NCBI GenBank assembly: GCA_934162195.1
Contig: CAKPHO010000001.1
Coordinates: forward strand, 81,281-145,280
Direction of reading: 5' to 3'
Source of the DNA: an uncultured Bacilli bacterium
GTDB lineage: Bacteria; Bacillota_I; Bacilli_A; RF39; UBA660
Length of the DNA: 64,000 nucleotides
In this document: piece by piece, positions 1-64,000 of the stretch
How the letters are laid out: each line of letters opens with the position of its first letter
Numbering within the stretch: position 1 is the first letter of the stretch
Made by a program: the position numbers and the translations under genes
The notes under the pieces: generated by a model
What the model was told of the DNA's origin: nothing
Databases searched by the model: none
What the model saw: only the letters and a program-made list of their open reading frames with translations

Positions 1-423
1 AATTATTTCTTTTATATTTTCTTGTTTTACTCTATCAACTAAAGATTTTATGTTTATATCATCAGGTGTTATTCCGTCTAAAGGAGAAATAAGTCCGTTT
101 AAAACATGATATTTTCCTAAAAATGATTCCGTTCTTTCAAACATAATTATATTTTTAGGATATTCTACAACACATAAAACATCACTTTTACGATTTTTAT
201 CATTGCATATTTCACAAATGTCTTCTTCAGAAAAATTATTGCAAATTTTACATTTTTTGATTTTATTTTTTACATCTAGCAAAGATTTAGCAAAAAACTC
301 AACTTGATCTTTATCTTCTTCTATTATTGATAAAGCCATTCGTTCTGCTGACTTTTCACCAACACTAGGTAATTTTTTTAAACTATCTATTAAATTCTTT
401 ATACTTTTTGGATAATTATACAT
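1..423 (-). CDS. recR: Recombination protein RecR (partial; the C-terminus runs off the window start)
   Basis: My own minus-strand translation from ATG 423-421 gives MYNYPKSIKNLIDSLKKLPSVGEKSAERMALSIIEEDKDQVEFFAKSLLDVKNKIKKCKICNNFSEEDICEICNDKNRKSD. It has the HhH LPxxGxKSAxR motif and a C4 zinc finger. The start overlaps the ybaB stop (TAATG), and the dnaX-ybaB-recR order is canonical. Confidence 0.9.
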   Translation of the reverse strand, partial: MYNYPKSIKNLIDSLKKLPSVGEKSAERMALSIIEEDKDQVEFFAKSLLDVKNKIKKCKICNNFSEEDICEICNDKNRKSDVLCVVEYPKNIIMFERTESFLGKYHVLNGLISPLDGITPDDINIKSLVDRVKQENIKEII

Positions 424-719
424 TAAAATAAACCTGGCATTCCTTGGGTATATTTACCTAATTTTTCTTCTGTTTCTTTTTCTATTTGTTTTAAAGTATC
501 ATTAACTGCAACCATAATCATATCTTCTAACATTTCTATGTCATCATTTTCTATTGTATCGGCATCTATCTTTACCTCAATTATTTTTTTAGCTCCTGTC
601 ATTTTAATACTTACTAATGATGATTTTGATTCAAATACTTTATTGTTTATTTCATTCTGTGCTTCTAACATATCTTTTTGTAATTTTTGAGCTTGTTTCA
701 TTATAGCTTGCATATTCAT
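423..719 (-). CDS. ybaB: Nucleoid-associated protein YbaB/EbfC
   Basis: 98-aa ORF with a MNMQAIMKQAQKLQKDM N-terminus and a GMPGLF C-terminus typical of the family. It sits between dnaX and recR. Confidence 0.9.
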   Translation of the reverse strand: MNMQAIMKQAQKLQKDMLEAQNEINNKVFESKSSLVSIKMTGAKKIIEVKIDADTIENDDIEMLEDMIMVAVNDTLKQIEKETEEKLGKYTQGMPGLF

Positions 720-732
720 ATTATCTTTCCTC

Positions 733-2427
733 CTAATTATAGTTTATTGCATCACTAAACAATTTTTCTATTTCATTTTTATTTTCTTTTTTTAAAATTT
801 TAGTTATATTTTCTGTTTCTTCAATATACGTATATTGTTTGATATGTGAATTAAATTCTTTCTTAATTATTTCCCAGGAAATATTATCTGTTGAAATAAC
901 TTTGTAATTATGTTTAAATGCTTTAGCGATAATTTCTTCTATTTTTAAAATATTTTCATTAAATAAGTCGCTATCAGTTTCTGTATTAAATACATAAATA
1001 AGATAATCTCCACCCGCAGCTTTTAAATTACCATCTAAAATAATAGATACGTATTTACTATAATCTAAATTTATTAAAAGTGGCTTTAAATCATCTTCTA
1101 ATGATTTTACTTTTGTTAGTTCTTTTTTATTAAAATTTGCTAGGGTATTATTTATCCTTATTTCTTTTATCTGTTTTAATTCTTCTTTTATTTCTTGATT
1201 AATTTGTACGAATGAATTATCAATTTTATTTGATACACTCTCTTCTAATTTTAATTCATTTTTATTTTCTTGTTGTTTTACTTTCATCTCTTTTTTTGTA
1301 TCTTCTTTTGCTATATTTATTTTTTCTTGTTTATTTTGTGGTTTATCATAATTAAGCAACTTTAAGATCAATAATTCAAATTGCAATCTTTGCACTGTAC
1401 CTTTTTTTAAAATATATAAGTTTTGATTCATTGTATCTATTATATCAATTAATTCTAATTTTGATAATATTCCAGCCATGTTTTTATATATTTCAACATT
1501 ATAATTCGTATCAATCAAATATTGTGGGGCTTCTTCAACTATCAATACATTTTTGAAAAACAAAATTAATTCTTCTAATATTTTAGTAAAATTTTTACCT
1601 TTTTCATCAAAAATATCAATTTTTTTTAATACTTCATATACATTTTTATTTAAAATTTCTACTGCAAATTTAGATAATTCTTCTTGTGTCAGTGTTCCAT
1701 TAATTAAATGAACATCTTCTACGGTTATTTCATTTTGTGTAAAAGATGAAACTTGATCAAGAATACTTAACGAATCTCTCATTCCACCATCAGATAATCT
1801 TGCAATTTCTCTTATACTATCATCTGTTATTTTAATATTTTCTTTATTACAAATATCTTTTAACCTTTTAAAAATATAGTTATTACTTATTTTTTTAAAA
1901 TCAAAGCGCTGACATCTTGATAATATAGTTAATGGTATTTTTTGAGGTTCTGTCGTTGCTAATATAAAAATAGCGTGTTTAGGTGGTTCTTCTAACGTTT
2001 TTAATAAAGCATTAAAAGCTCCTGTAGTGAGCATGTGAACTTCATCAATTATGTAAATTTTATACTTACCTAAAGATGGAACTAAATTAACTTTATTACG
2101 TAATTCTCTTATTTCATCTACACCATTATTTGAAGCAGCATCTATTTCTATAACATCAACATGATTTTTATTGATATTTTGTGTACAGTTAACACAATTA
2201 TTACAAGCTACACCATTAATTAAATTTTCACAATTAACTGATTTTGCCAATATTTTTGCCACACTAGTTTTGCCTGTTCCTCTAGGTCCTGTGAATAAAT
2301 ATGCATGATTTATATTACCAAGTTTTAAAGAATTTAACAGTGTTTTCACTATTATATCTTGACCCACAACATCTGAAAAATCTATTGGTCTATATTTTCT
2401 GTATAATGCTTGATACATATTAATCAC
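733..2427 (-). CDS. dnaX: DNA polymerase III subunit gamma/tau
   Basis: 564 aa with clamp-loader AAA+ motifs: GPRGTGKTS (Walker A), IIDEVHML (Walker B), LSRCQRF (SRC) and the Cys-rich module CENLINGVACNNCVNC. Confidence 0.95.
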   Translation of the reverse strand: MINMYQALYRKYRPIDFSDVVGQDIIVKTLLNSLKLGNINHAYLFTGPRGTGKTSVAKILAKSVNCENLINGVACNNCVNCTQNINKNHVDVIEIDAASNNGVDEIRELRNKVNLVPSLGKYKIYIIDEVHMLTTGAFNALLKTLEEPPKHAIFILATTEPQKIPLTILSRCQRFDFKKISNNYIFKRLKDICNKENIKITDDSIREIARLSDGGMRDSLSILDQVSSFTQNEITVEDVHLINGTLTQEELSKFAVEILNKNVYEVLKKIDIFDEKGKNFTKILEELILFFKNVLIVEEAPQYLIDTNYNVEIYKNMAGILSKLELIDIIDTMNQNLYILKKGTVQRLQFELLILKLLNYDKPQNKQEKINIAKEDTKKEMKVKQQENKNELKLEESVSNKIDNSFVQINQEIKEELKQIKEIRINNTLANFNKKELTKVKSLEDDLKPLLINLDYSKYVSIILDGNLKAAGGDYLIYVFNTETDSDLFNENILKIEEIIAKAFKHNYKVISTDNISWEIIKKEFNSHIKQYTYIEETENITKILKKENKNEIEKLFSDAINYN

Positions 2428-2471
2428 CTCTTTTTTTATTATATCATTTTGGGTATTATTTTTTAATTATT

Positions 2472-2891
2472 TTATCTCTTTTCTTTAAAAAAAGATTTTA
2501 TACAATCAATATATTCATTTGATATTTTACATTCGCAAATGTCTAATTTTGATTCTATATTATATTTACTTTTAAATCCAAAATTCATATTTTTTAATCC
2601 ATAATTAATCTTGCTTATTCGCGATTGTTCTATTGCTCCATAACACATTAAACAAGGTTCCATTGTTGTATAGATTTCGCACCCGTCTAAATGCCATGTT
2701 TTTAATTTTTTACATGCTTTTTCTATAGCTATAATTTCAGCATGTTTAGTTGTTATTTTTTTATTTTCTTTTTTATTGTAAGCTTTAGATATAATTTTTC
2801 CATTTTTAACAATAACAGAACCTATAGGTACTTCTTGTTTTTTATAGGCTTTTATTGCTTGATTTAAGGCTATATTCATATATTCATTCAT
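2472..2891 (-). CDS. tadA: tRNA-specific adenosine deaminase
   Basis: Deaminase zinc motifs HAE and PCLMC. I place the start at ATG 2891-2889 behind a GGTGA RBS. The 11 extra N-terminal codons in the ORF track (MFHVEHFEGDK) are the parS palindrome read as protein. Confidence 0.85.
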   Translation of the reverse strand: MNEYMNIALNQAIKAYKKQEVPIGSVIVKNGKIISKAYNKKENKKITTKHAEIIAIEKACKKLKTWHLDGCEIYTTMEPCLMCYGAIEQSRISKINYGLKNMNFGFKSKYNIESKLDICECKISNEYIDCIKSFFKEKR

Positions 2892-2907
2892 TTTATCACC
2901 TTCAAAA

Positions 2908-2923
2908 TGTTCCACGTGGAACA
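2908..2923. promoter_or_regulatory. parS site 1 (ParB/Spo0J centromere-like palindrome)
   Basis: TGTTCCACGTGGAACA read directly. It matches the Bacillus parS consensus TGTTNCACGTGAAACA with one mismatch, which makes it a perfect palindrome. Confidence 0.85.
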
Positions 2924-2942
2924 TAGTTTTTGTTTTTTATAA

Positions 2943-2958
2943 TGTTTCACGTGAAACA
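2943..2958. promoter_or_regulatory. parS site 2
   Basis: TGTTTCACGTGAAACA, a perfect palindrome and an exact consensus match. It lies immediately downstream of the SRP RNA U-tail. Confidence 0.9.
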
Positions 2959-2969
2959 TTATAAAAAAA

Positions 2970-3042
2970 GCACACACATTTAGAGGATCTTAAGGCTGCT
3001 ATTTTCCAATTCTGACCTGGTTCAAACATAAATGTTGTGCAC
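2970..3042 (-). ncRNA. ffs: Signal recognition particle RNA, small (4.5S/Mollicute-like) type
   Basis: The minus-strand RNA is GUGCACAACAUUUAUGUUUGAACCAGGUCAGAAUUGGAAAAUAGCAGCCUUAAGAUCCUCUAAAUGUGUGUGC followed by U7. It has the conserved SRP domain IV (CCAGGUCAG .. GGAA tetraloop .. AGCAGCC) closed by a ~13-bp terminal helix. Its position next to tadA/dnaX matches B. subtilis scr. Ends are approximate (+-5 nt). Confidence 0.8.
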
Positions 3043-3119
3043 TAATAATATATTATATTTTTAATCTTTTTTCAACATTATATAACCTAATTTATAATTA
3101 AATTAAAAATAACCACATA

Positions 3120-3135
3120 TGTTTCATGTAAAATA
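3120..3135. promoter_or_regulatory. Degenerate parS-like site
   Basis: TGTTTCATGTAAAATA matches the perfect parS palindrome at 13 of 16 positions. The left half-site is intact and the right half-site has decayed. Confidence 0.4.
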
Positions 3136-3156
3136 TATTTAATAACTTATAAATTT

Positions 3157-3172
3157 TATTTCCCGGGAAATA
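3157..3172. promoter_or_regulatory. Noc-binding site (NBS) palindrome 1
   Basis: TATTTCCCGGGAAATA read directly. It is identical to the 16-bp NBS (core ATTTCCCGGGAAAT) described for B. subtilis Noc. The CCCGGG core is conspicuous in DNA this AT-rich. Confidence 0.8.
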
Positions 3173-3190
3173 GTTCTACAGAAAAAAGAA

Positions 3191-3206
3191 TGTTTCACGT
3201 GGAACA
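3191..3206. promoter_or_regulatory. parS site 3
   Basis: TGTTTCACGTGGAACA, which matches every specified position of the parS consensus TGTTNCACGTGNAACA. It lies 5 bp from the gyrA stop codon. Confidence 0.85.
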
Positions 3207-3211
3207 TTCTT

Positions 3212-5674
3212 TTATTGTTCAATTGCTTGTTCTGTAGCATCTTCGTTTTCAACGTTATCTTCTTTTTTTAATATTGATATATTTCCAACCTTTTGATTAT
3301 CCTTTAAATTTATTAATCTTACACCTTGAGCTACTCTACCTGTATTAGATACTTGCGTTAAATTTAAGCGTATAATTATTCCAGAATTAGTTACGATCAT
3401 TAAGTCCTCATCACCTTCAACCATTCTGAAAGCAACTATATTACCGTTTTTTTCTGTTATATTTAAGGCTTTTACACCTTTACTACCACGATGTGTCATT
3501 CTGTATTCATCTATGTTAGTTTTCTTTCCATATCCATTTTCAGTAACTATTAATACGTTTTTATTTGGATCAGAAACTTCACATCCAACGGCTTTTCCAT
3601 CATCAACTTCAATTCCTTTAACACCAGCAGCACTTCTACCCATAACTCTGATTTCATCTTCTTTAAATCTGATCATTCTTCCGTTGGAAGATGCTATTAA
3701 AATTTGGTTATCTCCAGTAGTTTTCTTAACATCTAATAATTCATCATCTTCTTTTAATGTTATTGCAAACTTACCATTTGATCTAATACTGTCAAATTCT
3801 TCAAGTTTAGTTCTCTTAACTAAACCAGTTTGTGTACAAAATACAATATATTTGGATTCGTCGTTATTTTCTATCTTTAACATAGCCTTAACAACTTCTT
3901 CTTTTTCTATTGGTAATAAATTAATTATTGGAATTCCTTTTGATTGTCTATTAAACAAAGGAATTTCATAACCTTTTAATCTATATACTTTTCCTTTGTT
4001 TGTAAAGAATAATATATAATCATGAGTTGTCATAGAAAGTAAATATTGTACAAAATCTTCTTCATTTGTAGACATTCCTTTAATTCCAACTCCACCCCTA
4101 TTTTGTGATTTAAAATTATCACTTAATACACGTTTTATATATCCTTTGTTTGTCAAAGTAATTACAATATCTTCAACTGGAATTAATGATTCATCTTCTA
4201 TATAATCTATTGCTGTCATATCAATTTTTGTTCTTCTATCATCGCTGTATTTATTTTTAATTTCGGTTAATTCTAACTTAATTATATCTAAAACTTTTTG
4301 TTCAGATCCTAAAATTGCTTTTAATTCCTTAATACGTTCTAATAAATCGTTTAATTCATTTTCAATCTTATCTTTTTCTAAACCAGTTAATCTTCTTAAT
4401 TTCATTTCTAAAATAGCTTCACACTGAATTTCATCTAAAGGAAATTTAGACATTAACTGTTCTTTAGCTATATCATCTGTCTTTGATGCTTTAATTATCT
4501 TAATAACTTCATCAATATTATCTAGAGCTACTTTTAAACCTTCTAAAATATGAACTCTCGCTTCACATTTATTCAAATCAAATCTTGTTCTTCTTATAAT
4601 AATTTCTTTTTGATAATCAATATATTTAGTTATAATATCTTTAAGTCCTAGTGTTTTTGGAACACCATTATCAAGCATTAAGAATATAATTCCATAATTT
4701 GTTTGAAATTGAGTATGCTTATAAAGATTATTTAAGACAACTTGTGGATTTGCATCTCTTTTTAGTGTAATAGTTATTTTAATACCATCTTTTAAATCAG
4801 TATGATAATCAGAAATACCATCAATTGTTTTATTATGTACTAATTCTGCAACTTTGTTTTTTAATTCCATTGTATTAACACCATATGGAACTTCATCAAT
4901 TACTATGTAATTTTTACCATCTTTCTCTTCTATAGTAGCCTTACTTCTTATTGTGATAGTGCCACGGCCTGTTTCATAAGCCTTTTTAATACCGCTATTA
5001 CCTAAAATTATTCCACCGGTAGGAAAATCTGGTCCTTTTATATATTCCATCAAACCTAAAGTATCAATATCTGGATTATCAATATAAGCAATACATCCAT
5101 CTATAACTTCTCCTAAATTATGTGGTGGAATATTAGTAGCCATACCTACCGCAATACCCATTGTTCCATTAACTAATATATTTGGAAATCTTGATGGTAA
5201 TATTGAAGGTTCTTTTTCTGATTCGTCAAAGTTTGGAATAAAATTAACGGTATCTTTATTAATATCTCTTAATAATTCCAATGATATTTTTGATAATCTA
5301 GACTCTGTATAACGCATTGCAGCTGCACCATATCCTTCGATATTACCAAAATTACCATGCCCATCCACTAACATATGACGATAATTAAAATCTTGAGCCA
5401 TTCTTACCATTGCTTCGTATATTGAAGAATCTCCATGTGGATGATATTTTCCCATTACATCTCCAACTATACGAGCTGATTTTTTATGAGGCTTGTCTGG
5501 TGTGTATCCAGATTCATACATTGACCATAAAATTCTACGATGAACTGGCTTTAAACCGTCACGTAAATCTGGTAAAGCTCGTGATACTATTACACTCATA
5601 GAATACTCTAAAAATGATGATTTTACCTCTTCTACTATATTATTTTCTTCTAATCTATCTCTACTATGATCCAT
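3212..5674 (-). CDS. gyrA: DNA gyrase subunit A
   Basis: 820 aa with the quinolone-region motif [15 protein letters not shown] and the catalytic-tyrosine motif AAMRYTE. It follows gyrB. Confidence 0.97.
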
Positions 5675-5686
5675 ATACTACACCTC

Positions 5687-7612
5687 CTATATATCCAAAT
5701 TTTCTACATATACTGCATTATTTTCTATAAATTCTTTTCTTGGTTCTACTTCATCACCCATTAATTTAGAGAATACTTCATCTGCAGCTATTAAATCATC
5801 TACAGTTATTTTTCTTAATATTCTTGTATTTATATCCATTGTTGTTTCATTCAATTCTTCTGCATCCATTTCTCCTAAACCTTTCATACGAGCTATATCA
5901 TATTTTGTATTAGGATTTAATGAAGCTAAATAAGAATCTCTTTCTTCTTCATTTAAAACATATTTAATTGTTTTTCCATGTTTTATACAAAATAACGGTG
6001 GTTGAGCTGCATATACATGTCCCGCTTCTACTATTGGTCTAAAAAATCTATAAAATAATGTTAATAATAATACTCTAATATGTGATCCATCAACATCGGC
6101 ATCGGTCATTATTATTATTTTATGATATCTTAACTTACTTAAATCAAATTCATTTCCTATACCTGTGCCAAAAGCTGTTATAATTGTTCTTATTTCTTCA
6201 TTTGATAAAGCTCTATCTAATCTAGCTTTTTCTACATTAAGTATTTTTCCTCTTAAAGGTAAAATAGCTTGAGTCATTGAGTTTCTACCTTTAATAGCAG
6301 ATCCTCCTGCGGAATCTCCCTCGACTAAAAATATTTCACATAATTTAGGATCTTTATCCTTACAATCAACCAATTTTCCACCAAAATTAACAACATCTAA
6401 ATCACTTTTTCTTCTTGTTAATTCTCTTGCTTTTTTTGCTGCTACTCTAGCACGCGCTGCTGTCATTGTTTTTTCTATTATTAATTTGGCTTCATCTGGA
6501 TTTTCCATTAAAAATCTTTCAAACCCCGCAGAAAAAACATTATCAGCAAGCTTTCTTACTTCAGAATTTCCTAATCTTCCCTTTGTTTGTCCTTCAAATT
6601 GTGGATTAGGATGTTTACAAGAAACGATCATTGTTAAACCTTCTTTAACATCATCACCAGTTAAAGAATCATCTTTTTCCTTTAAAAAATTATTTTTTCT
6701 TGCATAATTATTTATTATACGAGTTAAAGCTCTCCTAACTCCTTCTTCATGGGTACCACCATCGTGAGTATTAATATTATTAACAAATGAATAAATACTA
6801 TCGGTGTAACCAGAATTATATTGCATAGCTACTTCAAACATAACACCATCATCTTCACCTTCTAAGTGAATTATTTGTTCATGAATTGGTGTTTTATTTC
6901 TATTTAAATATCTTACATATTCACTTATTCCACCTTCATAATGGAACACCTCTCCAGTTGTATCTTCATCATCTCTATCATCTCTTAATGTTAATTTTAA
7001 ACCTTTATTTAAAAAAGCTAATTCTCTAGTTCTTGTTTTTAATGTCTCATAATCATATATATCAGTATCAAAAATTTCTGGATCCGGTTTAAATGAAACT
7101 GTTGTTCCTGTTCTATTTGGATCACAATCACCTATAACGGTTAATTTTTGAACGATTTTTCCTCCATCAGCAAACTTTGCCTCGTATATTTTTGAATCCT
7201 TGTAAACTGTTACTGTTACCCATTTAGATAAAGCATTAACAACACTAGCACCTACTCCATGAAGACCTCCAGATACTTTATATCCGCCTCCACCAAATTT
7301 TCCTCCAGCGTGTAATACTGTATAAACTGTTTCTACTGTGGATAAGCCTGTTTTAGGATGTACTCCAACAGGAATACCTCTACCATTATCTTTAACTGTA
7401 ATAGAATTATCTTTATTAATTATTATTTCAATATTATTACAATAACCTGCTAAAGCTTCATCTATAGAGTTATCTACTATTTCCCATACTAAATGATGCA
7501 ATCCCTTTACATCTGTTGTTCCTATATACATTCCAGGACGTTTTCTAACTGCTTCTAATCCTTCTAATACTTGAATATCAGATGCATCATAATGTTGATT
7601 ATTTTGTTCCAT
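5687..7612 (-). CDS. gyrB: DNA gyrase subunit B
   Basis: 641 aa with GHKL ATPase motifs ([32 protein letters not shown]), Toprim EGDSAGG and [10 protein letters not shown]. Confidence 0.97.
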
Positions 7613-7613
7613 T

Positions 7614-8726
7614 TTATTCCACCTCTTCTATTTTTCCACCATTTATCTTAATTAGATTGGATTTATTAATTAAATTTTCATCTAAATTTGATAAATCTGT
7701 TGTTGTTATTATTGTTTGAATTTCGTTATTAATATAATTTAATAAACTATTTTTTTTATTATTGTCTAATTCACTAAATACATCATCTAAAAGTAATATA
7801 GGTTTTGTCTGTTTAAAATCATTAAAAATATTTATTTCAGATAATTTAAATACCAAAACACCTAATCTTTGTTGTCCTTGCGAACCATACAATTTTAAAT
7901 TTTTACTTTCATATATAAATTCAAGATCATCTTTTTGTGGTCCTAATAAAGTAATTTTATATTTTTTATCTCTATATAAATTCTTTTTATATTCCTCTTT
8001 TATTTTAGTTTTAATATCTTCATCATTAAAATTTAAATGATCAAAATTAGTTTTATATACAATTTCATAATCATCATTATTATATATTTTTTTACTTATA
8101 AGCTTACTATATTGGTTAATTTTTGAGATATATTTTTTTCGCATTTTATATATATATATACTTTTATCGATTAAATGGTCTGTTATTATATCAAAATAAT
8201 TTTCATCAAAATCAATTCTATCGACATATTTTTTCAAATAATCATTTCTTATTTTCAATAGTTTATTATAGTCACTTATATTTTTAAAATATATACTTGA
8301 TAACTGACTTAATTGAATATTCAAATATCTTCTTCTTACTTCTGGGTTACCTTTTATTAAATTCAAATCATCGGGATAAAAGAAAATTGTATTAATATTA
8401 GATATATAATCGCTAATTTTATTAATTTTATCATCATTTATTTTTAATAGTTTCTTATGATTTACTAATTCTATAGAATATTTATTACTCAAATCATTAT
8501 CTCTGATAATACCTTCAACAAATAAACTATCTTCCCCATTCTTTATTAAATTATTATCCAAAAAAGAATGATGAGATTTAGTTACTGATAAATAATATAT
8601 CGATTCTAATAAATTTGTTTTTCCTTGAGCATTATTTCCATAGATAATATTAATACCGGGAGTAAAATCTAAAACTAGTTTTTCATAATTTCTAAAATTA
8701 TGTAATTTTATATTACTTAAATACAT
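7614..8726 (-). CDS. recF: DNA replication and repair protein RecF
   Basis: 370 aa with Walker [10 protein letters not shown] and Walker [12 protein letters not shown]. The stop abuts the gyrB start codon. Confidence 0.93.
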
Positions 8727-8833
8727 ATAACACCCCTGTTTTTGATATTTTTAAGGCTGTAGAAGAAAAAAAGTATATTTTTAATATTCCTATACATCAT
8801 ATATATTATATCATAAATTTGATAATAAAAAGC

Positions 8834-8862
8834 AAAAAAATAGGCTTTTTTGCCTATTTTTT
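8834..8862. terminator. Bidirectional intrinsic terminator after the comK-like gene
   Basis: AAAAAAATAGGC-TTTTTT-GCCTATTTTTT: a stem flanked by an A-run and a T-run. Confidence 0.7.
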
Positions 8863-8867
8863 AATAA

Positions 8868-9317
8868 TTACTGATTTTTTCTATTTCTTAAAATTGATTC
8901 CAATCTTGATGCACGTAAAATTTGACTTTCTAATGAAAAAATTGAAATACTAAAATTAACTATGCTGTCATTTTTAAATATAATATCAGAACCTTCATTA
9001 TTTCTTAAATAAGTCTTTAAATTATTTAATGAAACCCAAGAACAATTTATTAATCTTGGAGATGTTGTAGGAAAAAAGATTATATTTTTACTTTCTTCTA
9101 TTATTATTGGTAATTTATAATTCATACCTATCATATTTTTTGTTCCTTCATATCTTCCTTGATACGTACTACCATAATAATTACAACTATCGTCAATTAT
9201 TTCAAAACAAGGTTTATTGACAATATATTCATTATCTAACTCAATAATTTTTGATGTATATTCATCAATTGGCATAACAGCTAGTGTACCACTATTTATT
9301 TCATAATTTTCTAACAT
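8868..9317 (-). CDS. ComK-family competence transcription factor-like protein
   Basis: 149 aa. From memory of B. subtilis ComK it is similar along its whole length: EINSGTLAVMP ~ EVNGATIAVLP; SCNYYGSTYQGR ~ SCRFFGSSYAGR; IFFPTTSPRLINCSWVSL ~ IFLFPTLSSTRPQCGWIS. It is shorter than Bsu ComK at the C-terminus. Confidence 0.7.
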   Translation of the reverse strand: MLENYEINSGTLAVMPIDEYTSKIIELDNEYIVNKPCFEIIDDSCNYYGSTYQGRYEGTKNMIGMNYKLPIIIEESKNIIFFPTTSPRLINCSWVSLNNLKTYLRNNEGSDIIFKNDSIVNFSISIFSLESQILRASRLESILRNRKNQ

Positions 9318-9339
9318 AAATTCACCTCCCTCTACTTAT

Positions 9340-9364
9340 AAATTTCCACAAAAATTGGAAATTT
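9340..9364. repeat. Perfect 9-bp inverted repeat in the comK-like leader
   Basis: AAATTTCCA-N7-TGGAAATTT. It overlaps the 10-bp palindrome GGAAATTTCC (9357-9366) and lies between the putative promoter and the RBS. Confidence 0.6.
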
Positions 9365-9386
9365 CCTTTCTTATACTCTAATTTTT

Positions 9387-9413
9387 TGTCATTTTTTGTC
9401 GAAATTTGTCAAA
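9387..9413. promoter_or_regulatory. Three phased Spo0A-box-like repeats upstream of the comK-like gene
   Basis: TGTCATT (9387), TGTCGAA (9397) and TGTCAAA (9407) start exactly 10 bp apart. The middle one matches the 0A box TGNCGAA exactly, and two of the three fit the extended form TTTGTCRAA. Confidence 0.45.
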
Positions 9414-9454
9414 AAAAAGAAAAAATTGCACTTTTTTCAATTTTTTCTCTCTTT

Positions 9455-10576
9455 TTAATAAGTTCTTATTGGTAATATTAATTGAATTAAATCATCATTT
9501 TCGGCATTTTTAATAATTATTGGTTTTACTTCTCCATTAAATAATAATTTAACAGTTTCACATTCCATTACTTTTAAAGCATCCATCATAAACTTTGAAC
9601 TAAACGCTATTTTAATATTATTATTATCATAATCTATAATATCCAATTTTTCTTCAACATTACCTATTTCAGGAATGTTGGATTTTAATATAATTTGTTC
9701 TTTTTCTATATTTAATTTAACAGTATTCTTATCAGCTTCATTAGTTAATAATGCTGCTCTATCTATTGAATTATATAAATCTTTTAAATTAACAGTTAAT
9801 GTTGTTGTAAATTCACTAGGTATTAATTTTGAAGCATCTGGATAAGTACCATTAATAAGTCTTGACATAAATATAATTGTATCAAACATAAATATAATTT
9901 TATTATTAAATATATGTATTTTAATTTCATCTTCATCATTAGTAAGTAACTTTAATAATTCATTTAAATTACGTGTCGGAATAATAATATTTATTTTTTC
10001 ACTAATTGCTGTGGATAATTTTATTTTTTTACTAGCTAATCTATATGAATCCGTAGCTGTACATTCTAATACATCATCTGCTATTTTTAAATTAATACCT
10101 GTTAATACAGGTCTAGATTCTTGTGTTGAAGTAGCAAAAATAGTTTGATTAATAATATTTTTAAACACCCTTTGATTTAAAACTATTGGAGTTTTACTTT
10201 CTTCTAATTCTAATCGAGGAAAATCACTAACTAAATTACAATTTAAATTAAAAGATGAATTAGTTGTATTAATAAATATTTTTGAATCCATTACTTCTTC
10301 TATATCAATTATTTCATTTGGTAATTTTTTTATAATATCATATATATATCTACCAGAAACAACAATATCTCCTAAAGTATCTATTTTTTCAATATTTTCT
10401 TTTTTAATAAAAGTTTTAATTGATATTTCATTATCAGTACTTAATAAATATAAGCCTTCATTTGTAAGTTCAAATTTAATACAGTTTAATATAGGTATTA
10501 AATTTTTATTTGATATTCCTTTAATAACATAATTTAAATGTTCCATTAATATATTTTGTTTAATTTTTAATTTCAT
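9455..10576 (-). CDS. dnaN: DNA polymerase III beta sliding clamp
   Basis: 373 aa directly downstream of dnaA. The size and sequence (MKLKIKQNILMEHLNYVIKGIS.., ..VKPIIIKN..LILPIRTY) are typical of a beta clamp. Confidence 0.93.
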   Translation of the reverse strand: MKLKIKQNILMEHLNYVIKGISNKNLIPILNCIKFELTNEGLYLLSTDNEISIKTFIKKENIEKIDTLGDIVVSGRYIYDIIKKLPNEIIDIEEVMDSKIFINTTNSSFNLNCNLVSDFPRLELEESKTPIVLNQRVFKNIINQTIFATSTQESRPVLTGINLKIADDVLECTATDSYRLASKKIKLSTAISEKINIIIPTRNLNELLKLLTNDEDEIKIHIFNNKIIFMFDTIIFMSRLINGTYPDASKLIPSEFTTTLTVNLKDLYNSIDRAALLTNEADKNTVKLNIEKEQIILKSNIPEIGNVEEKLDIIDYDNNNIKIAFSSKFMMDALKVMECETVKLLFNGEVKPIIIKNAENDDLIQLILPIRTY

Positions 10577-10728
10577 AAATAAACCTCCCTATAATTTTTA
10601 TTTTTATAATAGTTATTCTTATTATTAGTGTGTAAAATGTATAAAACTATCATTAAGCTTTTATTTTCAAAGGTAAATAGAAGTTTTATGTTGTGGAAAA
10701 AATGTTATTTAAAATTATTTTTCCACCA
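10577..10728. other. oriC part 2: the dnaA-dnaN spacer with DnaA boxes and an AT-rich unwinding candidate
   Basis: TGTGGAAAA (10692-10700) and TTTTCCACC (10719-10727) lie next to a nearly pure A+T stretch at about 10590-10660. This is the usual Firmicute bipartite origin layout. Confidence 0.7.
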
Positions 10729-12081
10729 CTATTTTATTTGATTAACTATTTTATTAATTTGTTCTTCTAAATCACTGTTAGTTTTAATCTCTTTTTTAAT
10801 TTTATCTACTGAATGCATTACTGTAGTGTGATCTTTTCCACCAAATTCTAATCCTATTTTAGGTAAAGATTCGGAAAGATAAGTTCTACATATATACATA
10901 CCTATTTGTCTAGGAACAGAAATACTTGCCATTCTTTTCTTACTTTTTATATCTTCTACAGAAATATTATAAGCATTGGCAATTAATTGTTGTACTTGTT
11001 CAATTTTATTTTTTGATATAATACTTTTAACAAAATAATCTTTTAAAGCTTCTGTTGCTAAATCTATTGTAATATCAGACCCATTCATGATAGTTGCATA
11101 AGCAAAAACTCTTGTAATAGCTCCTTCAAGTTTTCTTATATCAGAAGTACAATTGCTAGCAATATATTCTTTAACTTCAATAGGAAAATCATTGCATACA
11201 TCATTTGCTTCTATTTTTTTATCAATAATATCCATTCTTAATTTAAAATCTGGTGGTAAAATATCTATAGTTAAACCCCAGTTAAATCTAGTTCTAAGTC
11301 TTTCTTCTAATTTTTTTAAATCATCTGGTGATCTATCGGAAGAAATAATAATTTGTTTATTATTACAATGTAATTCATTAAAAGTATTAAAAAATTCTTG
11401 CTGTGTTTTACTTGCTATTTCTAAGTATTGAATGTCATCAATCATTAACACATCAACATTTCTATACTTATTTTTAAATTCGTTTATAGCATCAAAATTA
11501 TTTTCATCTTTATTTTTCCTATATATATTTAAAAAATCATCAACAAATTTTTCACTAGTTACATATAATACTTTTTTATTACTATTTTTAACAATGTAAT
11601 TTCCGATAGCATGCATTAAATGAGTTTTACCTAAGCCACTATTTCCATATATAAATAAAGGATTATACATAAAGCCAGGCTGTTCTGCAACTGCCAAAGA
11701 TGTAGCTTTAGCAAATTTATTACTATTTCCCACAATAAAATTATCAAATGTGTATTTAGGGTCAAGATTAGATTCAAATAAATTATTAGATGGAACCCCT
11801 ACTTTATCCACATCAATAGTAACATTTTTTATAATTTCTTCTTCTAATACATATTCAAATTTGAAATTACTACCAGTAATTTCAGTAAAAATTTCTTCTA
11901 TGAGATTATTGTAATTTTCTTTAAGGTGTTTTTTATGTACCTGCATGGGTACTAATATTTTAGCAGTATTATTATTTAATTCTATTAATTTAGTATCCAT
12001 AAACCACGTTTCATAAAGTATAGGATCAAGTTCCCCTTTTATTTTTTCTAAAAAAAGGTTCCAAATAGTATTAATATCCAC
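10729..12081 (-). CDS. dnaA: Chromosomal replication initiator DnaA
   Basis: 450 aa with a GTG start, Walker A GNSGLGKTHL and the C-terminal DNA-binding signature GGKDHTTVMHS. Confidence 0.97.
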   Translation of the reverse strand: MDINTIWNLFLEKIKGELDPILYETWFMDTKLIELNNNTAKILVPMQVHKKHLKENYNNLIEEIFTEITGSNFKFEYVLEEEIIKNVTIDVDKVGVPSNNLFESNLDPKYTFDNFIVGNSNKFAKATSLAVAEQPGFMYNPLFIYGNSGLGKTHLMHAIGNYIVKNSNKKVLYVTSEKFVDDFLNIYRKNKDENNFDAINEFKNKYRNVDVLMIDDIQYLEIASKTQQEFFNTFNELHCNNKQIIISSDRSPDDLKKLEERLRTRFNWGLTIDILPPDFKLRMDIIDKKIEANDVCNDFPIEVKEYIASNCTSDIRKLEGAITRVFAYATIMNGSDITIDLATEALKDYFVKSIISKNKIEQVQQLIANAYNISVEDIKSKKRMASISVPRQIGMYICRTYLSESLPKIGLEFGGKDHTTVMHSVDKIKKEIKTNSDLEEQINKIVNQIK

Positions 12082-12349
12082 AAACTCACCTCACTTTAAC
12101 AATTGTTAACATTATTTTACACCAAAAAAAAATAAAAACCAATATAAACTGTGGAAAAATATTAAAATTCGACAAATTAACACAATTTTCCACACCAAAC
12201 GACATTATTTTTAAAAGAATAATTATATTATTAACACCCTTTGTGGAAAATTAATTAACATAGAAAATCATATGTTGGTAAGTTTTCCACATACACTGTG
12301 GAAAATAACATTTGATATTATAAATTAAGAAAAAATAATATGTGGAAAA
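12074..12349. other. oriC part 1: DnaA-box cluster between dnaA and rpmH
   Basis: Seven boxes were read directly: ATATCCACA 12074-12082 (overlaps the dnaA GTG), TGTGGAAAA 12150-12158, TTTTCCACA 12186-12194, TGTGGAAAA 12242-12250, TTTTCCACA 12283-12291, TGTGGAAAA 12297-12305 and TGTGGAAAA 12341-12349. Confidence 0.85.
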
Positions 12350-12375
12350 AATATATTTATAATGATAAAAAACAT

Positions 12376-12404
12376 TTGACAAATTTATAATTTATCTATA
12401 TAAT
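12376..12404 (+). promoter_or_regulatory. Consensus sigma-A promoter of rpmH
   Basis: TTGACA (12376-12381), a 17-bp spacer, then TATAAT (12399-12404). Confidence 0.75.
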
Positions 12405-12442
12405 GGTTAAAGCGATGAAATATAGGCTTTAGGAGGTGGACT

Positions 12443-12565
12443 ATGAAAAGAACATTTCAACCAAATAATAGAAAAAGAAGTAAAAAAATGGGTTTTTTAG
12501 CTCGTATGAAAACTAAAATGATCAATTCAAGAAGAAGAAAAGGTCGTAAAGTTTTATCACGCTAA
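12443..12565 (+). CDS. rpmH: 50S ribosomal protein L34
   Basis: Not in the ORF track because it is short. My own translation is [40 protein letters not shown], behind an AGGAGG RBS and upstream of rnpA. Confidence 0.93.
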
Positions 12566-12615
12566 TATATAAGGTCACTGCAAAACAGTGGCCTTTAGTT
12601 TAAAGAAGGTGCTAT

Positions 12616-12966
12616 ATGAAAAAAAAGAATATATTAAAAAAAAGTATAGATTTTGATAGAATAATAAAAAAAAATAAATCATATAAATATAAAGATTATA
12701 TAATATATGTAGAAAAAATTGAAGATTCTACTTATCATTTTGGATTATCAGTTGGAAAAAAAATAGGTAATGCCGTTACTAGAAATAAAATAAAAAGGCA
12801 GTTAAAAACTATAATTGATAAAAATAACTATGAAAACGGAATTAATTGTATTATAATAGTAAGGAAAGGTTTATTAGAAAAATCTTTTTCAGAAAAAGAA
12901 AACGATTTAATAGAAGCTTTTAAAAAAGTAAATATAATTAAGGAGAAATGTAATGAAAAAAAATAA
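12616..12966 (+). CDS. rnpA: Ribonuclease P protein component
   Basis: 116 aa and basic (..GNAVTRNKIKRQLK..). It follows rpmH. Confidence 0.9.
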   Translation: MKKKNILKKSIDFDRIIKKNKSYKYKDYIIYVEKIEDSTYHFGLSVGKKIGNAVTRNKIKRQLKTIIDKNNYENGINCIIIVRKGLLEKSFSEKENDLIEAFKKVNIIKEKCNEKK

Positions 12967-13891
12967 ATTAAAAATATTTGTTTTACTTTTTACTGTTGCT
13001 TTAACACTAACAGGTTGCACTAAAATACTTAAAAATAATGATAAAAAAGTAGTTCAAAATACGTTAACAGGTCAAAATCTAGTAGAAAATATATTATGTA
13101 AACCAACAGATGAAAATACATTAAAATTATATAGAGAAAATAATGTAGACGTTGATTCTTTAGTAGATTGTAAAAATTTTAGCGTAGCATCTGGGGGATA
13201 TGAAGGAATATGGACAACTATATTTGTAAAACCTTTAGCCTGGATAATAATAAAAATAGGAAATCTTGTTAAAAATTATGGGTTGTCAGTTATAATTGTA
13301 ACTTTATTAATAAGAATGATTTTATATCCTATAACTAAAAAAACAGCTTTACAATCAGAAAATATGAAAAAAGCTAAACCTGAGTTAGATAAGTTAGAAA
13401 AAAAATATAAAAATAGACAAGATAATGAAGCACAAATTCAAAAATCTCAAGAGATGATGATGATATACAAAAAAAATGGTATAAATCCATTATCTGGATG
13501 CTTATTCTCATTCATTCAGATTCCTTTGTTCTTTGCATTTTATGAAGCAATGAATAGAATACCAGCATTGTTTGAAGAAAATTTATTAGGATTCCAATTA
13601 GGTACAAGTCCTTTAACAGCAATGAGTAATGGTAAATTTTATTATATAATATTTATAATCTTAGTTATTGCAACAACATATTATTCATTTAAATTGAATT
13701 CTACTGCATCAATGAGTAGTGATCAAGAAAAACAAATGAAAATGATGAGTAATATTTCAATTATATTTATTTCAATCGCATCATTTACTATTTCAACTGG
13801 AATTGCATTGTATTGGATATTCAATAGTGGATTTACAATACTACAAAATTTGTTAGTTAAAAGGAGCAAGAAGAATGCAAATGTTATATAA
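12953..13891 (+). CDS. yidC: Membrane protein insertase YidC/SpoIIIJ (lipoprotein)
   Basis: Lipobox LTLTGC and the insertase core (..INPLSGCLFSFIQIPLFFAFY..). It overlaps the rnpA end. Confidence 0.9.
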   Translation: MKKNKLKIFVLLFTVALTLTGCTKILKNNDKKVVQNTLTGQNLVENILCKPTDENTLKLYRENNVDVDSLVDCKNFSVASGGYEGIWTTIFVKPLAWIIIKIGNLVKNYGLSVIIVTLLIRMILYPITKKTALQSENMKKAKPELDKLEKKYKNRQDNEAQIQKSQEMMMIYKKNGINPLSGCLFSFIQIPLFFAFYEAMNRIPALFEENLLGFQLGTSPLTAMSNGKFYYIIFIILVIATTYYSFKLNSTASMSSDQEKQMKMMSNISIIFISIASFTISTGIALYWIFNSGFTILQNLLVKRSKKNANVI

Positions 13892-14489
13892 ATATGAAGG
13901 AAAAAATAAAGAAGAAATAGAAAATAAAATTTTATCAGAATTAAACACATCTAAAGAAGATTTATTTATTAAAATAAAAGAAGAAGAAGGAACATTATTT
14001 AAAGCAAAAAAATATATATATGAAGTAGCTAAAAAAGAAGATATTATTGCTTTTGTTAAGAATTATGTAGAAGAATTAAGTAATAAATTTGGTGTTGAAA
14101 TAAAAAGTGAAGTTAGATTTAAAGAAGATATCTTATATATTATTTTAGTATCAAATAATAATGCTATTATAATAGGTAAAGAAGGAAGAATTTTAACATC
14201 TCTTCAAGTATTAATAAAAAATACGCTTAATAATAAAACAGGTTTTAATATTAAAGTAAATCTTGATGCTTCAAATTATAAAGCAAAAAAACAAAAAAAT
14301 TTAGAATATGAAATTAAAAAAATAGCAAAGGATGTTTTGAAATCGCATGTCGATGTAAAATTAGATCCGATGAATTCTTATGACCGTAGATGTGTCCATA
14401 ATGTAGTATCAAAGTTTGAAAATCTAAAATCTGAAAGTTTTGGAGAAAATCCAAACAGATATGTAGTAATAAGTTATAAAGGGGAATAA
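13875..14489 (+). CDS. jag: RNA-binding protein Jag/KhpB (KH + R3H)
   Basis: 204 aa with KH-like IIIGKEGRIL and the R3H region DRRCVHNVV. It follows yidC. Confidence 0.85.
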   Translation: MQMLYKYEGKNKEEIENKILSELNTSKEDLFIKIKEEEGTLFKAKKYIYEVAKKEDIIAFVKNYVEELSNKFGVEIKSEVRFKEDILYIILVSNNNAIIIGKEGRILTSLQVLIKNTLNNKTGFNIKVNLDASNYKAKKQKNLEYEIKKIAKDVLKSHVDVKLDPMNSYDRRCVHNVVSKFENLKSESFGENPNRYVVISYKGE

Positions 14490-14559
14490 AACCCTTTATT
14501 TTTTTATTGACTAAAATACTATTTAATACTAAAATATATCTAGCAAAGGAGAGATTATT

Positions 14560-15906
14560 ATGGAAGATACTATAGCTGCAATCGCCACATCATTAGGTGT
14601 AGGTGCAATATCAATTATTAGAGTAAGTGGTTCAGAATCAATAAAAATAGTAAATAGTATTTTTAAAGGTAAAGATTTGGAAAAACAACAAACCCACACT
14701 ATAACTTATGGACATATAGTAGAAAATGGTAAAATAATAGATGAAGTTTTGATATCTATTATGAAATCACCAAAAAGCTTTACAACAGAAGATACAGTAG
14801 AAATAAATTGTCATGGTGGAATATCTACAACCAATAAAGTATTAGAATTACTTTTAAATAATGGATGTCGTTTAGCTGAACCTGGTGAATTTACTAAAAG
14901 AGCCTTTTTAAATGGTAGAATAGATTTAATAGAAGCAGAAGGAGTAATGGATTTAATTAATTCTAAAACGGAAAAAGCTAGAAATTTAGCAATAAATCAG
15001 CTAAGTGGAACTTCTTCTGAGCTTATTAAAGAATTACGAAAAGAAATAGTTGAAATTCTTGCTAATATAGAAGTTAATATTGATTATCCAGAATATGACG
15101 ATATAGCTGTATTATCTACACAAATAATAAAACCTAAAATAACTGATATAATAAAGAGATTAAAAGAGATAATAAATCATAGTGAAAATACTAAAATCAT
15201 AAAGGAAGGCATAGATGTCTTAATTCTTGGTCGTCCAAACGTAGGAAAAAGTAGTTTATTAAATAGATTATTAGAGGAAGATAAAGCAATAGTAACGGAC
15301 ATAGAAGGAACAACGAGAGATATAGTTGAAGGAAAAATAAATTTAGATGGAATTATTTTAAATATAATAGATACGGCTGGAATTAGAAAAACAGAAGATG
15401 TTGTTGAAAAAATAGGTGTAGAAAAAAGTTTAAGTTTAATAGATAAAGCTGATTTAGTGTTGTTTTTATTAAATAATAATGAAGATATAACTTCAGAAGA
15501 TAAAAAGATAATAGAACAGTTAAAAAATAAAAATCATATAATTGTTATTAATAAATGTGATTTAACTAAAAAATTAAACTTAAGTGATAATGGATGTGTA
15601 TATATAAGTGCAAAAGAAAATATAGGTATAGATGAATTAAAAAATAAAATAAAAGAACTTTATAATTTAGAAAAAATAGAAACAGAAGATTTATCTTATT
15701 TAAGTAGTGCTAGAAGCATTTCTTTGTTAAAGCAGGCTATGCAATCTTTAAAAAGTGCTGATAAAGGTATAGATGATAATTATCCAATAGATATGGTAGA
15801 AATAGATATTAAAGATAGTTGGAATATATTAGGCGAAATAATTGGTGAAACATATGAGGAAGAGTTAATAGACCAATTATTTAGTCAATTTTGTTTAGGA
15901 AAGTAG
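14560..15906 (+). CDS. mnmE: tRNA modification GTPase MnmE
   Basis: G motifs GRPNVGKSS, DTAGIR and NKCD, and a C-terminal FCLGK. Confidence 0.95.
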   Translation: MEDTIAAIATSLGVGAISIIRVSGSESIKIVNSIFKGKDLEKQQTHTITYGHIVENGKIIDEVLISIMKSPKSFTTEDTVEINCHGGISTTNKVLELLLNNGCRLAEPGEFTKRAFLNGRIDLIEAEGVMDLINSKTEKARNLAINQLSGTSSELIKELRKEIVEILANIEVNIDYPEYDDIAVLSTQIIKPKITDIIKRLKEIINHSENTKIIKEGIDVLILGRPNVGKSSLLNRLLEEDKAIVTDIEGTTRDIVEGKINLDGIILNIIDTAGIRKTEDVVEKIGVEKSLSLIDKADLVLFLLNNNEDITSEDKKIIEQLKNKNHIIVINKCDLTKKLNLSDNGCVYISAKENIGIDELKNKIKELYNLEKIETEDLSYLSSARSISLLKQAMQSLKSADKGIDDNYPIDMVEIDIKDSWNILGEIIGETYEEELIDQLFSQFCLGK

Positions 15907-15914
15907 GTGAAACT

Positions 15915-17783
15915 ATGGAATATGAAATAATTGTTGTTGGTGGTGGCCATGCTGGTTGTGAAGCATCTTTAGCAAGTGCTAGAAAAGGTCATAAAACATT
16001 ATTAATAACAGGAAATATTAAAAATATTGCGGATATGCCATGCAACCCATCAATAGGTGGTAGTGCCAAAGGGATTGTTGTAAGAGAAATTGATGCTTTA
16101 GGTGGAGAAATGGGTGTAAATGCAGATAAAGGTCAAATTCAAATCAAAATGTTAAATAGCGGAAAAGGGCCAGCAGTACAGGCTTTGCGTGCTCAAGGGG
16201 ATAAAGTAACATATCCTAAAGAAATGTTAAAAACATTATCATCAACCAAAAATTTAGAGATTAAAGAGTCTTTAGTGGAAGATTTAATCGTTGAGAATAA
16301 CAAAATAAAAGGTGTTGTTTTAGAAACAGGAGAAAAAATTTATGCTCAAGCAGTAGTTTTGACAACAGGAACATACTTAAAAGCAGATATTTTAGTTGGA
16401 GATACAAGAACAAGACAGGGACCTCATGGTGAAAGACCAAGTATGCACTTAAGTGATAATTTAGCAAAATTAGGTTTTAAAATAATAAGGTTAAAAACAG
16501 GAACGCCACAAAGAATAGATAAGAATACAATTGATTTTACAAAAACTAGAGAAGAAAAAGGTGACAATAAATTATTATCATTTAGTTTTGATAGAAAACC
16601 GCAATATAAAATAGAAGATCAAATATCATGTCATTTAATTTATACAACACCTGAAACACATAAAATTATCAGAGATAATCTTCACAAAGCTAGTATGTAT
16701 GGGGGATTAGATGATATAAAAGGTGTAGGTCCAAGATATTGTCCTTCTATTGAAGATAAAGTTGTAAGATTTGCTGATAAAGAAAAACATCAATTGTTTT
16801 TAGAACCGGAAAGTTTATACTATGACGATATATATTTACAAGGGTTTTCAACAAGTATGCCTCATGATGTTCAAGAATTAATGGTTCATAGTTTACCAGG
16901 GTTAGAGAATGCTAAAATACTAAAATATGCCTATGCAATTGAATATGATGCAATATATCCTACACAATTAAAACAATCTCTAGAAACCAAATTAATAGAT
17001 GGACTTTACACAGCTGGTCAAATAAATGGAACTAGTGGTTATGAAGAAGCTGCATGTCAAGGATTAATTGCTGGAATAAATGCTTCTTTAAAATTAGAAG
17101 GAAAAGAACCGCTAATATTAAAGAGAAATGAAGCATATATTGGTGTTTTAATTGATGATTTAGTAACAAAGGGAGTAAGAGATCCTTATCGTTTATTAAC
17201 TTCAAGAGCAGAATATCGTTTATTATTAAGAAATGACAATGCTGATTTAAGATTAAGAGAAATTGGTCATAATGTAGGTTTAATAGACGAAAACAGATAC
17301 CAAAAATTCTTAAACAAAAAAGAAAAAATAGAAGAATTAAAAGAAATACTAAGAAATAATAAATTAAATCCTAAAGTTGAAGTAAATGAATTTCTAGCAT
17401 CCATCAATTCGGCAATCTTAAAAGATGGAATAACTTTTTATAATTTATTAAAGCGTCCTGAAATAGATATGAATATTGTAAAAAAATATTTAGATATTAA
17501 CTTTAATGAAGAAATAATAGAAGAAGTTGAAATAGAAATAAAATATGAGGGATATATAAACAAAGCTCTAAAAGAAGCAGAAAAGTTAAATAATTTAGAA
17601 AATAAAAAAATACCAGAAGATATTGATTATGATGCAATACATAATATAGCAAGTGAAGCAAAGCAAAAACTAAAAGAAGTAAGACCTACAACAATAGCTC
17701 AAGCATTAAGAATAAGCGGAGTAAATCCTGCAGATATTTCAATTTTAATGGTTTATTTAAAAAAGGAGTACAATCGTGGATAA
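15915..17783 (+). CDS. mnmG: tRNA uridine 5-carboxymethylaminomethyl modification enzyme MnmG
   Basis: FAD motif VVGGGHAGCEA. I moved the start to ATG 15915 behind the AGGTGA RBS. Confidence 0.95.
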   Translation: MEYEIIVVGGGHAGCEASLASARKGHKTLLITGNIKNIADMPCNPSIGGSAKGIVVREIDALGGEMGVNADKGQIQIKMLNSGKGPAVQALRAQGDKVTYPKEMLKTLSSTKNLEIKESLVEDLIVENNKIKGVVLETGEKIYAQAVVLTTGTYLKADILVGDTRTRQGPHGERPSMHLSDNLAKLGFKIIRLKTGTPQRIDKNTIDFTKTREEKGDNKLLSFSFDRKPQYKIEDQISCHLIYTTPETHKIIRDNLHKASMYGGLDDIKGVGPRYCPSIEDKVVRFADKEKHQLFLEPESLYYDDIYLQGFSTSMPHDVQELMVHSLPGLENAKILKYAYAIEYDAIYPTQLKQSLETKLIDGLYTAGQINGTSGYEEAACQGLIAGINASLKLEGKEPLILKRNEAYIGVLIDDLVTKGVRDPYRLLTSRAEYRLLLRNDNADLRLREIGHNVGLIDENRYQKFLNKKEKIEELKEILRNNKLNPKVEVNEFLASINSAILKDGITFYNLLKRPEIDMNIVKKYLDINFNEEIIEEVEIEIKYEGYINKALKEAEKLNNLENKKIPEDIDYDAIHNIASEAKQKLKEVRPTTIAQALRISGVNPADISILMVYLKKEYNRG

Positions 17784-18480
17784 AACTGAATTTATAGAAG
17801 CTTTAAAAAATTTAAATATTCAACTTACAGACAGACAATTAGAACAACTAAATAAATATTATCAGCTTTTAGTTGAATGGAATAAATTTATGAATTTAAC
17901 TGGAATAACCGAAGAAAAAGAAGTATATTTGAAACATTTTTACGATAGTCTAACAATTGCTAGAATAATAGATTTAAAAAAAGAAAGAACACTATGTGAT
18001 ATAGGGAGTGGTGCAGGATTTCCAGGAATGGTTTTAAAGATAGTTTATCCTGATTTAAAGATAACTTTGGTTGATTCATTACAAAAACGTATAACATTTT
18101 TAAACGAAGTGGTAAAACAGTTAGATTTAAAAGATATAGAATTAGTTCATGACAGAGCAGAAGATTTTGCTAAAAATAACCGTGAAAAATATGATGTTGT
18201 AACAGCCCGTGCAGTAGCGCCAATAAATATTTTGATAGAGTATTGTTTACCATTGGTAAAAGTTGGGAAATATTTTATACCTATGAAAGGAAATATTTCC
18301 CGGGAAATAAATTTATTAGATAATTCTCTAAAAAAGATAGATGGAATGTTGTTAAAAAGTGATGAATTTTTACTACCAAAAGAAGACAGCAATCGTACTT
18401 TATTATTAATAACAAAACAAAAACCAACATCAAAACGATATCCCCGTAATCCAAAAGAAATAAAAAATAAGCCTTTATAG
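17776..18480 (+). CDS. rsmG: 16S rRNA (guanine527-N7)-methyltransferase RsmG
   Basis: SAM motif DIGSGAGFPG. The GTG start overlaps the mnmG stop. Confidence 0.9.
   Translation: MDKTEFIEALKNLNIQLTDRQLEQLNKYYQLLVEWNKFMNLTGITEEKEVYLKHFYDSLTIARIIDLKKERTLCDIGSGAGFPGMVLKIVYPDLKITLVDSLQKRITFLNEVVKQLDLKDIELVHDRAEDFAKNNREKYDVVTARAVAPINILIEYCLPLVKVGKYFIPMKGNISREINLLDNSLKKIDGMLLKSDEFLLPKEDSNRTLLLITKQKPTSKRYPRNPKEIKNKPL
18294..18309. promoter_or_regulatory. Noc-binding site (NBS) palindrome 2, inside rsmG
   Basis: TATTTCCCGGGAAATA read directly, in the codons for ..NISREIN.. Confidence 0.8.
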
Positions 18481-18492
18481 GTTTATTTTTTT
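18469..18492 (+). terminator. Intrinsic terminator after rsmG
   Basis: AAGCCT-TTAT-AGGTTT stem (one G-U pair) followed by a T-rich run. Confidence 0.55.
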
Positions 18493-18536
18493 ATTTCCCA
18501 AAAACTATTGAAATATTTCCCAAACTATAGTATTAT
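18492..18536 (+). promoter_or_regulatory. Promoter of the noc-like gene with two NBS half-site direct repeats
   Basis: TTGAAA (18508-18513), a 17-bp spacer, then TATTAT (18531-18536). TATTTCCCAAA occurs twice (18492-18502 and 18514-18524), 22 bp apart. The second copy fills the promoter spacer. Confidence 0.6.
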
Positions 18537-18569
18537 ATTAATATAAGAGAATAAGGAAGGGGAATTATT

Positions 18570-19814
18570 ATGGATAATAATAGAAAAGTGGTAGAACTTC
18601 CTTTAGAAGATGTTTTACCTAATAGATTTCAACCAAGAATAAAATTTAGTGAAGAAGCAATTAATGAATTATCTGAATCAATAAAAGAGCATGGAGTAAT
18701 ACAACCAATTGTTGTAAGACCGGTTGGAGACAGGTATGAAATTATAGCTGGCGAGAGAAGATTTAAAGCAACAACTTTAGCTGGTATTCCTACAATACCT
18801 GCAATTATTATAAATTTAAACGATAAAGAAAGTGCTGAAGTAGCATTAATTGAAAATGTTCAACGCCAAGATTTAACACCAATAGAAGAAGCTATATCTT
18901 ATAAAAAAATTCTAGATATGGGATATTTAAATCAAGAAAATTTAGCAGAAAAAATTGGAAAAAGTCAATCTGCTATAGCAAATAAATTAAGATTATTAAA
19001 TCTAGATGAAGATGTTCAAGAGGCATTATTAAATGGAAAAATATCAGAAAGACATGCACGTTCTTTATTAAAATTATCAAATAAAGAAGATCAAGTAAAA
19101 TTATTAAATAAAATAATAACAGAAAGATTAACTGTTAGAAAAACAGATGAGGAAATAAATAAAATGTTGACTGGAATAAAAGAAGAAAAGAATATACAAA
19201 ATGATGTTGAGGTTTTAAATTTTGATGAACCAATTATTATCCCGGCGGATTCATCAGAAGAAGTACTATCAAATTTAAATATTCCGAGCAATCCTATTAT
19301 TGAACCATCAAAAGATTTACCACAATCAGACAAAGATTCAATAATAAATCCTTTTTTAAATATAGAATCAGAGAAAAAAGAAGAACTTCCTAGATTTAGT
19401 GATTTATTAAAACCAAATAACTCGGATAAAATTTCAGAACAAAAACAAAGTAATTTTTTTACTGCTCCTTTTGAACCTGAAAATACTACAAAAGATATAA
19501 ATCCAACCGATTATGAATTTAATAACACTTTAGTACCAAACGAGGAACCAAGCAACAAAGATTTTACCATATCTCCAAACTTTGGCATTCCTAAATTTGA
19601 TGATTCCATTTTTAATGCAGATTCAAAAAATAGTACAATAAGTAACCCTGTAGTATCTTCAAATTCTGAAGTAGAAACAAGAAATCTTAAGATGGTTATT
19701 GATACATTTAGAGAATGCGAAAAAACTATTGAAAAATATGGTTTTATAGTAGATACAGAAGAATTTGATTTAGAAGATATGTATCAAGTTGTATTTAAAG
19801 TTCATAAGAAGTAG
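18570..19814 (+). CDS. noc: ParB-family protein with a Noc-type recognition helix (nucleoid occlusion protein-like, atypical architecture)
   Basis: ParB N-domain motifs PNRFQPR and AGERRFKA. The HTH region GKSQSAIANKLRLLNL..ISERHARSL resembles Bsu Noc (GKGQSTIANKLRLLKL..ITERHARAL) rather than Spo0J (GKSRPHIANHLRLLTL..LSMGHGRTL). It sits right after rsmG, as noc does in Bacillus. Confidence 0.75.
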   Translation: MDNNRKVVELPLEDVLPNRFQPRIKFSEEAINELSESIKEHGVIQPIVVRPVGDRYEIIAGERRFKATTLAGIPTIPAIIINLNDKESAEVALIENVQRQDLTPIEEAISYKKILDMGYLNQENLAEKIGKSQSAIANKLRLLNLDEDVQEALLNGKISERHARSLLKLSNKEDQVKLLNKIITERLTVRKTDEEINKMLTGIKEEKNIQNDVEVLNFDEPIIIPADSSEEVLSNLNIPSNPIIEPSKDLPQSDKDSIINPFLNIESEKKEELPRFSDLLKPNNSDKISEQKQSNFFTAPFEPENTTKDINPTDYEFNNTLVPNEEPSNKDFTISPNFGIPKFDDSIFNADSKNSTISNPVVSSNSEVETRNLKMVIDTFRECEKTIEKYGFIVDTEEFDLEDMYQVVFKVHKK

Positions 19815-19830
19815 AAATACTTCTTTTTTT
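19808..19830 (+). terminator. Intrinsic terminator after noc
   Basis: GAAGTA-GAAA-TACTTC followed by T7. It overlaps the stop codon. Confidence 0.75.
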
Positions 19831-19897
19831 CCAAAAATTATTTGCATTTGCGATAAAAATATCGTATACTTAATTAGTTCATTTGAAGGAGGTATAT

Positions 19898-21316
19898 ATG
19901 AAAAAAACAAAAATAGTAACTAGCATTGGCCCTGCTTCTAGCAATTTTGAAACATTTAAAGAAATGGTTTTAGCAGGAGCAAACATCGCAAGAATAAACT
20001 TTTCACATGCAACAATCGAAGAAAGAGAACAAGTGGTAAAAGTAGTTAAAGAGGTAAGAAAATCTTTAAATAAAGACGTTGCTATATTATATGATACAAA
20101 AGGTCCAGAATTTAGAAGTGGAGAAGTGATTGAAACAGGAATAAATTTAATTCCAGGCAATACAATCCGTGTTGTTAAAGATAATATTATTGGTAATCAA
20201 GATGCATTTTCTGTTAACCACCCAGATGCTTTAGATTCTATAGATATAGGAAATATAATTCTTTTAGAAAATGGATTAATGAAAATACAAGTAATAGATA
20301 AAAATGTAGATGGATTGACATGTAAAATTATTAATGGAGGAATTTTATATTCTAAAAAAAGTCTATCTGTTCCTGGCGTTAAATTAAACATGCCTTTTAT
20401 TTCCCAGACAGATTATGATGATATTGTTTATGCCTGTCATCATGATGGTAACTTTTTAGCTTTATCATTTGTATCAGAAGCAAGTGAGGTAGAAGAAGTA
20501 AGAAAAATATTAGAAAATGAAGGTAGAAAAGATATTAAAATTATATCTAAAATAGAAAGTAAAACAGGATTAGATAATTTGGAAGGTATAGCAGAAGTTT
20601 CTGATGGAATAATGGTTGCACGTGGAGATTTAGGTGTAGAAGTATCAATGTATGAATTACCAATATACCAAAAGAACATAGCAAGTACTTGTCGCGATCA
20701 TAATATAATCTGTATCGTTGCAACAGAAATGTTAGAAAGTATGAAACATAATCCACGTCCAACTAGGGCTGAAGTTACTGATATAGCTAATGCGGTATAT
20801 AATGGCACAGATGCTGTGATGTTATCTGGAGAAACTACAACTGGAAAATACCCAGTAGAAGCAGTAAAATGTATGGCTGAGGTTTGTGAACATATTGAAA
20901 AATCAATAATTTATAAGAATATATTTGCAAAATCAACATCTGCAACACCTACTGATGCTGTAGTTAAAGGTATAGTAGAAGCAGCAAATAGTATTAGTGC
21001 TAAATTAATAGTAGTACCAACTTTTTCAGGATTATCTGCTAAATTAATATCTAATTTAGAACCGGACGCTCCTATATTAGCTCTTGTTTCAAGTAAAGAA
21101 ATAGCATATACTCTTCAAGCTAATTATGGCGTATATACTAAGGTTGTTGGATATTATGATACAATGGATGAAATGTTTTCTAAAGCTGTAGAAGAATCAA
21201 AACAATTTATAAATTTAAATCCAGGAGATAATATTATCATCACCGGTGGATTTAAAGCAAATAATCCAAATAGTGATTCAGTGCCAACAAATTTAATGAA
21301 AATAGAAACAATTTAA
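19898..21316 (+). CDS. pyk: Pyruvate kinase
   Basis: MKKTKIVTSIGPAS.. and MVARGDLGVE motifs. The start is at ATG 19898 behind a GGAGG RBS. Confidence 0.93.
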   Translation: MKKTKIVTSIGPASSNFETFKEMVLAGANIARINFSHATIEEREQVVKVVKEVRKSLNKDVAILYDTKGPEFRSGEVIETGINLIPGNTIRVVKDNIIGNQDAFSVNHPDALDSIDIGNIILLENGLMKIQVIDKNVDGLTCKIINGGILYSKKSLSVPGVKLNMPFISQTDYDDIVYACHHDGNFLALSFVSEASEVEEVRKILENEGRKDIKIISKIESKTGLDNLEGIAEVSDGIMVARGDLGVEVSMYELPIYQKNIASTCRDHNIICIVATEMLESMKHNPRPTRAEVTDIANAVYNGTDAVMLSGETTTGKYPVEAVKCMAEVCEHIEKSIIYKNIFAKSTSATPTDAVVKGIVEAANSISAKLIVVPTFSGLSAKLISNLEPDAPILALVSSKEIAYTLQANYGVYTKVVGYYDTMDEMFSKAVEESKQFINLNPGDNIIITGGFKANNPNSDSVPTNLMKIETI

Positions 21317-21318
21317 AG

Positions 21319-21341
21319 GAAACGCTACTGTTTCTTTTTTT
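21319..21341 (+). terminator. Probable intrinsic terminator after pyk
   Basis: GAAAC-GCTACT-GTTTC followed by T7. The stem is short. Confidence 0.5.
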
Positions 21342-21608
21342 ATTAATAATTCAAAAGAAAATTGAAGTTATACTTGAAATTTGTTGTCAACTTTTAAAAT
21401 ATATGTTATAAATATTTTGATAGAAAAAAACACCATTTTGAATATTGAATTGATATTAATATTAAAGAATAAATTATCAATATATTGTAAAAATGACACG
21501 TAATAATATTATTGTAAGAGAGAATTATAATAAAAAATGGATTATATAAAATAATAAACAAAAAATTTAAAGTAAATATAAACTGAATGAAATAACAGAG
21601 GTGATAAT

Positions 21609-23561
21609 ATGTTTGATTTAGTAAGTAAATATAGTCCTAGTGGTGATCAACCGAAGGCTATAAAAGAACTAGTAACTGGAATAAATGAAGGTAAAAAAAG
21701 TCAGGTTTTATTAGGAGCAACAGGAACTGGTAAAACATTTACTATAGCAAATGTAATAAAAGAAGTTAACAAACCAACTTTAGTTTTAGCGCATAATAAA
21801 ACTTTAGCAGGACAACTATATGCGGAATTTAAAGAATTATTTCCTAATAATCATGTTGAGTTTTTTGTTTCTTATTATGATTATTATCAACCAGAAGCAT
21901 ATGTTGCTAAAACAGATACATATATTGAAAAAGATGCTTCAATTAATGATGAAATAGATGAACTTAGACATGCAACTACAGCTGCCTTGTTAAATAATAG
22001 AGATGTTATCGTAGTTGCGTCTGTATCTTGTATTTATGGAATAGGTGAAATTGAAGAATATAGAAATAAAACATTAACATTAACTGTAGGTCAAGAAGTA
22101 AATCGCGATGAGGTACTAGAAAAGTTAGTAGAAATGCTATATGAAAGAAATAATTTAGATTTAAAAAGAGGAAGTTTTAGAGTTAGAGGCGATATTTTAG
22201 AAATAGTTCCTATAGGACAACACGGTAGAGCAATAAGAGTAGATTTTTTTGGAGATGAAGTAGAGAAAATTTCTGAATTTGACACCTTAACAGGGGCAGT
22301 TATTAAAAGTAAAAAAAATTGTACTTTATTTCCTGCTAGTCACTTTGTCACAAGCGAAAAAAAATTAGTTAAAGCTCTTGAAAACATAAAAAAAGAATTA
22401 AATGATAGACTTGATTATTTTTTAAAAAATAACAAATTATTAGAGTATCAACGTTTAAAAGAAAGAACTAACTATGATATAGAAATGTTAGGAGAAACAG
22501 GATTTTGCCGTGGTGTAGAAAATTATTCTAGACATCTTGCTTTAAAAGAAGCAGGATCAACCCCGGTAACATTAATGGACTTCTTTGGTGATGATTATCT
22601 TCTCATTGTAGATGAATCCCACGTCACAATCCCGCAAATTAGAGGAATGTATAATGGCGATAGAGCAAGAAAACAAGTTTTAGTTGATTATGGATTTAGA
22701 TTACCAAGTGCACTAGATAATAGGCCTTTAAAATTTGACGAATTTGAAAAAAAATTAGATCAAGCTATTTATATTTCTGCAACCCCAGGAGAATATGAAT
22801 TAGAAAAAGTTGATAATAAGGTAGTAGAACAAATCATTCGTCCAACAGGATTATTAGACCCAGAAATAGAGGTAAAACCGACAAAAAATCAAATAGATGA
22901 TTTAGTGGAACAAATACACAAAGAAAGAAACCAAGGTTTTAGAGTTTTAATCACCACACTAACGATAAGAATGGCTGAAGAATTAACAAATTATTTAAAA
23001 AGCCTAGATATAAAAGTGGCTTATCTACATAGTGAAATTAAAACATTAGAGAGATTGCAAATAATTCATGATTTGAGATGTGGTAAATATGATGTTTTAG
23101 TTGGTATTAACTTGCTTAGAGAAGGACTAGATATTCCAGAGGTAAGTTTAGTGGCAATAATGGATGCTGATAAGCAAGGTTTTTTACGTAGTGATCGAAG
23201 TCTAATTCAAACAATTGGACGTGCAGCTCGTAATGCTAATGGTCGTGTAATCATGTATGCTGATGAGATTAGTGATTCTATGAAGATAGCAATCAAAGAG
23301 ACCGAAAGAAGACGAACAATTCAAGAAAAATATAATAAAGAACACAATATTGTTCCAACTACAATAAATAAAGAAATAAGAGATGTAATTAGTAATATAG
23401 CAGAGACAAAACCAGAAAAAAATAAAAAGTTGAGCTCTAAAGAAAAAATGAATTTAATGAATGAACTAGAATCTCAAATGAGAGAAGCTGCTGCAAATCT
23501 GGATTTTGAAAAGGCTATGGAATTAAGGGATATACTTTTTGAATTACAAAGTAATAAATAA
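21609..23561 (+). CDS. uvrB: Excinuclease ABC subunit B
   Basis: Walker [17 protein letters not shown], the beta-hairpin region [10 protein letters not shown] and a C-terminal UVR motif (..FEKAMELRD..). Confidence 0.97.
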
Positions 23562-23614
23562 AACAAATAATTTATATTTATTAATATACGTGGTATAATG
23601 ATAGTGGTGATAGA

Positions 23615-24037
23615 ATGAAAATAACAGTTATAGAAGAAGATAGTAAAAATAAAAAACGTAATTATTTTATAGATTGGTTAGCTCATATGATTGGGTACGC
23701 TATTGTACTTATAATTGCATCGATAATATTTCCCAAAACTGTTCAAATAGATAATTCTATGTTTGGGTTATGGGCTCTTTTAGCTGCCATAATAACATCC
23801 TTGTTAAATGAAACGGTAAAACCTTTATTAGTATTATTAACATTACCAATAACAAGTGTAACGTTAGGGTTATTTTATCCATTTGTAAATGTTTTAATTC
23901 TTAATATAGTTTCATTTATATTAGGATCACATTTCAACATGGGTGGATTACTTATGAGTTTTATAGTAGCCATATTTATATCAATTATGAATATTTTTAT
24001 AGACTCAGTAGTAGAAAATATACTTAGAAAGAGGTAA
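23615..24037 (+). CDS. Phage-holin-4-family (DUF360/YvlD-like) membrane protein
   Basis: 140 aa with four predicted TM segments and ..LLNETVKPLLVLLTLPITSVTLGLF.. typical of the family. Confidence 0.7.
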   Translation: MKITVIEEDSKNKKRNYFIDWLAHMIGYAIVLIIASIIFPKTVQIDNSMFGLWALLAAIITSLLNETVKPLLVLLTLPITSVTLGLFYPFVNVLILNIVSFILGSHFNMGGLLMSFIVAIFISIMNIFIDSVVENILRKR

Positions 24038-24040
24038 TTT

Positions 24041-24856
24041 ATGAATCCAATATTGTTAGATTTAGGAATTATAAAAATTTATTGGTACTCAGTAATGATT
24101 TTTTTAGGATTACTAATAGGAGGATATCTAATACTAAATGAGTCAAAAAGATTTGGTATATCTGAAGATTTTATTATTAATTTATTTTTCTTTGCTGTAC
24201 CAATATCAATACTAGGTGCACGTCTTTATTATGTAGCATTTAACTGGGCATATTACTCAACACATCTATCAGAAATAGTTATGATTTGGGAAGGCGGTTT
24301 AGCAATTCATGGTGGAATGCTATTTGGTTTATTATGGATAATTTTTTATACTAAAAAATATAAAGTAAATACTTATCGAGTTTTAGATATGATAGTAGTG
24401 GGTGTAATAATAGGTCAAGCAATTGGCAGATGGGGAAATTTCTTTAACGGAGAAGCTCATGGTGGAATTACAACATTAGAACACTTACAGCAACTACATT
24501 TACCAGAATTTATTATTAATGGTATGTATATTGAAGGAAACTATTATTTACCAACATTCTTCTATGAATCAATATGGTGTTTTGTAGGATTTATAATTTT
24601 GCTAATAATAAGAAGAATAAAATATATTAAAATAGGCCAACCAACTGCAATATATTTGATATGGTATGGAATAGGGAGATTTATAATTGAAGGAATGAGA
24701 ACAGATAGTTTGATGTTAGGTAGTTTAAGACAGGCTCAAATTGTTTCGGTTATTATGGTTTTAATAGGAATTATAATCTTTATTGTAAAAGGAAAAGGGT
24801 CAAAGTTAGAAAATCAATATAACAAAACAGGTGATATAAATGAAATTAGATTTTGA
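24041..24856 (+). CDS. lgt: Prolipoprotein diacylglyceryl transferase
   Basis: 271 aa polytopic protein with the Lgt signature GRWGNFFNGEAHG. Confidence 0.93.
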   Translation: MNPILLDLGIIKIYWYSVMIFLGLLIGGYLILNESKRFGISEDFIINLFFFAVPISILGARLYYVAFNWAYYSTHLSEIVMIWEGGLAIHGGMLFGLLWIIFYTKKYKVNTYRVLDMIVVGVIIGQAIGRWGNFFNGEAHGGITTLEHLQQLHLPEFIINGMYIEGNYYLPTFFYESIWCFVGFIILLIIRRIKYIKIGQPTAIYLIWYGIGRFIIEGMRTDSLMLGSLRQAQIVSVIMVLIGIIIFIVKGKGSKLENQYNKTGDINEIRF

Positions 24857-25751
24857 TTGTATAATTATAGGAGCTGGAGTAGCAGGAATGACTTCAGCGC
24901 TTTATTTAAAAAGAGCAGGAATAGATGTTGCTATAATAGAAAAAAATTATGTTGGTGGACAAATTAATAAAACTAATACAATTGAAAATTATCCCGGCTT
25001 TCAAAAAATAGATGGGCCAACATTTTCTTTAACAATTGAAAATCAGTTAAAAAATTTAGATGTTCCAATTATCTATAGAAATGTATTAGATATTAATGAA
25101 AATTATGAAATAAAAGAAATAATAACAAATAAAGAAAAGTATAAAGCTAAAGCTATAGTAGTAGCGACCGGAAAAATAGAAAGAAAATTAGGTATTTCTC
25201 TTGAAAATGAATTAACGGGACATGGAATAAGCTATTGCGCTACTTGTGATGGTAATTTTTATAAAAATAGAGATGTTGCTATTGTTGGTGCTGGAAATAC
25301 AGCTATGGAAGAAGCGTTATATCTTAGTAATATTTGTTCCAAAGTTTACTTAATTAATAGAACTAACCTTTTTCCTAAAGCAGATAATATATTATTAGAA
25401 AAAGTAAAAAATAAAGAAAATATTACTATTATTACTGATAGTGTTGTTACTACACTATTAGAAAAAAATCAAACATTATCAGGAATAGTTCTAAATGATA
25501 ATAAAAAAATAGATGTGGATGGTTTGTTTGTTGCTATTGGAAGCATTCCAGATATTAGCTTTTTAAAAAATCTAAATTTAGAGACAGAAAATGGATATAT
25601 TATTGTTAATAATCATATGGAAACAAATATAAAAGGAATCTTTGCTTGTGGTGATATAATAAAAAAAGACTTATATCAAATTATAACGGCAGCAAGTGAT
25701 GGAGCAATAGCTGCTAATTCAGTAAGAAAATACTTATTAGAAAGAAGATAA
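24840..25751 (+). CDS. trxB: Thioredoxin-disulfide reductase
   Basis: IIGAGVAGMT FAD motif, redox-active CATCDG and a second GxGxxA motif (VGAGNTAMEEA). Confidence 0.9.
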   Translation: MKLDFDCIIIGAGVAGMTSALYLKRAGIDVAIIEKNYVGGQINKTNTIENYPGFQKIDGPTFSLTIENQLKNLDVPIIYRNVLDINENYEIKEIITNKEKYKAKAIVVATGKIERKLGISLENELTGHGISYCATCDGNFYKNRDVAIVGAGNTAMEEALYLSNICSKVYLINRTNLFPKADNILLEKVKNKENITIITDSVVTTLLEKNQTLSGIVLNDNKKIDVDGLFVAIGSIPDISFLKNLNLETENGYIIVNNHMETNIKGIFACGDIIKKDLYQIITAASDGAIAANSVRKYLLERR

Positions 25752-25752
25752 C

Positions 25753-26700
25753 ATGAAAAAGAAAGTTGTTATACTAGGTGGTGGAACGGGAATGTCTTCA
25801 CTTCTTAGGGGGTTAAAAGAATTTCCGCTCGATATAACCGCAATTGTTTCAGTTTGTGATGATGGTAAGAGTACAGGAAAAATAAGAAAAGAATTTAATA
25901 CTCCGGCACTTGGAGATATAAGAAAAGTTTTGGCATCACTTTCTGAAACAGAATCATTATTTGAAAAAATGTTAAACTATCGTTTTAAAACGAATGGGTC
26001 ATTTAATGGTCACACTGTAGGGAATCTTTTATTAGTTGCTATGAGTGAAATAACTGGCTCTGTATCTAACGGAATTGAATCTTTGAGTAACATATTAAAT
26101 TTAAAGGGTAAAGTTTTACCACTTACTGAAGAAAGTAATAATACTTTAGTTGCTAGAATGTCAGATGGTAAAATAGTTGAAGGAGAACATAAAATAACTG
26201 AATATCCAAGTCCAATTGAAGAAGTTTGGTTTAAAGATAAAACAGAAGTAAATAAAGAAACATTAGTGGCTATAGAAAAAGCAGATTTAATAATTTTAAG
26301 CATGGGAAGCTTATATACTAGTGTGATTCCTAATTTATTATGTAAGGAAATTAAAGATGCCATAGATGGTAGTAATGCTAAAGTTTTATACGTATGTAAT
26401 ATGATGACTCAACCAGGCGAAACAGATAGATATACGGTTAGTGATCATATTAAAGCATTAAATAAATACTTAGGAAATAAAAAAATTAGTGTTGTTGTTG
26501 CAAATAATGGGTATATTAGCAAAACACTAGCACGACGTTATTACACCCTTGAACAAAAAGATCCTGTAAAAATAGATCGTGATGAAATAAAAAAATTAAA
26601 AGTAAAAATAATCGACGATAATTTTGTAAGCATCGAAGGTGGCTTTTTACGTCATGATGCGATTAAAGTATCAAGTCAAATTTTTTCATATTTATTATAA
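25753..26700 (+). CDS. yvcK: YvcK-family gluconeogenesis/cell-shape factor (CofD-like)
   Basis: GGGTGMSSLLRGLK N-terminus. It lies upstream of whiA as in Bacillus. Confidence 0.88.
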   Translation: MKKKVVILGGGTGMSSLLRGLKEFPLDITAIVSVCDDGKSTGKIRKEFNTPALGDIRKVLASLSETESLFEKMLNYRFKTNGSFNGHTVGNLLLVAMSEITGSVSNGIESLSNILNLKGKVLPLTEESNNTLVARMSDGKIVEGEHKITEYPSPIEEVWFKDKTEVNKETLVAIEKADLIILSMGSLYTSVIPNLLCKEIKDAIDGSNAKVLYVCNMMTQPGETDRYTVSDHIKALNKYLGNKKISVVVANNGYISKTLARRYYTLEQKDPVKIDRDEIKKLKVKIIDDNFVSIEGGFLRHDAIKVSSQIFSYLL

Positions 26701-26713
26701 AGGAGGTTAACAT

Positions 26714-27643
26714 ATGTCTTTTACACAAGAAGTGAAGCAAGAAATAATAGGATTAGAAGTACTTGGAACAGAAAAGATATCTGAACTATCTGCAATTATT
26801 CATAATTCCATTATAACAGATAATTGTATAAGAATTATTTCTGAAAACAATTCTGTTATTAGATATATTTTTTCTTTAGTAAAAGATATATATCAAGTTA
26901 CTCCAAAAATTATAGTTAGACGGGGCTATAATTATAAAAAAAATTACATATACATACTCGAAATATATAATAAATTTGATGATATATTATCAGATTTAGG
27001 TATAGAAAAAAACAATAAAATATTATCTATTCCTGCAGATTATATTATAGATGATGATTCATTATTAAGAAAGTATCTTACGGGGGTATTTTTAATAACA
27101 GGGAGTATAAATGATCCTAAAAAATCAAGGTATCACTTAGAATTTTTAGTAAATAATGAAAAATATTCAGAATTTTTAAAAAACTTGTTAAACAAATTTA
27201 ATTTAAACAGTAAAATTATAAAAAGAGAAACAAAATATATGGTTTATATAAAAGAGGCTGAAAAAATAGGCGATTTTTTAAGAATTATAAATGCTACTAA
27301 AAGTCTACTTTATTATGAAGATATAAGAATATATCGAGATCATAAGAATATGACAAATAGATTAAATAATTGTGAGCAAGCTAATGTCGATAAAATAATT
27401 AGTGTTGCAAATAGTCAAATAAATGATATAAAAACAATAGTAGATATAGGAAGTTTAGATTTACTTGACGAAAAAGAACAAATAGTAGCTAAGTATCGTT
27501 TAAAATATCCTGATGCATCACTACTTGAATTAAGTGAGATTATATCTTTAGAAACCGGCAAACCACTTACAAAATCAGGTGTAAATCATAGAATGAAAAA
27601 AATAAAATTATTAGCTGAGAAAATAAGGAAGAACGAAAAGTAG
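26714..27643 (+). CDS. whiA: DNA-binding protein WhiA
   Basis: 309 aa. Synteny after yvcK and a C-terminal HTH (..LTKSGVNHRMKKI..). Confidence 0.85.
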   Translation: MSFTQEVKQEIIGLEVLGTEKISELSAIIHNSIITDNCIRIISENNSVIRYIFSLVKDIYQVTPKIIVRRGYNYKKNYIYILEIYNKFDDILSDLGIEKNNKILSIPADYIIDDDSLLRKYLTGVFLITGSINDPKKSRYHLEFLVNNEKYSEFLKNLLNKFNLNSKIIKRETKYMVYIKEAEKIGDFLRIINATKSLLYYEDIRIYRDHKNMTNRLNNCEQANVDKIISVANSQINDIKTIVDIGSLDLLDEKEQIVAKYRLKYPDASLLELSEIISLETGKPLTKSGVNHRMKKIKLLAEKIRKNEK

Positions 27644-27715
27644 CGTTCTTTTATTATTTTTAAGGACAATTTACTTATTTTATAGTATAATAAATGTGAT
27701 TAAGAGGAGGTATAT

Positions 27716-28156
27716 ATGAAAGTTATATTTCTTAAAGATGTAAAAAAACAAGGTAAAAAGGGTGAAATAAAGGATGTTGCAGACGGATATGGTAAAAATT
27801 TCTTAATAAAAAATGGGTATGCAGTATTAGCAACAGAGACAGGTGTTAAAAGATTAAACGCTGAAAATGAAGAAAAACGATTAGAGGAAAAGTTAAACAT
27901 TAAAAATTGTGAAGACTTAAAGAAAACTTTAGAAAAAGCAAAATTTAGATTTAAGGTAAAAACCGGGGCTGGTGATCGTGTATTTGGTAGTGTAAGTACA
28001 AAATCAATTGCTGAAGAATTAAAAAAGCAAGGATTTGATATAGATAAGAAAAAAATAAAATTGGATAATCCTTTAACTTCTCTAGGTTTCCATAATGTAA
28101 AAATAGAGTTACATAAAGAAGTAGTAGCGCAAATAAAAGTAGAATTAACGAAGTAG
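27716..28156 (+). CDS. rplI: 50S ribosomal protein L9
   Basis: [30 protein letters not shown].. is a typical L9 N-terminus. It lies upstream of dnaB. Confidence 0.93.
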
Positions 28157-28164
28157 GTGATATT

Positions 28165-29517
28165 ATGCAAGAAAGAAATATGCCACATAATTTAGAGGCA
28201 GAACAATCTGTTTTAGGATCAATGTTCTTGTCAAAATATGCATTACAAAAGGCATTGGAGTCTTTAACTAAAGAATCATTTTATTCTGATAGTAATGCTA
28301 AAATATTTGAAGTTATTGATTTTCTATCAGAAAAAGGTACAAGTATAGATTTAACAACTGTAACAGCTGAGTTAGATAATAGAAAATGGTTGAAACAAGT
28401 AGGAGACATAGAATATGTAACTGAAATAGTAAATATCGTACCAAGCGCAGCTAACATTGATGAATATATAAGAATTGTTGAGGAAAAGGCTGTTTTAAGG
28501 CGATTAATTAATGAAGCTACTGATATTGTAAGTAGCGGATATAATCAAGCAGAAGATGTTAATGATATTCTTGATAACGCTGAGAAAAAAATACTTAATG
28601 TCGTAAAGACACGAAAAGGAACTGAGTTTAGAAGTATTCAAGATGTATTATTTAAAACACAAGCTGATTTGGAAAAATTGGCTCAAACAAAGAATGAAAT
28701 TACTGGATTAGTAACAGGATTTTATGATTTAGATAAAATAACTTCTGGATTGCATGGAAATGAATTAATCATTATAGCTGCACGTCCCGCCATGGGAAAA
28801 ACAGCTTTTGCTGTTAATTTAGCAACTAATATAGCTATTCAAAATAAGAAACCAGTAGCCCTTTTTAACATGGAAATGGGTGCAGAACAACTAGCAATGC
28901 GTATGCTTTCTTCTGCTGGTCAAATAGATGGTTATAAATTAAAAAATGGAAGACTTGAACACGATGATTGGAAAAGAGTTAATGAAGCCATAAGCCGTCT
29001 TGCAGAAACAAAGATATTTATTGATGATACTCCTGGCATGACAATAGGCGAAATAAGAGCTAAATGTCGCCGTTTAGCAAGCTCTGAAGGTGGATTAGGG
29101 GTAGTGATTATTGACTACTTACAATTAATCACAGGATCCGCAAAATATGCAGGAAATAGGCAACAGGAAGTATCTGAAATATCTCGTTCTTTAAAGACAC
29201 TAGCTATGGAATTAGAGATACCAGTAGTGGCTTTAGCACAATTATCTCGTACTGTTGAAGGAAGAGAAGATAAACGACCTTTATTAAGTGATTTAAGAGA
29301 GTCTGGATCAATAGAGCAAGATGCAGATATAGTCGCATTCTTGTATCGTGATGATTACTATACAAAAGAAGTATCAATTGATGAAAATACAAGTAAAAGC
29401 GAATTTATTATAGCTAAGCATCGTAATGGCCCAACTGCCACAATAGATTTAATTTTCAAACGTAATACAAGTACATTTGTAAGTATGTTAAAAAGTGAAA
29501 AAAAACATGAAGATTAG
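28165..29517 (+). CDS. dnaB: Replicative DNA helicase (DnaB; DnaC in B. subtilis nomenclature)
   Basis: PHNLEAEQSVLGS N-terminus, Walker A ARPAMGKTAF and IIDYLQLI. Confidence 0.96.
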   Translation: MQERNMPHNLEAEQSVLGSMFLSKYALQKALESLTKESFYSDSNAKIFEVIDFLSEKGTSIDLTTVTAELDNRKWLKQVGDIEYVTEIVNIVPSAANIDEYIRIVEEKAVLRRLINEATDIVSSGYNQAEDVNDILDNAEKKILNVVKTRKGTEFRSIQDVLFKTQADLEKLAQTKNEITGLVTGFYDLDKITSGLHGNELIIIAARPAMGKTAFAVNLATNIAIQNKKPVALFNMEMGAEQLAMRMLSSAGQIDGYKLKNGRLEHDDWKRVNEAISRLAETKIFIDDTPGMTIGEIRAKCRRLASSEGGLGVVIIDYLQLITGSAKYAGNRQQEVSEISRSLKTLAMELEIPVVALAQLSRTVEGREDKRPLLSDLRESGSIEQDADIVAFLYRDDYYTKEVSIDENTSKSEFIIAKHRNGPTATIDLIFKRNTSTFVSMLKSEKKHED

Positions 29518-30274
29518 TTTATTAGCAAGTGGAAGTAAAGGGAATTGTTGTTTTATTGAAACAAAAAACAATTCTTTTCTAATAGATGTGGGAATGACTT
29601 GTGCTTACATAGAGAAAGAGTTAAATACTGTTGAAAAAAAAGGAAAAGATATAGATGCTGTATTTATAACACATACTCATACAGACCATATAAATGGTTT
29701 AAAAGTATTTGTAAAAAAATATAATCCGATAATATATGTAAGTGAGAAAATGTATCAGGAATTAAGAAATATTGTTTGGTCTGATAACTATGTAATTATA
29801 GATAAAGAAATAATAATAGATGATTTAAAGATAACAGCAATTAAAACTTCTCACGACGCTGATGATTCAATGGGATATATTTTTGAAGAAGATGGCCATA
29901 GTTTAGTATATATTACCGATACAGGATATATTAATGCTAAAAACCATCAAAAGTTATCTAATAAGAATATGTATATATTAGAAAGTAATCATGATATAGA
30001 TATGCTTATGAATAATCCTAAATATCCTTATCACCTTAAACAAAGAATACTTGGAGATAAAGGACATTTATCAAATAAAGATTGTTCTTACTATTTATCA
30101 AAGTTTATTGGTGAAAACACAAAATGTATTATTTTAGCTCACTTAAGTGAACATAATAATACTCCTACTTTAGCACTAGAAGAATTAAAAAAAACTTTGC
30201 AAGATAATAATAAAAAATGTAATAATATAATTGTTGCACAACAAAAAGAGAGAACCGAGTTGGTAGAAGTATGA
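29507..30274 (+). CDS. yycJ: MBL-fold metallo-hydrolase, YycJ/WalJ-like
   Basis: HTHTDH motif and an MKISLLASGSKGNC N-terminus. I moved the start to ATG 29507. Confidence 0.8.
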   Translation: MKISLLASGSKGNCCFIETKNNSFLIDVGMTCAYIEKELNTVEKKGKDIDAVFITHTHTDHINGLKVFVKKYNPIIYVSEKMYQELRNIVWSDNYVIIDKEIIIDDLKITAIKTSHDADDSMGYIFEEDGHSLVYITDTGYINAKNHQKLSNKNMYILESNHDIDMLMNNPKYPYHLKQRILGDKGHLSNKDCSYYLSKFIGENTKCIILAHLSEHNNTPTLALEELKKTLQDNNKKCNNIIVAQQKERTELVEV

Positions 30275-30726
30275 TAAAAATACTATGTGTTGGAAAAATA
30301 AAAGAAAAATTTTTTAAAGATGCTGTCTCTGAGTATAGTAAAAGATTATCTAAATACACAAATCTTCAAATAATTGAAGTAGATGATATTAATAGCGATA
30401 ATATAAACTCTATTTTAGATAAAGAAAAAGATTTACTTATAAAACATATATCATCTAAAGATTATGTTATTACTCTTGAAATAGAGGGTAAACAACTAAG
30501 TTCACTAGAACTTTCTAAAAAGATAGAAGAACTTCAGATTTATAATTCAAGCATTGTTTTTATAATTGGAGGTTCTTATGGATTACACCAACAAATAAAA
30601 GATAGAGCTGATTATAAATTATCTTTTTCTAAACTAACATTCCCTCATCAATTATTTAGAATTATTCTTTTAGAACAAATTTATCGTGCCTATAAAATAA
30701 TAAGTAATGAATCTTATCATAAATAA
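30271..30726 (+). CDS. rlmH: 23S rRNA (pseudouridine1915-N3)-methyltransferase RlmH
   Basis: 151-aa SPOUT protein (..FIIGGSYGL..). It follows yycJ as in Bacillus. Confidence 0.9.
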   Translation: MIKILCVGKIKEKFFKDAVSEYSKRLSKYTNLQIIEVDDINSDNINSILDKEKDLLIKHISSKDYVITLEIEGKQLSSLELSKKIEELQIYNSSIVFIIGGSYGLHQQIKDRADYKLSFSKLTFPHQLFRIILLEQIYRAYKIISNESYHK

Positions 30727-30741
30727 TTGAATAAATATCAA

Positions 30742-30780
30742 AAAGATTGTCCACTATTAAATAGAAAGGACAATCTTTTT
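30742..30780 (+). terminator. Strong hairpin plus T-run ending 1 nt before the spoIIR ATG
   Basis: AAAGATTGTCC - 15-nt loop - GGACAATCTTT followed by TT. The 3' arm contains the only SD-like GGA for spoIIR. Confidence 0.7.
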
Positions 30781-31305
30781 ATGAAAAAAACAATATTTAT
30801 TTTAATAACAATATTTTTAATTTATTATATAATTGGAGCTTTAAGTGAGGAGATAATAAGGATTCCAGACGAGGCAATTAGATTTAGAGTAATAGCTAAT
30901 AGTAATACAAAACAAGATCAAGATGTAAAATATAAAGTAAAAGATGAAGTAGAATTATATATGGCATCGATTTTACAAAATGTTGATAATATTGATGAAT
31001 CTAGAGATATTATTTCTACTAATTTAGATAGTATAAATAATAAAGTGACTAATGTATTTAATAAAAATAATTACAATCTAAATTATAAAGTTAATTTTGG
31101 ATTAAATTACTTTCCTGAGAAAGAATTCAAGGGAATAATTTATGATGCTGGATATTATGAATCACTAGTTATCACCATTGGAGAAGGAAAAGGTGATAAT
31201 TGGTGGTGTGTATTATTTCCTCCTTTATGTATGTTAGAAGCAGAAGAAAGTACAGACATAGAATATAAATCTTTTGTAAAGGAAATTGTTGATAAGTATA
31301 TATAA
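30781..31305 (+). CDS. spoIIR: Stage II sporulation protein R
   Basis: Signal/TM segment then IRFRVIANSN.. and the family motif GEGKGDNWWCVLFPPLC. The start is at ATG 30781. Confidence 0.8.
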   Translation: MKKTIFILITIFLIYYIIGALSEEIIRIPDEAIRFRVIANSNTKQDQDVKYKVKDEVELYMASILQNVDNIDESRDIISTNLDSINNKVTNVFNKNNYNLNYKVNFGLNYFPEKEFKGIIYDAGYYESLVITIGEGKGDNWWCVLFPPLCMLEAEESTDIEYKSFVKEIVDKYI

Positions 31306-31346
31306 TTAGTGATATTTAAATTAATTAATACAACGTATAATTAAAA

Positions 31347-31379
31347 CTTCCTATAATAAAATGTTATAGGAGGTTTTTT
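31347..31379 (+). terminator. Hairpin plus T6 whose 3' arm is the mntP Shine-Dalgarno
   Basis: CTTCCTATAA - TAAAATG - TTATAGGAGG followed by TTTTTT. The ATG is at 31381. Confidence 0.65.
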
Positions 31380-31380
31380 C

Positions 31381-31911
31381 ATGCAAATATTTATTATATT
31401 AACAATAGCAGTAAGTCTTAGCATGGATGCTTTTTCTTTGTCACTTGCGTATGGAACTTTAGGAATTACCAAAAAAGAAATATCAAAACTATCTTTAATT
31501 GTTGGCTTATATCATTTTTTTATGCCCTTATTTGGATATTATCTAGGTCGTATATTATTAAATGTAATTCCTCTTAATCCTGATTTTATTGTTTTTGTTG
31601 TTCTTTCTTTTGTTGGGATAGAAATGATTATTGAATCAATTAAAACAGAAAGTGTTGTAAAAAAAACTAAAATTATAGATTTATTATTATTTGGTTTAGC
31701 AGTAAGTATGGATAGTTTTTCTATAGGTATTGGGTTGAATGCAATATCACATAAAAAAATATTATGTGCTTTAACTTTTAGTATAACTAGTTATATATTT
31801 ACATATCTTGGTTTAAATTTTGGCAAAAAAATAAACCAGTGGATAGGAAAAATATCCACCATAATAGGTGGTATTGTTTTAATAGTAATAGGGATAATAT
31901 ATTTATTTTAA
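31381..31911 (+). CDS. mntP: Manganese efflux pump MntP
   Basis: Two DUF204 repeats carrying SMDAFS and SMDSFS, with six predicted TM segments. Confidence 0.88.
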   Translation: MQIFIILTIAVSLSMDAFSLSLAYGTLGITKKEISKLSLIVGLYHFFMPLFGYYLGRILLNVIPLNPDFIVFVVLSFVGIEMIIESIKTESVVKKTKIIDLLLFGLAVSMDSFSIGIGLNAISHKKILCALTFSITSYIFTYLGLNFGKKINQWIGKISTIIGGIVLIVIGIIYLF

Positions 31912-32040
31912 TTTGCTTTTTTGTTTTCCTTGCCTTTTCCTTCTAAAAATAATATAATTAGAATGTGAAAAGTATTAATAATATAAACACCAATAGCAAA
32001 AAAAAACATATAAATATAGTGATAGTAGTGGAGGGTATAA

Positions 32041-33294
32041 ATGAAACAAATAAAAATAGAAGGAAAGCATTTGTTAGAAGGAACAATAAAAATCAGTGGA
32101 GCTAAAAATAGTGCTGTTGCCCTTATTCCGGCTTCTTTGCTTTCTGATGGAATTGTTACTATAGATAATGTTCCTAATATATCAGATATAGATGCTTTAT
32201 CAGAAATATTAGAATTTTTAGGAGTACAAGTAGAAAGAAACGAGGGATTAATTAAAATAGATTCCACTAATTTAGTTAATAAAGAAATTCCAGAAATGAT
32301 TTCTAGCAAATTAAGAGCATCTTATTATTTTATGTCAGCGCTTTTAGGTAAATATAAAAAAGTAGAAATGTATTTTCCAGGCGGATGTTCTATAGGTGCT
32401 AGACCAATTGATCAAACCCTAAAAGGTTTTAAAGAATTAGGAGCCAAAGTAAAAGAAGAAGAAAATAAATATACAATAACTGCAGAAAATCTACATGGAG
32501 GACATGTTTATTTAGATATGCCCAGTGTTGGAGCAACTATAAATACTATGTTAGTGGCAGTTAGGGCTAATGGTAAAACCATTATAGAAAATGCTGCGAA
32601 AGAACCAGAGATTGTTAATGTTGCAACATTTTTAAATAATATGGGTGCTAAAATTACTGGTGCTGGAACAAGTGAAATAAGAATAACTGGGGTTAATCAT
32701 TTAAACGGATGTTTTTCTGAAGTTATTCCAGATAGAATTGAAGCGGGAACTTATATTATAGCAGGAGCTTTAGCTGGCAATAATTTAAAGGTGGAAAATA
32801 TTATTCCAGAACATGTTGAATCATTGACTTTAAAGTTAAAAGAAATTGGAGTTCCAATTGAAATTGGTGATGACTATGCTATTGTAAGTAAAACAAACAA
32901 TATGAAAAGTATTAATGTTAAGACTTTAGGATATCCTGGATTTCCTACCGATTTACAACAACCATTAACTACATTGTTAACACAATGTACTGGTAAATCT
33001 ATATTAGAAGAAACTATTTATGAAAATAGATTCCAAAATGTTAAATATTTAAATAATATGGGTTCTAAGATAGAAATAAATGATCGTAAAATATATATTC
33101 AAGGTCCTACAAGTTTAAAAGGAACAGAGGTAGTAGCAACTGATTTAAGAGCAGGTGCTTGTCTTATTTTAGCGGGTCTTGCTGCAGAAGGAATAACTAT
33201 TGTAAAAGAAGTAGAACATGTATTAAGAGGATATGATAATATCATAAATAAACTAACTTCTGTTGGTGCTAAAATAGAATTAAGTGAAGAATAA
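32041..33294 (+). CDS. murA: UDP-N-acetylglucosamine 1-carboxyvinyltransferase
   Basis: 417 aa with ISGAKNSAV and the active-site loop PGGCSIGARPID. Confidence 0.95.
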   Translation: MKQIKIEGKHLLEGTIKISGAKNSAVALIPASLLSDGIVTIDNVPNISDIDALSEILEFLGVQVERNEGLIKIDSTNLVNKEIPEMISSKLRASYYFMSALLGKYKKVEMYFPGGCSIGARPIDQTLKGFKELGAKVKEEENKYTITAENLHGGHVYLDMPSVGATINTMLVAVRANGKTIIENAAKEPEIVNVATFLNNMGAKITGAGTSEIRITGVNHLNGCFSEVIPDRIEAGTYIIAGALAGNNLKVENIIPEHVESLTLKLKEIGVPIEIGDDYAIVSKTNNMKSINVKTLGYPGFPTDLQQPLTTLLTQCTGKSILEETIYENRFQNVKYLNNMGSKIEINDRKIYIQGPTSLKGTEVVATDLRAGACLILAGLAAEGITIVKEVEHVLRGYDNIINKLTSVGAKIELSEE

Positions 33295-33351
33295 ATTAAT
33301 AGAATTTTAATATAATTAAGTAGGATTAACCCTACTTTTTTTGGAGGTAAA

Positions 33352-34065
33352 ATGAAAAAAATTTTGTTAATTTTGATTGTTTTTGTTGCAGTATTTTTAA
33401 TATATCTATCTAATATAGATAATAAGATTTATTATCTTTCTTTAGAGTCATATAATGAATTTAGTGATGAAAATGGTGATTATAATGAATCTATTATTAA
33501 TTATTTATCACTAAACAAAAAGTTGGAAAAAGCAGTTGTTGACTTTTCTAAAAATAATTATCTTATTAATGATTTAGCAAATGATATTAAAGAAAATAAA
33601 AAAATAACAGTTAATAATAAAAGTATAACTTTGAAAAATGCTTTGATAAAAGCTGATTTAGTAACTATATTTATTGGTATGAACGAAATAAATAATAAAT
33701 TACTATCATTAAAGACTAATAATTTAAAACAATTTAATTATATAGATAATATATTAATAGATCTTGATAAATTATTGAGCTTAACAAGAGAATATTGTAA
33801 AGAAGATATTTTTATAATAGGTGTTTACTATCCTTATCAAGAATACAAAACTGAATTGGTAGATTTATTTTCGTACTATAATGAAAGGTATAAAGAATTG
33901 GCAAATAAATATAATATGAAATATATAGATATATATAATCCATTTCTAGAAAACGCTTCTTATCTTTCTTCCAGTGGTAATATTTCTCCATCACTTAAAG
34001 GATACAAGTATATTTCTGATCAAATAATTATTACAATTAATGAAACTGTTTTAAAAAATGGTTGA
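33352..34065 (+). CDS. Hypothetical N-terminally anchored protein (weak, degenerate SGNH/GDSL-hydrolase resemblance)
   Basis: 237 aa with an N-terminal TM segment. FIGMNEI and IGVYYP blocks recall SGNH blocks II/III, but no clear GDS(L) block. Function is uncertain. Confidence 0.5.
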   Translation: MKKILLILIVFVAVFLIYLSNIDNKIYYLSLESYNEFSDENGDYNESIINYLSLNKKLEKAVVDFSKNNYLINDLANDIKENKKITVNNKSITLKNALIKADLVTIFIGMNEINNKLLSLKTNNLKQFNYIDNILIDLDKLLSLTREYCKEDIFIIGVYYPYQEYKTELVDLFSYYNERYKELANKYNMKYIDIYNPFLENASYLSSSGNISPSLKGYKYISDQIIITINETVLKNG

Positions 34066-34144
34066 TTTTATAAAAAAAACTTGTTATACTATATAAGTAT
34101 TAAATTTCTATGGCATGAAATTGCTATGGCGGAAGGAGATAACT

Positions 34145-34354
34145 ATGAAAAAAGGAATACATCCAAATTATGTAGAAACAGAAGTAACTTGTGCTTGTGG
34201 AAACAAATTCACAGTAAAATCAAATAAACCTTCTTTACATTTAGAAGTTTGTGATAAATGTCATCCATTTTTTACAGGTGTTCAAGGAAAAGCTGCAAAA
34301 ACTGGTAGAGTTGAAAAATTCAACCGTAAATATGGTTTAAACCAAGAAAAATAA
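34145..34354 (+). CDS. rpmE: 50S ribosomal protein L31 (zinc-binding type A)
   Basis: MKKGIHPNY.. with [15 protein letters not shown]. The start is at ATG 34145 behind GGAGA. Confidence 0.93.
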
Positions 34355-34380
34355 GAGCTAGTATTTAGCTCTTATTTTTT
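34353..34380. terminator. Bidirectional terminator between rpmE and the ATP-grasp gene
   Basis: AAGAGCTA-GTATT-TAGCTCTT (8-bp stem) followed by a T-run. Confidence 0.8.
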
Positions 34381-35372
34381 GTGTATTCAATTATTTTTTC
34401 TGCAAAAAAGTTAAGAATTTCTTTTCTTTTTTTTCTGTCAGCTATAAATTCCAAAAACAAATTAGGATCCAAAAGTTCAACTTCCATTACTAAGAATTTC
34501 TTTTTTTGTTTTACAAAATCAATTCTTAGGAATAGATTATCTTTATATTCCTTAATATTTAATATGTTATTAACTATTTCAATAATTTTATGATCGATTT
34601 TATCAGCTGGTATATACTTTATCATATTAGTTTTAGTAAAAGCATTTTTATATTTAATAATTCCGTGTGTAATCTTGTTGTTAATACAACAAATTGAGTA
34701 TTCACCATCAAAAATTTCTTTCATGAATGGTTGAACCATTAATTTTGATTTATTATTCTTGTATTTGTTATAAACTTCATTAATATCTATAATATTATTA
34801 AATTCATAACGATTATTCCCTACTAAGTAGACATCTTTACTTCCCTCTGATATTGTTGGCTTTAGAACAATTAAATTGTTTTCTAAATCATTATTTGTTT
34901 TTAAATCTAAAATACGTGATTTAATATTTTTATTTATAGGTAGAAAGAATGTTTTAATTGTTTCAATATTATATTTGTTCAGAATATCAAATTGAATTTC
35001 TTTATCATAATTATTTTTAATAACATTAATAGGATTTAAAACTTTTATTTTTTGAGTTTCAAGCATATTAAGCCAGTTTTCAAATTTAGTTTTATTTTCT
35101 TGAAATCCCCAAATGCTCCTTATTATAATTAAGTCATATTTTGAATAATCAATTGTTTTGTCTTCCCATGATATTATATCTACTTTGCAGTTTTGTTTGT
35201 TTAAACTATGTTTTAAATATAAATCCTCTAATGATTTATTTTTCCATTTATCACAAGAAACGATTGCTACTAGCTTATTATAAGAATTAGATTTTAATAA
35301 ATCATAGACAATAAATAGTTTTTTTTCAATAAAAACAATAATTTTTTTTATCAAGTTTATTATTTTTCTCAT
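34365..35372 (-). CDS. ATP-grasp family ligase (RimK/GshB-like), substrate unknown
   Basis: 335 aa with ATP-grasp hallmarks LIVLKPTISEGSKDVYLV and LRIDFVKQKKKFLVMEVELLDP. The ATG overlaps the stop of the upstream aminotransferase (TAATG). Confidence 0.65.
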   Translation of the reverse strand: MRKIINLIKKIIVFIEKKLFIVYDLLKSNSYNKLVAIVSCDKWKNKSLEDLYLKHSLNKQNCKVDIISWEDKTIDYSKYDLIIIRSIWGFQENKTKFENWLNMLETQKIKVLNPINVIKNNYDKEIQFDILNKYNIETIKTFFLPINKNIKSRILDLKTNNDLENNLIVLKPTISEGSKDVYLVGNNRYEFNNIIDINEVYNKYKNNKSKLMVQPFMKEIFDGEYSICCINNKITHGIIKYKNAFTKTNMIKYIPADKIDHKIIEIVNNILNIKEYKDNLFLRIDFVKQKKKFLVMEVELLDPNLFLEFIADRKKRKEILNFFAEKIIEYTKNKS

Positions 35373-36982
35373 TATTCTAAACCTTCCACTGCTTTTCCTA
35401 TTAATTCAAAATTTAATATTAAATCATTAATATCTAAAGAAAATCCTACTCTTATAATAATTTCATCTTCGTAAGGCCATGATATATTTAATCCAGCAAT
35501 ACATTTTATTCCTGTTTCTTTATAAAGAAATTTTAAAAAATCTGCATCATTATTGATAGTTTCACCATTGTATTTCTTTCCTTTTAGTTGAGTAAAATCA
35601 GCAATAGCAAAGAATCCAGAATCTGGATAAACATCTTTTCTAAGCTCAACACCTGGTATTCCTTTTAATAATTTATTTTGTAAATTTTTATCCTTTGTAT
35701 ATTTATTAATATCTTTTATTATTCTTTTTTTGCATTTTAAAGAATCAATACTATCAATGCCATCAATTAATGCTTGCAATAAATTTAAATGGTATATATA
35801 TCTTTTAATTAAAGGCTTAAAATATTTTTTAGCAATTTTATAACGTCTATTAGTTCCATTAAAAGCTCCTGCAACTACCTGTGTTTGTAAAAGAGAAATA
35901 GAACCCATATCAGAAGAAATAATATCACAAATTCCACTGCATATAGGAGCGGGAGCAACTATAAATCCTGCTCTAACAGATGCTAATCCGTACGATTTTG
36001 ATAATCCTAAAAAAGAAATAGTATTGTTAAAATATTTTGGCATGCTGGCCATTGGTATTGCAAGATCATTTTGATCATATGTTAAATCTCGATATATAAG
36101 ATCATCAATTACAAAAACACCTTTCTCTAAGCATACATCTCCAATACTTTTTAGAAGATCAATATTTTTAGAGTTCATAACTCTACCAGTAGGATTATGA
36201 GGATTCATATTAAAAAATGCTACAACTTTTGGAATATAATCTAATTTACCTTCAAATTTTTCTTTTAAATTTTTATTTATTTCATCAATTTTCTTTTCTA
36301 GACTTTTTGGATTTACGTACCAATCATCTTCTTTTTTTAAGTCAAGTATTTCAACATGAGCGTTTATTTTTTCAGTTTCTACTGTAAATAATCCATAATT
36401 AGGTCCTGTCATAATTACAACATCCTCTGGTCTACAGATTGTTTTTATTATCATACTATAGGCATGTGTTGTAGAATAAGCAAAAACAATATTTTCAACA
36501 CCAAGTCCGTCATAATTTTCACTCTTTTCGGCTTTAAATCCTTCTCTAATTAGATAATTAATAACATTTTGACATCCTAATGATCTATCGGTTACAGATG
36601 GATAACGGTATAAATATTTGCTTAGTAATAAGCGCATAACATATTCTTCACACATAGGAAATGGCTTACTTCTTAGTGGAATACCACTTCTAATTGATCT
36701 ATGTTCTGTCAAATTGTATTTACTATTAGTGCTAATTTCTTCAAGATCACGATATAATAAATCAAACCCAACAGCAATTTTTTTAGCAGCAGGATAAAAA
36801 TCTTGTTTATCCTTTCTTTCTCCAATACTTTTATATTCAGAAACAGATCTTGGGTTTAATTTAATATATTGTTCTAAAGCTTTAGATGCATTTTCTTGAT
36901 GAAAGTTAACACTTTTAACATCTAGGTCTTCATTTAAACATTTTTTTATTACTGATTTTAATTTGGTTTTTAAGTTGATCAT
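35372..36982 (-). CDS. Class I/II (fold type I) PLP-dependent aminotransferase, unusually long (536 aa)
   Basis: NMNPHNPTG motif and the PLP-lysine block LGLSKSYGLASVRAGF. The N-terminal extension of about 100+ aa has no motif I recognise. Confidence 0.8.
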   Translation of the reverse strand: MINLKTKLKSVIKKCLNEDLDVKSVNFHQENASKALEQYIKLNPRSVSEYKSIGERKDKQDFYPAAKKIAVGFDLLYRDLEEISTNSKYNLTEHRSIRSGIPLRSKPFPMCEEYVMRLLLSKYLYRYPSVTDRSLGCQNVINYLIREGFKAEKSENYDGLGVENIVFAYSTTHAYSMIIKTICRPEDVVIMTGPNYGLFTVETEKINAHVEILDLKKEDDWYVNPKSLEKKIDEINKNLKEKFEGKLDYIPKVVAFFNMNPHNPTGRVMNSKNIDLLKSIGDVCLEKGVFVIDDLIYRDLTYDQNDLAIPMASMPKYFNNTISFLGLSKSYGLASVRAGFIVAPAPICSGICDIISSDMGSISLLQTQVVAGAFNGTNRRYKIAKKYFKPLIKRYIYHLNLLQALIDGIDSIDSLKCKKRIIKDINKYTKDKNLQNKLLKGIPGVELRKDVYPDSGFFAIADFTQLKGKKYNGETINNDADFLKFLYKETGIKCIAGLNISWPYEDEIIIRVGFSLDINDLILNFELIGKAVEGLE

Positions 36983-37118
36983 AAAACAACCTCCGTATTA
37001 ATTATAACACGTATATTATTAAACATAAAGAAAATTTTATGTGCTTTTTAAATACAAAAAAGAAACAATGTTTGTTGAAAGTGTTGGGAAATTCTTACTT
37101 TTAACTAACTTTGCTTCG

Positions 37119-38351
37119 TTATTTTTTAATTATTTTTTTAACTATTTTATAAGTCTTAAACATGAAATTATATAAACAATATTTAGGTTTTGATATTATT
37201 AAGTCAAATTCTCCAATTAGTTCAACAACTCGTCCGCCAAAACCTCTTTTAAATTCATAAACACCATACATATCATTGTTTTCTTTTTCAAAATTACCAC
37301 TTATACCATAGAAGTTATATATTTCACATCCTAAATTTAAGGCTTCTTTCATCGTATGCCATTTTATCAAATATTGAGCATCATAATGCATAAATTCTTC
37401 ATAAGCTCCACCAAATAAATTTAAATATTCTTTTCCACATACAATAGACATTGTGCCTGCCAAAGGGATTTTATCACCATATTTTTTTTGGTAACTCTCG
37501 TATAGTTCTATTTTCTTTTTATAATCTTCTATATCTTTCAAATGATAATCTTTAATATCTTGGTATCCTTCAATCTTTTTTATTTCATCTTTAAATTTAT
37601 TTATACCTAAATTTGTATCAAGGTAGCACACATTTATTATTAGGTCCTCACCAATTTTATCATACATGTTTTCATAATACGAATAAGGTCTATCAATGAA
37701 ATCACGTCTTGAACTTGTGTGTTCCATTATTTTTTTGTAGTCCATTAGTTTATCTTTAGAAATTCTTTCAACAACTAAACCTTGCTTTTCTGTTCTTCTA
37801 ATCGTTTTTCGATAATGTTTACTAAAGTTAGAAAAAATTTCATCTTCGGTCTTACCTTTTAAATCTAAAACGTACATCCAACGAGGTTGCAATTCTTTAG
37901 ATATATCTTTGTTAAAACCATAATGTTTAAAGCCTAATTTCTTTAAATTTTCTACTACTTTGGAGTTGTCAACTCCACCTTCAACGATATTTCCATCAAT
38001 ATCTCTTGTTTTGTATTCAACATAAGGATCTATTTTCAAAATAAACCCGTTTTCCTTTTTTACATATTCTTTAATTTCTAAAACAAACTCTTTTAATAAT
38101 TCTTCATCATTATAATCAATTAAAAAACCTCTTGGTGAATAAAAAAGCTTTAATCCTAGTGGGAGATTTTTAAATAATAATAAAGTTGCTCCAACAATTT
38201 TATTATTTTTCTTCATTCCTACTAATTTGTAATTCCAACCACCATCTTTTTTTAGTTTTCCCCAATATTCTTTTTGATAAAAAGTTGTATATTTATTTTT
38301 TGAGATATATTCTTCATATTCGTTACTTTCTAATTCTTCTATCTTCATCAT
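37119..38351 (-). CDS. FemABX-family peptidoglycan peptidyltransferase, paralogue 1
   Basis: 410 aa with family blocks FYSPRGFLIDY, ILKIDPY and YNFYGISGNF..GVYEFKRGFGG, plus a central coiled-coil insert as in FemA/FemB. Confidence 0.85.
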   Translation of the reverse strand: MMKIEELESNEYEEYISKNKYTTFYQKEYWGKLKKDGGWNYKLVGMKKNNKIVGATLLLFKNLPLGLKLFYSPRGFLIDYNDEELLKEFVLEIKEYVKKENGFILKIDPYVEYKTRDIDGNIVEGGVDNSKVVENLKKLGFKHYGFNKDISKELQPRWMYVLDLKGKTEDEIFSNFSKHYRKTIRRTEKQGLVVERISKDKLMDYKKIMEHTSSRRDFIDRPYSYYENMYDKIGEDLIINVCYLDTNLGINKFKDEIKKIEGYQDIKDYHLKDIEDYKKKIELYESYQKKYGDKIPLAGTMSIVCGKEYLNLFGGAYEEFMHYDAQYLIKWHTMKEALNLGCEIYNFYGISGNFEKENNDMYGVYEFKRGFGGRVVELIGEFDLIISKPKYCLYNFMFKTYKIVKKIIKK

Positions 38352-38541
38352 ATCCCTCCAAGCCTAAGGCAATTATATCACGCCAACAAAAATCTGTAAA
38401 TAAATATAGGTTAAAATAACTGACACTAGTATATCTGTTTTTAATGTCGTTTATTGACTAGTTTAGTGATTTTCTTAAAAAAACTTTTATTAAAAATTAT
38501 TTTGTAGTATGATATTAATAGTTATGATTGGAGGGAATTTA

Positions 38542-39780
38542 ATGAAATTCGAAATATTAAGTGAAGATGAATATAATAAATTTTTTGACAATCATGAACA
38601 AAAAACTTTTTTAAATAGCCCTAATATTGGTAAAATTCGCAAACTAGAAGGTTGGAATTATGAATTTGTTGGTGTAAAAGATGTCGACAATAAAATAATA
38701 GGCGTTACTATGTTATTGTCTAGGAAAGAATTTCTAGGTAAAAAAGAATTTTATGCAATTAGAGGTTTTTTGTTAGATTACAATAATTTTAAGTTACTAT
38801 CCTTTTTTACAGATAATATTAAAAAATATATAAAGAAAAATAATGGCTTTATATTAAGAATTGATCCCTATATTATCAAACAAGAACATGACTTAAATGG
38901 AAATGTTATGCCAAATGGGAAAAATAATATTATGGTTATAAAAAATCTATTGAAACTAAATTTTAAGGAACATACACCAGAGCAAACAAAGTGGATGTTT
39001 GAACTTAATACTGAAAATAAGACTATAGATGAACTTTTAAAAGATATGAAAGCTAATACTAGAAATTGCATTAAAAGAACTTTTAAAAATGGAATTAACA
39101 TTAGAGAACTTACTTATGATGAGCTACCTCTCTTTTATAAAATAACAAATGATACTAGTAAAAGAAAAGGTTTTGAAAATAAAACTTTAGAATATTATCA
39201 AGACATGTATAAATTTTTCAAACCAAGTAATCAAGTTAAATTTTTGGTGGCTGAATTAAATACAAAAAATTATAAAGAAAACCTAGATAATCAATTAAAG
39301 ACAGAAGAGAATATTTTAAGAGGAATAAAAAATAATAATAGTGGAAAATATAAAGAACAACTAGTAAAGATTAATAGTATTAAAAAAAATCTCAAAGAAT
39401 CATCTGAGTTGATAAAAAAAGGAGATATAATCATTTTATCAGCAGCAATGTTTGTTATGTATGGAAATGAAGTTATTTATCTTGCTAGTGGAAATTACCA
39501 AGAATATTTTAATTTTTTTGCTCAATATAGAATTCAATATGAAATGATTAAATATGCAACAGAAAATAACTTTAAAATATATAATTTTTACGGTATAAGT
39601 GGTAATTTTGATATCAATGATGATAGAATTGGTGTCTATGAATTTAAAAAAGGATTTGGTGGATTTGTAGTTGAATTAATTGGCGAGTATAGATTAGATA
39701 TTAATAAATTATGGTGCATTCTTTATGATTTTGTTAATGTTATTAAAAATAATATAAAGAAAATAATAAATGGGAAGTGA
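38542..39780 (+). CDS. FemABX-family peptidoglycan peptidyltransferase, paralogue 2
   Basis: The same blocks (FYAIRGFLLDY, ILRIDPY, YNFYGISGNF..GVYEFKKGFGG) and a coiled-coil insert. The start is at ATG 38542 behind GGAGGG. Confidence 0.85.
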   Translation: MKFEILSEDEYNKFFDNHEQKTFLNSPNIGKIRKLEGWNYEFVGVKDVDNKIIGVTMLLSRKEFLGKKEFYAIRGFLLDYNNFKLLSFFTDNIKKYIKKNNGFILRIDPYIIKQEHDLNGNVMPNGKNNIMVIKNLLKLNFKEHTPEQTKWMFELNTENKTIDELLKDMKANTRNCIKRTFKNGINIRELTYDELPLFYKITNDTSKRKGFENKTLEYYQDMYKFFKPSNQVKFLVAELNTKNYKENLDNQLKTEENILRGIKNNNSGKYKEQLVKINSIKKNLKESSELIKKGDIIILSAAMFVMYGNEVIYLASGNYQEYFNFFAQYRIQYEMIKYATENNFKIYNFYGISGNFDINDDRIGVYEFKKGFGGFVVELIGEYRLDINKLWCILYDFVNVIKNNIKKIINGK

Positions 39781-39784
39781 AATT

Positions 39785-41053
39785 ATGAAATATGAATTTA
39801 TAGAAAAAATTGAAAAAAAAGAGTATGAAAAATTTGTGGAAAATCATCCAACTAAATCACATTTTATGCAATCGTGGAATTTTGGAGAAATAAGTAAAGA
39901 AAAAGGATTTATTCCACATTTCGTTGGTGTTAGGAAAAATAAAAAGTTAGTAGCAACAGCTTTACTACTTCAAAAAAAGTTATATAAAAATATTTGTTAT
40001 TTCTATAGTCCTCGTGGTTATGTTTTAGATTTTAAAGATTATGAATTATTAAAATATTTTACTAATCAAATTAAAGAGTATACCAAAAAATATCATTCTA
40101 TTTTTACAGCAATAGATCCTGATGTACAACTTCAAAAGTTAGATATTAATGGAAATGTTGTAGAAGGAGATCATAATTATGCATTAGTTGAATATTTAAA
40201 ATCGCTAGGTTATAAACATCTTGGTTTTAATAAAAATTTTGAAAATAAAGAACCAAGATATACATTTAGATTAAATTTAGAACCAAGTATAGAGGAAATA
40301 CATAAAAATATGCATGCAACAACAAGAAAAATTCTAAATAAAGGTAATCAGTATAACTTAGATTGTTATATTGGCGATTCTTCAGATTTAGATGGATTTT
40401 ATTTTACGATGAAAGAAACAGCAGTTCGAGAGGGGATAACACCGTTTAAATATTCATACTATAAATCTTTTTATGAAACATTTAATAAAGATAATGAAAG
40501 TGATTTATATATAGTAAGAGTTGATATTAATAAATTAAAAGAAAATTATAAAAATCAAATAAAAGACATTGAAAATAGTATTGACAATCTAAAAAATTTA
40601 AAAAATAAAGAAAAAGCTAATAATTTATTAAAAGATTACAATAATAAATTATCTAGATTAAATAAAGATTTTGAGTTAATAAATAATATAAAGGAAGATA
40701 AATTAGTTTTATCATCAATTATAACAGTAAAATATGGTAATAAAGTTTGGACTGTTCATGGTGGTAATTGCAATAGATTAAGAGAATTGAATGCCAATTA
40801 TTTAATATACGATAAAATCATTTGCGATGCTAAAAAGGAAAATTATCAAATAATTGATTTCTTTGGAACAACTGGCGCAGACTCAGATGATAATAAAATT
40901 CATGGTATCCATTTATTTAAAAAACGTTTAGGTGGAGAATATACTGAATTTATAGGTGAATTCCATTTAATAACAAATAAATTTTTATATGTTTTATATC
41001 AAAAATTATTACCATTATATTCAAAAATGCGTAAAAAAATTGCTAAAAAATAA
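39785..41053 (+). CDS. FemABX-family peptidoglycan peptidyltransferase, paralogue 3 (most divergent)
   Basis: FYSPRGYVLDF, TAIDPD and IDFFGTTG..GIHLFKKRLGG, with a long coiled-coil insert. The start at ATG 39785 is 5 nt after the paralogue 2 stop. Confidence 0.85.
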   Translation: MKYEFIEKIEKKEYEKFVENHPTKSHFMQSWNFGEISKEKGFIPHFVGVRKNKKLVATALLLQKKLYKNICYFYSPRGYVLDFKDYELLKYFTNQIKEYTKKYHSIFTAIDPDVQLQKLDINGNVVEGDHNYALVEYLKSLGYKHLGFNKNFENKEPRYTFRLNLEPSIEEIHKNMHATTRKILNKGNQYNLDCYIGDSSDLDGFYFTMKETAVREGITPFKYSYYKSFYETFNKDNESDLYIVRVDINKLKENYKNQIKDIENSIDNLKNLKNKEKANNLLKDYNNKLSRLNKDFELINNIKEDKLVLSSIITVKYGNKVWTVHGGNCNRLRELNANYLIYDKIICDAKKENYQIIDFFGTTGADSDDNKIHGIHLFKKRLGGEYTEFIGEFHLITNKFLYVLYQKLLPLYSKMRKKIAKK

Positions 41054-41156
41054 GTATCAATTATAATAGTAAAGTGCCTTTTTATAAAGGCATCTTTATT
41101 ATTTACACAATTTTTAATTAATGTTATAATTATATTTACAGAATGGATAGTGAAAT

Positions 41157-42794
41157 ATGAAAAAGAATACTTTTATAGAAGGTGCCTTTATATCCACCTT
41201 TTCAATACTAATTTGTAAAATAATAGGATTATTATATGTAATTCCTTTTTATAGCCTAATAGGTAACAAAGGTGGAGCCTTATATAGTTATGCATACTCT
41301 ATATATGCTATATTTTTAAGTTTATCAACATGTGGTATTCCTTTAGCAATTTCTAAAAATATTAGTGAATATAATGAACTTGGATATCATAAAGCTAAAA
41401 ATGATGTATACAAAATAGGAAAATATGTCATTCTAGGTTTGGGATTATTATCATGCTTAATTTTACTAATTTTTGCGCCTAATATAGCTTATTTAATTAT
41501 AGGTAATGTAGAAGGAGGAAATACAATTGAAGATGTCAGTACTGCTATAAGAATTGTATCTTTATCATTGCTTATAGTTCCTTCTTTAAGTGTAACTAGA
41601 GGATATTTAAATGGACACAAGATGATATTACCAACAAGTATATCAGAAGTTCTTGAACAAGTAGTAAGAGTATTAGTGATTGTAGTTGGTAGTTTTTTAA
41701 CGATAAAAGTTTTTAATCTCCCAACTAATGTGGCAGTATATATAGCTGTAGCTGGTGCTGGAATAGGTGCTTTAGTTGCTTTAATATATTTAAAATTAAA
41801 ATTAAAACGTAATAAAGATGCTATTGTAAATGAATCTGAAAATGAACCTGAATATAGAAAAAAGGATATATTAAAAAAAATCGTTTTATATGCCTTACCT
41901 TTCGTAGTTATAGATTTGATTAGATCTGCTTATGGTATGGTTGATTCATTTACAGTTGTAAAAACTATGGTTAATCTTGGTTATGATGTAAGTGTTGCAG
42001 AAACAACAATAGGCGTTTTATCTACTTGGGCAACAAAATTAAATATGATTGTAGCGTCTGTAGCTTTAGGCTTTGTTACTAGTTTAATTCCTAACATTGC
42101 AGGAAGTGCAGCAAAAAAAGATTTAAAAGATGTTAATAACAAAATTAATGAATCATATAAAACTCTATTATTTGTTGTTTTACCAATGACTATTGGCTTA
42201 AGTTTCTTAGCTCAACCTGTTTGGGTAGCATTCTATGGTTACAATAGTCTAAGTATAGGAATATTTAAATATTATATCCTTCAAGCAATAATATTCTGTG
42301 TTTATACAATTGCTCTTAATTTAGCGCAATCTATGAATCAATCTAAAATATCTTTAGGATCATTGCTAGTAAGCTTTTTATTGAAAGTAGTTTTAAATAT
42401 TCCAATGATGAAATTATTTGTAATGATGGGAATCGAAGCTTACTACGCACCAATAATTACTAATATTCTAGTTCAAGGTAGTATAACATTATTTATTATG
42501 TTGGCTTTAAAACATAAATTTAAATTTGATTATAAAGATACTACTAAAGCAATATTAAAAATGCTTTTAACTTTAACTATAATGGTGCTAATACTTTCAG
42601 GCTTATCTTTAATTATCCCACTTACAGTAACTAGTAGATTAAAAGCAATTTTAACAATTATCCCATATATTCTTGTTGGAGCTGCCATCTATATTGGTAT
42701 GTCTTATAAAATAGGACTATTAAACGATATATTTGGTGCTAAAAAAATAAAGACAATTATAAATAAAGTGAAAAGTAAAATTACAAATAAATAA
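41157..42794 (+). CDS. MOP-superfamily flippase, MurJ/YtgP/SpoVB-like (putative lipid II flippase)
   Basis: 545 aa with about 14 TM segments. The N-terminal FISTFSILICKIIGLLYVIPFYSLIG..YSYAYSIY is typical of Firmicute YtgP/SpoVB proteins. Confidence 0.75.
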   Translation: MKKNTFIEGAFISTFSILICKIIGLLYVIPFYSLIGNKGGALYSYAYSIYAIFLSLSTCGIPLAISKNISEYNELGYHKAKNDVYKIGKYVILGLGLLSCLILLIFAPNIAYLIIGNVEGGNTIEDVSTAIRIVSLSLLIVPSLSVTRGYLNGHKMILPTSISEVLEQVVRVLVIVVGSFLTIKVFNLPTNVAVYIAVAGAGIGALVALIYLKLKLKRNKDAIVNESENEPEYRKKDILKKIVLYALPFVVIDLIRSAYGMVDSFTVVKTMVNLGYDVSVAETTIGVLSTWATKLNMIVASVALGFVTSLIPNIAGSAAKKDLKDVNNKINESYKTLLFVVLPMTIGLSFLAQPVWVAFYGYNSLSIGIFKYYILQAIIFCVYTIALNLAQSMNQSKISLGSLLVSFLLKVVLNIPMMKLFVMMGIEAYYAPIITNILVQGSITLFIMLALKHKFKFDYKDTTKAILKMLLTLTIMVLILSGLSLIIPLTVTSRLKAILTIIPYILVGAAIYIGMSYKIGLLNDIFGAKKIKTIINKVKSKITNK

Positions 42795-42898
42795 CATTTA
42801 TTATGTCCAAAAATTGTTACCGATAAAAAATTGTCTAAAAATGGCATTATTAAAATCTCAAAGATATGATATAATGTTGATAGTAGGAGAGGTGAAAC

Positions 42899-44107
42899 AT
42901 GAAGATTATCAAGAAGTTTTTAAATATTTTTCTCGTTTTAATGCTCTTTTCAGCATCAATTTTTGTCCCAGAAGTAAAAGTTGATGCTAAAACATTAGGT
43001 GATTTAAAAAAAGAACTCGCTGAGATGGAAGCTAATTACCAAAGCAATCAACAAAGTAAAAATTTGACAGAGCAACAAATCAATGCTGCAAGATCAGAAA
43101 TTAATGCAGCTTCTGCTGAAATAGAAAATTCTCAAACAGAAATAAAAAATTTGAATGACGAAATAGAAAAATTAACAGAAGAAATAAAAAATAAAGAAGA
43201 AGAAATAAGAGAATTTATTCGTTATTATCAATTATCTAACGGTGAATCTGCTTATTTAGAATATGTTTTTGGAGCTGCTGATTATACTGATTTTATTTAC
43301 AGATTGGCTATTACTGAACAACTAACAAAATATAATGATAATTTGGTTAAAAAATATAATGAAACTATTGAGCAAAATAAGAAGAACGCTCAAACGTTAG
43401 CAGATAAACAAGTTGAACTTTCAAAAAAACAAGATACTTTAGCTCAGAAGATAGAAAATTTGGGTAGTGAATTAGCTGCCATATCAGATGAAAGTATATC
43501 AATAGAAGAAGAAATAAAAATGCAAAAAGAAGCAATTGATTACTATCAAAATCAATTAAAATGTAAAGATACAGAAAGTTTGAGTACTTGTGGAAGAGAT
43601 CAATTGCCAGCAAATACAGCTTTCTTTAGACCTATAACAAGTGGTTATGTTACAAGTGAGTTTGGTCAAAGAACATTTGATTTCCACTATGGTGTAGATT
43701 TATCCACAACAGCTGATAAAGCTCCTGTATATGCTGCAGCATCAGGAGTTGTTATAACAGTTATGTATAAGACGAGTTGTGGAGGTACCAGAGTTTATAT
43801 TCACCATAATGTAAATGGTCAAATGTATACAACTTCTTATGGACATTTAAGAGAAGCTCTCGTTTCAAAAGGAGATAGAGTAACAACTAATACTCAAATA
43901 GGAATCATGGGAGGAAATCCTAATAGAGAGACTTGGGATAAATGTTCAACAGGACAACATGTTCATTTCGTAATTGCTAATGGATTATACCTAAAAGATT
44001 ATATGTATTGGAGTACATTTTTATCAAAATCATTCAATCCAAGAAATCTTGTTAATTTACCATCTGGTAAATATAATTGGTTCTATAATAGAACAACCAA
44101 ATACTAA
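42899..44107 (+). CDS. Secreted coiled-coil + M23 (LytM) metalloendopeptidase
   Basis: Signal peptide, a coiled coil of about 200 aa, and M23 motifs FHYGVDL (HxxxD) and GQHVHFV (HxH). Confidence 0.85.
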   Translation: MKIIKKFLNIFLVLMLFSASIFVPEVKVDAKTLGDLKKELAEMEANYQSNQQSKNLTEQQINAARSEINAASAEIENSQTEIKNLNDEIEKLTEEIKNKEEEIREFIRYYQLSNGESAYLEYVFGAADYTDFIYRLAITEQLTKYNDNLVKKYNETIEQNKKNAQTLADKQVELSKKQDTLAQKIENLGSELAAISDESISIEEEIKMQKEAIDYYQNQLKCKDTESLSTCGRDQLPANTAFFRPITSGYVTSEFGQRTFDFHYGVDLSTTADKAPVYAAASGVVITVMYKTSCGGTRVYIHHNVNGQMYTTSYGHLREALVSKGDRVTTNTQIGIMGGNPNRETWDKCSTGQHVHFVIANGLYLKDYMYWSTFLSKSFNPRNLVNLPSGKYNWFYNRTTKY

Positions 44108-44174
44108 AAAAGTCAGAACTATGTTTTGATTTTTTTTTCGTTTTATGTTATATTAACTATACGAGGTTGATGAT

Positions 44175-45629
44175 ATGAAGAAAGTATTTTTAATTATTTT
44201 TATTTTAGTTCTTTCTAGTGTTACTGTTTTTCTGGGGCTTTCAACCCAAAAAAGTTCACAACCTAACACATATTATCAAGTAACTCTAGATGGTGAATTA
44301 ATTGGTAATATCAAGTCTAAAAGACAGTTAGAAAAATATATAAGCAATACAGAAGAGTATTTAAAAAACAAATATAATATAAATGAAGTATATGCTCCTA
44401 ATGGATTAGAAATAAAAAAGATAGTTAGTTATACCGAAGATATAAAAGATGTTGGTGAAATATATAATTTAATTCAAGATAAGAAACCTTTTACGGTTAA
44501 AGGGTATCAATTAACTATATATAATGATGACAATAGTCAAAAAATATATGTTATAGATGATAGTATTTATAAAACATCTTTAGAAAATTCAATAAAAACA
44601 TTTGTGGGGACAGATGCCTATAACAACTATATATCTAAGAATCAAGCAAAAATTAAAGATACAGGTACATATATAAATAATATATATATTGAGAATAATA
44701 TGAGTATAAAAGATGCTTATATACCTGCTACTGAAAAAATATATACCTCAGCTGAAGAACTTACTAAATATTTATTATTTGGTACAACAGACCAACAAAA
44801 AAAATATGTAGTAAATTTAGGAGATACAATGGAACAAGTCGCATTTGATAATGAGATAAGTGTGGAAGAGTTATTAATCTCTAATCCACAGTTTAAAAAT
44901 TCAAATGCATTGTTGTATCCGGGACAGGAATTAGTAATAGGAATTTTAGATCCACAAATAAAGGTAACTGTTGAACAACAGGTTGTTGAAGATCTTGTTG
45001 ATTCATATAAAACAATAGAGGAAGTTGATGAAACATTAAACTATGGTGTTACAAAGGTAACACAACAAGGTGAAGATGGATTATTAAGAATCAAACAAGA
45101 TGTAAAAATTACTAATGGTACAACAGTGTACGTAAAACAAATATCAAAAGAATCTTTAAAACCAGCTATAAATAAAATTATTGTAAAAGGTGGTAAGAGA
45201 ACCTACGGTATTGGTAGTACTTCTTGGCAATGGCCTACTGATAGTGGATGGACGATATCTTCTAATTATTCTTATAGAATTAACCCAGTTACAGGTAGAC
45301 GTGAGCTTCATGGAGCTTTAGATATTGCAGGTACTGGATATGGTTCAAATGTATATGCAGCTAATAGTGGCGTTATTTATAAAAAATCATATGATGGAAT
45401 AAATGGAAACCACATTATTATTAATCATAATAATGGCTATTATACGCAATACAATCATATGAGTAGAATGGAATCACTATCTGTTGGTGATGAAGTAGAA
45501 AAAGGTCAAGTAATAGGATATATAGGTATGACCGGTCAAGCAACGGGACCACATTTACACTTTGCTGCTTGGTACGGTGGTCCTCCATATCGAGGAACAC
45601 GTATTAATCCATGGACATTATTTAGATAA
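44175..45629 (+). CDS. LysM + G5 + M23 metalloendopeptidase
   Basis: N-terminal anchor, LysM (YVVNLGDTMEQVAFDNEISVEELLISNP..LYPGQELVIG), a G5-like block (..TKVTQQGEDGLLRI..IIVKGG), and M23 motifs LHGALDI and GPHLHFA. Confidence 0.85.
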   Translation: MKKVFLIIFILVLSSVTVFLGLSTQKSSQPNTYYQVTLDGELIGNIKSKRQLEKYISNTEEYLKNKYNINEVYAPNGLEIKKIVSYTEDIKDVGEIYNLIQDKKPFTVKGYQLTIYNDDNSQKIYVIDDSIYKTSLENSIKTFVGTDAYNNYISKNQAKIKDTGTYINNIYIENNMSIKDAYIPATEKIYTSAEELTKYLLFGTTDQQKKYVVNLGDTMEQVAFDNEISVEELLISNPQFKNSNALLYPGQELVIGILDPQIKVTVEQQVVEDLVDSYKTIEEVDETLNYGVTKVTQQGEDGLLRIKQDVKITNGTTVYVKQISKESLKPAINKIIVKGGKRTYGIGSTSWQWPTDSGWTISSNYSYRINPVTGRRELHGALDIAGTGYGSNVYAANSGVIYKKSYDGINGNHIIINHNNGYYTQYNHMSRMESLSVGDEVEKGQVIGYIGMTGQATGPHLHFAAWYGGPPYRGTRINPWTLFR

Positions 45630-45691
45630 CATCTCAAAAGAGATGTTTTTCTTATGAATTTTATAGTATAATAAAAAAGGAGAGTGATAAA

Positions 45692-46135
45692 ATGAAAATA
45701 ATAATTGGTAATGATCACCGCGGTTTAAAATTAAAAGAACAAATATTAAAATATTTATTATCAAAAAATTATGATGTAGAAAATATAGGAACTGATACAG
45801 ACGCTTCAGTTAATTATCCTGAATATGCCCTAAAACTATGTGAAAAAGTAAAAAAAGAAAATGGCTTAGGAATTTTAATATGCGGAACAGGAATAGGTAT
45901 GAGCATTGTTGCTAATAAAGTAAATGGAATTATATGTGGAAAAGTAAATACTGTAGAAGAAGCAGAGTTAACAAAATCACATAATTATGCCAATGTTATA
46001 GCGCTATCTTCTAAATTATCTAAGAGAACAGCGATAAAGATGGTTGAGACATTTATAAAAACTCCAAATTCAAATGAAGAAAGACATATAAAACGGGTTC
46101 AAGAAATAAGAGAAATAGAGAAAAATAATGCTTAA
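45692..46135 (+). CDS. rpiB: Ribose-5-phosphate isomerase B
   Basis: 147-aa RpiB/LacAB family protein (MKIIIGNDHRG.., ILICGTGIGMSIVANK). Confidence 0.9.
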   Translation: MKIIIGNDHRGLKLKEQILKYLLSKNYDVENIGTDTDASVNYPEYALKLCEKVKKENGLGILICGTGIGMSIVANKVNGIICGKVNTVEEAELTKSHNYANVIALSSKLSKRTAIKMVETFIKTPNSNEERHIKRVQEIREIEKNNA

Positions 46136-46322
46136 AACAATTCTTTATATAATTGTAGTTATCATGTCTATCTGGGCTTTAGATAGTATTAATATAACTA
46201 ACTTATTTAAAAAAAATAGATATTATCAAGCTAGAGTTTTATATCTATTTGTTTCTATGGCTTTAGCCTATTTAGTAGTAAACTTTTTATATGATTTCTT
46301 TCTTTTTTCAAAATTTATATAA
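46128..46322 (+). CDS. Small membrane protein, DUF1146/YwzB-like
   Basis: 64 aa with two TM segments. Its position near spoIID matches B. subtilis ywzB. Confidence 0.6.
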   Translation: MLKTILYIIVVIMSIWALDSINITNLFKKNRYYQARVLYLFVSMALAYLVVNFLYDFFLFSKFI

Positions 46323-46396
46323 GCTAAGTTTTTTAGCTTTTTTTTGACAAAAAATGTCCATAATATAACATATAATAAAAAAAAAGAAGGTATATT

Positions 46397-47311
46397 ATGA
46401 AAAAAATCATTTTAATCATTTTAGCAATTATTTTTATCCCATATATCATTGTAAGTTTATTCATAAGAACTGATGATATAAAATTTTATTATAAAGAAGG
46501 AATGAATGTTAGAGTAAAAAGAGAACAAACTAATACTATAGAAGTTGTTCCTTTTGAAGATTATGTTGTTGGTGTTTTAGCAGGAGAAATGCCAGTAAAT
46601 TTTGAGTTAGAAGCACTAAAAGCCCAAGCAGTAGCAGCTAGAACTTATGTTATGAAAAAAATGAGTGATAATAGAAACAAAGATTATGATATTGTTGATA
46701 CAGTACAAAATCAAGTATATATTAGTGATGAAGAGCTAAAAGATAAATGGAAAGATAAATATCAAGAACGAATTAATAAAGTAAAAAGAGCTGTATTAGA
46801 AACAAAAGGAGAATATTTGTCTTATAATGGCAAAGTAATAGAAGCTTTCTTTTTTTCTACAAGTGTAGGAAAAACAGAAAATAGTGAAGAAGTTTTTAAA
46901 CAGTCTCTTCCATATCTTAGAAGTGTAGATTCAACTTGGGATGAAGAAGTATCCCCTGTATTTAATGATTCAAAAGAATATAGTATGCAGGAATTTTATG
47001 AACGCTTAAATTTAAAATATTCTGATAAAATTAAAGTAGAAATTTTGAATACTACTAGTACTGGTAGGATAAAGAATATTAAAATTAATAACAAAAAATT
47101 TACTGGTAGTGAGGTATATAAAAACTTAAATTTACGTTCAACCTTTTTTGAAATAAATCAAATTGGCAGTAATGTTATTATCAATACCAAAGGATATGGT
47201 CATGGAGTAGGAATGAGTCAATATGGAGCTCTGGCAATGGCGAAAAAAGGTTATAAATATGATGAAATACTAAAATATTATTATCAAAATATTCAAATTG
47301 AAAAAATTTAA
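46397..47311 (+). CDS. spoIID: Stage II sporulation protein D (lytic transglycosylase)
   Basis: N-terminal anchor and SpoIID/LytB domain blocks EALKAQAVAARTY and GYGHGVGMSQYGA. Confidence 0.88.
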   Translation: MKKIILIILAIIFIPYIIVSLFIRTDDIKFYYKEGMNVRVKREQTNTIEVVPFEDYVVGVLAGEMPVNFELEALKAQAVAARTYVMKKMSDNRNKDYDIVDTVQNQVYISDEELKDKWKDKYQERINKVKRAVLETKGEYLSYNGKVIEAFFFSTSVGKTENSEEVFKQSLPYLRSVDSTWDEEVSPVFNDSKEYSMQEFYERLNLKYSDKIKVEILNTTSTGRIKNIKINNKKFTGSEVYKNLNLRSTFFEINQIGSNVIINTKGYGHGVGMSQYGALAMAKKGYKYDEILKYYYQNIQIEKI

Positions 47312-47365
47312 AAAAATTAGTATAAATAAATCACTTTCTGTTCAAACTTAAAATGAGGTGAGAAA

Positions 47366-47995
47366 GTGAAAAGAAGAAAATTAAAAAAAGCTGTTGTGTA
47401 TAGTTTATATGCCTTGGGATTTGTAATGTTACTAGGAACATTATATTTAATAGAAGGGATGTTTCCATCAAATAGTTTTAATGGAGTAGATGATGGTTAT
47501 GTAAATAAGACAATTATAGAAGAAGATGTACCTGTTATCAATACTGCAGATACTATAGTAAGACCTTATTTAGTTAATGATGTAACTATAGTTAAAAATT
47601 ATTATGACTATAAAAGCGAAGCAGAAACCCAGGAAAAATCATTAATATACTATGAAAATACATATTTGCAAAATAGCGGTATTAGCTATGGGAGAGAGGC
47701 ATCATTTGATGTGGTTTCTATTTTAGATGGTACTGTAACTTCTGTTAAGGAAGATCAAAATTTAGGTAAAATTGTAGAAGTAACACATAGTAATGATATT
47801 ATAAGTATTTATCAAAGTTTAAGTGATGTTAAGGTAAAAGAAAATCAAGAAATTAAACAAGGTGATATTATTGGAACTAGTGGTACTTGTAATATCGAAA
47901 ACGATTTAAAAAATCATTTACATTTTGAAATGATTGTAAAAGGATCAATTGTAAATCCTGAAAATTACTATGATAAAAAAATTTCTGAATTATAG
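47366..47995 (+). CDS. LytM-domain membrane protein, SpoIIQ-like
   Basis: GTG start, N-terminal TM segment, and a C-terminal M23-like domain with HLHFE. The first HxxxD motif is not evident. It lies just upstream of spoIIID, as spoIIQ does in Bacillus. Confidence 0.55.
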   Translation: MKRRKLKKAVVYSLYALGFVMLLGTLYLIEGMFPSNSFNGVDDGYVNKTIIEEDVPVINTADTIVRPYLVNDVTIVKNYYDYKSEAETQEKSLIYYENTYLQNSGISYGREASFDVVSILDGTVTSVKEDQNLGKIVEVTHSNDIISIYQSLSDVKVKENQEIKQGDIIGTSGTCNIENDLKNHLHFEMIVKGSIVNPENYYDKKISEL

Positions 47996-48057
47996 AGCTT
48001 AGCTCTTTTTTAGAATAAAAACACCTCTAACTTATATAATTTATTAAGGGGTGTAAT

Positions 48058-48312
48058 ATGTTTAATAATATTTCTAATCGCGTTTTAGAGGAAGCTAATT
48101 ATATTATAGAAACACATGATACTATAAGAGATTTGGCTAAAATTTTTAAAGTTTCAAAAAGTACTGTTCATAAGGATTTACATGAAAGGTTACTTAAAAT
48201 AGATAGAGATAAGTTTGATATTGTAGATAAAATCTTAAAATATCATACAGAAATAAGACATATTAGAGGTGGCGAATCGACAAAACAAAAATATTTAAAT
48301 ATAAATGGTTGA
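48058..48312 (+). CDS. spoIIID: Sporulation transcriptional regulator SpoIIID
   Basis: 84 aa with ..IRDLAKIFKVSKSTVHKDL.. HTH and ..IRHIRGGESTK.., characteristic of SpoIIID. Confidence 0.88.
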   Translation: MFNNISNRVLEEANYIIETHDTIRDLAKIFKVSKSTVHKDLHERLLKIDRDKFDIVDKILKYHTEIRHIRGGESTKQKYLNING

Positions 48313-48332
48313 AAAGGAAAGTGAATGTTCAA

Positions 48333-49325
48333 ATGTTTGCAAAAGATATAGGAATAGATTTGGGAACAGCTAATGTTTTAGTATATATTAAAGGACAAGG
48401 AATAGTCCTAAATGAACCAAGTGTTGTAGCACTAGATGCTGAAACGAGAAAACCATTAGCTGTTGGAAGTGAAGCAAGAGAAATGCTAGGAAGAACCCCA
48501 GGAACGGTAATTGCTATTAGGCCTATGAAAGATGGTGTAATTGCTGATTTTGATGTAACAGAAACAATGCTTAATTATTTTATAAAAAAAATAAATGGTA
48601 AAAGTGTATTTACGAGACCACGAATACTAATTTGCTGTCCATCAAATATAACTGGCGTTGAAAAGAATGCTATTAAAGAGGCTGCTGAAAGAACTGGAGC
48701 TAAAAGAGTATTTTTGGAAGAAGAACCTAAGGTAGCGGCTATAGGTGCCGGACTTGACATATCAAAACCTGGAGGAAATATGGTTATTGATATTGGTGGC
48801 GGAACAACTGATATTGCAGTATTATCTTTAGGTGGAATAGTTACTAGTGCATCAATTAAAACCGCCGGAAACACTTTTGATACAGATATTGTAAAATATA
48901 TAAAAGATAAATATAAATTGCTAATTGGAGATAGAACAGCTGAAGAAATAAAAATTACAATAGGTAATGTATACAAAGCTGATGAAAAAGAAAAAATGCA
49001 AGTTAGAGGTAGAGATATGGTATCTGGTTTACCTAGTACAATATCTATTACTTCTAAAGAAGTAGAGGAAGCATTAAAAGATAGTATAGATACAATTATA
49101 CATACAGCTAAAAGTGTTTTAGAAAAAACACCACCGGAATTATCGGCCGATATTATTGATAAAGGAATTGTTATTACTGGTGGAGGCGCTTTAATTAGGG
49201 GATTTAGTGATTTATTATCACATGAATTAAAAGTGCCAGTGTTTATTGCCGAAAGTCCTTTAACTTGTGTTGTTGAAGGTGCAGGGATGATGTTAGATAA
49301 CATAAATAAATTAATAATAAGATAA
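48333..49325 (+). CDS. mbl: Rod-shape protein MreB/Mbl
   Basis: Actin-fold motifs IGIDLGTANV and DIGGGTTD. It follows spoIIID as Bsu mbl does. The start is placed at ATG 48333. Confidence 0.92.
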   Translation: MFAKDIGIDLGTANVLVYIKGQGIVLNEPSVVALDAETRKPLAVGSEAREMLGRTPGTVIAIRPMKDGVIADFDVTETMLNYFIKKINGKSVFTRPRILICCPSNITGVEKNAIKEAAERTGAKRVFLEEEPKVAAIGAGLDISKPGGNMVIDIGGGTTDIAVLSLGGIVTSASIKTAGNTFDTDIVKYIKDKYKLLIGDRTAEEIKITIGNVYKADEKEKMQVRGRDMVSGLPSTISITSKEVEEALKDSIDTIIHTAKSVLEKTPPELSADIIDKGIVITGGGALIRGFSDLLSHELKVPVFIAESPLTCVVEGAGMMLDNINKLIIR

Positions 49326-49409
49326 TGGTGCACTTGTAAAATAATTGCACTTTTTTTCTTATTACTTTATATTATTAATTAATTATGTTATAATGAAGTA
49401 GGTGATTTT

Positions 49410-50471
49410 ATGACTCAAGAAGTATTAATAAAAATTATGATGATGGTAATTTCAACATTTTTGTTAGTTGCATTTCTTATACCGTTTATTAAAAAAATAG
49501 CAATTCATATTGATGCAATGGATATTCCAAACGCTAGAAAAGTACATACAAAGCCAATGCCTCGACTTGGAGGATTAGGAATTTACTTAGGATTTTTGTT
49601 TGGTTATATGATATTTGGTCAACACAGTGAAACAATGAACTCCATTTTGATAGGAAGTTTTATAATTGTACTTACAGGAGTAGTTGATGATATCAAACCT
49701 TTAAAAGCTTCAACACAGTTTATAGGTCAATTAGTCGCATCACTAATAGTAGTATTTTATGGAAATATTGTTTTAAAAGATATTAGTGCTTTTGGAATAT
49801 ATATCAATTTTAGTATCCTATCTTATCCACTTACAATATTCTTCATATTAGGATGCATAAATTGTATGAATTTAATTGATGGATTAGATGGACTAGCATC
49901 AGGTATCAGTTCAATTTACTTTTTAACAATAGGTATTATTACGACAATTAAAGGATCAACAGGATTAGATTTTGTCTTAACTTTTGTAATGTTAGGATCA
50001 ACTCTAGGATTCCTTGTTCATAACTTTTATCCAGCTAGTATTTTCATGGGTCAAAGTGGTTCGATGTTCTTAGGATTTATAGTAGCAGTAATTGCTTTAC
50101 TAGGATTTAAAAACGTAACAATGACCTCATTAATAATACCACTTTTAATATTAGCGATTCCTATTTTAGATACATTATTTGCTATTATAAGAAGATTATT
50201 AAAAGGAGAAAATCCTTCTAAACCAGATAAATTTCACATTCATCATCAATTGTTAAATCGTAATTTTTCACAAAGAACTACCGTATTAATTATATATGCA
50301 GTAAACTTACTTTTCTCTTTTGCATCAATTGTTTATGTTTTAAAAGATAGAATACTAGGGTATATAATTTATAGCATTCTTCTTGTTATGGTAGTATTAT
50401 TTGTCGCTAAAACAAACGTGATATTAGATGACGAACAAAAAGATAAATTATTTAAAGTAAAGAAGAAATAG
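49410..50471 (+). CDS. tagO: Undecaprenyl-phosphate GlcNAc-1-phosphate transferase (TagO/WecA, MraY family)
   Basis: 353 aa polytopic protein with PNARKVHTKPMPRLGG and NLIDGLDGLA motifs. Confidence 0.8.
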   Translation: MTQEVLIKIMMMVISTFLLVAFLIPFIKKIAIHIDAMDIPNARKVHTKPMPRLGGLGIYLGFLFGYMIFGQHSETMNSILIGSFIIVLTGVVDDIKPLKASTQFIGQLVASLIVVFYGNIVLKDISAFGIYINFSILSYPLTIFFILGCINCMNLIDGLDGLASGISSIYFLTIGIITTIKGSTGLDFVLTFVMLGSTLGFLVHNFYPASIFMGQSGSMFLGFIVAVIALLGFKNVTMTSLIIPLLILAIPILDTLFAIIRRLLKGENPSKPDKFHIHHQLLNRNFSQRTTVLIIYAVNLLFSFASIVYVLKDRILGYIIYSILLVMVVLFVAKTNVILDDEQKDKLFKVKKK

Positions 50472-50537
50472 ATGTTAATAGCATCTATTTTTTGTATAAA
50501 ATAATATAAACTTTTCCACAATAAAATAGGTGATAAA

Positions 50538-51260
50538 ATGAATGTTAATATGGTGGAAATCTTAGATGTAATTTTAAGAGCATTAATTTCTTTAATTGCT
50601 TTGTTTTCAGTTACCAAGTTACTAGGAAAAAAACAAGTGTCACAGCTATCTTTATTTGATTATGTGATAGGTATATCGATAGGTAACTTTGCTGCTGAAA
50701 TGACAACTGATTTAGATTTACCTTATACATATGGTGTTGTTGCAGTCTTAATATTTGGTTTAGTAGCGTATTTAGTATCAGTTTTTACTATGAAAAGTAT
50801 TTCCTTGCGTAGATTTTTTATAGGCACTCCAACAGTTTTAATTCAAGAAGGAAAGATTCTTATGAAAGGATTAAAACAAGTTAAGTTTGATGTTAATGAT
50901 CTATTAGAAGAATGCAGAGGAAATGGCTATTTTGATATAAGCCAAATAGAATACGCTTTAATGGAGGCAAATGGTAAACTTAGTATTCTTCCTAAGGGAG
51001 AAAATTTTCCTGTAACAATTAAAGATATGAATATAAAGCCAGAAAAACAGAGTTTGTGCGCCAACGTAATTATTGATGGAAAAATAATGCATACAAATTT
51101 AAAAAATATGAATAAAGATAAAAAATGGTTAGTGCAAGAATTAAAAATAAAAGGATATAAGACATTTGAAAATATTTTATTAGCAACTTTAGATAACAAT
51201 GAAAAGGTTACTGTTTATGAGAAAAATAATGATATTGAGCCTCTAGTAATATTAGAATAA
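50538..51260 (+). CDS. DUF421 (YetF/YdfS-like) membrane protein
   Basis: LLGKKQVSQLSLFDYVIGISIG family motif. Confidence 0.75.
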   Translation: MNVNMVEILDVILRALISLIALFSVTKLLGKKQVSQLSLFDYVIGISIGNFAAEMTTDLDLPYTYGVVAVLIFGLVAYLVSVFTMKSISLRRFFIGTPTVLIQEGKILMKGLKQVKFDVNDLLEECRGNGYFDISQIEYALMEANGKLSILPKGENFPVTIKDMNIKPEKQSLCANVIIDGKIMHTNLKNMNKDKKWLVQELKIKGYKTFENILLATLDNNEKVTVYEKNNDIEPLVILE

Positions 51261-51290
51261 AAAAATATGGCTTAAACACCATATTTTTTT
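51261..51290. terminator. Bidirectional terminator between the DUF421 gene and nuc
   Basis: AAAAATATGG-CTTAAACA-CCATATTTTT. Confidence 0.75.
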
Positions 51291-51874
51291 AATTGTTTCT
51301 TTATTTTTTTAGCTTTAGATTTAGTAAGTTTCCCAGTAAAAAGTAAAACCCCCGCACCTAATATTGTAAGCCCTATCATTAAATAATTTTTTGGTTCTTC
51401 CTTATAATCTCCCCAAATACCAATTTTATTAGCTTTGCTGATACTTTGATGATCTTCTAAAGTCCCTGCATATTTATAATTTCCATAAAGATATGCAACT
51501 TCAGCTAGCCCTTCTTTTATTAATTCATCTTGAAGTAGGTAATCGTCAACCCAAACCCAAACTAAATCACGGTCATATTTATCTTTTTTATCACTATTTT
51601 CATCATATTCAATTTCAATCTTTTTCGCATTTGTAAGTTTAGAACAAGTGTAATCACTAGCTTCTTTACCAAGAGGTTCAACTCCCTTTGTAGGATGTTT
51701 AGTTTCAGGAGTATCAATAGCAAGAAATCTAATTTTAATTGTTTCTCCATTTAAATTAACTTTAGCTGTATCACCATCTATACAACTAGCAAAAGTTACT
51801 TCGATTTTATCACTAGCTAAGCAGATATTTATTCCTATAAAAAAACTAAAACATAATACTAATATCTTTTTCAT
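51272..51874 (-). CDS. Thermonuclease (SNase family) with signal peptide and C-terminal TM anchor
   Basis: SNase blocks (..KIRFLAIDTPE.., ..DRDLVWVWVDD.., ..GLAEVAY..), then a hydrophobic segment MIGLTILGAGVLLF and a K-rich tail. Confidence 0.8.
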   Translation of the reverse strand: MKKILVLCFSFFIGINICLASDKIEVTFASCIDGDTAKVNLNGETIKIRFLAIDTPETKHPTKGVEPLGKEASDYTCSKLTNAKKIEIEYDENSDKKDKYDRDLVWVWVDDYLLQDELIKEGLAEVAYLYGNYKYAGTLEDHQSISKANKIGIWGDYKEEPKNYLMIGLTILGAGVLLFTGKLTKSKAKKIKKQLKKYGV

Positions 51875-51982
51875 ACTATCACCTATTTTATTTTATAATA
51901 AAAAATTAAAATATGCTAGAGTAAAAAACTTTACATAAATAATAAAAGTGTGATATAATACAGCGGTTGGAGAGATGATAGT

Positions 51983-53794
51983 ATGAAAAAAATAAGAAAT
52001 ATCGCAATAATTGCCCATGTTGACCATGGAAAGACAACATTGGTAGATAAATTATTACAAATGTCAGGAACTTTTAGAGAAAATGAAGAGGTAGTAGATT
52101 GTGTAATGGATTCAAATGCCATTGAACGTGAACGTGGTATTACCATTTTATCAAAGACAACTGCTATTAATTACAAAGATTATAGAATTAATATTTTAGA
52201 TACTCCAGGACATGCAGATTTTGGTGGAGAAGTAGAACGTATTATGAATATGGTTGATGGTGTACTTCTTGTTGTAGACGCATATGAAGGAACTATGCCT
52301 CAAACTAGATTTGTTTTAAAAAAGGCCTTAGAGGCAGGAGTAACACCTATTGTTGTTGTTAATAAAATAGATAAACCAGCAGCTCGTCCTACTGAAGTAG
52401 TAGATGAAGTTTTAGATTTATTTATTGAATTAGGTGCTGATGTAGACCAACTAGAATTTCCTGTCATTTATGCTTCAGGTTTAGCAGGAACATCAAGTTT
52501 AAGTCCAGAATTAGATACTCAAGAACATACTATGGATCCTATTCTAGATGCGATAATTAAATATATTCCAGAACCAGATGTAGACATAGAAGGTGGATTC
52601 CAATTTCAACCTGCTTTACTTGATTATAATGATTTCGTTGGAAGAATTGGTATTGGACGTGTTAAACGTGGTTCTGTTAAAGTAAATGAACTAGTTTCTT
52701 GTGTTAGACTAGATGGAAGTATTAAACAATTTAGAATTCAAAAAATATTTGGTTATTTAGGACTAAAAAGAATTGAAATAACAGAAGCTAGTGCTGGAGA
52801 TATAATTGCTATAGCTGGACTTCCTGATATTAGTGTTGGTGAAACAGTTTGTACAATTGGAAAAGAAGAAGCACTTCCTCACTTAAGAATTGATGAACCA
52901 ACTTTACAAATGACATTTGGAGTAAACACTTCTCCATTCTGTGGAAGAGATGGTAAATTATTAACAGCTAGTAAGATTGCTGAAAGACTAAGAAAAGAAA
53001 CAGAAAGAGACGTTTCTTTAAAAGTTGCTCCTAATGATTCAGAATCATTTATTGTTTCAGGACGTGGAGAATTACACTTATCAATTTTAATAGAAAATAT
53101 GCGTCGTGAAGGCTTTGAGCTTCAAGTATCAAAACCAGAAGTAATTGTTAAAGAAATAGATGGTGTTAAATGTGAACCTTATGAGGAAGTTCAAATTGAT
53201 ATGCCAGAAGAATATATGGGTAGTGTAATAGAAGCTTTGGGTAACCGTGAAGCAGAACTTGTTAATATGACACAAGCAGATGGTCAAGTAAAAATCCATT
53301 ATGTTATGCCATCACGTGGCTTAATAGGGTTTACTACTGATTTCATGACTATGACTAAAGGTTATGGTATGTTAAATCATTCATATTTAGAATATCGTAA
53401 GATGGCTAGTAGCAAAGTAGGAGAAAGAAAAGCTGGTGTTTTGGTTTCTATGGAAAACGGAAAAGCTACAGCTTACGCTTTAGGTCAATTAGAAGACCGC
53501 GGAGTGATGTTTATTGAACCTGGTGCAGATGTTTATGAAGGTATGATTGTTGGGGAACATAATCATGAAAATGATCTTGCAGTTAACGTTGTAAAAGGTA
53601 AAAAATTAACAAATACTAGAGCTTCTGGTAGTGATCATACTGTTGTTTTAAATAGACCTCGTAATATGAGTTTAGAGGAAAGTTTAGATTATATTAATAG
53701 TGATGAATTAGTAGAAGTTACACCTCTTAATTATCGTTTAAGAAAGAAAATTTTAAATACTGAACAAAGAAAAAAATTCGATAGTAGAAAATAA
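51983..53794 (+). CDS. typA: Translational GTPase TypA/BipA
   Basis: [22 protein letters not shown] and NKID, with an EF-G-like domain order. Confidence 0.95.
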
Positions 53795-53797
53795 AAA

Positions 53798-53843
53798 AGA
53801 AACTAAGAAATTGATTGTAAATCTTTATTCTTAGTTTCTTTTG
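53798..53843. terminator. 12-bp-stem hairpin between typA and the convergent XRE gene
   Basis: AGAAACTAAGAA (53798-53809) pairs with TTCTTAGTTTCT (53828-53839), followed by a T-rich tail. The hairpin overlaps the last XRE codons. Confidence 0.65.
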
Positions 53844-54075
53844 TTTCATCTTCATTAAAGAAATTTGTTATATTAGTATCTAAAGCTTTAGCTATCTGTT
53901 CTAATGTATCAATTGATATTGATTGATAGGTAACAGATTCTAACTTTGCTATAAAACTTTCACTTAGAAGTAAGGCATCTGCTAACTCTCTTTGAGTCAT
54001 GCCTTTTTCTAAACGATACTTTTTAATATTTTTACCTATTTTATTATAAATGTTCTCATGTTTGCTATTTGCCAT
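53803..54075 (-). CDS. XRE-family HTH transcriptional regulator (90 aa)
   Basis: IKKYRLEKGMTQRELADALLLSESFIAKLE is a classical Cro/C1-type HTH. Confidence 0.75.
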   Translation of the reverse strand: MANSKHENIYNKIGKNIKKYRLEKGMTQRELADALLLSESFIAKLESVTYQSISIDTLEQIAKALDTNITNFFNEDETKETKNKDLQSIS

Positions 54076-54163
54076 AATACCACCATATTTATTTTCTCAT
54101 AGAAATTATTTTTAATACATAGACAAATAGTCCATGAAAATGTATAATGAAATTGGTGATTAA

Positions 54164-54355
54164 ATGTATAATACAGATACCTTAAAAAAATTAAGAAAAG
54201 AAAATAATTTTACAATATATGAAATGGCTAACAAACTTGGGATATCATCTTCCTATTATTCTCAAATTGAAAATAAAAAGAGAAGACTATATTATGACTT
54301 TGCCATCAAAATAGCTGCTATATTTAATAAAAAACCAGATGATATTTTCTTGTGA
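54164..54355 (+). CDS. XRE-family HTH transcriptional regulator (63 aa)
   Basis: LKKLRKENNFTIYEMANKLGISSSYYSQIENKKR HTH. It is divergent from the 90-aa XRE gene. Confidence 0.7.
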   Translation: MYNTDTLKKLRKENNFTIYEMANKLGISSSYYSQIENKKRRLYYDFAIKIAAIFNKKPDDIFL

Positions 54356-54459
54356 GATGTCAAACTGCTTTACAATTTTATTAAATAATTATAAAAGTTT
54401 ATTTTCAAATATTATATTTATTATTGGCAAAAAGTAACAAAATCGTAAAATATATTGAT

Positions 54460-55440
54460 TTAACAGTTATTTATTAATTTTGTAATTAAATCTTTATATT
54501 CAATACCACTATAAATAAATAATTTGGGATACATACTAATTTCAGTGAATCCCGGCAAAGTATTTATTTCATTTAAATATAATTGCTCATTGTCCTCATC
54601 GTATAAAAAGTCTATTCTAGCAAAACCTCTACCATTGATTCCGTCAAAAGCAGTTTTAGTGTATTTGATAATTTTGTCTTTAACTTCTTTTTTTAAATTA
54701 GCAGGTATGGTTGTATAAGATTTTTTATTTTTATATTTAGCGTTATAATCATAAAATTCGTTTGCGGATGTTATTTCACCAACTTCAGATATATAAAAAT
54801 CTTTATCTTCTAATAATCCGCATTCTAGTTCACGTGCTTTGATAAATTTTTCAATTACAATTTTATCATCATATTTAAAAGCTTCAATAATAGCTTTTTT
54901 TAGTTCTTTTTTATTGCTAGCTTTACTGATACCAATAGACGATCCACCATTAGCAGGTTTTACAATAAGTGGGAGACCTAGTTTTTTTATTATGTCATGG
55001 ATTTTAAATTTTTGGTTTGATATAGTTATAAATGGTATTTGTGGAATACCTAAATAAGAAAAAATCATCTTTGAAAAATCTTTATCCATACATATAGCAC
55101 TAGTGCTTGTTTTACAACCAACATACTTTATATCAAATAAATCTAGCATTCCTTGTAATTTTCCATCTTCGCCATTTGTCCCATGAGTTATTGGAAAAAT
55201 TACATCAAACATTTTTAAGTAATCCACAATATTATCTATATGTTCATATTCTTGGTGTTTCCAATCACTTAAACAATCCACTTTTCCATCATATTCATAC
55301 CAGTTATAGTCATAATCAATAACAACAGTTGATACTTGAAATAAACTATTATCAATATTATTTAATATTGATTTAGCAGACACTAAAGAAACATTATGTT
55401 CGCTAGAGTTACCTCCACATAAAACTAATACTTTTTTCAT
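54460..55440 (-). CDS. ddl: D-alanine--D-alanine ligase
   Basis: MKKVLVLCGGNSSEHNVSLVSA N-terminus, IVKPANGGSSIGI and ARIDFLY..LYLNEINTLPGFT. Confidence 0.93.
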   Translation of the reverse strand: MKKVLVLCGGNSSEHNVSLVSAKSILNNIDNSLFQVSTVVIDYDYNWYEYDGKVDCLSDWKHQEYEHIDNIVDYLKMFDVIFPITHGTNGEDGKLQGMLDLFDIKYVGCKTSTSAICMDKDFSKMIFSYLGIPQIPFITISNQKFKIHDIIKKLGLPLIVKPANGGSSIGISKASNKKELKKAIIEAFKYDDKIVIEKFIKARELECGLLEDKDFYISEVGEITSANEFYDYNAKYKNKKSYTTIPANLKKEVKDKIIKYTKTAFDGINGRGFARIDFLYDEDNEQLYLNEINTLPGFTEISMYPKLFIYSGIEYKDLITKLINNC

Positions 55441-55631
55441 ATCACACCTCTATAAAGTATATGTAATTAGCCTAAGAATGTGAAAGTGTAAACTATAAAA
55501 AAATAAAGAATATTTTTCTTGTAGAAAACATATTTATGTGGTATAGTATATTTGATTTATGAGTTATTTTGTCAACCTTTTTAGAGAAACAATATAATAA
55601 TTTTAAATCAAATCTAAAGAGGAGGACTTAA

Positions 55632-55817
55632 ATGCAAGATAAAGTTATTGTTTGCAAAGATTGTGGTAAAGAATTTACTTTTACAGTTAGAGATCAAGAA
55701 TTTTATAAAGAAATGGGATTTACTAACGAACCAGTAAGATGTAAAGAATGCCGTGCTGCAAAAAAAGCTAGAAAACAAGAAGAACAAAATCATTCTAGCA
55801 ATCGTCAAAATGCATAA
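55632..55817 (+). CDS. Small zinc-ribbon protein (CxxC..CxxC)
   Basis: 61 aa with CKDCGKEFTF..RCKECRAAKKA. It has a strong GGAGG RBS and a consensus-like promoter (TTGTCA-17-TATAAT) upstream. Confidence 0.6.
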   Translation: MQDKVIVCKDCGKEFTFTVRDQEFYKEMGFTNEPVRCKECRAAKKARKQEEQNHSSNRQNA

Positions 55818-55833
55818 AACTCTTAGGAGTTTT

Positions 55834-56526
55834 TTATTTTTGTTTTATTTCGAATGAAAACGTATTTTTATTATAATTTAAAAATATTTCAAAATCATAA
55901 TTATACTTATTTTTAAAATTGATTTTATAATTACTTATATTATTTTTATCAATTCTGATAAGTATTTTTTTATCTATAAATTCACTATCATATACTAAAT
56001 CTATCTCTTGGATTGCATCATTATTTCTTTCTATTTGATGTATTTTAAAATTGTAAACATCATCAACTATATCTAAAACTAAGTAACTATCTGTTTTATC
56101 TAATTTTATAATCGTATCATTTTCTTCATAATCATAATTATCAATTAACTCTAACTTTATAAAATCAGTATTTTTATATTTATTAATTAAATTATCTAGG
56201 TTATTTTTAAGCTTTTTAACAACTTTTTTATTTTTTGTGTAGCAGTACTTATTATTATTTTTATATTCCATATAATAGTTATTAGAAAAGTAAAAATTCA
56301 TAATACTATCTTTAGTATTTATTATTAAATTAGATTCATTATAATTATTATCGTTTTTAACACAATTCCACTTTATACTATTTAAATAATTTATAATAGT
56401 ATCATAATCTTGATAGTAAATATTATTATTGTTATATTTAATACGATTTATTTCGTTATTGAAATTTAATTTGCTACTACATCCTGTAATAAAAAATAAA
56501 AGTACTAGAATGAGTTTCTTTTTCAT
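55834..56526 (-). CDS. Hypothetical lipoprotein (N/Y/K-rich)
   Basis: Lipobox LLFFITGCSS. No recognisable domain. Confidence 0.55.
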   Translation of the reverse strand: MKKKLILVLLFFITGCSSKLNFNNEINRIKYNNNNIYYQDYDTIINYLNSIKWNCVKNDNNYNESNLIINTKDSIMNFYFSNNYYMEYKNNNKYCYTKNKKVVKKLKNNLDNLINKYKNTDFIKLELIDNYDYEENDTIIKLDKTDSYLVLDIVDDVYNFKIHQIERNNDAIQEIDLVYDSEFIDKKILIRIDKNNISNYKINFKNKYNYDFEIFLNYNKNTFSFEIKQK

Positions 56527-56582
56527 ATTACACCTCGTATTTATTATGCTTTTTATAAAGAAAAAAATACTATTAGATAGTA

Positions 56583-57140
56583 TTATATTTTCTTTTCAAG
56601 GTAGTAATTTCTTAATTCTTTAAATCGTTGATAGTGAATAACTTCTCTTTGACGTAGGAATGCTAGAGGTGCTAGTAAATCAGGATCGTTGGTTAAATCC
56701 ATTAAATGTTCATATGTTGCTCTAGCTCTTTGTTCAGCAGCCATATCTGATTCAATATCAGCAATATAATCTCCTGTTGTTTCTATGTAAGCAGCAGTAA
56801 AAGGAACACCAAAAGCGTCTGCTGGGAATATTCCATGATCATGTTGTGCAAACTGCGCATCTAATCCAGCAGCAGTTAATTCTTCTACTGTAGCACCATT
56901 AACTAATTGTGTTATCATAGCTGCAATCATTTCAATGTGAGCAAGTTCCTCTGTTCCAATGTCAGTAAGAAGAGCTTTGCCTCTTTCATCAGGCATTGTA
57001 TATCTTTGATTTAAATATCTTAAAGCTGCACTTAATTCACCAGTACTACCTCCATATTGCGATAGCAAATTTTTAGCCATTTTTAAATCTTTTCTGCGAA
57101 TATTAACAGGATATTCTAATTTCTTTTCATAAATCCACAT
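56583..57140 (-). CDS. cotJC: Spore coat protein CotJC (manganese-catalase-like)
   Basis: MWIYEKKLEYPV.., ..GELSAALRYLNQRY.., ..EELAHIEMI.. The start is placed at ATG 57140 behind AGGAGGG. Confidence 0.85.
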   Translation of the reverse strand: MWIYEKKLEYPVNIRRKDLKMAKNLLSQYGGSTGELSAALRYLNQRYTMPDERGKALLTDIGTEELAHIEMIAAMITQLVNGATVEELTAAGLDAQFAQHDHGIFPADAFGVPFTAAYIETTGDYIADIESDMAAEQRARATYEHLMDLTNDPDLLAPLAFLRQREVIHYQRFKELRNYYLEKKI

Positions 57141-57150
57141 ATTATCCCTC

Positions 57151-57588
57151 CTATTTCTTATCCCAAGGCCATGGTTCATTATCCCAAGCCCAAGGGAATG
57201 TATTAAGTGAGTTGCTAGTTAATTGTAAAGGCCCATATTTATTTTCATAATTTTTAGTAGCTTCTATAGCTTGTTTGCGATATTCATTAAAAAGTTGTAA
57301 TGCTTCCTTATCATCAGGGTGAACATCTAAATAAAGATTTAAATCAGTCATCGCAAAAGTATACATATCTACATATGTAAGAAGCTCCGCTTGTTCATTC
57401 ATTGGAGTTATTTCATAAGGCTTATCTGTTCTATAAAAATTGTATAAAGCAGGAAACATATTTCCTCTTATATAGCCATTGTATACATCATAAACACTAT
57501 TTTTTTCTACATTTTGATTATACAAAGGTTGATTGTAATTATTATTAATATAGTTATAATAATCTTGGTTTAAGTTATAACTATTCAT
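57151..57588 (-). CDS. cotJB: Spore coat protein CotJB-like with an N-terminal extension
   Basis: The C-terminal half (..ELLTYVDMYTFAMTDLNLYLDVHPDDKEALQLFNEYRK..YENKYGPL) is CotJB-like. The start is placed at ATG 57588 behind AGGAGGG. Confidence 0.7.
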   Translation of the reverse strand: MNSYNLNQDYYNYINNNYNQPLYNQNVEKNSVYDVYNGYIRGNMFPALYNFYRTDKPYEITPMNEQAELLTYVDMYTFAMTDLNLYLDVHPDDKEALQLFNEYRKQAIEATKNYENKYGPLQLTSNSLNTFPWAWDNEPWPWDKK

Positions 57589-57721
57589 AATATCCCTCCT
57601 CGTTTTATTGTATGGAACTAATAAATTAGTGTATAGGTATATAACTAATTTATCTTTTTTTATAAAAACTCTTGTCAAATTGCTTAAAACTTGTTAAAAT
57701 ATTTGTTGTCAGCAATGACAT

Positions 57722-57798
57722 GGCGAAATTGGTGAAGGGGTTAACACGGCGGATTGTGGTTCCGTTATGCAAGGGTTCGAATCCCTTATTTCGCCCCA
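57722..57798 (+). tRNA. tRNA-His (GUG) with encoded G-1 and CCA
   Basis: Hand-folded. Acceptor stem GCGAAAU/AUUUCGC with an extra 5' G opposite discriminator C. Anticodon stem GCGGA/UCCGU with loop UUGUGGU (anticodon GUG). T arm AAGGG-UUCGAAU-CCCUU. 3' CCA. A terminator hairpin AACTAGC-TTGC-GCTAGTT plus a T-run follows. Confidence 0.9.
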
Positions 57799-57886
57799 CT
57801 TATGAAATAACTAGCTTGCGCTAGTTTTATTTTTTTTAAACTAGCATAAATATTTATAATTAAAAATAAAAAAAATTAGGTTTTTT

Positions 57887-58534
57887 CTAGCCTAATTTTT
57901 TGTTTAATATTTTAATATTTTTTTCTTTCCTTCTTTTCGCACCTACAAATTCTTCAGGGAAACATTCTGCCAAATCGAATATACAACTTTTAATATCTTT
58001 AATTTCTTCTTTTTGTACTCCATCAAATTGTTCAGTTAATATTTGATAAAAGACTTCTTCAACATTTTCTTTAATAACAGTATTAACAGTCTTTCCGGTA
58101 TATCTTTTTACTAATTTTGATAATAATCCCTGATATTGTTTCCATTTTAACATTTCATTTCTTGGATCACGCAAATGTGTACATACTTCTTTGCCAGGTA
58201 TAAGATTTACACCTCCGCCAGGTCTATGTTCTAAATCGTAAGAACAACCGCTTTCTGTTAACATAGAACATTGCGTTTTCATAGAGAATAAGTCAACAAT
58301 TCCTCTATTTTTATTTCTTGCTCGCAAATAGAGAAAAGGAGTTAATTTTTTTTGGCCATTAGCTAAAGTATCAAAAATAAAAGCAGATACAATAGAAACA
58401 TTTCCGGTTTCTAGAACCTCTAACATAGAGTTTTTATTAATAACTTCAAAATCAGTAGTAAAATAATCGCAGCCACTTTTTTTGCAACAAATTCCTCCAC
58501 AAGCAGCGCATATTTCTTTATTTTCGTATTCCAT
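57887..58534 (-). CDS. Cysteine-cluster protein, YkgJ/CxxCxxCC-like
   Basis: N-terminal CAACGGICCKKSGC and further conserved Cys residues (..TQCSMLTESGCSY..). Function unknown. Confidence 0.55.
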   Translation of the reverse strand: MEYENKEICAACGGICCKKSGCDYFTTDFEVINKNSMLEVLETGNVSIVSAFIFDTLANGQKKLTPFLYLRARNKNRGIVDLFSMKTQCSMLTESGCSYDLEHRPGGGVNLIPGKEVCTHLRDPRNEMLKWKQYQGLLSKLVKRYTGKTVNTVIKENVEEVFYQILTEQFDGVQKEEIKDIKSCIFDLAECFPEEFVGAKRRKEKNIKILNKKLG

Positions 58535-58649
58535 AGTTTCACCTCGAGTTATTTATTTTACTATAATTTAATTATTTATTCAATAGTAATTTATATTATA
58601 TACATTAAGTAATAATTATGCTATACTTGTTTTAGAAAGGATGATAAAT

Positions 58650-59096
58650 ATGTCGAAATTTTGTTCAAATTGTGGAGAAAAAATGAATGATGGGGCTAAA
58701 TTTTGTGATAAATGTGGAGCTTCAGTTGAAAAGAAAGTTAATTTGCAACCATCACTAATTACTAAAAGAGATATCGTAGTTGCTATAATTTTAACGTTTG
58801 TTACATGTGGTATTTATGGCATTTATTGGTTTATTGTTATGACTGATGATGTTAATAGTTTAAGTGATGAAAAAATGGCCAGCGGAGGTACTGCATTTTT
58901 ATATTCAATTTTAACTTGTGGAATATACGCTTTATATTGGAATTATAAGGTTGGTCAAAAAATGGCTGAAGCAGGTAAAAAATATAATAAGCCAATAAAT
59001 GATAATTCAGTATTATATTTAGTTTTATCAATTTTTGGACTTGGATTAGTTAATTACTGCTTAATTCAAAGTGATTTAAATAGATTTGCAGACTAA
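58650..59096 (+). CDS. Zinc-ribbon + DUF4234 membrane protein
   Basis: CSNCGEKM..CDKCG zinc ribbon, then two TCGIY..YW repeats typical of DUF4234. The start is at ATG 58650. Confidence 0.65.
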   Translation: MSKFCSNCGEKMNDGAKFCDKCGASVEKKVNLQPSLITKRDIVVAIILTFVTCGIYGIYWFIVMTDDVNSLSDEKMASGGTAFLYSILTCGIYALYWNYKVGQKMAEAGKKYNKPINDNSVLYLVLSIFGLGLVNYCLIQSDLNRFAD

Positions 59097-59464
59097 TGAA
59101 AAAGAAATTACCATTTATTTTATTTTGTATAATATTACTTTTTGTTTATTTTATTATTTATGAATTATTAGGATTTTCTGTACCATGCTTGTTTCATAAA
59201 ATTACTCATTTATATTGCCCAGGGTGTGGTGTTACAAGATTATTATTTTCTTTACTAAAATTAGATTTTTATCAAGCATTTAGGTATAATCCTCTAATTT
59301 TTGTACTATTAATTTGTTATGTTATCTATAAGTTAATTAACTTAAAATACCATTTTAAACTACCAAAATATACAGTATATATAGTCCTTTTGGTAGTAAT
59401 ACTTTTTGGTGTACTTAGAAATATCGATACATTTAGTTTCTTAAAACCAACTAGAATAAATTAA
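59096..59464 (+). CDS. DUF2752 membrane protein
   Basis: VPCLFHKITHLYCPGCGVTR motif. The ATG overlaps the upstream stop (TAATG). Confidence 0.65.
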   Translation: MKKKLPFILFCIILLFVYFIIYELLGFSVPCLFHKITHLYCPGCGVTRLLFSLLKLDFYQAFRYNPLIFVLLICYVIYKLINLKYHFKLPKYTVYIVLLVVILFGVLRNIDTFSFLKPTRIN

Positions 59465-59542
59465 AAAATATAATAAAATTTTATACAGAAAAGTAAAATC
59501 ATTCATTTGATTTTATTTTTTTCATATATATAATGTATTTGG

Positions 59543-61081
59543 GTGATAATTTTGAATGATAAAATAAATTGTTTCTATTTAGATGAGCAACAGCAAAATA
59601 TTGTCTTAGATGAAAGTGATAGACTTTTAATAGTCGCAGGCGCCGGAAGTGGTAAAACATTGACAATATTGGGTAAAATCAATTATTTAATAAAATATAA
59701 AAATATTTCTCCTGATGAAATCTTATGTATTTCTTTTACTCGAGATAGTTCTAAAGGATTGAAAGATAAAATAAAAAAAGAGTTTAATGTTTCGATGCCA
59801 GTTTATACTTTCCATAAACTTGCGTTAACATTATTTTCTAAAAAGTACGAGATTGCAGATAATAATTTACTATCAGACATTATTAATAACTTTTTCACAA
59901 TAAAAATATTAGAATCTGATTTTCATATGAAATTACTTTTAAAATATTTTAATAACTATGAATTTTTTAATATAAAGAATAATTATTTAAAGTTTTATAA
60001 TGATAATAAACAAAATATATATCAGTTATCAAAAATATTAGAAACATTTATTAGATTATTTAAGTGTAATAATTATAAAATAGAAGATTTTAGTAGTTTT
60101 CTTAAAAAAATAAAAAGAACTATATCATATAAAAAATTTAGAAAAGAAAAAATATTTTTAATTTTTGCTTTAAATATTTATATTGAATATGAAAACTATT
60201 TAAAAGAAAATAATGAAATAGATTTTGATGATATGATTATTAATGCAACAAAAGAAGTGGAAGACAATGGTTTAAAGAATAAATTTGACTATGTAATAAT
60301 TGATGAGTATCAAGATACATCAGTAATTAGATTTAATTTAATTAAAAGTATTTTAGAAAAAAGCCAAGCTAAATTAATGGTTGTTGGAGATGATTTTCAA
60401 TCTATATATCGTTTTAATGGATGCGATATATCTTTGTTTTTAAATTTTAAAGATATGTTTAAACGAGCAAAGGTATTAAAAATAGAAACAACGTATCGTA
60501 ATAGTCAGGAACTTGTAGATGTTGCAGGAAAGTTTATTATGAATAATAAATACCAAATTAAAAAAGATTTGGTGTCACACAAACACAATATAAAACCAGT
60601 GAAAATAATCAAATATAAAGATAGAAAAGGTATTCTTTTAAAAATAATAAATTTGATTACAAAGGAGAATAGTTCAATAATGATCTTAGGTCGAAACAAT
60701 AATGACATTAATTACTATGTAGATGAGAATTTTAAAGTAGAAAAAGATGGCGTAATAAGTTTAAAAAATAGAAATATAGATCTTAGATATCTAACAGTTC
60801 ATAAGTCAAAAGGACTAGAAGCTGATAATGTTATTGTTATTAATATGAATAATGATAAACTTGGTTTCCCGAGTCAGATTGAAGAAGATAAAATTTTAAG
60901 GTTGGTAAATAAAAGCAAAGAAAACTTTTCATTTGAAGAAGAACGAAGATTATTTTATGTCGCTCTTACGAGGACCAAAAATAACGTTTATTTGTTAACG
61001 CAAAAAAATAAAGAATCTATCTTTATTAAGGAATTAGAAAAAGAACACAAAAAAAATATAGAGATAATAAATTATAACTAA
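59543..61081 (+). CDS. UvrD/REP-superfamily (SF1) helicase, short form
   Basis: Walker A AGAGSGKT, IIDEYQDT, VGDDFQSIYRF, TVHKSKGLEADNV and LFYVALTRTK. Confidence 0.8.
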   Translation: MIILNDKINCFYLDEQQQNIVLDESDRLLIVAGAGSGKTLTILGKINYLIKYKNISPDEILCISFTRDSSKGLKDKIKKEFNVSMPVYTFHKLALTLFSKKYEIADNNLLSDIINNFFTIKILESDFHMKLLLKYFNNYEFFNIKNNYLKFYNDNKQNIYQLSKILETFIRLFKCNNYKIEDFSSFLKKIKRTISYKKFRKEKIFLIFALNIYIEYENYLKENNEIDFDDMIINATKEVEDNGLKNKFDYVIIDEYQDTSVIRFNLIKSILEKSQAKLMVVGDDFQSIYRFNGCDISLFLNFKDMFKRAKVLKIETTYRNSQELVDVAGKFIMNNKYQIKKDLVSHKHNIKPVKIIKYKDRKGILLKIINLITKENSSIMILGRNNNDINYYVDENFKVEKDGVISLKNRNIDLRYLTVHKSKGLEADNVIVINMNNDKLGFPSQIEEDKILRLVNKSKENFSFEEERRLFYVALTRTKNNVYLLTQKNKESIFIKELEKEHKKNIEIINYN

Positions 61082-61123
61082 AAAATGTATGATGTGTTAT
61101 AATAATGTGAGTGGAGGGATATT

Positions 61124-61864
61124 ATGTCTAATAAAGTAGTATTAATAACAGGTGCAAGTAGAGGAATCGGAGCAGAAGCAGCTAAAGTATTTGCTAGCAA
61201 TAATTATAATGTAGTAATAAATTATAATAATAGTCCTGATGTAGCACTTAAATTAAAAGAAGAAATAGAAAATAAATATCATGTAATAGCGATATGTATT
61301 AAATGTGATGTTTCAAATGAATTAGAAGTAAAAAGTATGGTGGAAAAAGCTATCGATACATTTGGACATATAGATGTGTTAGTTAATAATGCCGGTATTG
61401 CTATTGATACAACTTTTGAAGATAAAACAGCAGAAAATTTTAGAAAGATTTTAGATACTAATTTAATAGGAACATTTATTGTTAGTAAATGTGCTGGTAA
61501 AAATATGTTAGAAAATAAAAGTGGCGCAATTATTAATGTTGCATCGACTAATGGAATAGACACAATATATCCTGAGAGTTTAGATTATGATGCATCAAAA
61601 GCAGGAGTAATATCTTTAACTAAGAACTTAGCTCTACAATATGCCCCTTATATAAGAGTTAATGCTGTAGCGCCAGGTTGGGTTAATACAGATATGAATA
61701 AAGAACTAGACCAAGCTTTTATTGAAAAAGAAAATGAAAAAATACTATTAAATAGATTTGCACAACCTGAAGAAATTGCTAAAGTTATTTACTTTTTAGC
61801 AACTCCAGATGCAAGTTATATAAATTCAGAAGTAATTAGAATAGATGGAGGATTTAAATGTTAG
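61124..61864 (+). CDS. Short-chain dehydrogenase/reductase (FabG-like)
   Basis: TGASRGIG, NNAG and the catalytic YDASKAG. Confidence 0.85.
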   Translation: MSNKVVLITGASRGIGAEAAKVFASNNYNVVINYNNSPDVALKLKEEIENKYHVIAICIKCDVSNELEVKSMVEKAIDTFGHIDVLVNNAGIAIDTTFEDKTAENFRKILDTNLIGTFIVSKCAGKNMLENKSGAIINVASTNGIDTIYPESLDYDASKAGVISLTKNLALQYAPYIRVNAVAPGWVNTDMNKELDQAFIEKENEKILLNRFAQPEEIAKVIYFLATPDASYINSEVIRIDGGFKC

Positions 61865-63108
61865 AAGAATTCAAAATAAATGATAAAGTTTTAAGTTTAT
61901 CTAAAGAAATAGAACCAGAATTAAATGTTGAATTTAAAAAAATTGATGAGATATGTGAAATCAATAGTTTAAAGGTACTTTCTGCTTTTCATAAGCATCA
62001 ACTTTCTGATTCACATTTTAATCAAACAACAGGTTATGGATATGATGATTTAGGAAGAGATGCTTTAGAGCAAGTTTATGCAACTATTTTTAAAGCGGAG
62101 GATGCATTAGTTAGAACACAATTTATTTCTGGTACTCATGCTTTAACAGTAACTCTTTTCGGACTTTTAAGACCAAATGATACTTTGCTTTCTATTACGG
62201 GAAAACCATATGATACATTAGATGAAGTAATTGGTATTGTTCCAAATAACAGTTCTTTAAAATCATTTAATATTAACTATGAACAAATTGATCTTGTTGA
62301 TAATGATTTTGATTATGAAAAAATAGAAAAAAAATTAAAAGAAAAATTTATTAAAGTAATAGAAATTCAAAGATCAAAAGGATATTCTACAAGAAAGAGT
62401 ATTGTTATAAGTAAGGTAGAAAAAGTAATTAAATTAATAAAAGAAGTATCTCCAGAGACTATCGTTATGATAGATAATTGTTATTGCGAATTTGTTTCAG
62501 ATAGAGAACCTATTGAAGTAGGCGCTGATATTGCTGTAGGTTCACTTATTAAAAATTTAGGTGGAGGAATAGCTCCAAACGGTGCTTATGTTGTTGGAAG
62601 AAAAGATTTAGTAGAATTAGTTGCGGAAAGATTAACTGCTCCTGGAGAAGGTAAAGAAGTTGGACCTTCGTTAGGAATGAATAAGTCTTTAATTCAAGGA
62701 TTGTTTATGGCACCTAGTGTTGTAGCTAGTAGTTTAAAAACTGCAGTATTTGCAAGTTTGATGTTAGAAAAATTAGGGTATGCTGTTGAACCAAAATATA
62801 ATGAAGAAAGAGCTGATATAGTTCAAAACATTATATTTAAAGATTCTGAAAAATTAGTAAGATATTGTCAAGGAATTCAACAAGCTTCACCAATTGATTC
62901 TCACGTGACTCCAGAACCATGGGATATGCCAGGATATACTGATAAGGTAATTATGGCTGCAGGAACATTTACTCAAGGATCATCAATTGAGCTTTCATGC
63001 GATGGACCTATTAGAGATCCTTATATTGCATATGAACAAGGTGGACTTACTTATGAATATGGTAAAATAGGAGTTATGAAAGCTATATCAAACTTATTAA
63101 ATCAGTAG
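61858..63108 (+). CDS. ynbB: YnbB-family (Met-gamma-lyase-like / aluminium-resistance) PLP protein
   Basis: 416 aa with ..TGYGYDDLGRD.. and ..GSLIKNLGGGIAP.. blocks typical of the family. Confidence 0.75.
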   Translation: MLEEFKINDKVLSLSKEIEPELNVEFKKIDEICEINSLKVLSAFHKHQLSDSHFNQTTGYGYDDLGRDALEQVYATIFKAEDALVRTQFISGTHALTVTLFGLLRPNDTLLSITGKPYDTLDEVIGIVPNNSSLKSFNINYEQIDLVDNDFDYEKIEKKLKEKFIKVIEIQRSKGYSTRKSIVISKVEKVIKLIKEVSPETIVMIDNCYCEFVSDREPIEVGADIAVGSLIKNLGGGIAPNGAYVVGRKDLVELVAERLTAPGEGKEVGPSLGMNKSLIQGLFMAPSVVASSLKTAVFASLMLEKLGYAVEPKYNEERADIVQNIIFKDSEKLVRYCQGIQQASPIDSHVTPEPWDMPGYTDKVIMAAGTFTQGSSIELSCDGPIRDPYIAYEQGGLTYEYGKIGVMKAISNLLNQ

Positions 63109-63215
63109 AAATAATGTACGATAAATCTTTTGAACATTTTTTAAATTCACAGTATATAAAAACAGTATTAAAATAATATTTATTTTGTGATATAATTAAA
63201 TTAGGAGTGAAGATT

Positions 63216-63968
63216 ATGGAAAAGAAAGAATTGTTAAACGAAGAGAATTATGAAAAAACTAAAAAGAAAATTACTACAATATCTTTAATAGTACTTATTG
63301 TTGCATTATTAATAGGTGGTTCATTAATAGCACTTGGTATTATTAAAACAAACACATCTAAGAAAAATGCTGAAAAGATAAATCAAGAAAGATATAATGT
63401 TGCATATCAAGAATCTCAAAAGCAAGTTGCACAAACAGAACAAAGATTAAAAGAAATAGCTAGTGAAAAAGAATCATTAAATTTACAATATGATGCTAAA
63501 AATCAAGAGTGTGATTCTCTAGATATGAGTGCCAAAGATTGGTATTCAAAAGTTAATCAATGTCGTAGAGATGCTAGTGCAATTAGATCTAAAATTACTG
63601 ATTTAGAAACAGAAGAATTTAAATTAAACAATAAAAATCATACTGTTTATTATGATAAAGTTGAAGCTAAAAATTATATTCCTTTATCTGTATTTGGTGG
63701 AGTAATATTATTTATTGGTGGGATGATTTCATTATCAATTTATTTAATAGCTAAAAAAAGAGATATCAGTGCTTTTGCAATTCAACAATCAATGCCTTTA
63801 GCACAAGAAGCTATTGAAAAAATGGCTCCAACAATTGGTGAAGCGGGGAAAACAGTTATTGATAAGGTTGGACCATCTATAGGAAATACTGCTGGTAGTA
63901 TTGCCAAAGGTATAACAAAAGGTATCAAAGACGGATTAAAAGACGAAGATGAAAGCGATGAAAAATAG
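63216..63968 (+). CDS. Hypothetical membrane protein with coiled-coil
   Basis: Two TM segments flank a coiled-coil region, with an acidic C-terminus. The start is at ATG 63216 behind GGAGTGA. A terminator follows the stop. Confidence 0.5.
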   Translation: MEKKELLNEENYEKTKKKITTISLIVLIVALLIGGSLIALGIIKTNTSKKNAEKINQERYNVAYQESQKQVAQTEQRLKEIASEKESLNLQYDAKNQECDSLDMSAKDWYSKVNQCRRDASAIRSKITDLETEEFKLNNKNHTVYYDKVEAKNYIPLSVFGGVILFIGGMISLSIYLIAKKRDISAFAIQQSMPLAQEAIEKMAPTIGEAGKTVIDKVGPSIGNTAGSIAKGITKGIKDGLKDEDESDEK

Positions 63969-64000
63969 GCGATGGATTTATCGCTTTTTTCATATTTTGT

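Follow-up and report, generated by a model that had tools for sequence, protein, structure and literature searches.

Predicted Noc-Binding Sites beside parS in the gyrA–tadA Spacer of Uncultured Bacilli: A Possible Composite Origin-Proximal Centromere

Results and Discussion

Genes and Binding Sites of the Origin Region

The stretch of DNA analysed in this study (64 kb, hereafter the window) has a G+C content of 26.3% and covers a bacterial replication-origin region, which is marked by dnaA (10729–12081, minus strand). It is a piece of a 133-kb metagenomic scaffold (ENA ERZ28614312). On the minus strand, and in the order of transcription, the genes dnaA, dnaN, comK, recF, gyrB and gyrA are followed by a 320-bp spacer and then by tadA, dnaX and ybaB; the plus strand carries rnpA, yidC, jag, mnmE, mnmG, rsmG and a ParB-family gene. 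The conserved spacer is flanked by gyrA (3212–5674, minus strand) on one side and by tadA (2472–2891, minus strand, a gene call of 139 amino acids) on the other, and contains ffs, the gene for the small SRP RNA (2954–3050, minus strand, Rfam match of 56 bits), with a promoter-like site at 3075–3047.

Both direct reading and a motif scan of the spacer identified a perfect 16-bp palindrome, TATTTCCCGGGAAATA, at 3157–3172, which is a predicted Noc-binding site (NBS), and a parS site, TGTTTCACGTGGAACA, at 3191–3206, located 5 nt past the gyrA stop. The gap between them (3173–3190) is exactly 18 bp. A perfect parS (TGTTTCACGTGAAACA) was found at 2943–2958, in the centre of a 32-nt palindrome overlapping the 3′ end of ffs, and another parS (TGTTCCACGTGGAACA) at 2908–2923, 17 bp upstream of the tadA start codon. 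A decayed copy with three mismatches (TGTTTCATGTAAAATA) at 3120–3135 corresponds to an intact parS in the sister strains L130 and L131. According to the initial annotation, a perfect NBS lies within the parS cluster of the tadA–gyrA spacer, at a distance of 18 bp from one of the parS sites, and this can be read directly from the sequence. Its statement that positions 2 and 7 of each half-site are all that distinguishes NBS from parS is in agreement with published work (PMC7383237). It had also ascribed one further change, at a central base, to the parS next to the NBS; the change is present, but it is found at position 12, the mirror of the variable position 5, and is not central.

When the whole 64 kb was scanned with up to three mismatches allowed, three NBS were found against 0.30 expected (none of 100 shuffles reached three) and four parS sites against 0.35 expected, so that neither set of matches is at chance level. 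The parS sites are palindromes of the TGTTNCACGTGAAACA type, present in several copies (at 2908, 2943 and 3191) at a distance of about 8–9 kb from dnaA. The core of the NBS palindrome, ATTTCCCGGGAAAT, is the same as that in the oligonucleotide used with B. subtilis Noc (PMC8429893), and the palindrome is perfect both at 3157–3172 and at 18294–18309. The latter copy is inside the 3′ part of rsmG, where it encodes N-I-S-R-E-I, and it recurs at the same place in relatives (perfect in L210, with one mismatch in L213, and degenerate in the others). A further NBS, with one mismatch, lies in the 3′ part of dnaX (868–883), and 20 of 97 related loci likewise have an NBS in this region.

RNA folding predicted stable hairpins for the parS palindromes at 2943–2958 and 3191–3206, the second of which, extended by its flanks, gives a hairpin of 11 bp with a run of U after it on the gyrA strand. 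Folding of the parS at 2908–2923 was no different from that of shuffled sequences (z = −1.55), and for the NBS a role as hairpin or terminator in RNA was rejected (z = 0.1).

The Noc-Type Protein

The ParB-family gene (18570–19814, plus strand) is located directly after rsmG, 15 kb from the NBS cluster; it is the sole gene of this family in the window and encodes a Noc-type ParB paralogue of 414 amino acids. The protein is composed of a Noc-like N-terminal domain (NTD) and DNA-binding domain (DBD) at residues 5–203, an acidic disordered insertion at about 205–370, and a Noc-like C-terminal domain (CTD) at 371–414. In the AlphaFold model, residues 5–203 were predicted with confidence, the insertion was disordered, and the CTD was a helix-plus-hairpin. 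The insertion (~165 amino acids in the window protein, within a range of 145–287) is acidic, rich in Pro, Asn, Ser and Thr, and contains recurring short hydrophobic motifs ([IVL]PxF, PxFx[DE]LL, PGKFFN and SPNFGIP).

By sequence the protein is closer to Noc than to ParB, and the gene order rsmG–noc is found in the window, L123, L125 and L210–L213. The best PDB matches were Noc entries 7NG0, 7NFU and 7OL9; Noc structures from Geobacillus and B. subtilis scored 190–220 bits, and ParB/Spo0J structures scored lower (145–182 bits, the best 172–182). Against the NCBIfam Noc model TIGR04285 the native sequence scored 293.2 bits, below the curated cut-off of 315 bits, and deletion of the insertion raised the score to 307.8 bits, still below the cut-off, with the whole model matched including the C-terminal domain.

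At the four positions that switch specificity, Noc has QKKR and ParB has R..G, with R173 and G201 reported to be invariant in parS binders, and a single lysine, at either 179 or 184, is all that Q173 and R201 need for NBS specificity (PMC7383237). The window protein has Q173, K179, N184 and R201 (Caulobacter numbering), which is the NBS type, and the pattern Q-K-(N/K/E)-R was found in all of the best 120 database homologues; the genome that carries the sites thus also encodes a Noc-type protein whose specificity residues are of the NBS type. All four relatives anchored on DnaA retain a Noc-type gene with Q-K-x-R. As for nucleotide binding, the features of a ParB-CTPase clamp were found at the residue level, the GERRxRA box and the ENxQR motif both being kept, and residues G61, E62, R63 and R64 as well as E95, N96, V97, Q98 and R99 were invariant among 28 aligned homologues. 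In Noc, CTP binding is lost on substitution of R89 (R89A) or of the Asn in the ENxQR motif (N121S) (PMC8429893).

The N-terminal amphipathic membrane-targeting helix of Noc is missing from the window protein; in the alignment, its residue 5 is paired with residue 26 of Noc. In all of the best 120 homologues the PNRFQPR box begins at residue 15–17, and the membrane helix was absent in all 121 proteins (the window protein and these homologues). In Noc this helix gives CTP-gated membrane binding, and variants without it are impaired in nucleoid occlusion (PMC8429893). The coupling to division-site control proposed in the initial annotation is therefore doubtful, since the amphipathic helix on which nucleoid occlusion by Noc depends is absent from the window protein and from its best 120 homologues alike. 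The ParA-binding motif (L/F/I)G(K/R)G(L/F/I), as defined in PMC12704722, is likewise absent from the N-terminus of the window protein (MDNNRKVVELPL), as expected for Noc-type orphans.

Two ATTTCCC half-sites of the NBS, 22 bp apart, were found in the promoter region of the noc-type gene (18493–18521, plus strand) and were kept in six related loci. Their conservation suggests that the gene is probably autoregulated through them, and this fits NBS-type recognition.

Search for ParB and ParA

The origin region is the usual home of parB. No ParB-type gene (R173/G201) was found within about −20 to +52 kb of dnaA, nor in the 64-kb window, its 10-kb left extension, L127 and ~170 related loci (120 and 45 spacer loci and six 21-kb origin regions), the window and the 120 listed loci having been searched by tblastn with the NTD and DBD of the Noc-type protein. 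All 120 listed NBS–parS loci were devoid of any ParB-family gene. The neighbourhoods of two distant noc-type genes and four DnaA-anchored loci of 21 kb contained neither ParB nor ParA, a scan of the window for the deviant Walker-A motif revealed no ParA, and a parAB operon next to noc or oriC was absent from the origin regions examined. The assumption of two paralogous clamps thus holds for the Noc-type paralogue, encoded 15 kb from the cluster, but no gene for its ParB-type partner was found. In S. aureus parB is located far from noc. We infer a canonical ParB from the parS sites alone, and it would presumably be encoded elsewhere in the genome.

Relatives Selected for NBS–parS Pairs

Species-representative genomes were scanned for ATTTCCCGGGAAAT-N(3–33)-GTTNCACGTGNAAC, a pattern that covers centre distances of 17–47 bp. 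An NBS next to a parS was found in at least 120 loci or species, all counts being lower bounds. The matches listed came nearly all from metagenome-assembled genomes of uncultured Bacilli, “Tenericutes” or “Clostridium sp. CAG:417/710/1000”, a clade which we take to correspond to the RF39-like orders of GTDB. Neither Bacillus nor Staphylococcus was among the matches listed, which is suggestive for the centre distances covered (17–47 bp). The genes gyrA and/or tadA were present in 118 of the 120 matches listed, with GyrA 48–78% identical to that of the window; both genes were present in 81 of them, and in 76 of these 81 the NBS–parS pair was inside the gyrA–tadA spacer.

Two or more heterotypic pairs were found in at least 79 loci. 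Among the matches listed there were tandem arrays of a parS plus NBS unit repeated up to 13 times, the unit measuring 62–84 bp or ~117 bp, as exemplified by L017 (8 + 8 sites, 64-bp unit), L082 (9 + 9 sites, 75-bp unit, at 7098–7750 of the locus) and L083 (13 + 12 sites, ~80-bp unit); further arrays were found in L048, L014, L119 and L060. Since the spacer sequences are unrelated between genomes, the arrays arose independently. A third conserved spacer motif, such as DnaA boxes, was not found, and only k-mers of ffs and AT-rich words recurred. A mobile or viral origin of the composite was rejected, as 2.9 million viral contigs contained no match to it.

Relatives Selected Regardless of the Pattern

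An unbiased set of loci representing 16 lineages was obtained by TadA similarity in metagenomes and from DnaA homologues with 10-kb flanks. In this sample every clade member with gyrA–tadA synteny had a parS cluster of 2–9 sites in the spacer, and 58 of the 64 parS sites in the 16 loci fell in it. A spacer NBS was found in two of the 16 lineages, namely the window's own species (L130/L131, GyrA 98% identical) and L174. In L164 an NBS was found between parS sites 70–75 bp away, and in L211 an NBS remnant with two mismatches was found 20 bp from a parS. The closest other relatives (GyrA 81–85% identical) have parS-only spacers.

The enrichment of NBS in the spacer was marginal in this set (2 observed against 0.17 expected, p = 0.013), one of the two occurrences being the flagged lineage itself. 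Outside the spacer the density of NBS in origin regions was ~0.02 per kb, at the two recurrent places in the 3′ parts of rsmG and dnaX. The parS centromere thus appears as the universal element of the clade, and the co-residence of NBS as sporadic but recurring many times. The initial annotation had recommended looking for the adjacency in relatives: the same spacer carries it in at least 120 species, often in alternating arrays, but with two of 16 lineages it is not a conserved ancestral trait.

In the sister strains L130 and L131 the position of the window NBS is kept with one mismatch and is flanked by parS at 34 bp on one side and 37 bp on the other, and the decayed parS copies are different ones. 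This decay of single sites indicates that each site is individually dispensable. Tandem arrays with parS only also exist (L139 and L150), and strict alternation could accordingly be a by-product of the duplication of a unit that contained an NBS by chance. The spacer is so packed with parS that any inserted site would land within ~50 bp of one.

Discreteness, Conservation and Phasing of the Sites

All 16-mers with the backbone common to both sites were classified by the bases of their half-sites at the two discriminating positions. The parS combination (G,A) was found 874 times and the NBS combination (A,C) 654 times, each hybrid class was found at most five times, and none of these 16-mers was a palindrome mixing the two half-site types. 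Such discrete classes point to two separate homodimeric binders of exclusive specificity and not to one promiscuous binder.

In nine arrays the divergence from the unit consensus was 1.4% for the parS core, 3.0% for the NBS core and 6.5% for the spacer, the difference between core and spacer within arrays being significant for both parS (p = 1e−7) and NBS (p = 6e−4). The two free positions of parS diverged by 8.5% within arrays. The NBS core has been kept despite the AT mutation pressure on this GC-rich sequence.

Heterotypic neighbours were typically 22–50 bp apart, and homotypic parS neighbours mostly ~100 bp or more. The centre-to-centre distances between NBS and parS, each counted once per locus, had peaks near 26, 36 and 46–47 bp; after collapsing related spacers, a periodicity of 10.5–11 bp was obtained (p = 0.002 under a smooth null model and 0.04 under a uniform one), which is only moderately significant, the loci not being fully independent. 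Overlapping NBS and parS sites were absent, with a minimum distance of 17 bp. The lack of overlap together with the helical phasing favours simultaneous occupancy over competition, with both proteins predicted to sit on their sites at once on roughly opposite faces of the helix. Regarding the earlier suggestion that the two clamps would collide, compete or be co-tethered, co-occupancy is hence the favoured outcome and competition the disfavoured one. At the ends of the clusters, parS was found on both sides in 53 cases, NBS on both sides in 14, and one of each in 43.

Interpretation

The best reading of these data, put forward tentatively and from sequence comparisons, is that of a composite origin-proximal centromere co-occupied by two proteins. 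The gyrA–tadA spacer would be the origin-proximal centromere of a low-GC, spore-forming, uncultured Bacilli lineage, and the protein occupying its parS cluster would presumably be a canonical ParB from a gene elsewhere in the genome. NBS sites would have been added to the parS sites of this centromere in the window's lineage and in at least 120 other species. They would be bound by a CTP-clamp paralogue derived from Noc, in which the membrane anchor would have been lost and a long, acidic and disordered stretch gained. Each of the two homodimers would recognise its own palindrome independently, side by side with the other, at distances of roughly n + 0.5 helical turns. Because this recognition would be independent, non-overlapping and phased, the same few hundred bp may nucleate a mixed ParB/Noc-type nucleoprotein complex. 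The disordered region of the Noc-type protein, with its short hydrophobic motifs, could serve as an interaction platform at the origin region, and the protein would not carry out classical membrane-tethering nucleoid occlusion. The existence of ParB, the joint binding and the role of the complex are what we infer in this reading, and confidence in it is held back because ParB was not found, because unit duplication is common (parS-only arrays), and because in so dense a spacer any site is near a parS.

It is also possible, although less should be staked on it, that the anchor-less Noc paralogue with its acidic arm is a second centromere protein, co-assembling with ParB on phased alternating NBS/parS arrays, in which case the centromere would be a two-protein one, where two paralogous CTP switches would load 10–30 bp apart as one complex serving origin positioning, SMC loading or a capture related to the sporulation septum. 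In an extreme version, the clade may be without canonical ParB, and the binder of parS may be something unexpected.

The main rival, which we consider rather unlikely, is co-location without coupling: the Noc-type protein would have a few origin-proximal sites, in rsmG, in dnaX and sometimes in the spacer, and ParB would act independently. The spacer would be one of few non-coding places for a 16-bp palindrome, and duplication-prone parS units would have included an NBS by chance. Such an origin is suggested by the recurrence of NBS in rsmG and dnaX, far from any parS, by the 14 of 16 unbiased lineages that have parS only in the spacer and keep the noc-type gene where it is visible, by the parS-only arrays of L139 and L150, and by the turnover of individual sites between sister strains. 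It is difficult to reconcile with the NBS cores of the arrays, which are about twofold better conserved than the spacer, with the helical phasing of NBS–parS distances, with the amplification of NBS-containing units in many independent lineages, or with a state common to at least 120 species. The sites could instead act as roadblocks or insulators, one bound dimer barring the other sliding clamp, so that spreading would be confined to the spacer, or gyrA, ffs and tadA–dnaX shielded from silencing, or the clamps concentrated in the centromere. ParB and Noc clamps alike slide away from the sites where they load (PMC8429893), S. aureus Noc enrichment spans 8–10 kb around each peak (PMC5540599), the sites of the window abut a gene end and a promoter (the gyrA stop at 3212 and the ffs promoter at 3075–3047), and the tight alternation in arrays leaves no room for sliding, all of which can be counted in favour of this proposal. 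A boundary element would be expected at the edges of the clusters, but their ends are mostly parS, which weakens the proposal, and most relatives do without any spacer NBS; we regard it as improbable.

A single protein serving both kinds of site appears very improbable. In this explanation canonical ParB would be lacking from the clade, and parS as well as NBS would be bound by the Noc-type protein, in one state or in two. It would account for the presence of one ParB-family gene only in every origin region examined, and engineered variants of dual specificity are possible in the family (PMC7383237). Nevertheless, it is weakened by the strictly discrete half-site classes, as a dual binder should tolerate hybrids. 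The Q173 and R201 of the window protein are NBS-switching residues, as opposed to the R173 and G201 of parS binders, and the dual variants mostly have T or S at 201 (PMC7383237). In addition, S. aureus has both Noc and ParB without ParA (PMC5540599).

As regards the meaning of the composite centromere preferred here, the parS cluster in the gyrA–tadA spacer provides a marker of the origin-proximal centromere in a large group of uncultured Bacilli from the gut. ParB and Noc serve as the textbook case of a duplicated DNA-binding protein whose copies have diverged to non-overlapping sites and separate jobs, in segregation and in division control. Here the two classes of site are reunited and co-amplified in alternation in many lineages, and the Noc copy is without the feature that defines its mechanism. 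Should the clamps truly co-assemble, this would be a natural system for the behaviour of CTP clamps at crowded loading sites, and it would bear on the interaction of paralogous ParB-fold N-terminal domains and on other uses of the Noc scaffold.

Comparison with Known Systems

The initial annotation had known of no earlier description of the interleaved arrangement, and full-text literature searches returned no report of NBS that lie within a parS cluster or alternate with parS. They likewise returned none of Noc orthologues without the membrane helix. Compared with Noc of B. subtilis and Geobacillus (Wu 2009; Adams 2015; Jalal 2020, 2021), the 16-bp NBS core is identical, and the NTD and DBD of the window protein are ~55–60% identical as estimated by eye (220 bits to 7NG0/7NFU). 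Q173 and R201, the permissive K179, the fit of the CTD to the Noc model, the CTP-motif residues and the location of the gene after rsmG are also common to both. Unlike these proteins, the window protein is without residues 1–26, which comprise the amphipathic helix α1 and helix α2, and is in this respect a natural equivalent of NocNΔ26; it also has the acidic disordered insertion (145–287 amino acids) before the CTD. Known NBS are scattered over the chromosome, except near the terminus, and none has been reported beside parS, whereas those described here lie within a parS cluster and have been amplified together with it.

The cluster resembles the ParB-parS clusters of B. subtilis Spo0J in having multiple TGTTNCACGTGNAACA palindromes within ~10 kb of oriC, clade-wide. 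It differs from them in that the sites are concentrated in one spacer, often in tandem, and interleaved with a second class of palindrome, and in that no parAB operon is adjacent to noc or oriC.

S. aureus has Noc and ParB but no ParA, with the same NBS consensus, and its Noc controls replication initiation (Pang 2017, PMC5540599). A Bacillus-class organism can therefore have Noc and ParB without ParA, and Noc orthologues can gain origin-related functions; S. aureus Noc keeps its membrane association, unlike the helix-less window protein. In plasmid RK2, the ParB-family CTP sliding clamp KorB is controlled by a protein, KorA, at a nearby operator (PMC11790492), which is a precedent for coupling through neighbouring sites, although KorA is no ParB paralogue, the output is transcription repression on a plasmid, and there are no alternating arrays. 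Both types of site and both protein families are thus known, and the arrangement and the protein architecture described here are new variants of them.

Turnover and Amplification of parS Sites

Rapid site turnover was observed among strains whose GyrA proteins are 98% identical, as seen when the window (3120–3135) was compared with the sister-strain loci L131 (4757–4772) and L130 (4686–4701). One parS was lost in the window and a different parS was lost in L130, and the NBS of both sister strains reads CCTGGG. Thus single sites, though not the cluster itself, are dispensable. In some relatives tandem arrays of 5–9 copies of parS alone were found (L139 1394–2196, L150 683–1496, and L165 20–218), spaced by about 35–65 bp in L165 and by about 100–250 bp in L139 and L150; these arrays show that the clade generally tends to amplify its centromere sites, and does so independently of the NBS.

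Two of the parS palindromes are also RNA hairpins on the minus strand (window 3172–3216 and 2928–2974). The parS at 3191–3206 with its flanks gives an 11-bp stem followed by UUUUUUCU, just past the gyrA stop codon (−9.1 kcal/mol, z = −2.4), and a hairpin with a 16-bp stem is centred on the parS at 2943–2958, at the 3′ end of the small SRP RNA gene ffs (−14.8 kcal/mol, z = −5.3). These centromere sites may double as terminators.

Lineage Character and Synteny

Endospore genes (spoIIR, a spoVB-like gene, spoIID, spoIIQ, spoVT, and bofA) were found in the window (30727–31305, 41157–42794, 46397–47311, and 47366–47995) and in relatives (L127 20059–20297 and L129 3183–3371). The window also carries mreB (48309–49325). 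The lineage, whose MAGs often carry the labels Tenericutes, Mycoplasma or Erysipelotrichaceae, seems to be a low-GC Bacilli clade that has a cell wall and sporulates. Within 37119–41053, three neighbouring paralogues of the FemAB (peptidoglycan cross-bridge) family adjoin an ATP-grasp gene of the RimK-family/D-cycloserine-synthetase-like type and an aminotransferase-like gene. In the origin operon of the window (8868–9317) and of most related loci a comK homologue lies between recF and dnaN, and the recF-comK-dnaN order is kept in every related locus covering that interval.

The noc-Type Gene and Its Product

In its promoter region the noc-type gene has a conserved module, ATTTCCC-(15 nt)-ATTTCCC-AAAnTATAGTAT (window 18481–18569), which is also found upstream of the noc-type gene in two distant loci (L123 9886–10000 and L125 9889–10000) and in the DnaA-anchored relatives L210–L213. 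The −35/−10 spacer of this promoter lies between, or is taken up by, two NBS half-sites, the first of which is inverted in L125 and L212. From this arrangement the gene looks to be autoregulated via the NBS half-sites. After the noc-type gene, L125 carries a 1208-aa ORF (11591–15217) without a Pfam match.

Residues of about 205–370 of the Noc-type protein (encoded at 18570–19814) form an acidic disordered insertion composed of 15% E, 7% D, 10% P, and 10% N, with R nearly absent. It contains the repeated motifs N[IV]PxxP[IV][IMV] (E is the next residue in most cases), [LIV]PxFx[DE]LL, PGKFFN, and SPNFGIPxFDD, and the structure model showed a short helix with slightly raised pLDDT near residues 275–277. 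The [IV]PxF core of these motifs may resemble the C-terminal peptides of FtsZ and SSB.

A perfect NBS is located within the rsmG coding sequence (18294–18309). Here the site is translated as N-I-S-R-E-I, with CGG among its codons, and the genome has 26% G+C. At the equivalent spot L210 has a perfect site, L213 has one with a single mismatch, and the copies in L125, L211, and L212 are degenerate. The NBS embedded in rsmG is analogous to the internal parS of B. subtilis spo0J.

Follow-up and report, generated by a model that had tools for sequence, protein, structure and literature searches.

In the current model of Noc action, NBS-bound DNA is drawn to the membrane by an N-terminal amphipathic helix whose exposure is gated by CTP. 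The locus described here raises the question of how a Noc-type protein might work when it carries no such helix but has a very long tether between its domains. It lies in a 64,000-nucleotide stretch of DNA (hereafter "the window") from an uncultured, walled, low-GC lineage of Bacilli, and the gene is a Noc orthologue belonging to a family of alternative architecture. The gene, its expression signals and the parts of its product are as follows.

18508-18536, plus strand: predicted sigma-70-type promoter of noc (TTGAAA, 17 nt, TATTAT)
18570-19814, plus strand: the noc-like gene, encoding a 414-aa ParB-family CTP clamp of the Noc lineage in its long-linker form
18579-19172, plus strand: folded CTP-binding domain and HTH DNA-binding domain (aa 4-201), from Pfam and AlphaFold2
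19173-19679, plus strand: acidic, intrinsically disordered linker (aa 202-370), from composition and AlphaFold2
19680-19811, plus strand: C-terminal dimerisation domain of the Noc type, one helix and two strands (pLDDT 82-89)
19806-19832, plus strand: AT-rich hairpin and U-run overlapping the noc stop codon, a probable intrinsic terminator

The gene is located directly 3' of rsmG (gidB), in the order jag-mnmE-mnmG-rsmG-noc, and this position after rsmG near oriC is the same in all fetched loci. Over its first 200 residues, the protein is 57% identical to Noc of G. thermoleovorans, as compared to 48% for the lineage's own Spo0J. Pfam places ParB_N at aa 6-98 (E = 7e-34) and HTH_ParB at aa 100-199; the CTP-binding motifs GERRFKA (aa 61-67) and ENVQR (aa 95-99) are, as GERRxKA and ENxQR, conserved over 150 representatives of the family (clustered at 50% identity, 291-982 aa). 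AlphaFold2 yields confident folds at aa 4-201 and 373-412, and the C-terminal domain aligns with positions 211-255 of the NCBIfam Noc model, TIGR04285. This model is the top NCBIfam match of the protein, at 293.2 bits (277 bits for the homologue from locus L008), but both scores are below its 315-bit cut-off because the match is interrupted across the linker. In practice, the whole family is missed by the NCBIfam Noc model, and the only name that sources give to its members, where they give any, is "ParB/RepB/Spo0J family partition protein" (NCBI).

The specificity residues of Noc are Q173, K179, K184 and R201 (Caulobacter ParB numbering; QKKR in B. subtilis Noc): Q173 and R201 switch specificity, and a single lysine at either 179 or 184 permits DNA binding, while the parS-specific R173 and G201 are invariant across extant ParB proteins (Jalal et al. 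2020, PMC7383237). The original prediction had read the Q, K and R of Noc from the recognition region, and alignment confirmed them as Q133, K139 and R161, with N144 standing where Noc has K184 (QKNR). Judged by these residues, the protein appears to have what Noc specificity takes, namely the Q and R, along with a single permissive lysine. Across the representatives, Q173 and R201 are invariant (150/150) and K179 is present in most. Together with the perfect NBS sites that the window and related loci contain (see below), this agrees with the NBS-type specificity that had been proposed, and the window protein is very likely an NBS-binding clamp of the Noc lineage.

The open reading frame had been described as beginning only 8 residues before the ParB N-domain, with no room for a longer N-terminus, and this proved correct. 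A TAA stop codon lies in frame at 18552-18554, 15 nt before the ATG, which is preceded by a AGGAAGGGG ribosome-binding site; the top-scoring promoter has its -35 hexamer at 18508 and its -10 hexamer at 18531, some 35 nt 5' of the ATG. A longer N-terminus was rejected because of this stop codon and the adjoining promoter, and the homologues have an identical N-terminus. Among solved structures, those of Noc (7ng0, 7nfu and 7ol9) rank as the best matches, and when aligned to Noc structures, residues 3-5 of the window protein pair with Noc residue 26. Some 23-25 residues, comprising alpha1, alpha2 and the loop, are thus missing as compared to canonical Noc proteins, whose N-termini read MKHSFSRFFGLGEKEQE... 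and MKHPFSRLFSFGEKEQE.... Alpha1, alpha2 and the alpha2-beta1 loop are Noc-specific (Jalal et al. 2021), and the N-terminal helix was present in every Noc homologue examined previously (Adams et al. 2015). By contrast, the membrane-targeting helix (Noc aa 1-10) is absent in 270 of the 270 family members that we examined. The amphipathic helix noted as missing in the original prediction is therefore truly absent, as the start is correctly set and the homologues are equally short.

As low-complexity coding sequence is commonly expanded in AT-rich genomes, one might suspect an artefact, in which an ordinary noc gene has been given a wrong start or has suffered a strain-specific low-complexity insertion or a frameshift. 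The likelihood of this is negligible, considering that the stop codon and the promoter lie 15 and 35 nt 5' of the ATG, that the N-termini are equally short in 120 close homologues and in the 150 representatives, and that the linker is found in every homologue and is under purifying selection (dN/dS = 0.15). A strain-specific insertion was rejected on the last two grounds.

Between rsmG and pyk, noc stands as a monocistronic unit that has a promoter and a terminator of its own and does not belong to a soj operon. A terminator followed by pyk had been predicted downstream, and a probable hairpin terminator was found there (8 bp, then U7; dG -7.5 kcal/mol, z -3.0; under the G+C threshold of the terminator scan), followed by pyk. 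In relatives, uvrB or glycosyltransferase genes take the place of pyk; no partner gene is conserved beside noc among the loci examined, and neither ftsZ nor minD occurs in any fetched locus. No soj-spo0J pair is present within the approximately 86 kb read around oriC, a tblastn search of the window revealed no second ParB paralogue, and no ParB gene was found in the flanking sequence, which was read for 6.8 kb and 8 kb past its two ends (133-kb source contig, ENA ERZ28614312 scaffold_431). The earlier statement that the gene has no soj-spo0J partners holds only locally, however, because relatives carry soj-spo0J elsewhere near oriC. In more distant family members (L008-type loci), the pair is 4.4 kb downstream of noc; in a relative that shares the gene order of the window, it is on the same contig as noc (SIG204), about 38 kb away across oriC; and a parS-type Spo0J and a member of the window protein's 90% cluster are both found on 446,398-nt contigs. 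For the window species itself, the link to Spo0J is drawn from equal-sized contigs between clusters (446,398 and 107,263 nt) and not from read sequence. The window has three perfect parS sites, and the following feature was recorded.

2908-3206: parS cluster

These observations bear on whether the protein could be the genome's chromosomal ParB, a protein of segregation and SMC loading whose specificity has drifted, and not a nucleoid-occlusion factor. The failure to find soj-spo0J in the 86 kb around oriC and the NCBI annotation of relatives as partition proteins are in line with this idea. Nevertheless, it is very improbable: family genomes have canonical soj-spo0J pairs at the two distances given above; a parS-type Spo0J and a window-cluster member share the 446,398-nt contig size; the lineage's Spo0J on such a contig has LGKGL and R173/G201, whereas the window protein has Q173/R201 and lacks LG[KR]GL (its N-terminus is MDNNRKVVELPLEDV..., as compared to METKKRALGKGLEELF in the lineage's Spo0J); and the window contains distinct perfect sites of both kinds, parS and NBS. 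That the protein is the sole ParB of its genome was rejected in view of the parS-type Spo0J in the lineage and the parS sites in the window.

If the protein is a Noc, its genome should be furnished with NBS sites, and the window, at 26% GC, contains two perfect copies of the palindrome ATTTCCCGGGAAAT and one with a single mismatch, where 0.28 sites would be expected (2 or fewer mismatches). Half-sites are present as well in the promoter of noc.

18294-18309, no strand assigned: perfect 16-bp NBS TATTTCCCGGGAAATA in the 3' part of rsmG, a candidate Noc loading site
3157-3172, no strand assigned: second perfect NBS, intergenic (gyrA / SRP RNA gene)
869-882, no strand assigned: NBS with one mismatch (ATTTCCCAGGAAAT) inside dnaX
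18493-18521, plus strand: two NBS half-sites ATTTCCC (18493-18499 and 18515-18521), a candidate autoregulatory operator

The rsmG site, 275 bp upstream of noc, is read as the codons ATT TCC CGG GAA ATA, and it is kept in 9 of the 9 related loci encoding ISREI. As CGG accounts for 0.4% of Arg codons and TCC for 3% of Ser codons, the site is held by very rare codons. Maintenance of the perfect NBS sites of this genome by selection appears strongly supported. With regard to the half-sites, one is just 5' of the -35 hexamer and the other is within the promoter spacer, an arrangement conserved over most of 16 related loci. In the whole window, the ATTTCCC heptamer is not significantly enriched (14 occurrences versus 9.0 expected) and is notable only for its clustering near noc and its conserved positions. 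The promoter half-sites suggest Noc autoregulation, with noc probably repressing its own promoter through them.

The linker of the window protein has a net charge of -17, with 10% proline and 33% N/S/T/Q, and its AlphaFold2 pLDDT is mostly below 50 over aa 204-370. The length of about 170 residues given in the original prediction stands, but the term "low-complexity" does not fit as well as "acidic and disordered". A short N-terminus combined with a long linker was found in 120/120 closest homologues and in 150/150 representatives, which, with the dN/dS value given above, answers the question of whether the long linker is family-wide or peculiar to one strain in favor of the former. Linker lengths range from 46 to 738 aa over the family, the longest members having PEVK-like PVVETPV repeats, and all 121 linkers analyzed are net acidic (-2 to -160), none being positive. 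An amphipathic-helix scan, which had been proposed for the linker, revealed no cationic amphipathic helix in that of the window protein, as the top windows by Eisenberg hydrophobic moment all fall in the folded domains; no transmembrane segment is present in any family linker scanned, and no known Pfam domain is present in the longest ones, even at 500-740 aa. Within the linker, the following conserved segments can be recognized.

19209-19244, plus strand: motif EVLNFDEPIIIP (aa 214-225), kept in the close subgroup
19281-19304, plus strand: motif IPSNPIIE (aa 238-245)
19341-19409, plus strand: module NPFLNIESEKKEELPRFSDLL (aa 258-280), with a P-x-F-x-D motif
19452-19475, plus strand: FF motif NFFTAPFE (aa 295-302), with F296 invariant in alignment A1
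19578-19616, plus strand: motif NFGIPKFDDSIFN (aa 337-349), kept in the close subgroup, with a short predicted helix at aa 346-350

Motifs of this kind exceed their frequency in shuffled linkers by 6-21 fold, and some family members repeat them. The most universal is the FF motif, whose family consensus is G-[KR]-F-F-N-φ-φ with an acidic run behind it and whose [KR]FF core occurs in 83/121 linkers as compared to 3.9 in shuffles. P.F.D is found in 63/121 (10.6 in shuffles), and the IPxxPI[IV] motif, in the form IP..P[IV], in 51/121 (5.9 in shuffles). The module NPFLNIESEKKEELPRFSDLL is a degenerate version of NPGFMD(I/V)xKIE...P.F.DLL(KP), a family module that in one member (P0051) is modeled by AlphaFold2 as a helix with a pLDDT of 78. 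All three aromatic motifs singled out in the original prediction have counterparts among these: NPFLNIES corresponds to the NPGFMD.xKIE module in degenerate form, the invariant FF motif lies within FFTAPF(EPEN), and FGIPKFDD is conserved within the close subgroup.

The FF motif is the linker segment with the highest interfacial hydrophobicity. Its consensus is similar to the core sequence of the membrane helix in canonical Noc (S-R-F-F-G-L-G-E-K-E), although a likeness of only about 6 residues could reflect convergence or chance. The best Wimley-White 8-mer of the FF motif scores -2.1 kcal/mol in the window protein; values up to -3.9 kcal/mol are reached in the family, and the B. subtilis Noc helix (FSRFFGLG) scores -3.0 kcal/mol. 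The FF motif thus reaches a similar interfacial hydrophobicity, and it is the best candidate for a membrane contact within the linker. Against such a role, the motif is not predicted to be helical, its pLDDT being below 50 in both models; its context is acidic (mean net charge -2.3 over 20 residues), which would disfavor anionic membranes; and its form in the window protein is degenerate, lacking a basic residue and scoring more weakly (-2.1 kcal/mol).

Taken together, this Noc variant, with its long tether and no helix, probably links the chromosome to the envelope or the division machinery by a different route. The explanation that we lean towards is that of a Noc-lineage clamp whose output passes through the linker motifs, and that these motifs are the effector is given the same measured preference; most likely, they would act as relocated membrane contacts and/or as partner-binding sites. 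In this scheme: dimers would nucleate at NBS sites, such as those inside rsmG and beside gyrA; the loaded dimers would bind CTP, close into clamps that slide, and spread in the manner of B. subtilis Noc; output would be delivered by short conserved motifs on a long tether instead of an N-terminal helix; the G-[KR]-F-F-N-φ-φ motif with its acidic run could provide a relocated, weak membrane contact, gaining avidity from many loaded clamps; and the P-x-F-x-D / NPGFMD.xKIE module, together with IPxxPIIE, might be fold-upon-binding sites for partners or for self-regulation. The assignment of the membrane contact to the FF motif in particular is tentative.

Two other readings of the linker have to be weighed against this one. 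The linker might be a passive tether or polyanionic brush, so that the NBS-loaded clamp never touches the membrane and the acidic, proline-rich chain serves as a bristle or spacer; it may then keep division proteins away by steric hindrance, widen the lumen of the clamp or modulate spreading, or the protein may be mainly a chromosome organiser and autorepressor. The uniformly acidic charge, the lack of cationic amphipathic helices and transmembrane segments, the great variation in length with PEVK-like repeats in the longest members, and the half-sites conserved in noc's own promoter would all suit such a role. As a pure spacer requires composition only, however, the motifs count against it: they are position-specific and conserved over representatives sharing only 50% identity, F296 is invariant, one module reaches a pLDDT of 78, and the linker evolves under purifying selection. 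We therefore consider a purely passive linker unlikely, while giving it some weight. Still less likely is a tether whose motifs recruit only proteins of the divisome or membrane-anchor proteins, and not lipid. For example, IP-x-F-type motifs (LPRFSDLL, GIPKFDDS) could mimic the C-terminal peptide of FtsZ, DIPxFL(R/K), in which case NBS-bound Noc would titrate or capture Z-ring anchors over the nucleoid. The motifs are indeed acidic and aromatic, as is typical of protein-binding short linear motifs, some members have up to three copies of [IL]PKFEDL[LF] or FSKFLDP, and the FtsZ peptide is a docking site for FtsA, EzrA and SepF (PMC12747378). Yet over the family as a whole, the enrichment of [ILV]P.F is only about 2-fold (37/121 linkers versus 29 in shuffles), which weakens FtsZ-tail mimicry as a family-wide account, and the phenylalanine of the motif is followed by acidic residues rather than by L-R/K.

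In the open-access literature, including a 2025 survey of the ParB-CTPase fold, we found no description of a helix-less or long-linker Noc. The form is a new architectural variant of Noc, and it is widespread, comprising at least 150 clusters at 50% identity and being common in uncultured gut and digester Bacilli. Members of the family possess the CTP clamp with NBS specificity, but not the helix on which the current model rests. If the linker motifs are the effector, either the membrane-targeting peptide can be relocated within the clamp, or Noc works via protein partners; to our knowledge, such partners have been sought in B. subtilis without success. It is conceivable, if doubtful, that the family represents an undescribed large branch of Noc performing nucleoid occlusion or chromosome-envelope coupling without the N-terminal helix, the peptide for membrane or partner contact, namely G-[KR]-F-F-N-φ-φ with the PxFxD modules, having moved into the long acidic tether that joins the DNA-binding domain to the dimerisation domain. 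In B. subtilis Noc, membrane contact is gated by CTP-controlled autoinhibition. Were such a branch to exist, its effector contact would no longer be under this gating and would depend instead on avidity and on a reach of tens of nanometres, or on the capture of divisome proteins, amounting to a second mechanistic solution for Noc. In addition, linkers of about 50 to 740 aa provide a natural series of clamp "lumen" sizes, which would be useful for testing how linker length affects the loading, sliding and roadblock bypass of ParB-type clamps.

Compared with Noc of B. subtilis and G. thermoleovorans (7ol9, 7nfu, 7ng0; TIGR04285), the window protein shares the position after rsmG (gidB), the CTP-binding N-domain with GERR and ENxQR, the HTH residues Q173, K179 and R201, a genome with the identical NBS palindrome and a Noc-type C-terminal domain, and neither has the LG[KR]GL ParA-binding motif. 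It differs in having no alpha1 (the membrane-targeting amphipathic helix), alpha2 or alpha2-beta1 loop; in its acidic, disordered and motif-bearing linker of about 170 aa, where the canonical one is basic and about 20-30 aa long; in N instead of K at position 184; in its score under the TIGR04285 cut-off; and in the NBS half-sites in its own promoter. Spo0J, the chromosomal ParB, shares the fold, the domain order and the CTP clamp motifs, but the paralogue from the same lineage (P0502, P0363), at 48% identity, has the LG[KR]GL ParA-binding peptide and R173/G201, its linker is short (the whole protein being 293 aa long), and soj lies next to its gene. The C-terminal linker of FtsZ with its conserved peptide follows the same design, a long, variable and disordered tether presenting a short docking peptide, although FtsZ belongs to a different protein family and the motifs of the Noc variant are internal and multiple. 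SlmA of E. coli is a functional analogue only, as it has an unrelated TetR fold and, unlike the window protein, neither a CTP clamp nor a disordered tether; being a site-specific, DNA-bound nucleoid-occlusion factor that contacts the FtsZ tail and does not use a membrane helix, it nonetheless provides a precedent for a protein-mediated route to nucleoid occlusion.

The noc-like gene encodes a 414-aa product (hereafter the window protein) and lies directly after rsmG, the position that noc also takes in Bacillus. It belongs to an origin-proximal array consisting of dnaA, dnaN, a comK-like gene, recF, gyrB and gyrA on the minus strand, and of rpmH, rnpA, yidC, jag, mnmE, mnmG, rsmG and the noc-like gene, then pyk and uvrB, on the plus strand. 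The predicted short N-terminus with an in-frame TAA upstream of the ATG (18552-18554) was confirmed, and the start is fixed by this stop codon together with a strong ribosome-binding site (AGGAAGGGG) and a promoter match close upstream. The stop codon of noc is overlapped by an 8-bp AT-rich hairpin plus U7 (dG -7.5 kcal/mol, z -3.0), which a consensus terminator scan did not match, its G-C pairs being too few. As expected from the original prediction, this terminator-like hairpin and then pyk, not soj-spo0J, follow the gene at this locus.

18570-19814, plus strand: noc-like ORF, 414 aa
18508-18536: best sigma-70-type promoter match of noc (TTGAAA, 17 nt, TATTAT), ending 34 nt before the ATG
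18493 and 18515 (18493-18521), upstream of noc: two half-sites (ATTTCCC) of the Noc-binding site (NBS)

The window protein carries the Pfam domains ParB_N (aa 6-98) and HTH_ParB (aa 100-199). Its top NCBIfam match is the Noc model TIGR04285, in two stretches, with a score (293 bits) that falls short of the 315-bit cut-off for membership. The final 55 residues alone match positions 211-255 of this model, and the C-terminal domain is therefore of the Noc type. Among solved structures, three Noc entries were the best matches, and over its first 200 aa the window protein shares 57% identity with Noc of G. thermoleovorans but only 48% with Spo0J of its own lineage. AlphaFold2, using a 44-sequence alignment, was confident at aa 4-201 and aa 373-412 (a helix and two strands), while pLDDT was below 50 over most of aa 204-370; the predicted long linker between the DNA-binding and C-terminal domains is thus present, and it is found family-wide.

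ParB is converted to Noc by changes at four positions (R-T-A-G to Q-K-K-R at 173, 179, 184 and 201, numbered as in Caulobacter ParB): the specificity switch lies in Q173 and R201, and for DNA binding to be permitted a lysine at either 179 or 184 suffices (Jalal et al. 2020, PMC7383237). The corresponding residues of the window protein are Q133, K139, N144 and R161. The combination QKNR occurs in 127 of 150 family representatives (at 50% identity), with Q and R invariant in all 150. Position mapping therefore bears out the Q, K and R of the predicted Noc specificity set, but N instead of K occupies the fourth position. Independent support comes from the DNA: the NBS 14-mer ATTTCCCGGGAAAT is perfect at 3158 and 18295 and has one mismatch at 869, while 0.28 matches with up to two mismatches are expected in a 26% GC genome. 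The site at 18295-18308 lies inside rsmG, encoding I-S-R-E-I as ATT TCC CGG GAA ATA. In 28 window genes, only 2 of 453 Arg codons (0.4%) are CGG, and 3% of Ser codons are TCC. As all nine loci encoding ISREI share exactly these codons while synonymous positions nearby vary, the rsmG site is kept at the DNA level. Three other loci have CAG (Gln) in this site, giving a one-mismatch NBS.

Conservation of the 130 bp upstream of noc is striking, given that the Noc proteins of the loci compared share only 45-92% identity. One half-site (18493) precedes the -35 hexamer by 9 nt and the other (18515) lies inside the -35/-10 spacer, an arrangement kept in most related loci (equivalent positions in L001-L015). 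Other loci carry, at the equivalent place, GGGAAATATTTCCC (with the halves swapped) or a full NBS, alone or accompanied by a half-site. Of the 14 matches to the heptamer in the window, five fall within 18265-18521. Since the half-sites bracket or enter the noc promoter in a conserved arrangement, their placement suggests Noc autoregulation. Spaced or re-oriented half-sites of this kind might plausibly be occupied by a DNA-binding domain whose tether is very long and flexible.

The prediction that soj-spo0J partners are absent held for the window and its added ends but not for the family. No second ParB-family gene was found in the window, and the flanking sequence added at either end (6.8 kb and 8 kb of the 133-kb source contig) contains none either. 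However, relatives of the L008 type have the order rsmG-noc-uvrB-holin-lgt-trxB-soj-spo0J-mscS, with soj-spo0J 4.4 kb downstream of noc. On a related contig, SIG204 (82,176 nt), the genes that follow noc (trxB-yvcK-whiA) are ordered as in the window, with ftsH-soj-spo0J-DUF951-ychF-rpsF-ssb-rpsR about 38 kb away across oriC. At species level, the longest contig is 446,398 nt both for P0490, which belongs to the 90% cluster of the window protein, and for the Spo0J protein P0502, and 107,263 nt both for the Noc-like P0007 and for Spo0J P0508. P0502 has the LGKGL ParA-binding motif, R173, G201 and a soj neighbour. That the pair is missing next to noc reflects a rearrangement, not a loss. Given soj-spo0J in relatives and parS palindromes in the window, the lineage very probably has a normal Soj/Spo0J/parS system.

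2908, 2943 and 3191: parS palindromes, perfect or near-perfect (TGTTCCACGTGGAACA, TGTTTCACGTGAAACA, TGTTTCACGTGGAACA)
2954-3050, minus strand: SRP RNA gene

These three parS sites and the perfect NBS at 3158 are packed around the SRP RNA gene (2908-3206), between gyrA and tadA. With just 19 bp between this NBS and a parS, the loading points of Noc and ParB clamps would all but coincide. The mechanical tadA ORF (2472-2924, minus strand) starts MFHVEHFEGDK..., a parS site read as codons; gene callers begin tadA 11 codons later (139 aa), which places this parS at or just upstream of its start. At the soj-spo0J locus of the lineage, a Bro-N domain gene, which may be a small mobile insertion, lies between ftsH and soj (L025 8318-9157, L026 6419-9157), and one sample has an additional 463-aa N_methyl (pilin-like) gene.

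The nearest genomes are MAGs of uncultured organisms that carry the label Bacilli, Bacillota, Tenericutes or Mollicutes and come from human (Hadza), animal and digester metagenomes. The organism is walled, not a wall-less mollicute, and probably spore-forming, because the window carries murA as well as genes for three FemAB-family proteins, a MurJ-like flippase, PcsB-like and LysM-G5 M23 peptidases, SpoIIR (Pfam E = 2e-42) and CotJB/CotJC, with SpoIID just past its end. Between dnaN and recF, a ComK-family ORF has been inserted.

30727-31305, 56583-57678 and 8868-9317 in the window, and 15102-16442 in the related locus L017: sporulation-related and ComK-family genes

Such genes are unexpected in MAGs labelled Tenericutes or Mollicutes. 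A cluster for cell-wall cross-bridges and division hydrolases occupies 37119-41053 and 42899-45629; it runs from three tandem FemAB-family genes through the MurJ-like flippase to a PcsB-like coiled-coil M23 peptidase and then a LysM-G5-M23 peptidase. Four related loci (L009, L010, L013, L015) have this Bacilli-type oriC region and the Noc variant in MAGs titled 'uncultured Muribaculaceae bacterium', which looks like mis-binning or mislabelling.

Canonical Noc begins with MKHSFSRFFGLGEKEQEPEIAEHDTNKEE (B. subtilis, 7ol9) or MKHPFSRLFSFGEKEQEEMEEKQEREE (G. thermoleovorans, 7nfu), and its residue 26 is where the alignment places residues 3-5 of the window protein. Helix alpha1 (membrane-targeting), alpha2 and the alpha2-beta1 loop, the Noc-specific elements (Jalal et al. 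2021), are all without counterpart. The predicted absence of the membrane helix therefore stands, and it extends to relatives: the N-terminus is M-D/E-x-x-[RK]-K-V-V-E-L in 120 of the 120 closest homologues, and 14-21 residues precede PNRFQPR in 143 of the 150 representatives and 25-33 in four (the remaining three have a variant motif that escaped matching).

The linker, which is rich in Pro and N/S/T/Q, measures 159-302 aa within the close set; across the representatives its length varies from 46 to 738 aa (total protein length, 291-982 aa). Its net charge is always acidic: it is -17 in the window protein, the median is about -35 to -38, and none of 121 linkers is positive. No transmembrane segment, no Pfam domain (the ten longest members included) and no cationic amphipathic helix was found in the linker, the top hydrophobic-moment windows all being within folded domains. 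A dN/dS of 0.15 between the window and its 92% relative L001 shows that the linker is not neutral (0.02 for the N-terminal and DNA-binding domains, 0.13 for the C-terminal domain). In the longest members, P0217, P0154 and P0187 (834-982 aa), linkers of 600-740 aa are largely PEVK-like P-V-V-E-T-P-V repeats with several FSKFLDP-type motif copies and without a Pfam domain. Unbiased gapped-pattern counts in 121 linkers were compared with the mean for shuffled linkers, as follows.

[KR]FF: 83 of 121 linkers, 3.9 shuffled; window form SNFFTAPF (F296 invariant in alignment A1)
P.F.D: 63 of 121 linkers, 10.6 shuffled; window form NPFLNIESE...LPRFSDLL
IP..P[IV]: 51 of 121 linkers, 5.9 shuffled; window form IPSNPIIE

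The three motifs originally picked by eye all fall on or beside these conserved elements. P.F.D derives from NPGFMD(I/V)xKIE and (I/L)PKF(S/E)DL(L/F); PKF/FSKF is present in two or three copies in some members, and NFGIPxFDDSxF is kept within a close subgroup. In the consensus-type protein P0051, a helix is modelled for the NPGFMD module (pLDDT 78) with the rest of the linker unconfident, a pattern typical of a fold-upon-binding element.

We lean slightly towards the linker motifs being the effector, contacting the membrane or a partner. Within this reading, the FF motif (around F296), the most universal of the motifs, might be a relocated weak membrane contact. This is plausible because its family logo, L-K-P-G-[KR]-F-F-[NT]-[FML]-[FLM]-[ND]-E-E-E (a basic residue, FF, a small residue, hydrophobic residues and an acidic run), recalls the canonical N-terminus S-R-F-F-G-L-G-E-K-E-Q-E, and because interfacial hydrophobicity is similar: on the Wimley-White interfacial scale, the best 8-mer is -3.0 kcal/mol in B. 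subtilis Noc (FSRFFGLG) and -2.1 kcal/mol in the window linker (SNFFTAPF), with -3 to -3.9 kcal/mol at the motif in many members (FFNFGGFT, FFNMFNFN, GGRFFGMF). The motif falls within the most hydrophobic 8-mer in 76 of 150 linkers. However, a helix is not predicted there, the surroundings are acidic, the window protein has lost the basic residue, and the likeness covers only about six residues, and we consider it rather unlikely that this contact is what the linker motifs provide. That the IP-x-F motifs mimic FtsZ tails is a weaker reading, as [ILV]P.F is enriched only about 2-fold.

No description of a helix-less or long-linker Noc was found in the open literature searched, including a 2025 survey of the ParB-CTPase fold. 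By synteny and sequence, the window protein belongs to the Noc lineage, and at its DNA end it resembles Noc, being very probably an NBS-specific CTP clamp; it departs from canonical Noc in lacking the N-terminal membrane helix and in its NCBIfam score below the cut-off. The account of the Noc helix by Adams et al. (2015), who found it in all homologues examined, contrasts with the short N-termini throughout this family.
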